Shown here piece by piece: positions 1 through 26,889 of a DNA stretch of 26,889 nt. The notes under the pieces are model-generated. The model did not search any database. It worked only from the letters and a program-made list of their open reading frames with translations, and was not told the DNA's origin. Source of the DNA: Rhodospirillales bacterium (GTDB lineage Bacteria; Pseudomonadota; Alphaproteobacteria; Rhodospirillales; CALINB01); assembly GCA_040216475.1 (NCBI GenBank), contig JAVJPD010000182.1, positions 1-26,889 on the forward strand, in the 5' to 3' direction. The translations under genes and the position numbers were made by a program. Positions within the stretch are counted from its first letter, which is position 1, and every line of letters begins with the position of its first letter.

Positions 1-10
1 GGATTCACAT

Positions 11-45
11 GATTTATCGGGATCGAACGGTATTTCCGATAAATC
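11..45. repeat. Inverted repeat / hairpin upstream of the first gene
   Basis: GATTTATCGG (11-20) is the exact reverse complement of CCGATAAATC (36-45), with a 15-nt spacer. Function unknown. Confidence 0.5.
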
Positions 46-159
46 GTGATCCGATCGAGGGTAGCCGCCGGTATCGGCGCGCCTGCCGATCCCGTGCTTT
101 ACGTCAGGTCCGAACGCCGTTGTCAGGCCGCCGGACGGTCATCGAAAAGGAGGCATCCC

Positions 160-1161
160 GTGGCCCGTCGCGTCGTAACCGTTTTCGGAGGCTCCGGATT
201 TCTGGGCCGCCATCTGATCAAACGCCTCGTCGCCCGAAACATGACCGTGCGCGTGGCGGTCCGCCACATGGATCATGCTATTTTTCTCAAACCCATGGGC
301 GATGTCGGCCAGATCGTTCCGCTGTCGGTCGACATCAACGACGCCGAAGCGGTCGACGTTGCCGTTCACGGCGCCGACGCGGTCGTGAACCTGGTCGGCA
401 TTCTCTACGAACGCGGCCGGCGGACATTCCAACGCGTGCACGTCGACGGTGCCAAAACGATCGCCGAAGCGGCGGCGAAAGCGGGCGTGAAACAATTGAT
501 CCACGTCTCGGCCATCGGCGCCGACGAAAATTCGCTGGCGAAGTACGCCCGCAGCAAGGCCCGCGGCGAAGCTGCCGTTACGGAAGCTTTCCCCGGCGCC
601 ACCATCGTGCGCCCGAGCGTCGTGTTCGGCCCGGAGGACGGTTTCTTCAATCTGTTCGCGTCGGTGTCCCGCCTTTCGCCGGTGATGCCGGTGATCGGCT
701 GTCCGTTTCCGCCGAAAAAAGTATCCGGCTCGATGTTCAAATTCGACTTTTTCGGCGACGGCGGCACCAAGATGCAGCCCGTCTACGTCGGCGACGTCGC
801 AGACGCCATCACCGAGATCATGCTGAACCGTGACCGGCAGGGGAAAATCTACGAACTCGGCGGACCGCGCACGTACAGCTTCAAGGAGATCATGGAGTTG
901 GTCCTGCGGACCATCGAGCGCAGACGCCTGCTTCTGCCCTTGCCGTACTGGGCGGCCAAGATCGAGGCGTTCTTCCTGCAGCTTTTGCCGAAACCGCTTC
1001 TCACCTGCGATCAGGTCGACCTGCTCAAATACGACAACGTCGCCGACAATGGCCTTCCCGGCCTCGAGGATATCGGGATCACGCCGCAGGCGGCGGAAGC
1101 GATCCTGCCGACGTATCTTTACCGGTATCGGCGGCAGGCGCGCCGCCTGAAACACGCGTGA
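160..1161 (+). CDS. Complex I NDUFA9-subunit family atypical SDR (NAD-dependent epimerase/dehydratase family)
   Basis: TVFGGSGFLG Rossmann motif, VVNLVGIL, HVSAIGA, YARSK, RPSVVFGPED, QPVYVGDVA. Start moved from 46 to GTG at 160, which follows the SD AAGGAGG at 147-153. Confidence 0.88.
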   Translation: MARRVVTVFGGSGFLGRHLIKRLVARNMTVRVAVRHMDHAIFLKPMGDVGQIVPLSVDINDAEAVDVAVHGADAVVNLVGILYERGRRTFQRVHVDGAKTIAEAAAKAGVKQLIHVSAIGADENSLAKYARSKARGEAAVTEAFPGATIVRPSVVFGPEDGFFNLFASVSRLSPVMPVIGCPFPPKKVSGSMFKFDFFGDGGTKMQPVYVGDVADAITEIMLNRDRQGKIYELGGPRTYSFKEIMELVLRTIERRRLLLPLPYWAAKIEAFFLQLLPKPLLTCDQVDLLKYDNVADNGLPGLEDIGITPQAAEAILPTYLYRYRRQARRLKHA

Positions 1162-1176
1162 TGAAACACGCCCAAA

Positions 1177-1228
1177 CCGCGCTTTTAAGGCGCATGTTGA
1201 AGCCGCGCTTTTAAGGCGCCTGTTAAAA
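1177..1228. repeat. Two-copy 26-bp imperfect tandem repeat between convergent genes
   Basis: CCGCGCTTTTAAGGCGC occurs at 1177-1193 and 1203-1219, each followed by nTGTTnA. Each copy can fold as a GCGC(T/C)T..AGGCGC hairpin. Confidence 0.7.
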
Positions 1229-1234
1229 TGACGG

Positions 1235-1702
1235 TTATTCTTTTTCGTCAAGCTTGCGGCTGAACCAGGTGTCGTCACTGCCGGACGGTTTCACCGCCGA
1301 TGGCGCGGGTGGCGCCGCGGCCGCGTCGGCCGGCACGTGTAACGAGGGCGGCTCTCCGATTCCCAACTGCTTCGCCGCCGAGACGATGACCTCGCCGTAC
1401 TCACGCAGAAAAACCGAACCGCGCACCGTGCGTTGGATCAACACGTTGCGCCGATCCTCGTCGTCCTTCTTGCGCCGGATCAGTTTCAGGTCCGTCAGCC
1501 GGTCGAGCGCGCGCGTGATCGCGGGTTTGGACACCTTCAGCGACTCGGCCATGCCGCGCACCGTATGCGGCGGTTCGGTCAGGTAGACCGTCAGCAGCAG
1601 CGCCATCTGGCGCGCCGACAGATCGGGCGAATCCTGACGAACCGTCGTCACGACCGTCCGGCGAAACAGTTCCAAGGCGTCGAGTTCGGTTAATGCCACC
1701 AT
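1235..1702 (-). CDS. MarR-family winged-helix transcriptional regulator
   Basis: DLSARQMALLLTVY, HTH segment TVRGMAESLKVSKPAITRALDRL, wing DDEDRRNVLIQRT. ATG at 1702 with SD GGGAG (1706-1710), 14 bp downstream of the aminopeptidase stop. Ala/Pro-rich C-terminal tail. Confidence 0.88.
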   Translation of the reverse strand: MVALTELDALELFRRTVVTTVRQDSPDLSARQMALLLTVYLTEPPHTVRGMAESLKVSKPAITRALDRLTDLKLIRRKKDDEDRRNVLIQRTVRGSVFLREYGEVIVSAAKQLGIGEPPSLHVPADAAAAPPAPSAVKPSGSDDTWFSRKLDEKE

Positions 1703-1716
1703 CGGCTCCCTTTTTC

Positions 1717-3102
1717 TCAGCCCGCCGATCCGAAGCGTTCGGCGATGTAACCGTAGAGCGCCCGAATCCCCATGGCTTCGCCGCCCTCGGGCCGCCCCGG
1801 TTGGGATTTCACGTTCCATGCCATCAGATCGATGTGCGCCCACGGGACGTCCTTTTCGACGAACGCCTCCAGGAACAACGCCGCCGTGATCGCGCCGGCA
1901 TAACCGCCCTCGGGCGCGTTGTTGATGTCGGCGGTCTTGCCTTCGATCATCTTGCGATACGGCGCCCATAACGGCAGACGCCACAACGGGTCGTTCGACG
2001 CCGCGCTGTGCGCGAGCAGCCCGCCGGCGAATTCGTCGTCGTTGCAGAAAAGCGCGGGCAGATCGGTACCGAGCGCGACCCGCGCCGCGCCCGTCAACGT
2101 CGCGAAATCGACGATGAGCTCGGGTTTTTCCGTCACCGCCTCGGCCAGGGCATCGGCCAGAATAACCCGGCCCTCGGCGTCGGTGTTGCCGATCTCGACG
2201 CTCAAGCCCTTACGGGTCGCCACCACGTCCATCGGGCGCATGGCGTTGCCGGCGACGCTGTTCTCGACCGCCGGCACCAGAACCCGCAGGCGCACCCGCA
2301 GCTTCGCCGCCATGATCATGGACGCGAGCCCGAACGCGTGCGCCGCGCCGCCCATGTCCTTTTTCATGAGTTTCATGCCGGTGGCGGATTTGAGATCGAG
2401 GCCGCCTGTGTCGAAACACACGCCCTTGCCGACCAGCGTAATCTTCGGTGCGGCTTCATCGCCCCAAACGCCGTCAAACAGTCGGGGTTCGCGCGGGCTC
2501 GCGCGGCCGACTGCGTGAATCGCCGGAAAGTTGTCTTTTAAGAGATCGGCGCCGACGATCACCTTGGAGCGGCCGCCGTGCTTTTTGAAAAGATCGGCCC
2601 CGGCGGCGGCAAGTTCCTCCGGGCCGTTGTCGGACGCCGGCGTATTGATCAGATCGCGCACCAGGAAAACCGCCTCGGCGGTCCGCTCGACGTACGCCCG
2701 GTCGCACCCTTCGGGCCAGATCAGCGTCGCCGGCGATTTCTCGATTTTCTTGTAGCGATCAAACCCATAAGCCCCCAAGGCCCAGCCCAGCGCAGCTTTA
2801 TCGGGATCGATCTCCACCGCGCCCATTTCCAAGCGATAGGTACCGTCCGGCAGCTTTTCGGGCAGCGCCGCCCAAGCCCAAACGTCGTCGTTCTCGCCGA
2901 TGCCGATCAACACGCGCGACAGGGTGCCGTCGTTGCCGGGAACGAGCGCGATCGAGCCGGCCTTCGCTTTGAAGCCGGTTTGCCCGAGCCAGGTCCGCAC
3001 GCCGGCCGCCTGGCCTTCCAGCCAGGCGGACAGACCGTCTGCGGTGATCGGAGTCAACGGTATCGCCGCGCCGGCGCCGGGGTCCGTCAGGTGCTGCAGC
3101 AA
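1717..3102 (-). CDS. Leucyl aminopeptidase family protein (peptidase M17)
   Basis: LVGKGVCFDTGGLDLK, MKKDMGGAA, NTDAEGR and DFATLTGA are M17 metal-binding motifs. TTG start with SD AGGAG at 3111-3115. Confidence 0.93.
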   Translation of the reverse strand: MLQHLTDPGAGAAIPLTPITADGLSAWLEGQAAGVRTWLGQTGFKAKAGSIALVPGNDGTLSRVLIGIGENDDVWAWAALPEKLPDGTYRLEMGAVEIDPDKAALGWALGAYGFDRYKKIEKSPATLIWPEGCDRAYVERTAEAVFLVRDLINTPASDNGPEELAAAGADLFKKHGGRSKVIVGADLLKDNFPAIHAVGRASPREPRLFDGVWGDEAAPKITLVGKGVCFDTGGLDLKSATGMKLMKKDMGGAAHAFGLASMIMAAKLRVRLRVLVPAVENSVAGNAMRPMDVVATRKGLSVEIGNTDAEGRVILADALAEAVTEKPELIVDFATLTGAARVALGTDLPALFCNDDEFAGGLLAHSAASNDPLWRLPLWAPYRKMIEGKTADINNAPEGGYAGAITAALFLEAFVEKDVPWAHIDLMAWNVKSQPGRPEGGEAMGIRALYGYIAERFGSAG

Positions 3103-3194
3103 GAAGGCTTCTCCTGTTTCGGGAACCGAACAACCCGGCCCCGGAATCGTTTCGGCACCGTTTTAAAGTAAGAGGCGGCCCGGCTAAAGCGCGA

Positions 3195-3225
3195 AAATAA
3201 TTTATTTATCTTGTTGAAATTATTT
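3195..3225. promoter_or_regulatory. AT-rich 9-bp inverted repeat (possible operator or weak terminator)
   Basis: AAATAATTT (3195-3203) / AAATTATTT (3217-3225), 13-bp spacer. It overlaps the hydrolase stop codon and lies upstream of the aminopeptidase. Confidence 0.35.
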
Positions 3226-4023
3226 GGTTTTTATGGCCGGCATCAAGCCGTGCCCGGACAGGAATTCGATCACGTAACGGTCGAACGTCGCCGGGTCCTC
3301 GAGCGGGCAGGAATGCCCCGTGCCGGGAATGATCCGATGGACGGCGCCGGGAATCAGCGCCGCCGATTTCTTGCCGCCTTCAAGGGCGTGATCGAGCGCG
3401 CCGTTGATGACCAGGACCGGCATCGTCATCGCGGTGAGGCCCGGGGTGCAATCGATCGCAAGGCTGCTCGCGCGAAACGTCTGCGCGATCGCTTCGGCGT
3501 TCAGACCCGGGCCGCGTTCGAGGAACATATCGAGCAGATAGCGCCCCAATCGGGTTTTTTCGAAGCCCGGCGCGATCAGTTCCTCGATGTATTCCTTGTG
3601 ATAGCCTTTGATCCCTTTTTGCAGAAATCCGTCGATGTTCTTCTGCGCCCGGTTGCTGGGCTTACTGTTGGCGCCGACCGCCACGAGGGCACAAAACCGC
3701 GCCGGTTCCTGCTGGCAGAGATACAATGCGAGACGCGAGCCCATCGAACACCCCATCAACACGGCCGCATCGACGCCTTCGTCGTTCATCACGCCGAGCA
3801 CGTCGTCGGCCATGTCGGTCAGATCGTAATCGCCGGTGTCCGGCTCCGAGCGTCCGTAGCCGCGAATATCGATTCCGATCACCGTGAACCAGCTCGAGAA
3901 ATGCGCCGTTTGAAAGAGCCACTCATCGTGATCGTAGGGATGGCCGTGCAGCAGCACCATTGCCGGCCCCTCGCCGACTTTTTCGTAATGAATTTTAACG
4001 CCGTTCGCGTGGCTGTAGGGCAT
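3220..4023 (-). CDS. Alpha/beta-fold hydrolase
   Basis: LLHGHP oxyanion motif, DIRGYGRS, GCSMG nucleophile elbow, GALD acid, GTGH histidine. SD GGGGAGG upstream. Confidence 0.88.
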   Translation of the reverse strand: MPYSHANGVKIHYEKVGEGPAMVLLHGHPYDHDEWLFQTAHFSSWFTVIGIDIRGYGRSEPDTGDYDLTDMADDVLGVMNDEGVDAAVLMGCSMGSRLALYLCQQEPARFCALVAVGANSKPSNRAQKNIDGFLQKGIKGYHKEYIEELIAPGFEKTRLGRYLLDMFLERGPGLNAEAIAQTFRASSLAIDCTPGLTAMTMPVLVINGALDHALEGGKKSAALIPGAVHRIIPGTGHSCPLEDPATFDRYVIEFLSGHGLMPAIKTK

Positions 4024-4080
4024 GACCGCCTCCCCTCTTTCCGTTCGCCGCCAGCAGCATAAACGACGAAATCGGGGCGG

Positions 4081-4824
4081 TCACTCTCCGGCTATTTTAG
4101 GCGCGGCCTGTTCGGCGGCCTCGGCAATATCCTCCGGGGCATGCTCAGTGTCCGCAAGCACCGGGCTCCACAGCCATCGGAATACCAACGTCGCGGCGAC
4201 GGCGCCGGCAAGCTGCACGGCGATGAACGCCGGCGCGTGATCCGGCACGATCCCTGAAAAAGTATCGGTGAACGAGCGCGCGACGGTCACGGCGGGATTG
4301 GCAAACGAGGTGGACGAGGTGAACCAGTACCCGGCGGTAATAAAGAGACCTACCGCATACGGCACTGCTTGCGGCGCGGCGCGCACGCACCCGAGGATGG
4401 TCGCCAGCAGGCCGAAGGTCGCGACGAATTCGCCGGTCCATTGCCCGACGCCGGTCCGAGCCGTGCTTGATGCCGTCAGGTACGGCTCGCCGAACATGAC
4501 GTGGGCGATCATCGTGCCGATCAACGCGCTGACGATTTGCACGATGATATAGGCGAACGCTTCACCGGAGGGAATCGCGCGTTGCAGCCAAAACGAAACC
4601 GTCACCGCCGGATTGAAATGCGCGCCCGAAACGCGCCCGAAAATCAGGATCAGCACCACCAGGATCGCGCCGGTCGCGATCGTGTTGCCGAGCAGCGCGA
4701 TGGCCGTATTGCCGCCGGCCAAGCGCTCGGCCATGATGCCCGAGCCCACCACGGTCGCGAGCAGAAAGGCCGTGCCGAGGGCTTCCGCCATCAAGCGGCG
4801 CTGCAGATCGAACCGCTCGTTCAT
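4081..4824 (-). CDS. aqpS: MIP/aquaporin-family channel, AqpS-like arsenite channel
   Basis: Two NPA boxes (SGAHFNPAVT, STSFANPAVT) and N-terminal AEALGTAFLLATVVGSGIMAE. ATGA overlap with the arsC stop. Confidence 0.85.
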   Translation of the reverse strand: MNERFDLQRRLMAEALGTAFLLATVVGSGIMAERLAGGNTAIALLGNTIATGAILVVLILIFGRVSGAHFNPAVTVSFWLQRAIPSGEAFAYIIVQIVSALIGTMIAHVMFGEPYLTASSTARTGVGQWTGEFVATFGLLATILGCVRAAPQAVPYAVGLFITAGYWFTSSTSFANPAVTVARSFTDTFSGIVPDHAPAFIAVQLAGAVAATLVFRWLWSPVLADTEHAPEDIAEAAEQAAPKIAGE

Positions 4825-5333
4825 GCGCTTCGAGGCAGGCTCGTGCCGATTTCGTTCAGGCGCTTTTGCAGGGTCAGCTTATCCAACGACGCCATCGGCA
4901 GGCTGATGAAAATCCCGATACGAAAATGAATCTGCTTGAAGACGTCCAGAAAATACGCCCGTTTCTCGACGTCGGCGCCCTCGAACGCCGCCGGGTCGGG
5001 AAACCCCCAATGCGCCGTCATCGGCTGGCCGGGCCAAATCGGACACACTTCGCCGGCGGCCTTGTCGCAGACCGTAAAAACGAAATTCAATTCCGGGGCA
5101 CCCGCACGGTCGAACTCCGCCCAATCCTTCGAGTGCAACTCGCCGGTCGGATAGTTCATTCCTCGCAGGATGTCGATCGTTATCGGATTGACCGTGCCCG
5201 CCGGATGGCTGCCGGCGCTATATGCCTTGAACCGGCCCTTGCCCTCACGGTTCAGAATAGCTTCCGCCATGATGCTGCGCGCCGAATTGCCCGTGCAAAT
5301 GAATAAGACGTTGTAGATTTTTTCTTCGCTCAT
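4821..5333 (-). CDS. arsC: Arsenate reductase ArsC, LMW-PTP (thioredoxin-type) fold
   Basis: VLFICTGNSARSIMAEA P-loop, SAGSHP, TVCD..AGEVCP Cys pair, HWGFPDP. Lies inside the ars operon. Confidence 0.92.
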   Translation of the reverse strand: MSEEKIYNVLFICTGNSARSIMAEAILNREGKGRFKAYSAGSHPAGTVNPITIDILRGMNYPTGELHSKDWAEFDRAGAPELNFVFTVCDKAAGEVCPIWPGQPMTAHWGFPDPAAFEGADVEKRAYFLDVFKQIHFRIGIFISLPMASLDKLTLQKRLNEIGTSLPRSA

Positions 5334-5360
5334 CGGAAGCTCCTCCTCTGGAATATGCGT

Positions 5361-5798
5361 TTAAGGGCAACATATCTGCCCGCATTTTTCCTTTTCATCG
5401 CTCAATTCGTTCAATGGCGCGCTGGCACCGTAAACGGTGCTGTCGTTGAACGTCAGAAACGCTTCCCATGGTTTGCCGTCGGGATCGGATATCCAGGATT
5501 TCTCCTGATCGGCGTAACAGCACGTGGTGCGCCCCTCCTCCAAAACGGGCCGCCCCGCTTTCGCGAGCCGCGCGTATACTTCCGACAGCTCCGCCGCCGT
5601 TTCGACCTGGATGCCGAAGTGGCCGTCGCCGGACGATTTCGAGGCATCGCTGATCGCGAAATTCACACGCGGATCGTCCACCATCCATTTCGCGTAATCG
5701 TCCTTGATCACCGTCGGCTCCATCGCGAACAAGGCGCTGTAAAAGTCGATCGCCTGTTTCAGATCATTAACTTTGGTATGAATATGTAACCGTTTCAT
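5361..5798 (-). CDS. arsI: ArsI/CadI-family VOC metalloenzyme (putative C-As lyase)
   Basis: RLHIH, FYSALF, YAKW.VDDPRVNFAIS, GHFGIQV, vicinal TCCYA, KSWISDPDG.PWE. Confidence 0.88.
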   Translation of the reverse strand: MKRLHIHTKVNDLKQAIDFYSALFAMEPTVIKDDYAKWMVDDPRVNFAISDASKSSGDGHFGIQVETAAELSEVYARLAKAGRPVLEEGRTTCCYADQEKSWISDPDGKPWEAFLTFNDSTVYGASAPLNELSDEKEKCGQICCP

Positions 5799-5822
5799 GA
5801 CGATTCTCCGTTTGACGGGGGG

Positions 5823-6161
5823 TTATTCCGGTTTGGCGCATATCGCGGCGCGGGCAAGATCGCCGCACATCTCCGGGCGGCCCTGACAGCAATCTTCCGT
5901 CAGGAACGTCAGCAGCCGGCGCATGCCCTCGAAGTCGACGGCATAGAAAATTTGGCGCTGCACCCGCCAGGAACGCAGCAATCGGGCGCGATCGAGATGC
6001 GCCAGATGGTGTGACAATGTGGGCGGACTGACCTCGAGTTTTACGGCGATGGCGCCGGCGCTGAGGCCGTTCGGCCCGGCCCGCACCAGAAGGCGAAACG
6101 CCGATAGCCGGGTCCGGTGAGCAAGGGCGCCGAGCGCCTCGGTGGCTTGATTCGTATCCAT
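5823..6161 (-). CDS. arsR: ArsR/SmtB-family repressor with C-terminal CC..C site
   Basis: ALGALAHRTRLSAFRLLV, PPTLSHHLAHL, YAVDFEGMRRLLTFLTEDCCQGRPEMC. Start placed at ATG 6161 rather than 6179 because of the promoter geometry. Confidence 0.9.
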   Translation of the reverse strand: MDTNQATEALGALAHRTRLSAFRLLVRAGPNGLSAGAIAVKLEVSPPTLSHHLAHLDRARLLRSWRVQRQIFYAVDFEGMRRLLTFLTEDCCQGRPEMCGDLARAAICAKPE

Positions 6162-6196
6162 ATTTCGATGTTTCGACAATTATCGAAATAAATCAA
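6161..6196 (-). promoter_or_regulatory. ars promoter (TTGATT-N17-AAACAT) with overlapping ArsR operator
   Basis: On the minus strand, -35 is at 6191-6196 and -10 at 6168-6173, 6 nt before ATG 6161. The inverted repeat TATTTCGAT-N12-ATCGAAATA (6161-6190) covers the spacer, -10 and start. Confidence 0.7.
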
Positions 6197-6237
6197 GTTG
6201 CGATTCGATGACGAAACAACCGTTTGTTTTATAAAGA

Positions 6238-7602
6238 TTATTCTGCGGCGGCCGGAGCCGCGGCCCCGAGCCCGGCCCGCCAGCGGCGGTGCAGGAGATA
6301 GAGAATGCCGATGACCTCGGCGACGATGGGCAGCAAGGTCAGCATCGGCGCCTGGCCGTATTGCGGCCAGAAGAAGGCGACCAGCGGCTTGAGGTGCAGC
6401 GCCGAAAGAAGCGCCGGCACCACCGTATAGAGCAGCACCAAATACAAAACCGCCCGGCCGTCGCCGCGGCCGTCGGTATATCCCAAGCTCATGAAGTAGA
6501 TGAAGGCGACGTCGCGCAGAACGAACAACATGCTGGCGGTTACCGCTACGCGCACTTCGACCACGCTTATAAAGTCCTGGACCACCGTCACCTTCGAGAG
6601 CATCGCGACCGTGGTGCCGGCAACTAGGAGAATAGGCAGCGTCAGAACCGAGCGCGGCGCCATGTCGAATACCTGCCCCCACTGCCGGGCCCGATAAAAA
6701 TGCCCGAGACGGCGGAAATGCACCCGGTCCTTCGGCTCTCCCAGCACCATGATGTAGGCCGCGATCAAGGCAACCACGTAGGCCGCCGTCGGCACCCCCG
6801 GCAAGGGCGCGAGGAATGCAGGCAGGCCCCAGGGCAGGTAACGGATGCCCGCGAAATAAACCATCGCGAACACGACAAAACCGAGCCACAGCCAGGGTTT
6901 GTTGGCTTGCTGCAACTCGACGCGCATCAAGGCGTAAACGCCGATCAGGCTCCAGGCCACGAACGCCGCCAGCGCCAGTACCATCGTAACCGACAGCGGA
7001 AACGGCTCACCGTACCAAGTCGTCACCCGGTAGATGCCGTCCTCGCCGTACCCCGACAGGCCCGCATAGAGCGGCGGCAGCGCGCAGATCAGGCCCAGAA
7101 ATTGATACGACATCACCTGCACCCGGCCGAACGCCCGGCGCCGCTGAATCGCCTGCAAGCTCACCAGCAGGCAAATCGCGTGCGCCAACACGCCGCTGCC
7201 GACATAAAGCGCGACGGCGATGAGTAATGCGACGGGCGGCAGGATGCTTTCGTACGAGATCACGTAAAATCCGAGGCAGATGAGCGCGCCGTACCAGGCG
7301 TACGACGTGCTGCCGAACAGCTTGCCCCACGCCATCTGCCAGGCCCCGATGGCCGACATGCGCTGCAGATCCCAGGTCCGATTGTTGACCTCTTCCAGAA
7401 CCGACTCGGCGGCGAGGCGCGTGCCCCACAAAAAAATCACCACGATATACATGAATGCGGCGATCATGCCGGTGTTCTGATCGAGATCGCGGCCGTTAAA
7501 GAGAAACACCAGCAGGAAGATCGCGCCCAGAATGACGGGCAGCGCGACCAGGCGGTGATCGCTGAATTCGAGCCAGAGATTGCGGCGAAATTCCGGATTC
7601 AT
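6238..7602 (-). CDS. Multi-pass membrane protein, probable ABC exporter permease
   Basis: About ten or more hydrophobic segments and an E..N.TWDLQRMS loop followed by GKLFG, reminiscent of ABC-2 permeases. ATGA overlap with the ATPase stop. Confidence 0.72.
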   Translation of the reverse strand: MNPEFRRNLWLEFSDHRLVALPVILGAIFLLVFLFNGRDLDQNTGMIAAFMYIVVIFLWGTRLAAESVLEEVNNRTWDLQRMSAIGAWQMAWGKLFGSTSYAWYGALICLGFYVISYESILPPVALLIAVALYVGSGVLAHAICLLVSLQAIQRRRAFGRVQVMSYQFLGLICALPPLYAGLSGYGEDGIYRVTTWYGEPFPLSVTMVLALAAFVAWSLIGVYALMRVELQQANKPWLWLGFVVFAMVYFAGIRYLPWGLPAFLAPLPGVPTAAYVVALIAAYIMVLGEPKDRVHFRRLGHFYRARQWGQVFDMAPRSVLTLPILLVAGTTVAMLSKVTVVQDFISVVEVRVAVTASMLFVLRDVAFIYFMSLGYTDGRGDGRAVLYLVLLYTVVPALLSALHLKPLVAFFWPQYGQAPMLTLLPIVAEVIGILYLLHRRWRAGLGAAAPAAAE

Positions 7603-8534
7603 CGGCCCTTGCCCTCCCCGCCCTTGTTCATGCTTTCCATATACGTATCCTGCATGCGTACGGCTTCCTCTCGGAACTCCACGACCGACAATCCCGCATT
7701 GACCAGTGCGCGCAATAAAACCTGTTTTGCCGTTTCGCCGCCCTCCAGCCGGCAGCGCGCGGATCGGCCGTCCACATGCACGCCCGACACCCCGGGTGCC
7801 GCCGTCAGGGCGGTTTCCAGGCCGGGATGGGGCACATCCAACACCACCAGCATGCGCCGGCTCTGCACCACGTCAGCGGTGCCGGCAATCGCGCGTTGAT
7901 CGGCGATCTTGCCGTCGCGGATGATGATCATGTGCGTTGAATAGTCTTCAAGCTCCGCCAGGATGTGCGAAGATACCAAAAGCGTCATCCCGCCGTCGCG
8001 GAGCTGCTGTAAAAGCTTGGAGAGCTGAAACCGCGCGTCCGGATCGAGTCCCGACGCCGGTTCGTCGAGCACCAGAAATTGCGGTTCATGAATGATTGCC
8101 TGGGCGATGGCCAAGCGTTGCTTGAGGCCGCGCGACAACGTACCCGCCTTTTCGTCGAGCCGGTCGGCGATGGCAAGCCGCGCCGCCGCCGACTCGACCA
8201 GGGTTTCCCGCTTCAACGGGTCCGATCCCTGCACGGACGCAATATAGGTCAGGCATTGGCGGACCGTGAGTTCTTCGTAGAGCCCGTAAAAATCAGGCAG
8301 ATACCCCATGCGTCGATGCACCTCGCGCGGATGCTGATGCACATCGATACCGTCGAACAATACACGTCCCGAGAACGGCGACGCCAACGCGACCAGGCAG
8401 CGGATCAAGGTGGTTTTGCCGGCACCGTTCGGCCCCACCAAGGCGGTGATGCCGCCGCGGGCGATCTCCAAGGATATCGAATGCAAGGCCCGCTTGGTCG
8501 GGTATTCGAAAACCAAATCCTCAACGGTAATCAT
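7599..8534 (-). CDS. ABC transporter ATP-binding protein (ABC-2/DrrA-like)
   Basis: Walker A GPNGAGKTT, signature LSRGLKQR, Walker B LVLDEPASGLDP, switch SSHIL. Confidence 0.93.
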   Translation of the reverse strand: MITVEDLVFEYPTKRALHSISLEIARGGITALVGPNGAGKTTLIRCLVALASPFSGRVLFDGIDVHQHPREVHRRMGYLPDFYGLYEELTVRQCLTYIASVQGSDPLKRETLVESAAARLAIADRLDEKAGTLSRGLKQRLAIAQAIIHEPQFLVLDEPASGLDPDARFQLSKLLQQLRDGGMTLLVSSHILAELEDYSTHMIIIRDGKIADQRAIAGTADVVQSRRMLVVLDVPHPGLETALTAAPGVSGVHVDGRSARCRLEGGETAKQVLLRALVNAGLSVVEFREEAVRMQDTYMESMNKGGEGKGR

Positions 8535-9097
8535 GACGGTACAATCAACGCGGCAATGGAAACGGCTTTCGGGAACCTAAAACAAACGGGAATGGAAGAA
8601 CACGACTTTCGGGGAGAGGCCCCCCCCGATAATTGCCGCATGGATAGGCGTCCTATTTAGAGCTTTAAAGACCGAATCCCCGACTGCGAGGCCTGCAACT
8701 GCGCGCCCATGAAATTCAACGCATCTTTGTATAGGGCCCGACTTGCCGAGATCGACACCGGTCGCAAAGGTCACGCCGTGCTTCAAGGGAAGGGTAAAAG
8801 TCGCAGCGCCGAAAATCGGCCCGCGCCGGCGCGGACAACGCAAAGACCCATAGGGCAAACAGCGTCAAAAGAGTCAGCTAAAAATGGACAAAAAACGCCT
8901 GAATGCCCAAAACGGGACACCGTCGGAAAAATATGGTCTCAGAACGAAATTCTAGGTTCACTCTAATTCCGTAATATGCCAAGAATATGGCGGAATTTCG
9001 CGTTATTCGCCCGATGGCGCGGTTCCGTTCCAACTCGAATTGACGTCGATATTGACCCCTCCCCCGACCGGCCCCCGCTCGCCGAAACACGGTAAAC

Positions 9098-10090
9098 ATG
9101 ATGAAAATAGCTATTCTTGACGATTATCTCGACGTCGTGCGCGGCCTCATCGATTGGTCCGTGCTTCCCGAGGGAACGGACATCGTCCGCTTTACCGATC
9201 ATCTCACGGACGAAGCCGCCCTGGCGGAACGGCTGGCGCCGTTCGATATCGTCCTCGCCAAGCGCGAACGAACCCCCTTCCCCCGCTCGCTGTTGGAGCG
9301 CTTGCCGAATCTGAAACTCATGGTGATCGGGCGCACACACAACCGCAAGATCGACCGTGCCGCCGCCGAGGCGCTCGGCATTCTCGTAACCGGTACCGAA
9401 CGCTTCGGCTCGTCGGCCGCCGAGTTGACGTGGGGCTTGATCTTATCCCTGACGCGCAACATCCCCGGCGAGGACCGGGCGGTCCGCGCCGGACGCTGGC
9501 ACGACGGACTCGGCAAAACCCTGGCGGGGCGCACCCTCGGCGTCATCGGGCTCGGGCGCATCGGTACAAAAATCGCACGCATCGGCGCAGCGTTCGACAT
9601 GAACGTGATCGCCTGGAGCCAGAACATGACGCCGGAAAAAGCAAGCGACGCCGGCGCCCGGTATGTCGGCAAGGAGGAACTGTTCCGTGAGGCCGACGTC
9701 GTCACCGTCCATGTGGCGCTCAGCGAACGCACGCATCACCTGATCGGCGCCGGCGACCTCAGCCTGATGAAACCGACGGCCTATCTCGTCAATACGGCGC
9801 GCGGCCCGATCATCGACGAAACGGCCTTGGTCGCCGCTCTGCAGGCGGGCGCCATCGCCGGCGCCGGCCTCGATGTGTTCGAACAAGAACCGCTACCGGC
9901 CGGCCATCCGCTTCGTAGCCTGAACAATACGATCGTGACCCCGCATATCGGCTACGTCACCGAAGAAAGTTTCAAGGGCTACTATCAAAGCGCGTTGGAA
10001 AATATTCAGGCATTTCTCACGGGCCGACCCGTGCCGCGAACGCTGAATGCGCCGGCAAACCCGCGGCACTCCTATAAAGCCGCCGGTTAA
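9098..10090 (+). CDS. D-isomer-specific 2-hydroxyacid dehydrogenase family protein
   Basis: GVIGLGRIG, NTARGPI, GLDVFEQEP, TPHIG, and an MKIAILDDY N-terminus typical of this subgroup. Confidence 0.9.
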   Translation: MMKIAILDDYLDVVRGLIDWSVLPEGTDIVRFTDHLTDEAALAERLAPFDIVLAKRERTPFPRSLLERLPNLKLMVIGRTHNRKIDRAAAEALGILVTGTERFGSSAAELTWGLILSLTRNIPGEDRAVRAGRWHDGLGKTLAGRTLGVIGLGRIGTKIARIGAAFDMNVIAWSQNMTPEKASDAGARYVGKEELFREADVVTVHVALSERTHHLIGAGDLSLMKPTAYLVNTARGPIIDETALVAALQAGAIAGAGLDVFEQEPLPAGHPLRSLNNTIVTPHIGYVTEESFKGYYQSALENIQAFLTGRPVPRTLNAPANPRHSYKAAG

Positions 10091-10173
10091 AAAAATCGCG
10101 TCTAAGTTGTATGCAATTGTTGAAGGGAAACCATCCTCCGATTTGATAATCACCAATATCTAATATACAAAGG

Positions 10174-10202
10174 TTGGCTTTACAAAAAAGACAAGTATAC
10201 TA
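10174..10202 (+). promoter_or_regulatory. Sigma70-type promoter for tctB-tctA with overlapping GntR-like box
   Basis: TTGGCT (10174-10179)-N16-TATACT (10196-10201). The near-palindrome AAGTATACTA (10193-10202) covers the -10. SD AGGGGAG precedes ATG 10232. Confidence 0.5.
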
Positions 10203-10231
10203 GGGCCAACCAATTTCAGGGGAGACTTCCC

Positions 10232-10702
10232 ATGTGGGACCGCATACTCGGGTCCGGCGTCGTGGCGCTGGCCTTAGGGTATTTATTCGCAACCTACGAA
10301 TTACCGGTGAAGGATATCGGCGATCCGATCGGACCGCAGATGTTTCCCTATATGATCGGCTTCGGCACCCTGGTCTGCGGCATTTGGATTCTTTTCGAAA
10401 GCATCTTCAAAAAGCAGGAAGCCGTCGCGGCAGCCTCCGGCCAACAAACCGACGGCTACGTTAAAAGCCGGCCGCTGGCGGCGATCGGCGTTCTGGCTTG
10501 GACCGGTGTGTATTTCACGCTGTTCGAATTTCTCGGCTTCGCCATTTCCTGCACGATCTTTCTGTTCGGCATGACGTCGTTCTTCAATCGCGGGAAATGG
10601 CTTACCAACGCCCTGGTTTCGATCATTTTCTCGTTCGGCGTTTTCTACGTTTTCACACAGCTTCTCGACGTGAAACTCGCGCCGGGTCCGCTCCCGTATT
10701 AA
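10232..10702 (+). CDS. tctB: Tripartite tricarboxylate transporter small subunit TctB
   Basis: 156 aa with about four TM segments, D.IGPQMFP motif, LGFAISCT, FTQLLDVKL. Directly upstream of tctA. Confidence 0.88.
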   Translation: MWDRILGSGVVALALGYLFATYELPVKDIGDPIGPQMFPYMIGFGTLVCGIWILFESIFKKQEAVAAASGQQTDGYVKSRPLAAIGVLAWTGVYFTLFEFLGFAISCTIFLFGMTSFFNRGKWLTNALVSIIFSFGVFYVFTQLLDVKLAPGPLPY

Positions 10703-10736
10703 CCGATGGGCCTGTATTAACCGATAGGATCGTATC

Positions 10737-12254
10737 GTGGAATTCGCCAACATTCTGGATCATGTCCTACATGGCTTCACCGTTGCCTTGCAATGGAAGA
10801 ATATCATGTTCCTCTTCATCGGCGCCTTGCTCGGCACGGTGATCGGCATCATGCCGGGCATCGGCTCGTCCGCCGGCATCGCGCTGCTGCTACCGATGAC
10901 GTTCGGCATGGACCCGATCCCGTCCCTGATCATGCTCGCCGGCATCTATTACGGCGCCATGTACGGCAACACGGCGTCCGCCGTGCTGATCAACACGCCC
11001 GGCACGGCCTCGGCCTCGATGACCACCGTCGACGGCTACCCCATGGCGAAGAAAGGCCGCGGCGGCGCGGCGTTGGCGGCGTCGGCCATCGCGTCGTTTA
11101 CCGCCGGCACCATCGGCATCCTCGGCCTGACGTTCCTCTCCATTCCTTTCACCAATTTCGCGCTCAAGTTCGGCCCGGCGGAATACTTCATGCTGATGTT
11201 CTTTTCCATGTCGGCGGTTTCCTCGCTCACGGGACGCTCCGTGCCGAAGGGCCTGTTCGCCGCCTTCCTCGGCCTGATGATCGCATCCATCGGCATGGAC
11301 CTGCAGACCGGCATGCCGCGTTACGTCTTCGACATCCCGGAATTACAGACGGGCATTTCGTTCCTGATCGTGATCGTCGGCGCGTTTGCCGTCGCCGAAG
11401 TTATGCTCAACGTCGAAAAGTGGTTCGTGGGCAAGCTCGAGCCGATCAAGATTCAAGGCAGCCTGTATCTGACGCGCGAGGAATGGAAACGCTGCTGGCG
11501 GCCGATCGTTCGCGGCGGCCTGATCGGTTTCTTCATCGGCGTGCTGCCGGGCGCCGGCGGTACCATCGCCACGGTGATCGCCTATTCGACCGAGCAAAAA
11601 TTGTCCAAGCACGGACACGAATTCGGCCAGGGCGCCATCGAAGGCGTCGCCGCGCCGGAAGCCGCGAACAACGCCTCCACCTGCGGCGCGTTCGTGCCGC
11701 TGCTGACTCTCGGCATTCCCGGATCGGGCACCACCGCCGTGCTGCTCGGCGCCTTTATCCTCTACGGCCTGGAACCCGGCGCCGAATTGTTCATCACGAA
11801 CCCCGATCTGGTGTGGGGCCTGATCGACAGCATGTACCTCGGCAACGTGTTCCTGATCATCATGAACCTGCCTTTGATCGGCGTTTTCGTGCGAATCCTC
11901 TACCTGCCGCCGGGGGTTTTGCTGTCGATCATTCTGGCGGTCGCGTCGGTCGGCATCTATTCGATCAACAACAACGTGACCGATCTGTACCTGCTGCTGT
12001 TCTTCGGTGCCATGGGATACGGTTTCCGCAAACTGCAAATCCCGATTCCGCCGCTGATCCTCGGATTGGTGCTCGGCAAGCTGATGGAAAACTCGCTGCG
12101 TCAGGCCTTGATCATCTCGAACGGCAGCCTGGAGATTCTGGTCCACAGCCCCATCTGCATCACGCTGCTGGCATTGGCAATTGCCGCCATGTTGCTGCCG
12201 ATCATCAGCGCGCGCCTGAAGATTTTAAGGGCACGAGATTCGGACGACGAATGA
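10737..12254 (+). CDS. tctA: Tripartite tricarboxylate transporter large subunit TctA
   Basis: [22 protein letters not shown]...[35 protein letters not shown]. 505 aa, GTG start. Confidence 0.95.
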
Positions 12255-12372
12255 TCCGGGATCACACCCCCATCGCGATAACCAATAAACAAACGAATGA
12301 CGACTTACGCATAAAATAAGTTTGTATCGTCCGGATTCAGAAATCCAAAACTGAAAAAGGGAGACTCATCTG

Positions 12373-13374
12373 ATGTCTTTTAAAATGAATATTCTATCGT
12401 CTTCTCTGATGGCTTTAGCCATCCTCGCCCTGACCGCCTTTGCGGTCCCGGCGCAGGCCGCCTGGAAACCCGGCGATAAGATTGAAATTCTCACCGGCTG
12501 TAAAACCGGCTGCGGCCCCGACCGGATCGCCCGGGTCCTACAAAAAATCTGGCAAAAGCAGGGCCTCGTCAAATCGCGCGTCGTCGTCGTGAACAAGGCC
12601 GGCGGCGGCAATTCCATCGCCTTGACGTACCTGCAGCAGCACAAAGGCGACGGCAATTATCTGATGTTGAGCGGCTCGGCCGTCGCGACCAGCTATTACA
12701 CCGGACGCTCGCCGATCGGCACGAAGCATCTGACGGCCGTCGCGCTTCTCATTACCGAGTATATCGCCACTGCCGTTAAGCCCGACTCGCCGTATAAAAC
12801 GGCGAAGGACTTGATTGCTCAAATCAAGAAAGATCCCAAGTCGGTTGCCATCGGCACCGCCACCAGCCGCGGTAATTCCAATCATCAGGCGATCACGCTC
12901 GCCGCCATGGCCGCCGGGATCGATCCGAATTCGATGAAGTTCGTGATCTTTCAGTCGGGCCGTATAGGGCGCACCAACCTGCTCGGCGGTCACGTGGATG
13001 CAGCCCAGTCGAGTGTCGGCGGTTTTCTCAAACATCATCAGCAAGGCAAGCTGCGTATCCTCGCCGTCAGCTCCGAGGAACGACTCGGCGGCGCCATCAA
13101 GGACGTACCGACCTGGAAAGAGCAAGGCTTCGATATCGTCGTGCCGAATCTGCGCGCCCTCCTCGGTCCTTCGGACATGACCAAGGAGCAAACCGACTAT
13201 TGGGACGGCGTTCTGGAAAAGACCGTTAAAACGGAGACCTTCAAAAAGTCCCTGATCCGGCGCCAGATGAAGGCGACCTACATGGGCCACGAAAAATTCA
13301 CGCCGTATCTCCGCAAGCATGAAAAACAGATGAAGAAGGTTCTGAAAACGCTGGGTATTCTCAAGCGCGACTGA
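12373..13374 (+). CDS. tctC: TTT substrate-binding protein TctC/Bug, copy 1
   Basis: Signal peptide ending AQA-A, VVVNKAGGG, LLGGHVD, LRILAVSS..R, VPTWKEQG. 333 aa. Confidence 0.9.
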   Translation: MSFKMNILSSSLMALAILALTAFAVPAQAAWKPGDKIEILTGCKTGCGPDRIARVLQKIWQKQGLVKSRVVVVNKAGGGNSIALTYLQQHKGDGNYLMLSGSAVATSYYTGRSPIGTKHLTAVALLITEYIATAVKPDSPYKTAKDLIAQIKKDPKSVAIGTATSRGNSNHQAITLAAMAAGIDPNSMKFVIFQSGRIGRTNLLGGHVDAAQSSVGGFLKHHQQGKLRILAVSSEERLGGAIKDVPTWKEQGFDIVVPNLRALLGPSDMTKEQTDYWDGVLEKTVKTETFKKSLIRRQMKATYMGHEKFTPYLRKHEKQMKKVLKTLGILKRD

Positions 13375-13393
13375 GGAAGCCCTTCAAGCTCAC

Positions 13394-13430
13394 AAAAAAT
13401 CCGGCAATTGCGGATTGCCGGGTTTTTTTT
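13394..13430 (+). terminator. Rho-independent (likely bidirectional) terminator
   Basis: Stem CCGGCAAT (13401-13408) / ATTGCCGG (13414-13421), with an A6 run before and a T8 run after. Confidence 0.85.
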
Positions 13431-13456
13431 GCACCTGAAATCGGCGGCCTCCCATG

Positions 13457-13487
13457 CTCGACGCTGCCGAAATTTTCATGTTAGAGT
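13457..13487 (+). promoter_or_regulatory. Putative promoter of tctC copy 2
   Basis: CTCGACGCT-N13-TGT-TAGAGT. The same 9-mer and spacing recur upstream of copy 3. Confidence 0.5.
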
Positions 13488-13536
13488 AACGGCAGTCATA
13501 AAAATCTGTTTTTAAACATTCTAAGGGAGTTTAACG

Positions 13537-14538
13537 ATGAATCGCATACTACGGAGCTCGGTCTTACCTATTGCAGCCATCGCCGGTCTGGCGCTCGGCG
13601 CCGGCGCCGGCACGGCCGACGCGGCCTGGAAACCGACCAACAAGGTCGAGATTTCCGTCACCTGCAAGCCCGGCTGCGGTCCCGACCGGATCGCCCGCAT
13701 GCTGCAGAAGATCTGGAGCGTTCATAAACTCGTCGATGCCGACGTGGTCGTGCATAACAAGGCCGGCGGCGGCGGCGCCATTCAGTTGAACTACATCAAT
13801 TCCCATCCCGGCGACGGCCACTATCTCGGCATCGCCAGCGCCAGCGCGCTGACCACCTATTACACGGGCCGCACCAAGATCGGCCTGCGCGACATGACGC
13901 CGCTTGCCCTCCTGCTGACCGAATACATCGTCACCGCGGTCAAGGGCGACGGACCGATCAAGGACGCCAAGGATCTGATGGCAAGGATCAAGGCCGATCC
14001 GCAATCGGTGTCGATCGGCACGGCGACCAGCCGCGGCAACGCCAACCACCAGGCGATCTCGCTCGCCGCCCTGCGCAGCGGCATCGACCCGAAGAAGATG
14101 AAGTTCGTCATCTTCCAATCCGGCCGGATCGGGCGCACCAACCTGATCGGCGGACATGTCGATGTCGCTCAATCCAGCGCCGGCGGCTTCCTGAACGCCC
14201 ACAAGCAGGGCAAGCTGCGCATCGTCGCCGTCAGTTCGCCCGAGCGCCTGGGCGGGCCGGCCAAGAACGTACCGACCTGGAAAGAACTCGGCCTCGATGT
14301 GGTCATCGGCAACTTCCGGGCGATGATGGGCCCGAAGGGCATGACCAAGGACCAGATCGCCTATTGGGATGGGGTTTTCGCGAAAACCGTCAAGACCAAG
14401 GAATTCCAAAAATCGCTGACCAAACGCCAGATGAAGGAAACCTTCATGAAGCACGATGACTTTATGAAGTTCATCGACAAGGAAGAAAAACAGATCAAGG
14501 AAATCCTGGACGCTCTGGGAATCCTGAAGGTCAAATAA
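13537..14538 (+). CDS. tctC: TTT substrate-binding protein TctC/Bug, copy 2
   Basis: Signal peptide ending ADA-A, VVVHNKAGGGG, LIGGHVD, VPTWKELG. 333 aa, SD AGGGAG. Confidence 0.9.
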   Translation: MNRILRSSVLPIAAIAGLALGAGAGTADAAWKPTNKVEISVTCKPGCGPDRIARMLQKIWSVHKLVDADVVVHNKAGGGGAIQLNYINSHPGDGHYLGIASASALTTYYTGRTKIGLRDMTPLALLLTEYIVTAVKGDGPIKDAKDLMARIKADPQSVSIGTATSRGNANHQAISLAALRSGIDPKKMKFVIFQSGRIGRTNLIGGHVDVAQSSAGGFLNAHKQGKLRIVAVSSPERLGGPAKNVPTWKELGLDVVIGNFRAMMGPKGMTKDQIAYWDGVFAKTVKTKEFQKSLTKRQMKETFMKHDDFMKFIDKEEKQIKEILDALGILKVK

Positions 14539-14591
14539 TTCCGCCGCGGCGGAACAAGAACCCGGCAGCCGCTTCGGCTGCCGGGTTTTTT
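14539..14591 (+). terminator. Rho-independent terminator preceded by a 16-bp palindrome
   Basis: TTCCGCCGCGGCGGAA at 14539-14554, then stem AACCCGGCAGCCG/CGGCTGCCGGGTT (14559-14587) running into a T6 tract. Confidence 0.85.
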
Positions 14592-14661
14592 GATGAATTT
14601 TTCTAAGCCGCCGCGGCCGGACCGAACGGTCCGGGAAAAGACGGCCCGGCGCATCATCCCA

Positions 14662-14692
14662 CTCGACGCTCGTCTCGACCGCGTGGTAAAAC
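14662..14692 (+). promoter_or_regulatory. Putative promoter of tctC copy 3
   Basis: CTCGACGCT-N13-TGG-TAAAAC, same architecture as 13457-13487. Confidence 0.45.
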
Positions 14693-14775
14693 TTCTCTAG
14701 CAAGCCGGAAACTAGGTACCACCCCCAGGCACCGGACGTGCCGGTTTGTTTTCATATCAACTGGAGGTAAAGAAG

Positions 14776-15777
14776 ATGCGCTTGGTGTTTCGCTCCAAAG
14801 CGTTGCCGGCTGCGCTACTGGCCGGCTTAACCCTGACTTTTCATTCGGCAACCGTCGAGGCGGCCTGGAAGCCGACCAAGAAAGTCGAAATTTCCGTCAC
14901 CTGCAAACCGGGATGCGGTCCCGATCAAATCGCCCGCTTGCTGCAGAAAATCTGGAAAACCGAAAAGATCACGCCTGTCGATACGGTCGTGCACAACAAG
15001 GCCGGCGGCGGCGGCGCGGTGCAGCTGAACTACATCAATTCCCATCCCGGCGACGGCCACTATCTCGGCATCGGCAGCGCCAGTTCGCTCACGACCTATT
15101 ACACGGGCCGAACCAAGATCGGCCTGCGCGACGTGACGCCGCTCGTATTGCTGGTGACCGAATACATCGTCACCGCGGTCAAGGGCGATTCGCCGATCAA
15201 ATCGGCCAAGGAGTTGCTGGCCCAAATCAAGAAGGACCCGGCGTCCCTGTCGATCGGCACGGCGACCAGCCGCGGCAACGCCAACCATCAGGCGATCTCG
15301 CTCGCCGCCCTTCGCGCCGGCATTGATCCCAAGAAAATGAAGTTCGTCATTTTCCAATCGGGCAGCATCGGCCGGACCAACCTGCTCGGCGGACACGTCA
15401 ACGTCGCGCAATCGAGTGCCGGCGGATTCCTGAAGCACCACAAGCAGGGCAAGCTGCGCATCCTCGCCGTCAGTTCGCCCGAACGCCTCGGCGGCGAAGC
15501 GAAGGACGTGCCGACCTGGAAGGAACTCGGCTACGACTTCGAAGTCGGCAACTTCCGCTCGGTCATGGGCCCAAGCGGCATGACCAAGGATCAGATCGCC
15601 TATTGGGAAGACGTCTTCTCCAAGACCGTCAAGACCAAGGAGTGGCAGCAGTTCCTGAATCGGCGCCAGATGGCCAATGCCTATCTGCCGCATAGTGAAT
15701 TTCTCAAGTTCCTCGACAAGGAAGAAAAGCAGATCAAGGAAGTCCTGGACGCGCTGGGAATCCTGAAGGTCAAATAA
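14776..15777 (+). CDS. tctC: TTT substrate-binding protein TctC/Bug, copy 3
   Basis: Start moved to ATG 14776 after SD GGAGG (14763-14767), giving 333 aa. About 60 differences from copy 2 over ~304 mature residues by hand count. Confidence 0.9.
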   Translation: MRLVFRSKALPAALLAGLTLTFHSATVEAAWKPTKKVEISVTCKPGCGPDQIARLLQKIWKTEKITPVDTVVHNKAGGGGAVQLNYINSHPGDGHYLGIGSASSLTTYYTGRTKIGLRDVTPLVLLVTEYIVTAVKGDSPIKSAKELLAQIKKDPASLSIGTATSRGNANHQAISLAALRAGIDPKKMKFVIFQSGSIGRTNLLGGHVNVAQSSAGGFLKHHKQGKLRILAVSSPERLGGEAKDVPTWKELGYDFEVGNFRSVMGPSGMTKDQIAYWEDVFSKTVKTKEWQQFLNRRQMANAYLPHSEFLKFLDKEEKQIKEVLDALGILKVK

Positions 15778-15798
15778 CCGGCCTTCGATCATTGCACA

Positions 15799-15835
15799 CG
15801 CCCGGCGGTCGACATCGGCCGCCGGGCGCTTTATT
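15799..15835 (+). terminator. GC-rich hairpin with weak U-tract after tctC copy 3 (terminator or attenuator)
   Basis: CGCCCGGCGG (15799-15808) / CCGCCGGGCG (15819-15828) followed by CTTTATT. Confidence 0.5.
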
Positions 15836-15879
15836 GTGTGAAAATCGACGGAACAAAAACGACACCCGGGGAGAGCACC

Positions 15880-16641
15880 GTGACAACGACTCAAGAACTC
15901 GCGGGCATGACCGCTATCGTGACCGGCGCGGCGCGCAACATCGGCCGGGCCATCGCCCTCGACCTGGCGGCCGGCGGCGCCAAGGTCTGCGTGAACGCGA
16001 ATACGTCCAAGAAGGACGCCGAGGAAACCGCCGCCCTCATCGAAAAAGCCGGCGGCGAGGCATTCGTTCACATCGCCGACGTTACCGACCCCAAGGCCGT
16101 GCAAGGCATGGTCGACGCGGTTCTGAAACGGTTCGGCGGGATCGATATTCTCGTCAATAACGCCGCCGCGCGCGAGGAATTCCCGTTCGAGGAGATCACC
16201 TTCGAATCCTGGAAAAAACTTTCCGCGATCATTCTGGACGGCGCTTTTCTCTGTTGCCAGGCTTGTCTGCCCGAACTCAAGAAATGCGGCCACGGATCGA
16301 TCGTCAACATCGGCGGCCAATCGGGCGATTGCGGCATGACCGAGCGTGCCACCATCTCGGCCGCCAAGGCCGGGCTCGCCGGTTTTACGCGCGGCGTCGC
16401 CATGGATATCGCCCACTACGGCATTACCGTGAACTACGTCTCGCCGGGCCCCGTCAACACCCAGGGCAGCATGATGGTCCGCCACGCCCAGACATCGTTC
16501 AAAAAGAAACGTCAGACGCCGATCGGCCGTTCCGTGGAGCCCGCCGAAATCGCGGCCATGGTCCGCCATCTTTGCGGCCCCAAGGCGCGTGCGATCACGG
16601 GACAGAAGATCATGATCAACGGCGGCATTCTGATGGTTTAA
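15880..16641 (+). CDS. SDR-family oxidoreductase with non-canonical catalytic motif (IxxxK)
   Basis: TGAARNIGRAIA, DILVNNAA, VNYVSPG, ITGQ.I.INGG. GTG 15880 follows SD GGGGAG. Confidence 0.85.
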   Translation: MTTTQELAGMTAIVTGAARNIGRAIALDLAAGGAKVCVNANTSKKDAEETAALIEKAGGEAFVHIADVTDPKAVQGMVDAVLKRFGGIDILVNNAAAREEFPFEEITFESWKKLSAIILDGAFLCCQACLPELKKCGHGSIVNIGGQSGDCGMTERATISAAKAGLAGFTRGVAMDIAHYGITVNYVSPGPVNTQGSMMVRHAQTSFKKKRQTPIGRSVEPAEIAAMVRHLCGPKARAITGQKIMINGGILMV

Positions 16642-16680
16642 GGGTATAGCATTAGAATCGCAGGGGAAAAGGAAAGAAGC

Positions 16681-17661
16681 ATGAAAATCGTATACTCGCT
16701 GGCTTGGGAAATCGATCCGTTCGAGCCGATCAAGGAGACCTTTCCGGGTGTCGAGTGGGTCAGGGCCAGCGCCTTGGACGGCTTCGGCGACGTGCTCGGC
16801 GACGCCGACGGCCTGATCGTCAGCGCGACCCAGTACAACGCCAAGGTCGCCGATGAAATCAAACAAAAGGCCAAGAAGCTCCGCTGGATGCAATCGGCCG
16901 CCATCGGGATCGACAATTTCGTCAAGTTCGGCATCCCCGACGGCGTAACGCTCACCAACGCGGCCGGACTCAAGGGCGGCACCGTTTCCGAACACACGTT
17001 CGCCCTGTTGATGGCGCTTTCGCGCGCGACCGTGCATATGGAACGTTTCCGTGCCGCCGGAGAATGGCAAAACGATCTGGTCCGCACCCTGATCACGCCG
17101 CTCGAAGGCCGTACCATGGTCATCGTCGGCTACGGCTCGATCGGCCAGCAACTGGGCCGCAAGGCCAAGGCGTTCGACATGAACGTGATCGCCGTCAGCC
17201 GCTCCGGCACGAGCGACGAGAATGCCGACAAGGCCGTCACGGTCGACAAACTGCTCGATGTTCTGCCCGAAGCCGACGTCGTCGCCGTGGTGCTGCCGTC
17301 GAATCCGGACTCTCACCACCTGATCGACGCCAAGGCCTTCGCCGCCATGAAGAAAGGCGCGATTTTCGTCAACACCGGCCGCGGCGCGACCATGGACGAA
17401 AAGGCACTCGTCGCCGCCTTGCAAAGCGGCCATCTCGGCGGCGCCGGACTCGACGTTTTCGAGGTCGAGCCCCTGTCCGCCGACAGCCCGCTCTGGACGA
17501 TGGACAACGTCGTGCTGTCGCCGCACATCGCCGGCACCAGCGATCGCACCTACGCCCTGTTCGTCGATCTGGTCCGCGGCAATATCGAGCGGTTTCAAAA
17601 AGGCGAGCCGCTGCGGCACGCCATCCCGGCGGAGATGCTCAAAACGACGAACGCCGCCTGA
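16681..17661 (+). CDS. D-2-hydroxyacid dehydrogenase family protein
   Basis: WMQSAAIGID, IVGYGSIG, NTGRG, GLDVFEVEPL, SPHIAG. Confidence 0.9.
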   Translation: MKIVYSLAWEIDPFEPIKETFPGVEWVRASALDGFGDVLGDADGLIVSATQYNAKVADEIKQKAKKLRWMQSAAIGIDNFVKFGIPDGVTLTNAAGLKGGTVSEHTFALLMALSRATVHMERFRAAGEWQNDLVRTLITPLEGRTMVIVGYGSIGQQLGRKAKAFDMNVIAVSRSGTSDENADKAVTVDKLLDVLPEADVVAVVLPSNPDSHHLIDAKAFAAMKKGAIFVNTGRGATMDEKALVAALQSGHLGGAGLDVFEVEPLSADSPLWTMDNVVLSPHIAGTSDRTYALFVDLVRGNIERFQKGEPLRHAIPAEMLKTTNAA

Positions 17662-17700
17662 TCCGGCGGCGCTCGGTTGTCGTCACATTTCCCTGGGTGA

Positions 17701-18855
17701 TCACGGCCCCTCGTCGGAGATCTGGCGGGTGACCCGGATGTCGAACTGCTCGTAGGGAATCTTCCTGAGCGCCGCCTCGTCGACTTCAATGCCGAGACCG
17801 GGGCCGGTCGGTAATTGGATGTAACTGTCTTTTTGTATCATCGGATTGCCCGGCGAAAGTTGCTGCGCCAGCGGTTCGTAGGGCACGAAGTATTCCGCGA
17901 TGATGAAGTTCGGCATCAGCGCGCAGGCGTGAATCGAGGCCGCCATCCCGACCAGGGTCGAGTTGTAGTTATGCGGCGACATCGCCACGTAATAGGGCTC
18001 CGCCATCGCGCCGATTTCCTTGAGCTTCAGAATGCCGCCGCAGCTGCCGACGTCGGGGTTGAGAATATCGGCGGCTTCGTTCACGAGCACGTCGCGGAAT
18101 CCCGCGGTGGTGTGAATGCCCTCGCCGGTTACCACCGGCAGGGAAATGTTCGCCCGGATTTCCGCGAGCGCATCGACGTTCTCCGCCGTGCACGGCTCCT
18201 CGAACCAATAGAGGTTGAACTCCTCCAACCGCTCGGCGAGACGTGCCGCGTGATGAGGCGACAGTTTGCGGCTGAGATCGACCATGAGATTGATATCCGG
18301 GCCGACCGCGTCGCGCACGGCGCGCACGTTGGCGACGGCGTCATTTTCCTGTTTGGCGCTGACGAAGGTCCGCGCGGCGCCGGTCAGACAGTAGAATTTC
18401 ATCGCCGTGAAACCGAGTTTCGCGGTCTTCTCCGCGGCGCGGGCGAAATCGTCCGGAGTCTTGCAGCCGAACGCCCAGCCGTTGGCATAAACATAGAACT
18501 TGTCGCGCACCGGCCCGCCGAGCAGGTTGTAAACCGGCTGGTCGAGAGCCTTGCCGACGATGTCCCACAATGCGATCTCGATCCCCGACAGCGCCGAGTA
18601 GAACTCGAGCGAGGCGCGCCGCGCGGCGCCGTCGTTGAAGGCGATTTCCGTGAAATATTTGATCTGAAACGGATCGCGCCCGATCAGGTAGCGCGCGAGT
18701 TCCTCGACCATGACGGCGGTTGCGCGTTCACGATCGTGATGCGTGAACGCCTCGCCCCACCCGATGATACCGTCGTCGGTCGTAACCTTGACATAAGCGA
18801 GGTTCTTGCGGAAATCGCTTCGAAACAGAAAACATTCGACGGACTTGACCTTCAT
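17701..18855 (-). CDS. Mandelate racemase/muconate lactonizing enzyme family, acid-sugar dehydratase-like
   Basis: VKVTTDDGIIGWGE, SGIEIALWDIVGK, LLGG, metal ligands in VD / FEEP / TGE, PHN, PGLGIEVD. Confidence 0.9.
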   Translation of the reverse strand: MKVKSVECFLFRSDFRKNLAYVKVTTDDGIIGWGEAFTHHDRERATAVMVEELARYLIGRDPFQIKYFTEIAFNDGAARRASLEFYSALSGIEIALWDIVGKALDQPVYNLLGGPVRDKFYVYANGWAFGCKTPDDFARAAEKTAKLGFTAMKFYCLTGAARTFVSAKQENDAVANVRAVRDAVGPDINLMVDLSRKLSPHHAARLAERLEEFNLYWFEEPCTAENVDALAEIRANISLPVVTGEGIHTTAGFRDVLVNEAADILNPDVGSCGGILKLKEIGAMAEPYYVAMSPHNYNSTLVGMAASIHACALMPNFIIAEYFVPYEPLAQQLSPGNPMIQKDSYIQLPTGPGLGIEVDEAALRKIPYEQFDIRVTRQISDEGP

Positions 18856-18901
18856 GTAATGACTCCCCCTGGGATTGATATCGCGTTGGTGCCGTTAATC
18901 T

Positions 18902-19858
18902 TTAATCTTGAACGTTGAGATAGCCACGCGGATGCGGCGGCTTGGCAAAGGCTGCCGGATCGCACGTCGTCGGGTCGCCGTCGAGCTGACAGCGCTTGGC
19001 GATACGATCCTGGCCCGGCGGGATGGCGTTGCGGTGATGCATGACGGCGCGGTTGTCCCACATCAGAATGTCGCCCTCGCGCCATTTGTGGTGCCACTGG
19101 AACTCGGGCTTGGTCGCGTGTGCCCAAAGCTCATCGAGCAGCGCCTCCGAGTCCTCGAGCGTCAGGCCGTTGACGTAGGCGAACGGACGGCGCCCCAAAT
19201 AGAGCGCGTTGTAGCCGGTTTTCGGATGGGTGCAGACGATCGGATGGTTCGGCCCCGGACTGGTGCGGATATCCCCCGGCGGTTTTTGGTTGCCGCGCAA
19301 CTGGCCGCCGCTGTTGTAGGCGGCGTCGTTCTTGATGCTGAGGCCCTTGATGCGTTCACGCGTCGCCTCGGGCAGGGTTTCAAGCGCCAGGTACATGTTG
19401 CAAAAACCGGTCTCGCCGCCCCGCTCCGGCGCCAAGGTGCCGTACAGCACGCTGTAGCTGAGCGGGATTTCCCGATAGGAATGATCCGTGTGCCAGACGA
19501 CCTCCTTGTCGCCGAACTGGCCGATCGGCACGCCGTTTTCCTTGATGTTGGAATTGATACCGATATAGGGGTTGGTCCGCGCCTTCATGCCTTTCGGCGA
19601 TTCTTCCGGCTTCGAGCCGGGACGCAGCACGCCGAAGTGCCGGGCGAAGTCGAGCTGATCCTCGTCGGTCAATTCCTGATCGCGAATCAGGATCACCAGG
19701 TTATCCAACAGCGCCCGATGGACGACCGCGGCGGTCGCGTCGTCAATGGCCTTGACGTCGCCGCAGCGCACTTCCGCGCCGAGCGCATGGGGTAACGGAA
19801 TGACCTCGATTTGGCCGTTATGGCTCAGGCCAACCTCTTCTAGCGCGACCGTCGACAT
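18902..19858 (-). CDS. TauD/TfdA-family Fe(II)/2-oxoglutarate dioxygenase
   Basis: WHTD (HxD), GGETGF, HPIVCTHP.TG, LYLG, WREGDILMWDNR.VMH, distal R. ATG 19858 with SD GGAGG. Confidence 0.92.
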   Translation of the reverse strand: MSTVALEEVGLSHNGQIEVIPLPHALGAEVRCGDVKAIDDATAAVVHRALLDNLVILIRDQELTDEDQLDFARHFGVLRPGSKPEESPKGMKARTNPYIGINSNIKENGVPIGQFGDKEVVWHTDHSYREIPLSYSVLYGTLAPERGGETGFCNMYLALETLPEATRERIKGLSIKNDAAYNSGGQLRGNQKPPGDIRTSPGPNHPIVCTHPKTGYNALYLGRRPFAYVNGLTLEDSEALLDELWAHATKPEFQWHHKWREGDILMWDNRAVMHHRNAIPPGQDRIAKRCQLDGDPTTCDPAAFAKPPHPRGYLNVQD

Positions 19859-20031
19859 GATTCGGCCTCCCTTTGTTAAAAAAAGTTTGTTCGGCAAAGA
19901 GTTTCAGAAGATGATTCGATTGTAGCGCGTATATTACGTTTATGTAAATAACCCCCTGGCGGAATGTTCGTCTTATGATTAAGCTGGCGGCACGTCCGTA
20001 TCATCACTCTTTCATAACCAGGGAGGCGCAC

Positions 20032-20892
20032 ATGGCCAATAATATGGCCAAGGATAATGCTTGGCTCGACAAACCGTCGTTCGATTTTCTCACCATTCCG
20101 ACCGCAAAACCGAAGCCGCGCAAAGACCGCTGGACCGTGATGAGCGACCGCTCGATCCCGACCAAGTTCGTCGACGATTATTTGACGTACAACGGCAACC
20201 TGATCGACGAGGTCAAGTTCGTCGACTTCACGGGGATTCACCGGATCAGCGCGCGCACCATCGTCGAAAAAAACAAGGTGTATAAGAAATACGGTATCCC
20301 GACGTTTCCGGGCGGGGTCGCCTTCGAGATCGCCTACCTGCAGGGCAAGGTCGACGAATTTTACGAACGCGTTATCGAACTGGGTTTCACGGGCATGGAA
20401 GTCAGCACCGATTCGATGCCGGAATTGCTGCGCGAGGAACGATCCGCCCTGATCAAGAAGGGTACCGGCATGGGGCTTCAGGTCTTTACCGAAGTCGGCA
20501 AGAAATTCTTCGACGATCCGTTCCCGGCGGAAGAAGCCGTGAGGTGCATCCAGGCGGATCTCGACGCCGGCGCCGTCAAGGTCGTGCTCGAAAACACGGA
20601 ATTGATGCACTATCACCAAAACGATGCGGAAACGCTGCGCCGGATCATCGAGCCGGTCGGCCTCGAAAATCTGATTCTCGAAATCGGCCGCAACGGCTGG
20701 CCGCACCTGACCATGTGGCTGTTGCGCGAATACGGCCCCGACATCAACGTCGAAAACATCGAGCACGACCGCATCGCCACGCTCGAGGGCATGCGCCGCG
20801 GCCTGCAACGGATCATGGGCTACGAATATCTCAGCACGATCCAAAACAAGCCCCCGCTCGACCTGCACGACCTCAAGGACCAGGCCGGCTGA
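20032..20892 (+). CDS. Divergent phosphosulfolactate synthase (ComA)-family TIM-barrel protein
   Basis: KPR..WTV.SD, IDEVKF, PGG..FE.AY, LGF..MEVS, EER..LI, TEVGKK, DLDAGA..V..E, GP..N..N, LE..RRGL. ATG 20032 after SD GGGAGG. Confidence 0.85.
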   Translation: MANNMAKDNAWLDKPSFDFLTIPTAKPKPRKDRWTVMSDRSIPTKFVDDYLTYNGNLIDEVKFVDFTGIHRISARTIVEKNKVYKKYGIPTFPGGVAFEIAYLQGKVDEFYERVIELGFTGMEVSTDSMPELLREERSALIKKGTGMGLQVFTEVGKKFFDDPFPAEEAVRCIQADLDAGAVKVVLENTELMHYHQNDAETLRRIIEPVGLENLILEIGRNGWPHLTMWLLREYGPDINVENIEHDRIATLEGMRRGLQRIMGYEYLSTIQNKPPLDLHDLKDQAG

Positions 20893-20898
20893 GCTGAT

Positions 20899-22236
20899 AT
20901 GGATGTAACCCGCCGCCTCGCCCGGTTCGCGCTCGAGCTCAAGCCCGAGGACGTCCCCGAGTCCGTGCGCCACGATGCGAAACGCTCGCTGATCAACTTT
21001 CTCGGCTGCTCGATCGGCGGCGCCCAGCATGAAACCGTCGACAAGCTGACGGCGGCGACCGTACCGTTCGCGGGCCCGGCGCAGGCGAGCGTGCTGGGCC
21101 GCGGCGAACGGCTCGATATCGTGAACGCCGCCCTGATTAACGGCACCAGCTCGGCGGTGCTCGACTTCGACGCGACGCAAGCGAAGAAGACCAACATCCA
21201 CCCGAGCGGCCCGGCGGCACCCGTGTGCCTGGCGCTTGCCGAATATGCCCCCGTCAGCGGCGGCGATTTCCTGCATGCGTTTATCCTGGGCGTCGAGATC
21301 GAGTGCCGCATCGCCAACACGGTGTTCGGCGCGAAGAACCCGGGCTGGCACGTGACCAGCGTGTGCGGCGGCTTCGGCGCGGCCGCCGCCGCCGGCCGGG
21401 TGCTCGGGCTCGACGAGCAGCAACTGGTCTGGGCGTTCGGGATTGCCGCCAACCTCGCCGGCGGCATCCGCGAAAACTACGGCACCATGGTCAAAAGTTT
21501 CGCGCCCGGGGTGGCGGCGCGCAACGGCCTCACCGCGGCCCTGATGGCGCAACAAGGCTTCGTGAGCGACGACCGCGCGCTCGAGGGTTCCAAGGGGTTC
21601 GCCGCCGCCATGACCGGCGTGGCCGATTTGAAAGCGCTCACCGAGAACTTCGGCAAGGACTTCGAGATTTCCTATAATACCTACAAGGCTTTCGCCTGCG
21701 GCATCGTGACCCACGCCAGTGTCGACGGCTGCATCCAACTCAGAAACGAGAACCGCTTGCAGCCCGAGCGGATCGTACGGGTTTCGCTCCGGGTCAGCCC
21801 GAATACGCTGCTGCTGACCGGCAAGCCGGAGCCGCGAACCGGGCTTGAGGGTAAATTCAGCGTTTATCATGCCGCCGCCGCCGCGCTTATCGACGGCGCC
21901 GCCGGCGAAGCCCAGTTCACCGACAAACGCGTTCACGATCCCTCCGTCATCGCGCTGCGCAAATGCATCACGGCGCAGGCCGAGGAAAGCATCGGCAAAT
22001 ACGAAGCCTATGTGAGCATCGAACTCGATGACGGACGCAAACTCGAACGCCACGTCGAGCATGCATTGGGGTGCCTGGAAAACCCCATGAGCGACAACGA
22101 CCTCATCACCAAGTATAATGAGCTGGTGAGCGGGGTTTTCCCCGACAAACAACGCGACGAACTGGCCGAGCTGTGCTGGTCGGCCGATACTCTCAGCGAC
22201 GCCGCCGTCCTCGCACGCGCGGCGGTGAAGACGTAA
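20899..22236 (+). CDS. MmgE/PrpD-family protein
   Basis: AALINGT...LDFD, HPS, GVEI.CRI, GWH.T...G.FGAAAAA, AARNGL.AA, LEG.KGF, YK.FACG..TH, KFS. Confidence 0.9.
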   Translation: MDVTRRLARFALELKPEDVPESVRHDAKRSLINFLGCSIGGAQHETVDKLTAATVPFAGPAQASVLGRGERLDIVNAALINGTSSAVLDFDATQAKKTNIHPSGPAAPVCLALAEYAPVSGGDFLHAFILGVEIECRIANTVFGAKNPGWHVTSVCGGFGAAAAAGRVLGLDEQQLVWAFGIAANLAGGIRENYGTMVKSFAPGVAARNGLTAALMAQQGFVSDDRALEGSKGFAAAMTGVADLKALTENFGKDFEISYNTYKAFACGIVTHASVDGCIQLRNENRLQPERIVRVSLRVSPNTLLLTGKPEPRTGLEGKFSVYHAAAAALIDGAAGEAQFTDKRVHDPSVIALRKCITAQAEESIGKYEAYVSIELDDGRKLERHVEHALGCLENPMSDNDLITKYNELVSGVFPDKQRDELAELCWSADTLSDAAVLARAAVKT

Positions 22237-22247
22237 AGAGGAACCCC

Positions 22248-22814
22248 GTGAAAAGCATCCTGCTGATCGGCGACATGATCAACGATATCATCCATCCCGA
22301 CGGGCCGAACAAATACGGCGAGGAACTCGCCCGGCGCGACACCATCGCCAATACCGCAACCGTGATCGCCAAGGCCCGTGCCGCCGGCGTGCCCGTTGGT
22401 TACATCCGAGTCGGCTTTTCGCCCGATTACCGGGAATGCCCGCCGCACTCGAAAATCTTCCAGGGCGCGAAAAAGAGCGGCATCTTCAAACTCGGCACCT
22501 GGGGCACGGAAGTCCATCCCGATCTCGCGCCGCAGGAGAGCGATTTCGATATCGTCAAGCACCGCGTCAGCCCGTTTTACGGCACCGATTTGGAGCCGCT
22601 TCTCAAGGCTCAAGGCGTCGAGCGAATCTACATCTGCGGCGTTTCCACCGGCGGCGTGGTGATGTCGGTTGCCAAGGAAGGCCACGATAGAGATTATAAC
22701 ATCGTCATCATCGACGACTGCTGCTGCGCCGGCAGCGAGGACGAACACCGGTTCCTGCTGAACAATATGGCGCGCTTCGCCGGCGTAACGACAAGCGCCG
22801 AGATCGAGTTTTGA
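22248..22814 (+). CDS. Isochorismatase/cysteine-hydrolase family protein lacking the catalytic Cys
   Basis: LLIGDMIND, GTWGTEVHPDLAP, KHRVSPFYGTDLE..L, GVSTGGVV, GHDRDY..V.I.DCC. GTG 22248 with SD AGAGGA. Confidence 0.85.
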   Translation: MKSILLIGDMINDIIHPDGPNKYGEELARRDTIANTATVIAKARAAGVPVGYIRVGFSPDYRECPPHSKIFQGAKKSGIFKLGTWGTEVHPDLAPQESDFDIVKHRVSPFYGTDLEPLLKAQGVERIYICGVSTGGVVMSVAKEGHDRDYNIVIIDDCCCAGSEDEHRFLLNNMARFAGVTTSAEIEF

Positions 22815-23572
22815 ACGTAATGAAGGACTCCGACGGAGCCGTTCTCCATAAGCGTACGGATGAACGCCGCGACAGTTGGCGCCAAAAACCGGTATTGCGG
22901 GTTCTCTACGAAGATTACTACGATCGCATTCTGTCTTTTTGCGCCGACGGGCCGATCCTGGAGATCGGTGCCTCGACCGGCGGCATAAAAACGCTGCGCC
23001 CCGACGCCGTCTGCACCGACGTTCAGGTCCTGCCCTGGTTGGATTCCGTTGTCGATGCCCATTGCTTGCCTTTTAAGGATCAAGCATTTTCCAATATCAT
23101 CATGATCGACGCGCTTCATCATTTCGAATCGCCTTATGTATTTTTTAAGGATGCCCTGCGCGTTCTACCGCCCGGCGGCCGACTCGTCATGATGGAGCCC
23201 GCCATTACCCCCGTAAGCTGGATCGTTTTCAATTTTATGCATCCGGAACCCGTGGATCTCCAAGAGAACCCCCTATCGCGGCGGCAGTTGAGCGGAGCTA
23301 AGCGTGACCCGTTCGACGATGCAAACCAAGCGATTCCGACGACGCTGTTTGGCCGGCACCGCCGCACGTTCGAACAGGAATTCCCGGAATTCAAAATTAT
23401 TCACCATCAGCATTTTTGCGTTCTCTCCTATCTCCTGTCGGGTGGATTTCGCTCCTGGAGTCTGCTTCCCCGATCGGCCGCGCCGACTTTCCTGAAAGTA
23501 GAGCGCGTGCTCGATAAGATTTTGGGACCGTTTATGGCGTTCCGACTGCTTACCGTTCTTGAGCGGACTTAA
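22811..23572 (+). CDS. Class I SAM-dependent methyltransferase
   Basis: ILEIGASTG motif I, DAH.LPF, D.LHH, RVL.PGGR..MMEP. Start is either TTG 22811 or ATG 22820. Confidence 0.8.
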   Translation: MNVMKDSDGAVLHKRTDERRDSWRQKPVLRVLYEDYYDRILSFCADGPILEIGASTGGIKTLRPDAVCTDVQVLPWLDSVVDAHCLPFKDQAFSNIIMIDALHHFESPYVFFKDALRVLPPGGRLVMMEPAITPVSWIVFNFMHPEPVDLQENPLSRRQLSGAKRDPFDDANQAIPTTLFGRHRRTFEQEFPEFKIIHHQHFCVLSYLLSGGFRSWSLLPRSAAPTFLKVERVLDKILGPFMAFRLLTVLERT

Positions 23573-25164
23573 GCGTTTTTCAGCTTGCGCGAGAGATTCC
23601 GTCCAATTCGATCGGCATTGGCCATGATCGTGAAGGTCAGGTTCTTTGCCGGCAAAGCGTTCAGAACGGTACCGTCAGCGACATAAAGCCCCGGCATTTC
23701 CGTTACCTCGCCATCGGCGCCGATCCGCTCCCCCATCGGAAAGGCGCCGCCATAGTGGGAATCCGCGCCCGGCTCCAACACCGTCAAAGATCCCGGCAAG
23801 ATCAAGGCGCCTAATTTCAGAAACCTTTTACGTAATTGTCTGACAGCTTCACGAATAGCAAGATCGAAACCCGCCCGGTTGCCGCCCTTAATTTTCATCT
23901 CCGTCTCGCCGTGTTCGTTCGTGTTCAAATTTATGACGTTGCTACTATACTCACCCGGAAAAAACGCCAAGCATATCAACATCGCCGGTTGCAGCGCTTT
24001 TGTGAGGGCAACCGCACTCGGGCGCGACAACGGCATGGAGGCCATCACGTCGACGGCGGAAACTCCGGCTGCATCGTATATCAGACCGAATAGTTCATCG
24101 CCGGACCGGGACGAGAGGGCATGACGAAAACAGAGCTGTGCCATACCGTAAAACGATTGCGGCATCGCCCTGCCAAGCCATGAAGGCTGCAGAAGCACGA
24201 AAGCGATACCGGGAGTCGTCAAAAGCCGGGTAGTTTGATTTTGTAACTTCAATGCTTGCGCGACCAATCGGGAACTCGCGAGCGTGCCGGCGGCCAAAAC
24301 GACCGACCCCGATTCGTAAATCGATGTTTCGGCACCGTTTCTCGATTTAGCTTCGATTCGTATGCCGTGATCGGCCCGGTCTATTTTCGTGATAATACGC
24401 CCATTCACATTCTTGAAATTGGGGAACCGCCGCAATGCTTCCAAATCCCGGTAACTCGAGTAAACGGCCCCCGTCGGGCACCCCCACATACACCCGCCAT
24501 TCAAACTACACGCACGAGCCCCATTGTGATCGCGGCTCAGCACGGCATTGCGGGCCCGGCCCATCGTCAGATCGGGGAATCCTCCGAAACGGCCATAGGC
24601 CGCATACAACCTCTCGACGGCTGGCGATAAAGGCAACGCCGGCTGAACCGGCAGATACTCGCCGAGATAAGCGCCGAGATCATCATTTGTCGAGCCGCTT
24701 AGTCCGATACGCTCGGCAACGATGCCATAGGACCGTTTCATGTCGTCATATGGAACAGGATACTTCGCCATTTCGTTCGCATCGAACGCGGCAACTGCCC
24801 CGCCCCACACGGCACTTAAACCCGCCGTCCCCAACGCACCGATCATGCGGAAATTTTCCGTCTGCAGCGTATTCGCCGCGAGATACTCTTCGCCATAGCC
24901 GTCGGGCGGCATTGTGCGCAGCTTTGGTGAAACACCGTTGTTTTGGCGCAATGTCGAGTATTCTTTTCCTAGGAAATCCTGCCGCTGGGGAAAATTTCCC
25001 GAACGCAATGCCGACAAATCGGGACGAGATACCGCCGAATCGTCAAAAGCCCCTGTCCCCGCATCAAACAGCAGGACCTGCACTCCGGATTCGACCAAAG
25101 GCCAAGCTGCCGAGACTCCCGCCGGCCCCGAACCAATGATGATCACATCCGAATGCGCCGTCAC
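23569..25164 (-). CDS. GMC-family FAD-dependent oxidoreductase
   Basis: DVIIIGSGPAG, GLSAVWGG, C...G.C.WGCP, VVLAAGTL.S, HYGG, GLYVADG..L, N.TFTIMANA.RI. GTGA overlap with the upstream gene. Confidence 0.85.
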   Translation of the reverse strand: MTAHSDVIIIGSGPAGVSAAWPLVESGVQVLLFDAGTGAFDDSAVSRPDLSALRSGNFPQRQDFLGKEYSTLRQNNGVSPKLRTMPPDGYGEEYLAANTLQTENFRMIGALGTAGLSAVWGGAVAAFDANEMAKYPVPYDDMKRSYGIVAERIGLSGSTNDDLGAYLGEYLPVQPALPLSPAVERLYAAYGRFGGFPDLTMGRARNAVLSRDHNGARACSLNGGCMWGCPTGAVYSSYRDLEALRRFPNFKNVNGRIITKIDRADHGIRIEAKSRNGAETSIYESGSVVLAAGTLASSRLVAQALKLQNQTTRLLTTPGIAFVLLQPSWLGRAMPQSFYGMAQLCFRHALSSRSGDELFGLIYDAAGVSAVDVMASMPLSRPSAVALTKALQPAMLICLAFFPGEYSSNVINLNTNEHGETEMKIKGGNRAGFDLAIREAVRQLRKRFLKLGALILPGSLTVLEPGADSHYGGAFPMGERIGADGEVTEMPGLYVADGTVLNALPAKNLTFTIMANADRIGRNLSRKLKNA

Positions 25165-26456
25165 TGAAATATCCTTCTCAACAGGCGGAACGGAAAGGAC
25201 ACGGCTTCCCTCAGAGCCGTTTGCAACACAACGAAGCTGATACGAAAGAGTCCCCGGCCGCGATAGTCGTACAATGACCGGACAGCTTCCGGAGTCGTCT
25301 CCGCGATGTGCAGCATAAAACGAAGACGCCGCTGCAATTCATTCCCGCCTTTTTTTCCCGGAAACGGCTCGATGAAAGCCATCAGGGCCGGCCACCTTTT
25401 CACCATAGCAGGAAGAACCAACGGACGGGGATCGCCAATGGCAGTCAATGCTCGGACGTAGCGTTTCAAAAACCGGCAAGAAGGCTCCGCCCGAAAACCG
25501 TATTTGAAAAGTATCCGACCTTCTTCGATCAGCGGACGCGGTTTTCTCTTCATGTCATCATGCAAAGCGCATGTAAATGGTTTTAAATTCAAGCCAAGAA
25601 AGTTCATATCCGATTGGCTTGGGAGTGTTTTAAGGCCGGCAAGCCCCAAGATGCGTTGTTCCAGTCGGGCGGGGAAGAACGGCAGTACGCCCGCAACTTT
25701 AACCGCTGTCAAAGCAAGCCATAGCGGGATCGGAATAATCTTCAATGATTTCCCGTATCGATAGCGGGCAATCTCCCGCAGGCACACGCAAAAAGGAACA
25801 GGTTCATCGGCCCCGAACGCCATCATAGGTTTGGTGCCATCATGAGTTGTCGCCAACCGAATAAGTCCAGTAATCGTTTCATCGATATGAATCGGCTGCA
25901 CCAACGTTCCCGGCTGAACCATGGGTAAAATCGGCGTCCGGCCGACCAAGTCGCAAAGTGTTCCCCACAAGCCTCGTTCGGCACCGCCATAGACCATGCC
26001 GATTCGCACGGCGATTTCTCCCGGCCCGAAGAGTAATTCTTCGATACGGGCCTTTACCCGCCCATAACGATTAAGGGCATCGTGACGGGCCGACATCGAA
26101 GAGGCAAAAATGAACTTTGCGATGCCGCATGACCGAGATAGGGCAAGCAACTCTTGCGTAGCTTGGTAATTCTCATCAATTTCTTCACATGAATTCGACT
26201 GCCACTTATGCGCAAGATGAATAACGGCAATGGGCTTGCCGAAACGCGCAGAGACCGCAAATGCCTCTGCCGGGGGCCGGGCGGTCAAATCCCATTCAAT
26301 CAATCGAAAGTGAGGGTGGCCGGAACCATTTCCACGGGAGCGCCCGAGCGCCGTTACGTAAAAACCCTGCTGCAATAACACCTCAACCAAGGATGCACCG
26401 ATATAACCGGAGGCACCTGTCACAACGATGTGTTGTGTCGGGTTTTCTAGAGGCAT
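25161..26456 (-). CDS. NAD-dependent epimerase/dehydratase (extended SDR) with C-terminal extension
   Basis: VVTGASGYIG, VIHLA, FIFASS, YGRVK (YxxxK), RIGMVYG, QPIHIDE, plus about 120 extra C-terminal residues. Confidence 0.8.
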   Translation of the reverse strand: MPLENPTQHIVVTGASGYIGASLVEVLLQQGFYVTALGRSRGNGSGHPHFRLIEWDLTARPPAEAFAVSARFGKPIAVIHLAHKWQSNSCEEIDENYQATQELLALSRSCGIAKFIFASSMSARHDALNRYGRVKARIEELLFGPGEIAVRIGMVYGGAERGLWGTLCDLVGRTPILPMVQPGTLVQPIHIDETITGLIRLATTHDGTKPMMAFGADEPVPFCVCLREIARYRYGKSLKIIPIPLWLALTAVKVAGVLPFFPARLEQRILGLAGLKTLPSQSDMNFLGLNLKPFTCALHDDMKRKPRPLIEEGRILFKYGFRAEPSCRFLKRYVRALTAIGDPRPLVLPAMVKRWPALMAFIEPFPGKKGGNELQRRLRFMLHIAETTPEAVRSLYDYRGRGLFRISFVVLQTALREAVSFPFRLLRRIFQ

Positions 26457-26608
26457 AATTCAGCTAAAAGCGTTCAATAAATGGCAAAAAAGTCGGCGTT
26501 TTTTAAGTGAATTTCTCGGAACGATGAATTATACCTAACGTTCGGCACATCAACACCAACAAATATCTTTTCCCCTGTCCGTCTTTCATTCGGTCGCTCC
26601 GCCGTCAA

Positions 26609-26889
26609 ATGCTCGAAATCCTACTCATTTTTTTTCCCGTAATGATTGGGCTGGGTGCTTTCACCCGACTCCCCGGCACAGGGCTGCGCTTTGCCGTCGG
26701 CGCGTTTACGATACCGCTTTTCCTGTTTATCGGAAATGGCCTCCTGTTCATACCGATCAGCTGGTTATCTTGGACGATCATCGCCATCGGTTCTTTCGGA
26801 CTGTTGATCCAGATTCGCGAGTGGCGCATAACCGGTGGCCTACGGGAATATTTACCGCATCCGGTCTTCGTTTTTCCAATCGTTCTGAT
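26609..26889 (+). CDS. Multi-pass membrane protein, N-terminal part, truncated by the window edge
   Basis: Own translation from ATG 26609: MLEILLIFFPVMIGLGAFTRLPGTGLRFAVGAFTIPLFLFIGNGLLFIPISWLSWTIIAIGSFGLLIQIREW..., open to the end. Absent from the ORF track because it has no stop. Confidence 0.6.
   Translation, partial: MLEILLIFFPVMIGLGAFTRLPGTGLRFAVGAFTIPLFLFIGNGLLFIPISWLSWTIIAIGSFGLLIQIREWRITGGLREYLPHPVFVFPIVL

Follow-up and report, generated by a model that had tools for sequence, protein, structure and literature searches.

Gene content of the locus

The window analyzed here, a stretch of 26,889 nucleotides from a 3.2-Mb Rhodospirillales MAG, carries a TTT transporter with three TctC receptors alongside a varied set of enzyme genes (Table 1). 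Every gene that an earlier note on this DNA had listed was found where it had been placed, each above its Pfam gathering score, and our revisions concern only three start codons: those of the TauD gene (19858), the ComA-like gene (20032), and the isochorismatase-like gene (22248) are better choices, since a ribosome-binding site precedes each. A consensus scan found a promoter-like match for TauD at 19948-19919 (10/12). The ComA-like, MmgE/PrpD, and YecD-like genes are tightly packed, the MmgE/PrpD start lying 6 nt past the ComA-like stop and the next gap being 11 nt, and the start of a methyltransferase gene overlaps the stop of the YecD-like hydrolase.

Table 1. Genes and sequence features of the locus, in window coordinates.
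Feature	Position	Strand	Basis
D-2-hydroxyacid dehydrogenase 1 (2-Hacid_dh)	9098..10090	+	Pfam 2-Hacid_dh_C 215 bits
TctB, small membrane subunit of TTT transporter	10232..10702	+	Pfam TctB 80.9 bits
TctA, large membrane subunit of TTT transporter	10737..12254	+	Pfam TctA 520 bits
TctC receptor 1	12373..13374	+	Pfam TctC 96.7 bits
TctC receptor 2	13537..14538	+	Pfam TctC 93.3 bits
TctC receptor 3	14746..15777	+	Pfam TctC 87.7 bits
Terminator-like hairpin, gap between TTT genes and SDR	15799..15828	+	13 pairs, 12 G-C; consensus scan only
SDR-fold protein	15838..16641	+	Pfam adh_short_C2 191.7 bits
D-2-hydroxyacid dehydrogenase 2 (2-Hacid_dh)	16681..17661	+	Pfam 201.6 bits
Enolase-superfamily dehydratase	17701..18855	-	Pfam MR_MLE_C + MR_MLE_N
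TauD/TfdA-family Fe(II)/2-oxoglutarate dioxygenase	18902..19858 (listed ORF to 19897)	-	Pfam TauD 210 bits
AT-rich divergent intergenic region	19859..20031		sequence reading
ComA-family protein, non-canonical clade I	20032..20892 (listed ORF from 19975)	+	Pfam ComA 156 bits
MmgE/PrpD-family protein	20899..22236	+	Pfam, both domains
Isochorismatase-family hydrolase, YecD type	22248..22814 (listed ORF from 22173)	+	Pfam 143.7 bits
Methyltransferase	22811..23572	+	Pfam Methyltransf_11

A conserved core and a variable fringe

Judged from gene order, the gene cluster is real and has been preserved across one genus of Rhodospirillales. The order is repeated in genomes G001 and G002 and in a fourth lineage (L088) at 62-92% protein identity, and together with the host genome (G000) these four lineages have in common TctB, TctA, at least one TctC, dehydrogenase 2, the enolase-superfamily dehydratase, the ComA-like protein, an MmgE/PrpD protein resembling iminodisuccinate (IDS) epimerase, and the YecD-like hydrolase. 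Around this core lies a fringe that varies or is broken between lineages: TauD is frameshifted in G001 and absent from this position in G002 and L088, dehydrogenase 1 is split into three ORFs in L088, the SDR is missing there, and TctC copy number ranges from 1 to 3. These fringe genes have been added in particular lineages, in a genome where paralogues of their families abound, much as the earlier note had allowed in suggesting that some genes might be accretions. The boundaries it had drawn are also right. Upstream lie ars and ABC-2 genes of unrelated families, and downstream the methyltransferase has no counterpart in the G001 and G002 loci searched, while L088 has a glycosyltransferase after the hydrolase; since it is not conserved in the other genomes, the methyltransferase probably lies outside the pathway.

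With about 45 TauD genes (38-50), about 40 PrpD, and 16 enolase-superfamily copies in the genome, and densities of roughly one per 60-70 kb for TauD and one per ~75 kb for PrpD, some adjacency is expected by chance. A rough calculation for G002 places PrpD within 5 kb of 3 of the 8 ComA-family genes, versus ~1.2 expected. By gene order, the clustering nevertheless exceeds chance: the same order occurs in three other genus lineages, and unrelated lineages show parts of the gene set. The same genomes also contain a paralogous sister block with the order PrpD-SDR-ComA(clade I)-ComA-enolase(64%)...2HADH(45%), the last being a paralogue of dehydrogenase 2. The reading of the region as a coherent catabolic locus, kept across lineages, is upheld, and our search of the literature, in line with the earlier note, turned up no pathway already described for this combination of genes.

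Beyond the genus the full set was never found, only pairs and trios of genes. ComA-like genes of the same clade (clade I) stand beside TctC genes, whose best matches in G000 are the window TctCs, in Betaproteobacteria and in another Rhodospirillales family, and on two unassigned contigs a TctC adjoins a 51-54% homologue of the window protein. In G005 the order is TctB-TctA-FAH hydrolase-TctC-ComA. In 3 of 5 foreign contigs, a relative of the enolase-superfamily gene at ~60% identity comes immediately after a ComA-family gene, in some cases with overlapping ComA and enolase reading frames, and these three also carry TTT, HIBADH or 2HADH, SDR, and TauD genes nearby; two further contigs with 56-58% relatives lack a ComA-family gene arrangement of this kind. 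In cultured Shinella and Azospirillum, a homologous enolase gene (44-48% identity) is flanked by TTT genes and by RraA-type genes (4-hydroxy-2-oxoacid aldolase/oxaloacetate decarboxylase), with an NAD(P) oxidoreductase also present, so that a pyruvate lyase there fills the slot of ComA. A plasmid of a cultured Bradyrhizobium has TctC beside PrpD-PrpF-ComA-like, its ComA-like protein being of another subtype and 27% identical to that of the window. The betaproteobacterial TctC/ComA-like pairs have as neighbors genes for CoA-transferases and amidohydrolases, one Amdase-like gene, and LysR regulators; no sulfur genes occur there.

The ComA-like protein

The ComA-like protein matches the profile of 1QWG at E 2e-48 and retains the conserved acidic and lysine residues at the core of the ComA fold, but it reaches only 137 bits against the TIGR03849 equivalog (cut-off 280) and lacks the canonical motif set of true phosphosulfolactate synthases. 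Reasoning from ComA chemistry to sulfite, as in the earlier note, is not supported by this outcome. The clade of the window protein has tree support of 100/99, adjoins TctC receptors in both Alpha- and Betaproteobacteria, and in other MAGs lies immediately before genes of this enolase subgroup. The sister clade is the one linked to TauD, of a different type, and TauD as the natural partner of this protein is not supported. The protein is a probable Mg-dependent lyase or hydratase. We know of no substrate or activity for non-canonical ComA-family members, for this enolase subgroup, or for YecD.

Transporter and other enzymes

TctB is kept in G001, G002, and L088, and TctA is 85-92% identical within the genus. 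Receptor 1 has a signal peptide, an 82% orthologue in G002, and a Cys-x-x-x-Cys loop in place of the usual Gly-Gly loop. Receptor 2 is the sole copy retained by G001 (92% identical) and the best G000 match of the betaproteobacterial TctCs that adjoin ComA-like genes; receptor 3, with 80% identity to it, is by sequence a recent tandem copy.

Catalytic Arg/Glu/His motifs are present in both dehydrogenases, and dehydrogenase 1 reaches no NCBIfam equivalog. The SDR is indeed atypical, as had been noticed, with Ile at the catalytic Tyr position and NIGG as its Ser strand, and active-site losses extend to the G002 orthologue and several paralogues. By sequence the enolase-superfamily dehydratase (82-92% identity within the genus) is a member of the galactonate-dehydratase-like group, although it scores 269 bits against NF010624 (cut-off 311) and its nearest solved structure, 2POZ, is a protein without assigned function. 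TauD has the H-x-D motif together with its distal His and the two Arg residues, and is about equally far from RdpA, TfdA, TauD, and AtsK. The MmgE/PrpD protein falls far short of the PrpD equivalogs (48 bits, cut-off 950), its nearest solved relative being iminodisuccinate epimerase (2HP0, E 2e-44), and the YecD-like hydrolase (84-90% identity within the genus) has Val at the Cys nucleophile position when aligned to 1J2R.

A candidate pathway and its alternatives

We assign a probability of about one half to a single catabolic locus in which variable genes surround a constant core and which serves the uptake of a hydroxy-carboxylate, its dehydration, lyase or hydratase action by the ComA-like protein, and oxidation of a 2-hydroxyacid. 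From the gene content and conservation observed above, we infer a chemistry in which periplasmic TctC would bind an acidic hydroxy-carboxylate, either of sugar-acid or of hydroxy-polycarboxylate type, with TctAB as the importer, and the enolase-superfamily enzyme, the PrpD-like enzyme, or both would remove water to give a 2-oxo-3-deoxy acid or an alpha,beta-unsaturated acid. The ComA-like enzyme may then apply its family's Mg-stabilised enolate chemistry to this product by retro-aldol reaction, beta-elimination, or Michael addition of water, which would make it a lyase or hydratase rather than a synthase joining PEP and sulfite. The 2-hydroxyacid dehydrogenase would interconvert 2-hydroxy acid and 2-oxo acid from the ComA-like step, and the Cys-less YecD-like hydrolase may carry out a final step. 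Counting against this scheme are the paralogue density and the partial gene sets outside the genus described above, together with the lack of a regulator gene inside the cluster and the SDRs linked to ComA-like genes, which are without catalytic residues and are not explained by it.

That the substrate is also sulfonated, as the earlier note thought plausible, is rather unlikely, and the corresponding pathway is only a tentative one. Given a 6-deoxy-6-sulfo-aldonate or sulfolactate-type compound, the ComA-like enzyme would run ComA chemistry in reverse, eliminating sulfite from a 3-sulfo-2-oxy acid, while the 2-hydroxyacid dehydrogenases would act on sulfolactate/sulfopyruvate and TauD would take sulfite off a related sulfonate. 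C-S bond formation is the only known ComA chemistry. In sister blocks an EamA transporter-family gene stands next to the enolase gene and, if it exports a product, would fit sulfoglycolysis, where a C3 sulfonate is excreted. By gene content the host is clearly equipped for sulfonates: Xsc scores above cut-off in G001 and G002, on contig C170 of G000, SauS (777 bits) has a TTT system and a SuyAB-type split dehydratase as neighbors, some TauD genes have a SorA-like gene close by, and there are 10-12 TauE-family genes besides the many TauD copies. Dehydration would fall to the enolase-superfamily enzyme, as it does to SfcF with sulfogalactonate; in Paracoccus, a galactonate-dehydratase-like enzyme of this superfamily works on 6-deoxy-6-sulfogalactonate (bioRxiv 10.1101/2023.08.01.551581). 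Against this reading, the window has no gene of the sulfite-exporter or sulfite-oxidase family, no sulfite dehydrogenase, and no aldolase, every canonical ComA motif beyond the catalytic core is replaced and one loop is deleted, TauD is dispensable within the genus, and foreign TctC/ComA-like pairs sit amid ordinary carboxylate-catabolism genes. In addition, sulfolactate is already provided for in this genome by a SuyAB-type lyase, the SDR is not able to serve as a normal sulfosugar dehydrogenase, and cultured analogues suggest pyruvate-aldolase or aconitase-like logic.

If instead 2-3 unrelated small modules (such as the TTT operon, SDR with dehydrogenase, enolase with TauD, and ComA-PrpD-hydrolase) had been joined through the very high density of paralogue families, the locus would be a mosaic, which we consider improbable. 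Such an origin would accommodate the at least four transcription units, the strong hairpin after the TctC genes, the convergent and divergent junctions, the differences in composition between lineages, and the lack of a full set outside the genus, but the core order is constant over four lineages while flanking genes differ, and the same combination of families appears again in the paralogous block and in the foreign contigs, including those with overlapping reading frames. Biosynthesis of sulfolactate or a coenzyme-M-like compound by a true phosphosulfolactate synthase is very improbable indeed: the protein does belong to PF02679, and homologues bear that name in public records, but set against this are the missed equivalog cut-off, the absent motifs, the lack of any ComB family match in G000, G001, and G002 (95-98% completeness), and the 8-11 ComA-family copies per genome that adjoin uptake genes.

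Comparison with known systems

Chromohalobacter salexigens takes up and degrades sulfolactate via SlcHFG-SlcC/ComC-SuyAB, a system cited in bioRxiv 10.1101/2023.08.01.551581, and the window is similar in placing a TTT importer beside 2-hydroxyacid dehydrogenases and a lyase-type enzyme; it differs in having no SuyAB, no ComC-family (Ldh_2) dehydrogenase, and no sulfite-handling gene. Nor do the window TctCs resemble the TctC of the SauS locus on C170 in the same genome, which is not among their matches at E<=1e-10. In the D-glucarate/galactarate pathway GudD-GarL-GarR, an enolase-superfamily dehydratase is followed by a Mg-dependent pyruvate lyase and an NAD(P) reductase. The locus would share this logic of dehydratase, lyase, and reductase, as would the Shinella and Azospirillum loci, but the place of the aldolase is taken by a ComA-family protein both in the window and in its marine relatives, and we know of no aldolase activity in the ComA family. 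PrpD and AcnD-PrpF form the dehydratase and isomerase set of the methylcitrate cycle; similarly, the MmgE/PrpD gene and the gene for the next enzyme are translationally packed, and the Bradyrhizobium plasmid has its TctC beside PrpD-PrpF-ComA-like, whereas the window protein misses the PrpD cut-off, is nearest to iminodisuccinate epimerase, and has no PrpC/PrpB beside it. The sulfofucose Entner-Doudoroff enzymes SfcH/D/F/E of Paracoccus wurundjeri (bioRxiv 10.1101/2023.08.01.551581) likewise cluster an SDR-fold protein with a galactonate-dehydratase-like enzyme, but the window has no lactonase or HpcH aldolase, TTT in place of ABC uptake, and an SDR without the catalytic Tyr.

Finally, the ComA-like protein shares the fold family of ComA/YitD/XcbB1 (PF02679; PDB 1QWG, 1U83), including the N-terminal K-P-R, the T-E-V-G-K-K strand, the conserved Glu residues, and the C-terminal R-G. 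Unlike these proteins, it has G-F-G-T-S, P-G-G-T, S-D-G-T, E-(A/G)-R-E-S-G, W-E-A-P, and L-R-x-D all replaced and an R-E-S-G loop six residues shorter, and it belongs to a separate, well-supported clade tied to TctC receptors.

Gene content and boundaries of the cluster

The window, contig C182 of a 3.2-Mb metagenome-assembled genome in 771 contigs (G000), has Rhodospirillales or Rhodospirillaceae MAGs, by name, as its closest public records. Within it lies a real, undescribed catabolic cluster organized around a tripartite tricarboxylate transporter (TTT) importer and a pair made of a dehydratase and a ComA-like protein. An earlier note, made from the sequence alone, had listed the genes of this cluster, and Pfam confirms every family that it named.

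Genes of the cluster, with window coordinates
Gene	Position	Strand	Basis
A: D-2-hydroxyacid dehydrogenase	9098-10090	+	Pfam
TctB, TctA, three TctC	10232-15777	+	Pfam
G: SDR	15838-16641	+	Pfam
H: second D-2-hydroxyacid dehydrogenase	16681-17661	+	Pfam
I: enolase superfamily	17701-18855	-	Pfam
J: TauD family	start 19858	-	Pfam; start read from DNA
K: ComA family	start 20032	+	Pfam; start read from DNA
L: MmgE/PrpD	20899-22236	+	Pfam
M: isochorismatase family	start 22248	+	Pfam; start read from DNA

In the junction DNA, a GGAGG-like site precedes each of the starts of J, K, and M, and starts placed in this way leave gaps of 6 nt between K and L and 11 nt between L and M. A consensus scan finds a strong hairpin at the 3' end of the TctC series and another where H and I converge, which together with the gene orientations indicate at least 4 transcription units in the region. 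A 930-aa open frame on the minus strand (window 14827-17619), antisense to TctC3, the SDR, and dehydrogenase H, was judged to be a by-product of high GC, since its GC3 is 0.60 as against 0.73-0.85 for the sense genes.

The cluster is flanked on its 5' side by an ars operon and an ABC-2 exporter and on its 3' side by a methyltransferase, a GMC-like oxidoreductase, and an epimerase-like gene. The ars-type operon (window 4081-6179) comprises ArsR-like, glyoxalase-fold, low-molecular-weight phosphatase/ArsC-like, and aquaglyceroporin genes. The methyltransferase has no counterpart in the loci searched in G001 and G002, 2 genomes of the same genus, and the GMC-like and epimerase-like genes (window 23569-26456), with a lower GC3 of about 0.6, have no match at 35% identity or more and 60% coverage in the stretches searched there. 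In a fourth lineage of the genus, a glycosyltransferase lies 3' of hydrolase M. The boundaries originally drawn for the cluster therefore hold, given this glycosyltransferase and the methyltransferase without a G001 or G002 counterpart.

A constant core and a variable fringe

The locus is common to the window, G001, G002, and the fourth lineage, which was recovered from metagenomes, and its constant and variable genes across the genus tell a core apart from a fringe. All four lineages keep TctB, TctA, H, I, K, L, M, and one or more TctC genes intact. TctC is present in 3 copies in the window, 2 in G002 (one frameshifted), and 1 in G001. J is frameshifted in G001, and there is no J between I and K in G002 or the fourth lineage, both of which have a different TauD 5' of A instead (33% identical to J in G002). 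In these same 2 lineages, L and M are separated by an additional gene of the enolase superfamily. The fourth lineage also lacks G, and its A is divided into three ORFs, a split seen in at least 2 separate assemblies. The broken copies of fringe genes (J at L015:8889-9867 in G001, TctC at L016:4738-5650 in G002, and A at L088:3492-4464 in the fourth lineage) may reflect assembly errors; the split of A, found in several assemblies, is the exception.

The TTT gene set is complete, with the TctA, TctB, and TctC families together and all over their cut-offs. All three TctCs carry signal peptides, with N-termini that end in A-x-A ahead of the mature protein, and none has the Gly-Gly-x-x-Asp loop that canonically follows the first strand. 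The loop in all three copies reads C-K-(P/T)-G-C-G-P-D, a Cys-x-x-x-Cys arrangement (window 12499-12513, 13663-13677, and 14902-14916), while the closest TctC structure, 4X9T, has the usual Gly-Gly loop. This feature is confined to the genus, where every copy of this TctC clade has it, including one on contig C345 of G000, and is absent from the 38-43% identical orthologs of other lineages. We considered it as a mark of the ComA-linked TctC clade and dropped the idea because betaproteobacterial orthologs show a normal Gly-Gly loop.

None of the cluster's enzymes reaches an NCBIfam equivalog cut-off. Dehydrogenases A and H both keep the catalytic Arg/Glu/His of their family. The SDR, G, does not have the full Ser-Tyr-Lys set, with NIGG at the Ser strand and I-S-A-A-K for Y-x-x-x-K, and the catalytic Tyr and Ser are also missing in its G002 ortholog, in several paralogs, and in SDRs adjoining ComA-like genes elsewhere. 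Such Tyr-less SDR-fold paralogs (G000 contigs C522, C747, C578, C568, and C455; loci L010, L083, and L096) repeatedly adjoin ComA-like genes; in some, a His stands two residues ahead of the Tyr position, and the members in the paralogous sister block (see below) have lost the Lys too. I falls below the cut-off for galactonate dehydratase (NF010624, 269 versus 311 bits), its nearest structure being 2POZ, a putative dehydratase without an assigned function. J is far from the taurine dioxygenase equivalog (PRK09553, 131.5 versus 313 bits) and roughly equidistant from RdpA, TfdA, TauD, and AtsK, and its W-H-T-D-H, distal H-H, and D-R-I-A-K-R motifs indicate that the iron triad and both Arg, including the 2-oxoglutarate Arg, of TauD/TfdA Fe(II)/2-oxoglutarate dioxygenases are kept (Pfam, 210 bits). 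L scores 48, 41, and 34 bits against 3 NCBIfam PrpD equivalogs with cut-offs of 950, 575, and 458, and its closest solved relative is iminodisuccinate epimerase, followed by cis-aconitate decarboxylases. M resembles E. coli YecD (1J2R) and lacks a complete Asp-Lys-Cys triad, the position of the Cys nucleophile being a Val that aligns to Gly in 1J2R.

K is a non-canonical member of the ComA family

Membership of K in the ComA family is clear from its Pfam score (156.4 bits versus a gathering score of 25.2) and from a profile of K and its homologs that matches M. jannaschii ComA (1QWG) with an E value of 2e-48. K keeps an N-terminal K-P-R, a T-E-V-G-K-K strand, conserved Glu residues, and an R-G near the C-terminus. 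K and its clade have other residues in place of every one of the motifs GFGTS, PGGT, SDGT, E(A/G)RESG, WEAP, and LRxD, a set taken here as canonical, which 1QWG shares with Bacillota and Chloroflexota loci picked out by their 1QWG-type motifs; the R-E-S-G loop of K is six residues shorter. K also misses the cut-off of the equivalog TIGR03849 (137.2 versus 280 bits), and no match to ComB (phosphosulfolactate phosphatase, PF04029) is found in G000, G001, or G002, which are 95-98% complete, while control genomes were matched. On these grounds, K is not a canonical phosphosulfolactate synthase (EC 4.4.1.19), and the earlier argument from ComA chemistry to sulfite is not supported.

The whole family numbers just 1,520 of the 1.84 billion representatives in the library searched (E <= 0.001). 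To our knowledge, ComA is known for one reaction only, yet crude motif patterns find the canonical motifs in only 22 of the 150 representatives nearest K, and the surroundings of the non-canonical clades are those of uptake and catabolism. Each genus genome has 8-11 ComA-family matches, all of them non-canonical and divided among at least 5 other subtypes. Broken copies occur as well, though these too may reflect assembly errors: a split, clade-I-like gene at L095:4594-5432 (G002:C2) and one with two TAA stops at G000:C728:2969-3799. An atlas look-up returned ComA-named clusters only; literature searches on ComA with SAR202 or TauD, PF02679, and active-site residues found nothing usable, and those on MmgE, TauD, and TTT together found nothing relevant.

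At 2 loci (L099:4165-7875 and L018:9968-12892), an enolase gene is immediately preceded by a tandem of 2-3 ComA-family genes that differ in subtype, the last of which overlaps it. ComA forms trimers in which active sites are shared, so mixed oligomers of these tandem subtypes are conceivable.

Recurrence of the gene set across lineages

A neighborhood analysis seeded with K, the check that had been proposed for this region, covered 67 fetched loci and a maximum-likelihood tree, in which K falls in a clade (clade I, support 100/99) whose genes adjoin TctC in several lineages: the window genus, a second Rhodospirillales family, groundwater Betaproteobacteria, and one unassigned contig. A 54% homolog of K outside the tree is on a contig with the order LysR-TctC-ComA, and an operon in the same-order genome G005 reads TctB-TctA-FAH hydrolase-TctC-ComA. 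For the TctCs that were tested (L017, L019-L021, and L033), the best G000 match is to those of the window, and the receptors of G005 and L090 match window TctC2 at 39-43%. The betaproteobacterial clade-I neighbors include LysR regulators, CoA-transferases, amidohydrolases, a flavin reductase, an ornithine-cyclodeaminase-family gene, and an Amdase-like gene, with no sulfur genes among them.

It is the sister clade (clade II, support 100/100) that adjoins a TauD gene, and the TauDs linked to it match G000 paralogs on C67, C412, and C568 at about 60%, as against about 40% to J. We therefore dropped J as a conserved partner of K. Overall, the earlier observation stands, and its interpretation holds in part, the real, undescribed catabolic cluster being among the points upheld. 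A second divergent ComA/TauD pair occurs at L095 (G002:C2:256000-268000): within 5 kb, the ComA-like gene, which is split, and its divergent TauD are accompanied by a PFK-family kinase and by a TauE-family gene, a putative sulfite exporter.

The enolase-superfamily protein I provides a separate view of the same association. Its 383-aa subgroup numbers 4,810 proteins at E <= 1e-40, with MAGs of Rhodospirillales, 'Lambdaproteobacteria', and Dehalococcoidia among the sources. We examined 5 foreign contexts on long contigs with relatives of about 60% identity, and in 3 of them a ComA-family gene immediately precedes the enolase gene, with the reading frames overlapping in two of the three. These ComA genes belong to clade I (47-48% identical to K), and around the pairs are TTT genes, HIBADH-like or 2-hydroxyacid dehydrogenases, Tyr-less SDRs, TauD, and an EamA transporter. 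In the other 2 contexts, the enolase gene occurs with MmgE/PrpD, in one case also with three TauD genes, and 2 further relatives at 56-58% identity have none of these partners. The genus genomes also hold a paralogous block with the order PrpD-SDR-ComA(clade I)-ComA(type B)-enolase-EamA...2-hydroxyacid dehydrogenase, in which the enolase is 64% identical to I and the dehydrogenase 45% identical to H. The repeat of the set in foreign contigs and in this block shows that it is a recurrent guild of TTT, dehydrogenase, SDR-like protein, clade-I ComA, this enolase subgroup, PrpD, and TauD, not a one-off accretion.

Adjacency within a single genome carries less weight, as these genomes are dense in paralogs. 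G000, G001, and G002 (3.1-3.2 Mb) each have 38-53 TauD, 39-43 MmgE/PrpD, 16 enolase superfamily, 10-12 TauE family, 8-11 ComA family, and 13-25 TctC matches, and contig C13 of G002 has about eight PrpD genes within 36 kb. TauD counts elsewhere in the order are 23 in G005, 57 in G027, and 0-2 in most others. With one TauD per 60-70 kb, a rough calculation puts the chance of finding one in a 14-kb cluster at about 1/5. Similarly rough estimates for G002 give no TauD enrichment within 5 kb of ComA-family genes (1 of 8, about 1.4 expected) and a mild one for PrpD (3 of 8, about 1.2 expected). Since enrichment within the genome is weak, the functional case rests on recurrence across lineages and on the paralogous block.

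Carboxylate or sulfonate chemistry

Cultured organisms offer parts of this scheme in a form open to testing. The best cultured homologs of I, from Shinella (48%; locus Q9314_19540-19565) and Azospirillum (44%; A. argentinense D3093_RS24605-24645), are flanked by genes for RraA-type 4-carboxy-4-hydroxy-2-oxoadipate aldolase/oxaloacetate decarboxylase, with an NAD(P) oxidoreductase in both and with TctC, TctB, TctA, and a TauD/TfdA gene in Azospirillum. An Mg-dependent pyruvate lyase here takes the slot that the ComA-family gene has in marine-type loci. On the Bradyrhizobium guangxiense CCBAU 53363 plasmid p53363 (L103:4346-9807; X268_RS35930-35945), an IclR gene and TctC stand beside an overlapping MmgE/PrpD-PrpF-ComA-like operon, a possible experimental handle. 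Its ComA-like protein shares 61% identity with a different ComA-family copy from G000, and K-type genes above 30% identity were not found on cultured plasmids. Judged by gene position, both cultured patterns fit a mechanism in which the ComA-like enzyme would act on the unsaturated or 2-oxo-3-deoxy product of its partner dehydratase.

Whether the substrate of the cluster carries a sulfonate is a separate question, and we regard this as possible but on balance doubtful. The genus itself is equipped for sulfonates: G001 and G002 both have an Xsc that exceeds its cut-off, two TauD genes have a SorA-like gene close by, TauE-family genes number 10-12 per genome, and each genome has 38-50 TauD genes where most others in the order have 0-2. 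A canonical-looking sulfonate locus on contig C170 of G000 (L091:600-7495) has SauS, over its cut-off at 777 bits, beside TctA, TctB, TctC, and a SuyAB-type dehydratase split into a 95-aa ORF and a GD_AH protein of 402 aa that lacks a SAF domain. There are also precedents for the components, as a galactonate-dehydratase-like enzyme acts on a sulfo-aldonate (10.1101/2023.08.01.551581), and a SAR11 study proposed phosphosulfolactate as the substrate of a TTT paralog flanked by two ComA-family genes (PMC11796062). Against a sulfonate, no gene for handling sulfite is present in the window, the canonical motifs are lost from K, the genus can dispense with J, the foreign clade-I contexts are without sulfur genes, and the cultured analogs indicate carboxylate chemistry.

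The cluster also holds a probable new activity of the ComA family. If clade I is the lyase partner of the abundant enolase subgroup, a new activity would be assigned to the family, and uncultured bacteria would gain an annotated route for dissolved organic matter that is acidic and may be sulfonated. More broadly, the non-canonical ComA-family proteins could be an unrecognized group of Mg-dependent enzymes, lyases or hydratases of diverse mechanism, that are paired with dehydratases of the enolase superfamily or the MmgE/PrpD family and receive their substrates through TTT receptors of their own. In this genus they would form part of a large toolkit (about 45 TauD, 40 PrpD, and 10 ComA-like in 3.2 Mb) for mineralizing sulfonated or otherwise recalcitrant acidic organic matter. 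We give this full reading roughly one chance in four; were it true, K would catalyze a new C-S or C-C bond cleavage.

Comparison with known systems

The cluster differs from the sulfo-ED and sulfofucose-ED pathways in that both the lactonase (PF08450) and the HpcH-type aldolase (PF03328) are absent from the window's genes; HpcH genes occur elsewhere in G000. By its overall makeup, it belongs to a known kind, the TTT-linked acid-catabolism clusters.

Follow-up and report, generated by a model that had tools for sequence, protein, structure and literature searches.

We report that a gene of a Rhodospirillales bacterium encodes a real relative of the phosphosulfolactate (PSL) synthase ComA, with the catalytic core of the family and a rebuilt substrate pocket. 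The gene lies within a stretch of 26,889 nt (contig JAVJPD010000182.1), which is called the window from here. As judged from sequence, it is well supported that the window protein is neither a coenzyme M (CoM) nor a PSL synthase. Given the genes for import and breakdown of organic acids nearby, its probable role is that of an uncharacterised enzyme of acid degradation. We favour, with about even confidence, a Mg-dependent conjugate addition or elimination, the substrate being an unsaturated or beta-substituted carboxylate taken up by the cell.

In Pfam, the window protein scored 156.7 bits with the ComA family PF02679 (cut-off 25.2) over model positions 3–241 of 243, and phmmer aligned it to M. 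jannaschii ComA (1QWG) with an E value of 1.7e-32. An AlphaFold (AF2) model (pLDDT 86) was superposed on 1QWG by Foldseek with a TM score of 0.84, an rmsd of 2.7 Å and 32% identity, and on 1U83 with a TM score of 0.80. Beyond ComA itself, the highest-ranking structures were Mg-dependent enzymes of the PEP mutase/(methyl)isocitrate lyase superfamily, together with class II aldolases (TM ~0.5). The ComA scaffold that had been read from the sequence in the initial annotation is thus borne out by both the family alignment and the superposition. The protein is predicted to be homotrimeric, with subunit loops meeting at the barrel mouth. The homotrimer scored 0.92 against 0.00 for the best control; among proteins of solved structure, 20 of 30 same-chain pairs and 1 of 23 single chains reach this mark. 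As a ComA trimer has already been solved, this result may reflect predictor memory. Prediction runs had at least 88% of contacts in common with a partner pLDDT of at least 88, and the predicted interface places residues 40–46, 65–78, 96–97, 127–130, 189 and 220–221 opposite residues 249–258 of the neighbouring subunit.

Family-wide residues, defined as those conserved to at least 90% across 150 representatives, are all present in the window protein: K28-P29-R30, D39, D59, K62, GG, E99, E123, S125, E154, G156, K158, E187, E217, N239, N242 and R255. They sit at the C-terminal ends of the barrel strands. The TEVGKK motif is kept, and its K158 aligns with K137 of the M. jannaschii enzyme, which we take to be the proposed general acid.

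The loops after strands 2, 3, 4, 6, 7 and 8, which are invariant in PSL synthases, are replaced here. Five of these changes had been named initially, and alignment with 1QWG and with archaeal and bacterial canonical sequences confirmed them as KFGWGT to KFVDFT, PGGT to PGGV, E(G/A)RESGKG to ENTELMHY, FEAP..QQ to LEIGRNGWP and GLRGDT to GLQRIM. The SDG motif is replaced as well, so that none of the PSL synthase motifs GWGT/GFGT, GGT, SDG, E[AG]RESG, [FW]EAP..QQ and GLRGDT is kept in the window protein. Clade-conserved substitutes in the replaced loops are D65, G68, D127 and R260, in addition to W34, R40, R71, G219 and P224. According to column statistics, the replaced positions are 85–100% conserved in the canonical clade, whereas the clade of the window protein conserves a different set; hence, the motif change is not due to chance. 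Judged from secondary structure and the list of predicted interface residues, the replaced loops are predicted to lie in the inter-subunit pocket at the trimer interface.

A tree was built from the 150 family representatives nearest to the query. In it, the sequences with canonical motifs grouped as a single clade (30 rows, SH-like support 97), and the window protein fell into a separate, fully non-canonical clade of 47 rows (support 100) with members from uncultured genomes only. That clade is nested in a half of 74 rows (support 100) in which every row is non-canonical. The non-canonical state was seen in at least 117 of the 150 representatives. The gene is one of 8–12 ComA paralogues in the genome, a number typical of its genus, and the paralogues with readable flanks are located among catabolic genes. 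Of 400 other alphaproteobacteria sampled, only 10 had any ComA gene, in 1–2 copies each, i.e. ~97% had none. Both the paralogue expansion and the wide occurrence of the non-canonical state go beyond what had been read from the sequence at first.

The reading that the protein is still a PSL synthase, or acts in reverse as a PSL sulfo-lyase yielding PEP and sulfite, can draw on its Pfam and database names, on the PSL substrate proposed for transporter-linked copies (PMC11796062) and on genes elsewhere in the genome, namely four of the Ldh_2 (ComC-type) family, which is broad, and sulfopyruvate-decarboxylase-like matches below the cut-off. We regard it as the least probable of the readings considered here. 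The score against the PSL synthase equivalog TIGR03849 (EC 4.4.1.19) was 137.5 bits and did not reach the cut-off of 280, and the protein falls outside the canonical clade. The substitutions could have been common among active ComAs, but the two solved PSL synthases, 1QWG and 1U83, which are only distantly related to each other, both retain GWGT, GGT, E[AG]RESG and FEAP, as well as the GLR of GLRGDT, where both alignments end; every motif common to the two is missing from the window protein. As initially stated, no phosphosulfolactate phosphatase or other CoM gene (comB, comC, comDE) was detected by Pfam among all plausible window ORFs. A comB gene (PF04029) might have been present elsewhere, but no match was found in this metagenome-assembled genome (MAG; G000, 94.7% complete) or in the congeners G001 (98%) and G002 (96%). 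Moreover, 8–12 paralogues are hard to square with one reaction. Pfam detected no kinase or phosphatase partner in the operon of the ComA-like gene, which is consistent with the loss of motifs conserved in PEP-binding enzymes. The part of the initial annotation that excluded CoM and PSL synthesis is therefore well supported by the equivalog score, clade, motifs, lack of comB and paralogues.

The ComA-like gene is the first of a tight operon with an MmgE/PrpD-like and an isochorismatase-like gene, joined by junctions of 6 and 11 nt with Shine-Dalgarno sites, and lies after tctBA, three tctC genes, two 2-hydroxyacid dehydrogenase genes and an SDR gene (Table 1). The order of this block is kept in three orthologous loci (L009, L024 and L025). 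The gene is under purifying selection, with dN/dS values of 0.064 and 0.034 against two orthologues. A longer ORF from position 19975 was rejected; 285-aa orthologues begin at the equivalent of position 20032. The TauD-like and MR_MLE genes run divergently from it, and the spacer to the TauD-like gene presumably contains both promoters. The three TctC proteins share pairwise identities of 60–79%. As for expression, no RNA dataset was among the matches listed, which comprised only small-share DNA matches from sludge metagenomes.

Table 1. Features of the window around the ComA-like gene
Feature	Position	Strand	Remarks
D-2-hydroxyacid dehydrogenase (a)	9098..10090	+	First gene of the conserved block; Pfam 2-Hacid_dh_C 215.6 bits
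TctB, membrane part of tripartite tricarboxylate transporter	10232-10702	+	Pfam TctB 80.9 bits
TctA, membrane part of tripartite tricarboxylate transporter	10737-12254	+	TctA 520 bits
Three tandem TctC solute-binding proteins	12373-13374, 13537-14538, 14746-15777	+	Pfam TctC 88-97 bits each
Short-chain dehydrogenase/reductase (SDR)	15838..16641	+	Pfam adh_short_C2 191.7 bits
D-2-hydroxyacid dehydrogenase (b)	16681..17661	+	Pfam 2-Hacid_dh_C 201.6 bits
Enolase-superfamily (MR_MLE) acid-sugar-dehydratase-like protein	17701..18855	-	Pfam MR_MLE_N and _C
TauD/TfdA-family Fe(II)/2-oxoglutarate dioxygenase	18902..19858	-	Divergent from the ComA-like gene; Pfam TauD 210.5 bits; Shine-Dalgarno at 19866-19872, minus strand (sequence reading)
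AT-rich divergent intergenic region between TauD-like and ComA-like start codons	19859..20019	.	Sequence reading; full spacer 19859-20031, 173 bp
Shine-Dalgarno AGGGAGG	20020..20026	+	5 nt ahead of ATG 20032; read from sequence
ComA-family (PF02679) TIM-barrel enzyme, 286 aa, non-canonical clade	20032..20892	+	First gene of operon; start ATG 20032, stop TGA 20890-92 (sequence reading)
MmgE/PrpD-family protein	20899..22236	+	Pfam MmgE_PrpD_N and _C; start 6 nt past the ComA-like stop
Isochorismatase-family hydrolase	22248..22814	+	Pfam Isochorismatase 143.7 bits; likely start GTG 22248, AGAGGA at 22237-42, 11 nt past the PrpD-like stop; mechanical ORF begins 22173, orthologue 190 aa

Related loci were searched with an alignment of 12 closer rows as the query, and the neighbour readings are based on representatives with contigs long enough for context, several shorter ones being left out. 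The neighbours that recurred in MAGs of Rhodospirillales, Betaproteobacteria, Burkholderiales, Chloroflexi and Deltaproteobacteria were TctC/TctA, MR_MLE, PrpD, TauD, SDR, 2-hydroxyacid dehydrogenase, PrpF, aconitase, OYE-type Oxidored_FMN, AMDase/maleate-isomerase-like, Amidohydro_2 and CoA-transferase III proteins. Among them, PrpD, PrpF, aconitase, OYE and AMDase/maleate-isomerase-like proteins make, isomerise, hydrate or reduce enoates. MR_MLE was the most frequent adjacent enzyme; the MR_MLE neighbour in the window scored 269 bits against the NCBIfam galactonate dehydratase cut-off of 311 and matched PDB 2POZ, a 'putative dehydratase'. The neighbour sets are heterogeneous, and different non-canonical members may do different things. 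In the literature searched, nothing was found on PF02679, on its occurrence in SAR202 or on phosphosulfolactate linked with mandelate racemase.

In the mechanism that we propose, the strand-end core would most likely bind a carboxylate together with Mg2+ and stabilise a carbanion or aci-carboxylate at the alpha-carbon, with the lysine as acid/base; these roles are suggested by the retention of the family-wide strand-end residues, including K158. The reaction would be a reversible Michael-type conjugate addition or beta-elimination, as in a hydratase or lyase, and its substrate would be a (poly)carboxylic acid that is either alpha,beta-unsaturated or beta-substituted. This acid would enter the cell via the adjacent TctABC system, and the translationally coupled MmgE/PrpD-like protein, the isochorismatase-like protein, the divergently encoded TauD-like protein and the MR_MLE dehydratase would be the partners of the enzyme. 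The suggestion made at the outset, that an acceptor other than PEP undergoes addition or elimination, fits the kept catalytic core and the enoate-handling neighbours, from which we infer it. Set against this reading, 2-keto-3-deoxy acids as MR_MLE products would suit a C-C lyase equally, and the adjacency of TauD in at least six loci of ComA-like genes in addition to a TauD/TauE-rich genome leaves room for sulfonate chemistry.

A sulfonate-related enzyme could take two forms, either a sulfo-lyase that takes sulfite off a non-phosphorylated beta-sulfo-carboxylate, or an enzyme adding sulfite to an enoate, with the sulfonate then removed oxidatively by the TauD-like dioxygenase and sulfite serving as a recycled nucleophile. 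Both ancestral chemistries use sulfite, since ComA adds and TauD releases it. A TauD-family gene directly adjoins the ComA-like gene in at least six loci of several lineages (the window, contig C434 of the same genome, contig C2 of G002 near 261 kb, L028, L033 and, with two TauD genes, L046), and genomes of the genus have 40–53 TauD and 10–12 TauE/SafE matches per 3.1–3.2 Mb. However, with ~50 TauD genes per genome, proximity by chance is expected in part, and TauD-rich relatives without any ComA gene exist, e.g. G027. At one ComA locus TauD and TauE lie within 4.5 kb, but a tblastn search with five of the TauE proteins of the genome found TauE in reach at only 1 of ~33 ComA-like loci. The TauD-like neighbour keeps the equivalents of E. 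coli TauD H99, D101, H255, R266 and the anion-binding R270, but not of H70 and Y73, and its closest solved structures are the ether-cleaving RdpA and TfdA, followed by TauD; this comparison does not discriminate between sulfonates and carboxylates as substrates. The remaining neighbours are ordinary carboxylate-catabolism genes, and altogether we consider sulfonate chemistry unlikely. The same low probability is given to a C-C lyase, aldolase-like or isocitrate-lyase-like, acting on a 2-keto-3-deoxy acid from the MR_MLE dehydratase or on a hydroxy-polycarboxylate from PrpD/aconitase-type partners. Such an enzyme would fill the aldolase or PrpB-type lyase role that is missing from the ComA-like clusters; no DHDPS, HpcH or KDPG-aldolase family was present among the Pfam-annotated loci. 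An MR_MLE gene directly adjoins the ComA-like gene in at least seven loci (the window, C310, C364/L039, L012/L027, L013, L034 and L035), and a PrpD-aconitase-unknown-ComA cluster occurs on contig C307 of the same genome and on C18 of G002, but neither MR_MLE nor PrpD is found at many ComA-like loci. The second-best structural matches point to lyases and aldolases of this kind, yet their TM of ~0.5 is generic TIM-barrel similarity. Mechanistically, the ComA carbanion forms at C2 beside the carboxylate and not as a nucleophilic C3 enolate, so that an aldolase would be the larger change.

As a further alternative, a racemase or epimerase would act on a 2-substituted carboxylate by 1,1-proton transfer at its alpha-carbon. 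The product would pass to a stereospecific partner, for instance the MR_MLE dehydratase or one of the 2-hydroxyacid dehydrogenases. Such an enzyme would make use of the kept core, which would stabilise an enolate. The two 2-hydroxyacid dehydrogenases and the SDR nearby are frequent in stereo-inversion modules, and the closest solved structure of the PrpD-like neighbour, which scored far below the PrpD equivalog cut-offs, is IDS epimerase (2HP3, 155 bits), followed by cis-aconitate decarboxylases. The epimerase activity could, however, already come from that PrpD-like protein. In addition, two-base racemases usually require another acid/base facing the lysine; no clade-conserved candidate for this role was found, and we hold this alternative to be very unlikely.

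Compared with known systems, the window protein has the Pfam family, the (beta/alpha)8 fold and the strand-end residues in common with M. jannaschii ComA, the (2R)-phospho-3-sulfolactate synthase (EC 4.4.1.19, 1QWG), but its GWGT, GGT, SDG, E[AG]RESGKG, EAP..QQ and GLRGDT loops are all replaced and its setting is a catabolic operon without CoM pathway context. The PSL synthase YitD of B. subtilis (1U83), a bacterial PF02679 member, aligns over the full length and, unlike the window protein, keeps the canonical motifs. Another bacterial member, XcbB of Xanthobacter autotrophicus, acts with the XcbC/D/E lyases on PSL (PMC9457059); judged by that description, no partners of the XcbC/D/E type are encoded beside the window gene. 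In genomic islands of SAR11, 'phosphosulfolactate synthases' flank a tripartite tricarboxylate transporter (TTT, Tct-1) cassette, for which PSL was proposed as the substrate and the reverse direction was suggested (PMC11796062). By description, these cassettes likewise link a ComA-family gene to such a transporter in an alphaproteobacterium; the PSL substrate was inferred from the name only, and the evidence from the window's clade argues against PSL. The enolase (MR/MLE) and PEP-mutase/isocitrate-lyase superfamilies resemble the mechanism that we propose in their Mg2+-assisted stabilisation of a carboxylate carbanion on a TIM barrel, and they comprise many specificities, often in acid-catabolic clusters. 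There is no sequence kinship with the window protein, however, and it is not a member of either.

More tentatively, and with less confidence than the reaction type that we favour, the ComA fold could be the scaffold of an unrecognised, functionally diverse superfamily, a second 'enolase-like' radiation with clades that handle different organic acids, of which this genus may deploy 8–12 enzymes. At its boldest, this reading would make the ComA-like/TauD-like pair, which recurs across loci, a two-enzyme module, in which the ComA-like enzyme would add sulfite or another small nucleophile to an enoate and the dioxygenase would remove it oxidatively. If true, an unsaturated acid would be turned into a beta-oxo acid by this module, with no need for CoA activation.

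'Phosphosulfolactate synthase' is the database name for every PF02679 protein and has already driven pathway inferences such as PSL import in SAR11. The non-canonical members keep the family-wide invariant residues, apart from single positions in a few rows, and are found in catabolic islands linked to transporters, in uncultured bacteria of several phyla. The presence of 8–12 copies in one genus, against ~97% of the sampled alphaproteobacteria with none, points to new reactions that break down environmental organic acids. The window protein, small, soluble and a predicted trimer, offers an easily testable entry point, and the adjacent binding proteins could reveal its substrate.

The ComA-like open reading frame of the initial annotation proved genuine, with an ATG start codon behind a Shine-Dalgarno sequence and a TGA stop codon (see table). 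A longer reading frame starting at 19975 was dropped as unnecessary because the 285-aa orthologues share the start point of this ATG. The 286-aa product matched the Pfam family ComA (PF02679) with 156.7 bits over nearly the entire model and Methanocaldococcus jannaschii ComA (1QWG) with an E value of 1.7e-32, in agreement with the original family assignment. Its AlphaFold model (pLDDT 86, pTM 0.81) superposed on 1QWG with a TM score of 0.84 and an rmsd of 2.7 Å, bearing out the ComA scaffold, and on Bacillus subtilis YitD (1U83) with a TM score of 0.80. The gene thus varies an enzyme family already known and does not represent a new type of system. The dN/dS values of 0.064 and 0.034 against two orthologues point to strong purifying selection.

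When 1.84 billion representative proteins were searched exhaustively with HMMER, just 612 clusters matched at E ≤ 0.001 and 33 at E ≤ 1e-30; the family is therefore small. Motif columns were read from an alignment that joined the best 150 matches to those of an initial search and to the paralogues in the window's genome. In a FastTree tree of 150 rows, whose representatives are biased towards the query, the sequences with canonical motifs (GWGT/GFGT, GGT, E[AG]RESG, [FW]EAP..QQ and GLRGDT) form a single 30-row clade (SH-like support 97). The window protein belongs to a 47-row clade (support 100), nested in a half of the tree with 74 rows (support 100), none of them canonical. The more distant members of its clade come from metagenome-assembled genomes (MAGs) only (Betaproteobacteria, Burkholderiales, Chloroflexi UBA6077 and groundwater Deltaproteobacteria). 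All motif changes listed initially were seen in the alignments (KFGWGT to KFVDFT, PGGT to PGGV, EGRESG to ENTELM, EAP...Q to EIGRNGW and GLRGDT to GLQRIM), while TEVGKK is kept. The initial reading would have fallen had such substitutions been common in active ComA enzymes, but both solved phosphosulfolactate (PSL) synthases, M. jannaschii ComA and B. subtilis YitD (32% and 26% identical to the window protein in the fold search), keep the canonical motifs. On the NCBIfam PSL synthase equivalog the window protein scored 137.5 bits, the cut-off being 280.

Residues conserved at ≥90% over the 150 rows are K28-P29-R30, D39, D59, K62, K80, G94-G95, E99, E123, S125, E154, G156, K158, E187, E217, N239, N242 and R255. 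Most of them lie at or just past the C-terminal ends of strands 1–8 in the AlphaFold model, the usual site of catalysis in TIM barrels. K158 aligns to K137 of M. jannaschii ComA, which Wise and colleagues reportedly proposed in 2003 as the general acid. Conserved in the canonical clade only are R25, G33, W65, G127, G192, G196, A218, P219, Q226, Q227, R259 and T262; the clade of the window protein conserves instead D65, G68, F98, D127 and R260, to which an inner 18-row clade adds W34, R40, R71, G219, P224 and E241.

The homotrimer prediction for the window protein scored 0.92 (best control 0.00), with ≥88% of contacts in common between runs and a partner pLDDT ≥88; among proteins solved as pairs of one chain, 20 of 30 attained this mark, and among those solved as single chains, 1 of 23 did. 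In the predicted interface, residues 40–46, 65–78, 96–97, 127–130, 189 and 220–221 face residues 249–258 of the neighbouring subunit, and the rebuilt loops would thus line a pocket between subunits. The predictor may have passed by memory, since the ComA trimer is already solved; the score shows likeness and is no proof of assembly.

Pfam scans of all plausible ORFs agreed with the earlier statement that the window holds no CoM-pathway gene. Neither the MAG nor its two congeners yielded comB (PF04029), and all sulfopyruvate-decarboxylase-like matches fell below the cut-off. Genes of the broad Ldh_2 family are present elsewhere in the genome. The ComA-like operon contains no kinase or phosphatase gene.

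Three orthologous loci, found in Rhodospirillales MAGs, share the gene block around the ComA-like gene. In the window, the PrpD-like protein of this block is nearest to iminodisuccinate epimerase and cis-aconitate decarboxylases rather than PrpD, and the TauD/TfdA-family dioxygenase is nearest to the ether-cleaving enzymes RdpA/TfdA. The window has three tctC genes (60–79% mutual identity) with a single tctBA pair, against one or two tctC genes in orthologous loci. A near-palindrome in the spacer is a possible operator, and the window has no regulator gene next to this spacer.

Features of the window and of other ComA-like loci (G000, the window's own genome; G002, a congener; C, contig; L, locus)
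Feature	Position	Strand	Details
ars-like cluster	4081-6179	-	MIP channel 4081-4824; LMW phosphatase/ArsC-like 4821-5333; glyoxalase-fold protein 5361-5798; ArsR-type HTH 5823-6179
2-hydroxyacid dehydrogenase, tctB, tctA, three tctC, SDR, second 2-hydroxyacid dehydrogenase		+	farther upstream; tandem tctC at 12373-15777
MR_MLE dehydratase-like gene			next after TauD/TfdA-family gene
TauD/TfdA-family dioxygenase			divergent, beyond spacer
AT-rich spacer	19859-20031		173 bp, upstream of ComA-like gene
Near-palindrome TTACGTTTATGTAA	~19936-19949		within spacer
ComA-like gene	20032-20892	+	AGGGAGG 5 nt upstream; TGA 20890-20892
MmgE/PrpD-family gene			starts 6 nt after ComA-like gene
Isochorismatase-family hydrolase			11 nt after MmgE/PrpD-family gene; own Shine-Dalgarno site
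ComA-like/TauD group	L046:56-5019		another lineage
PrpD-like/aconitase/ComA-like cluster	G000 C307 (L021:1-6210); G002:C18:1700-10218 (L036)
Tandem ComA-like genes	G000 C728 (L020:3005-4285); L012:9133-11689; L027:10001-11659; L047:6001-7634
ComA-like gene over two overlapping frames	G002:C2:260656-265038 (L042:9630-14033)		adjoins TauD gene; TauE gene ~3 kb away

Across the loci compared, many of them annotated through tblastn queries with proteins of the window, nine have TctC or TctA next to the ComA-like gene or close by, at least seven have MR_MLE and six have TauD; a ComA/TauD/TctC arrangement is found in L028 and L033. PrpD, SDR and 2-hydroxyacid dehydrogenase recur in several loci, and further neighbours are PrpF, aconitase, an OYE-type flavoprotein, an AMDase/maleate-isomerase-like protein, Amidohydro_2 and CoA-transferase III. 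Many of these families form, isomerise, hydrate or reduce α,β-unsaturated carboxylates. In L046 a TauD gene lies on either side of the ComA-like gene, whose product shares 40% identity with the window protein; an OYE-type Oxidored_FMN/FAD flavoprotein of the ene-reductase family follows. A conserved cluster in the window's genome and a congener encodes an unknown 363-aa protein, a PrpD-like and an aconitase-family protein, an unknown 412-aa protein and a ComA-like protein; it resembles a methylcitrate-type module of dehydration, rehydration and cleavage, with ComA in the lyase position. Tandem pairs or triplets of distant ComA-like paralogues are common, some split into pieces, and heterotrimers are conceivable because the predicted pocket lies between subunits. 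The gene spread over two frames may be frameshifted or a pseudogene; among the loci examined, only this one has TauE nearby.

We consider it very probable that the window protein is a catabolic enzyme rather than a PSL synthase; with the canonical motifs replaced, a true or reverse PSL synthase is highly improbable. ComA handles an α-carbon carbanion during the addition of sulfite to PEP. Judging by its conserved acid/base and acidic strand-end residues, the window enzyme would still polarise a carboxylate and manage such a carbanion. The differing loops are those invariant in the PEP- and sulfite-using enzymes, and the new clade-specific Arg and Asp residues fall in the same predicted pocket. 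In combination with the transporter and neighbours linked to enoates, the kept and changed residues point to a reversible conjugate addition or β-elimination on an imported unsaturated or β-substituted (poly)carboxylate, a reaction class to which we give roughly even chances. Chemistry on sulfonates, or dependent on sulfite, with TauD as partner appears unlikely. Equally unlikely is a C-C lyase that works on the products of MR_MLE or PrpD/aconitase, for which the lyase position of ComA in the methylcitrate-like cluster may speak. Racemase or epimerase activity has a slim chance, slightly better than that of PSL synthesis.

The window's genome, a 3.2-Mb MAG of 771 contigs (94.7% complete, 5.6% contamination), has 12 PF02679 matches (seven full-length genes and five contig-end fragments). 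Contamination is not the cause of this number, since two cleaner congeners (98% and 96% complete, 1% contamination) carry 8 and 9. Being from one genus, these genomes do not count as independent observations. The paralogues are 25–47% identical to the window protein and fall into at least five separate subclades, none canonical. The other 38 sampled genomes of the order have no or one copy, and 10 of 400 further alphaproteobacterial genomes (~300 genera) have one or two each. TauD/TfdA-family genes are extremely expanded, with 53 and 40 PF02668 matches in two 3.1–3.2 Mb genomes of the genus; the window's MAG has 21 at E ≤ 1e-60, and TauD matches on 30 contigs. Some other families of the order are also TauD-rich (97 first-look candidates in genome G027, 34 in G005), but most have 0–2. 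There are 10–12 TauE/SafE-family (PF01925) anion-exporter genes in each of the three congeneric genomes, and MmgE/PrpD homologues on ~30 contigs of the window's MAG.

In the literature searched, we found no paper assigning a function to non-canonical ComA proteins. What comes closest is a SAR11 study in which two 'phosphosulfolactate synthases' flank a tripartite tricarboxylate transporter cassette, with PSL as substrate inferred from the name alone (PMC11796062). New here are the separation by motifs and clades, the predicted placement of the rebuilt loops at the subunit interface and the 8–12-fold expansion in one genus. Together with ComA, the expanded TauE/SafE, PrpD and TauD families suggest an organism specialised in sulfonates or unusual organic acids.

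Follow-up and report, generated by a model that had tools for sequence, protein, structure and literature searches.

The question raised by this locus is whether three closely packed genes, each encoding an enzyme with an altered active site, constitute a new system that evolved as a unit. More probably, the trio is one end of a nutrient-uptake cluster of a common type and came together only recently, and it is not a co-evolved new system. The window, a stretch of 26,889 nucleotides from the genome of a Rhodospirillales bacterium (G000), contains three tightly packed ORFs on the same strand, each with a full-length Pfam match: ComA-like, MmgE/PrpD-like and isochorismatase-like, respectively (Table 1). 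The TGA stop codon of the ComA-like gene, ending at 20892, lies 6 nt upstream of the ATG of the PrpD-like gene at 20899, and the TAA of the PrpD-like gene, ending at 22236, is separated by 11 nt, including AAGAGGAA, from the hydrolase start at 22248, which is a GTG and not an ATG. These distances, read off the sequence, agree with the 6 and 11 bp given by an earlier sequence-only reading of this DNA. The starts at 20032 and 22248 match the N-termini of homologues in alignments. The GC content of the three-gene region is 0.58-0.67, versus 0.54-0.67 across the whole window, and a foreign origin of the trio was ruled out because this GC is host-like; with the Pfam coverage, this bears out the description of the genes as full length and host-like in composition. 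Against the nearest relative, dN/dS is 0.064 for the ComA-like, 0.124 for the PrpD-like and 0.113 for the isochorismatase-like gene, and over all pairs it ranges from 0.02 to 0.15 (0.02-0.08, 0.05-0.12 and 0.04-0.15, respectively), which indicates strong purifying selection on all three. Pseudogenisation and relaxed selection were ruled out, since the values are well under 1 for every gene; the earlier view that the altered residues do not reflect decay is upheld, and no dN/dS near 1 was seen.

Table 1. Annotated features of the island and its surroundings in the window.
Feature	Position	Strand	Basis of assignment
2-hydroxyacid dehydrogenase, TctB, TctA, three TctC, SDR, second 2-hydroxyacid dehydrogenase	9098..17661	+	Pfam except TctA
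Enolase-superfamily acid-sugar-type dehydratase, galactonate-dehydratase-like	17701..18855	-	Pfam MR_MLE_C/N
TauD/TfdA-family Fe(II)/2-oxoglutarate dioxygenase	18902..19897	-	Pfam 210 bits; WHTDH and later His present
ComA-like (PF02679 fold), 286 aa	20032..20892	+	Pfam 156 bits, 1QWG alignment, AF2 model
MmgE/PrpD-family protein, 445 aa	20899..22236	+	Both Pfam domains; 2HP0 and CAD matches
Isochorismatase-family hydrolase, 188 aa	22248..22814	+	Pfam 144 bits; best PDB match YecD 1J2R
Class I SAM-methyltransferase-like ORF	22820..23572	+	Weak Pfam Methyltransf_11 match, 35.7 bits

The ComA-like protein belongs to the fold family of ComA, XcbB and YitD (PF02679; 1QWG, 1U83): its Pfam score far exceeds the gathering threshold of 25.2 bits and covers profile positions 3-241 of 243, and phmmer gives an E-value of 1.7e-32 to 1QWG. 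Its TIGR03849 score is 137.5 bits, under the equivalog cut-off of 280. The AF2 model (pLDDT 87) aligns with a ComA-derived chain (9cm1) with Z 28.5 and an rmsd of 1.9 Å over 235 residues, a wide fold search with the model retrieved ComA and then only generic TIM barrels with Z of at most 14.7, and an ESM Atlas search returned only ComA-domain clusters. The motifs KPR, VKF, PGG-FE, E-x-S, TEVGKK, DLDAG and RRGL are kept, but identity to ComA is about 32%. Archaeal ComA and 1QWG conserve a GWG motif and, after strand 6, the loop E-[GA]-R-E-S-G-K-G; the window protein shows ENTELM where M. jannaschii ComA has EGRESGKG in the 1QWG alignment, VDFTG for GWGTS and DR for DK. The shorter ENxEL replaces the loop in 17 of 17 members of the subfamily, which also shows VD[FH]TG in place of GWG and G-x-x-GWP in place of AP-x-K-x-QQ. 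The loop is missing from all ComA paralogues of G000, none of which contains RESG. Judging from conservation, the Gly-rich RESGKG loop is presumably phosphate-binding, and the acidic and Lys residues common to ComA and the ComA-like protein are presumably the Mg2+/enolate machinery.

This ComA-like subfamily is rare (about 22 clusters at ≥37% identity among 5.8 billion proteins), is proteobacterial, nearly always adjoins TctC and is labelled 'phosphosulfolactate synthase' in databases. The ComA-like proteins P0004-P0007 show 52-59% identity to the window protein. A scan of genome contigs with the ComA-like protein alone found only a near-identical MAG and one Bacillaceae YitD-like gene, and no biochemical study of these subfamilies came up in the literature searched for PF02679 and for ComA together with PrpD or isochorismatase. 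ComB (PF04029) shows no match in G000, which is 94.7% complete, in a search whose control was positive in seven of 14 genomes, and the sulfopyruvate-decarboxylase-like matches in G000 fall under the cut-off. Coenzyme M or sulfolactate biosynthesis, the setting of ComA itself, was rejected because ComB is missing and the ComA-like gene lies in a catabolic tripartite-tricarboxylate-transporter (TTT) context.

The PrpD-like protein contains both family domains at full length (MmgE_PrpD_N, 225 bits; MmgE_PrpD_C, 137 bits) and its closest branch is that of iminodisuccinate (IDS) epimerase and cis-aconitate decarboxylase (CAD): PDB 2HP0 gives 155 bits and CAD about 120 bits, and about one third of the residues are, by eye, identical to those of iminodisuccinate epimerase (2HP0) and CAD. 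The scores for the true-PrpD equivalogs TIGR02330, NF006943 and NF042438 are 34.5, 41.5 and 48.2 bits, against cut-offs of 458, 575 and 950, and E. coli PrpD (1SZQ) gives only 22 bits. As in CAD (IRG1; 6R6U/6R6T, 7BR9), Asp93, Thr97 and His103 have counterparts in Asp89, Thr93 and His101, and His159, Lys207 and Lys272 in His151, Lys199 and Lys263, so that the His/His/Lys/Lys core (His103, His159, Lys207 and Lys272 in CAD) is present. The pocket differs from that of CAD, with Gly268 in place of His277 and Leu in the Tyr318 region, where the alignment is uncertain. The usual DFDDT is DFDAT and the usual KxxHxG is KSFAPG, and Ala92 and Ala202 stand in place of an Asp/His pair that 102 of 120 sequences retain in the alignment of closest homologues. 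The two positions covary perfectly, and the pair marks a predicted specificity switch in the PrpD clade. The sister-clade proteins are P0168, P0171-P0173, P0175-P0177 and P0243; no members were found in the order- and phylum-level genome samples.

The isochorismatase-like protein covers the whole PF00857 profile (1-175 of 175). It keeps Asp9 and Lys104 and shows Val137 at the position of the nucleophilic Cys, so it does not have the complete Asp-Lys-Cys triad of the cysteine hydrolases, which in the isochorismatase family include RutB, BiuH, PncA and CSHase. In an alignment of 122 sequences (the window protein with its 120 nearest homologue clusters, plus one paralogue from G000), this column contains Ala in 87, Val in 34 and Cys in one, so that 121 are without Cys and the protein is assigned, from its alignment, to a large Cys-less subfamily. 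PRK11440 gives 86 bits, against a cut-off of 195, and the EntB/PhzD structures 2FQ1, 1NF8 and 1NF9 only 28-33 bits. The protein shares the isochorismatase fold, the Asp and Lys and the missing Cys with YecD (1J2R), PhzD and EntB, but its subfamily shows Val or Ala at the Cys position, which is presumably Gly in YecD and in PhzD, and an invariant D-C-C motif.

The trio lies at the distal end of an island of transport and catabolic genes. The upstream part, at 9098..17661, is syntenic with L022/L023; the TctA call rests on the ORF 10737-12254, which is 85% identical in L022/L023 by tblastn to relatives, and the frame 10793-12319 in the same region was assigned no family when submitted to Pfam. 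The dehydratase gene, whose product scores 269 bits to NF010624 (cut-off 311), is the divergently oriented neighbour of the ComA-like gene and is conserved in synteny in every close relative. A copy with 64% identity is within a paralogous PrpD-SDR-ComA-ComA-Enol operon, and a galactonate-dehydratase-like gene is found again on C310. In G042, L024, L025 and L027, no TauD gene lies between the enolase-like gene and the ComA-like one; the copy in the window, likewise in divergent orientation to the ComA-like gene, is a lineage-specific insertion. The methyltransferase-like ORF directly follows the hydrolase gene outside the conserved synteny: G012, G042 and the metagenome relatives show no counterpart, and in L023 a glycosyltransferase takes its place. 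G000 contains approximately 37 TauD, 31 PrpD, 23 TctA and seven ComA family genes. The locus resembles the TTT (TctABC)-linked, PrpD- and Bug-rich islands of proteobacteria, in which multiple TctC genes adjoin PrpD- and ComA-family genes, and the Tct cassettes of the SAR11 flexible genome, with many paralogous cassettes per genome (PMC11796062). It differs from known TTT islands in its combination of genes and in its rare ComA-like subfamily, neither of which has a characterised representative.

The trio was seen in one marine Rhodospirillales genus-level clade only, and no adjacency of the three genes was found across independent lineages. Within the clade there are three architectures: tight, as in the window; split by an opposite-strand enolase-superfamily gene between the PrpD and hydrolase genes (G042, L022, L023 and L025); and without PrpD (L026). 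The coupling of the ComA and PrpD genes, at 2-10 bp, is conserved in five of six clade lineages. Outside the genus, the neighbours of ComA-like genes are TctC (about 17 loci), SDR (about eight) and TauD (five); PrpD adjoins in L050 and L021/C728 only, and none of these loci shows an isochorismatase-like gene beside the ComA-like one. The conserved coupling, together with the renewed adjacency of the two genes in two unrelated loci, makes it likely that ComA and PrpD are functional partners, and these genes are then not entirely independent. Three other genomes carry orthologues of the isochorismatase-like protein (53-59% identity), and neither ComA nor PrpD lies within about 9 kb of these.

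These patterns bear on the proposal that the three altered sites arose jointly, in a co-evolved module or complex with a new chemistry or with some subunits acting as scaffolds. The narrow spacing and the purifying selection on all three genes are in its favour, as is the fact that all close relatives with long enough contigs retain the hydrolase gene close to the cluster. The proteins also miss all curated equivalog cut-offs, and because none is reached, their chemistry likely differs, as far as profile scores tell, from that of PSL synthase, 2-methylcitrate dehydratase and Cys-amidohydrolases; to this extent the suggestion of new chemistry stands, but not as a joint, co-evolved one. Against the proposal, the trio is confined to one clade with variable architecture (PrpD is lost, or the supposed operon is split), so it is not conserved as a module, and the idea of 'coordinated divergence' fails: every one of the changes characterises a wider subfamily, is found without the other two genes and is older than the association of the three. 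The sequence-only reading was right that family-conserved residues are missing (the loop, the Asp/His pair and the Cys), but Asp/Lys, His/Lys and Glu/Lys residues of catalytic type are still present across the three proteins, which argues against non-catalytic subunits. We consider a joint origin highly improbable.

Other explanations concern the substrate. An organosulfonate cassette, in which ComA chemistry, reversed or applied to a substrate without phosphate, would release or add sulfite on a TTT-imported sulfo-carboxylate, with TauD or flavin monooxygenases as an alternative desulfonation, is a rather doubtful candidate. TauD and luciferase-like families act on many non-sulfonate substrates, TauD is missing in most close relatives, adjacency weighs little in a genome with so many TauD copies, and among the genes of the window neither a sulfite exporter nor a sulfite dehydrogenase was seen. 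Consistent with such a cassette are the five loci with TauD beside genes of the subfamily, an NMT1/SsuA-like binding protein and a luciferase-like monooxygenase as neighbours in L049, flavin reductases in L028, the marine and estuarine samples from which the relatives' contigs come, the ComA genes that flank a TTT transporter in the SAR11 pangenome (PMC11796062) and the only chemistry known for the fold, in which ComA and XcbB add sulfite to an activated alkene (PMC9457059). A sulfur-free catabolism of acid sugars or hydroxy-polycarboxylates appears quite improbable; here, the enolase-superfamily dehydratase would form a 2-keto-3-deoxy acid, and this would be the substrate of the ComA-like TIM barrel, functioning as a lyase or aldolase that depends on a metal. 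It would account for the galactonate-dehydratase-like gene as the invariant divergent neighbour and its recurrence elsewhere, for the flanking dehydrogenases and for the lack of a canonical aldolase among the annotated ORFs of the island. However, the DRE-TIM lyase matches are at the level of generic TIM barrels (Z of at most 14.7, versus 28.5 for ComA), and we know of no ComA-fold aldolase.

The explanation that we favour, and hold to be fairly probable, is that the three genes encode working enzymes and form the far end of a TTT catabolic island, one of many such cassettes, and that each altered site is typical of the wider subfamily to which the protein belongs, not a joint adaptation. The anatomy of the genes, the selection on them, their distribution and the patterns of residues are as observed above; the substrate and the order of reactions are those that we infer from them. 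The core of the cassette would contain TTT uptake, the dehydrogenases, the enolase-superfamily dehydratase and the translationally coupled ComA-like/PrpD-like pair, and the isochorismatase-like gene would be a neighbour, tightly linked only where the intervening opposite-strand gene is absent. A non-phosphorylated hydroxy- or sulfo-polycarboxylate would be imported, and then oxidized and dehydrated. The ComA-like protein, with its metal/enolate residues kept and its presumed phosphate loop lost, may catalyse a beta-elimination or a conjugate addition beside a carboxylate, the PrpD-like protein may dehydrate, isomerise or decarboxylate the resulting unsaturated polycarboxylate, and the Cys-less hydrolase may cleave ether or ester bonds and not amides. 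A more specific version, which we regard as unlikely, is that the TctC-linked ENxEL subfamily represents a new enzyme class whose substrates are sulfo- or enol-ether carboxylates without phosphate and whose reaction is a ComA-type conjugate addition or beta-elimination, for instance with loss of sulfite, partnered by the PrpD lacking the Asp/His pair and possibly by a Cys-less vinyl-ether hydrolase.

Had the three genes evolved as a unit, they would have formed a new multi-enzyme system; instead, they probably belong to one cassette in a large, transporter-linked repertoire for acid catabolism. The most interesting part is the rare and cleanly defined ComA-like subfamily, annotated as phosphosulfolactate synthase without the loop or ComB, and beside it stands a very large 'cysteine hydrolase' subfamily without the cysteine nucleophile. 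If the ENxEL subfamily were a new enzyme class, marine heterotrophs would have a desulfonation or polycarboxylate route that is so far undescribed. The ComA-like protein, the PrpD without the Asp/His pair and the Cys-less hydrolase are annotation traps and, at the same time, sensible starting points in the search for new enzymes of the marine carbon and sulfur cycles.

The ComA-like, MmgE/PrpD-like and isochorismatase-like hydrolase genes, on contig C182 of G000 (a MAG of 3.2 Mb in 771 contigs), show intergenic gaps of 6 and 11 nt, read directly in the sequence, and a host-like GC content. Pfam matches, direct reading and GC thus bear out the description of three full-length, closely spaced genes with host-like GC given by the sequence-only reading. 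Homologue N-termini support both the ComA-like ATG and the hydrolase GTG as starts. None of the three proteins reaches a curated NCBIfam equivalog cut-off: ComA-like scores 137 against 280 for ComA, PrpD-like 34-48 against 458-950 for the PrpD models, and the hydrolase 86 against 195 for a YecD-type hydrolase. The methyltransferase-like ORF that follows is found in the window only, with no copy in the syntenic regions of the relatives.

Coordinates of the genes, ORFs and loci compared
Feature	Location	Strand	Remarks
TauD	window 18902-19897		divergent from ComA-like gene
ComA-like	window 20032-20892	+	full-length Pfam ComA match; ATG at 20032, preceded by AGGGAGG
MmgE/PrpD-like	window 20899-22236	+	full-length Pfam N and C domain matches
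Isochorismatase-like hydrolase	window 22248-22814	+	full-length Pfam Isochorismatase match; GTG start, preceded by Shine-Dalgarno-like AAGAGGAA
Class I SAM-methyltransferase-like ORF	window 22820-23572		ATG at 22820, 5 nt past hydrolase stop; as listed, starts at TTG 22811
TauD orthologue of G012	L015:5238-6219		split over two frames, shift near residue 94
Paralogous PrpD-SDR-ComA-ComA-Enol operon	G000:C728:610-4287; G012:C149 (L021:5152-10422)	same strand	
Distant ComA-like locus	L049:5201-9837		NMT1/SsuA-like binding protein, luciferase-like monooxygenase adjoining
Distant ComA-like locus	L028:3291-9451		two flavin reductases, two Amidohydro_2 genes adjoining
Sulfopyruvate-decarboxylase-alpha-like (TIGR03845) matches	G000:C612:125-592; C632:3772-4224; C266:2251-2718		79-111 bits, below cut-off 148

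The ComA-like protein shares the KPR, VKF, PGG-FE, E-x-S, TEVGKK, DLDAG and RRGL motifs with Methanocaldococcus jannaschii ComA (1QWG) and archaeal ComA, but in place of their Gly-rich E-[GA]-R-E-S-G-K-G loop it carries the shorter ENTELM; GWG has become VDFTG, and G-x-x-GWP stands where they have the AP-x-K-x-QQ segment. Its AF2 model (pLDDT 87) matches a ComA-derived chain with a Z of 28.5, and no other TIM barrel exceeds 14.7. This is a rare subfamily: in a set of 5.8 billion proteins, about 22 clusters reach at least 37% identity. All 17 aligned members show EN/S-x-E/D at the loop position; RESG is absent from the six other ComA paralogues of G000. Among 401 genomes sampled across the order, 57 have ComA-family matches, and several of these carry more than one copy. 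We infer that the enzyme would keep Mg2+/enolate chemistry beside a carboxylate and would no longer take a phosphorylated substrate, consistent with uptake of a free acid via a periplasmic binding protein and with the lack of a kinase and ComB; ComB was undetected in G000. The TIGR03845-like matches of this genome are TPP enzymes.

The solved structures closest to the PrpD-like protein are iminodisuccinate epimerase and cis-aconitate decarboxylase (CAD). Equivalents of CAD Asp93, Thr97, His103, His159, Lys207 and Lys272 are retained, and the protein shows DFDAT where DFDDT is usual and KSFAPG where K-x-x-H-x-G is usual. Homologues number more than 5,000 clusters at E 1e-40 or better; in an alignment with the 119 closest, positions Asp92 and His202 show perfect covariation, with D/H in 102 sequences, A/A in 10 (the window protein and its orthologues) and S/T/A with T in eight of a sister clade. 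This pair, presumably outside the set of CAD catalytic residues and altered also in the sister clade, may mark a switch of substrate specificity, and the enzyme is predicted to be an active catalyst whose pocket has changed. The hydrolase keeps Asp9 and Lys104 and has Val137 at the nucleophile position. From its 2,673 homologous clusters (E 1e-15 or better), the 120 closest (60-91% identity) were aligned with it and one G000 paralogue; the few clusters with a named source are labelled Rhodospirillaceae, Betaproteobacteria or Burkholderiales. Lys is present in 122/122 and Asp in 121/122, and the Cys column contains Ala in 87, Val in 34 and Cys in one. The hydrolase would be an Asp/Lys enzyme unable to form a thioester, as are isochorismatases proper. 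A D-C-C(-C/A) motif at residues 157-160 is invariant in the Cys-less subfamily, its D-C being present in 122/122.

Nei-Gojobori dN/dS, calculated against orthologues of two same-genus genomes (G012 and G042) and metagenome contigs, is 0.02-0.08 for the ComA-like, 0.05-0.12 for the PrpD-like and 0.04-0.15 for the hydrolase gene, and resembles that of the adjoining enolase-superfamily gene. Gene decay is rejected for all three at these values, as the sequence-only reading had anticipated, and the enzymes are judged non-canonical and functional. Its proposal that each has a remodelled active site holds in that all show unusual sites, but the degree differs and many family residues are kept. The divergence is not coordinated, because the alignments of the three proteins show each changed site to be common to a larger subfamily; nor is a co-evolved trio or complex supported, the trio being confined to one genus-level clade where three architectures occur. 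The three genes are contiguous in the window, G012 (gaps of 5 and 64 nt) and the locus L024 (2 and 52 nt). About 1.2 kb separates PrpD from the hydrolase gene in G042/L016, L022, L023 and L025, L022 and L023 being near-exact matches to G042; the annotation of L023 places a 367-aa enolase-superfamily gene on the opposite strand in this interval, and therefore the hydrolase gene cannot be on the same transcript there. L026 shows the ComA-like gene, an opposite-strand enolase-superfamily gene and the hydrolase gene, without PrpD. The ComA-PrpD gap is 2-10 nt in five of the six lineages. A divergent TauD occurs in the window and G012 only, the two-frame copy of the latter reflecting either pseudogenisation or misassembly; in G042, L024, L025 and L027 no TauD lies between the ComA-like gene and the enolase-like one.

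Neighbours were surveyed around members of the ComA-like subfamily at 37 loci from metagenomes and another three from genomes. Outside the genus these include TctC (about 17), SDR (about eight), TauD (five), a second ComA paralogue (several), family III CoA-transferases and LysR regulators; a PrpD-family neighbour is found in L050 only, and the hydrolase gene in none. No ComA- or PrpD-family gene lies within about 9 kb of the hydrolase orthologues (53-59% identity) of three other alphaproteobacterial genomes. The neighbourhoods of L049 and L028 are reminiscent, by analogy, of sulfonate monooxygenase clusters. The paralogous operon shows identities to the window of 64% for the enolase-family gene, 47% for ComA and only 26% for PrpD, and because of it we suggest that the recurring module of the genus is ComA, enolase-superfamily dehydratase, SDR and PrpD.

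The upstream part of the tripartite tricarboxylate transporter (TTT) island, with which the relatives are syntenic, contains TctB, TctA (assigned from tblastn matches in relatives), three TctC genes, an SDR and two 2-hydroxyacid dehydrogenases. The durable unit would comprise transporter, dehydrogenases and enolase-superfamily dehydratase together with a ComA-like/PrpD-like pair coupled in translation, and the hydrolase gene lies at the island's variable edge. The TauD, SsuD-like and flavin-reductase neighbours of ComA-like genes, and the only known ComA chemistry, weakly point to a sulfonate as the substrate (PMC9457059, PMC11796062); it may instead be a sulfur-free sugar acid or polycarboxylate. 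With queries taken from the window, G000 shows about 37 TauD, 31 PrpD and 23 TctA members, an expansion extreme for a genome of this size, at least 15 TctC, 24 SDR and seven ComA, and only two isochorismatase-family genes. What is new is an uncharacterised ComA-fold subfamily and not the three-gene arrangement, and the locus is best read as one cassette in a large TTT-linked acid-catabolism repertoire.
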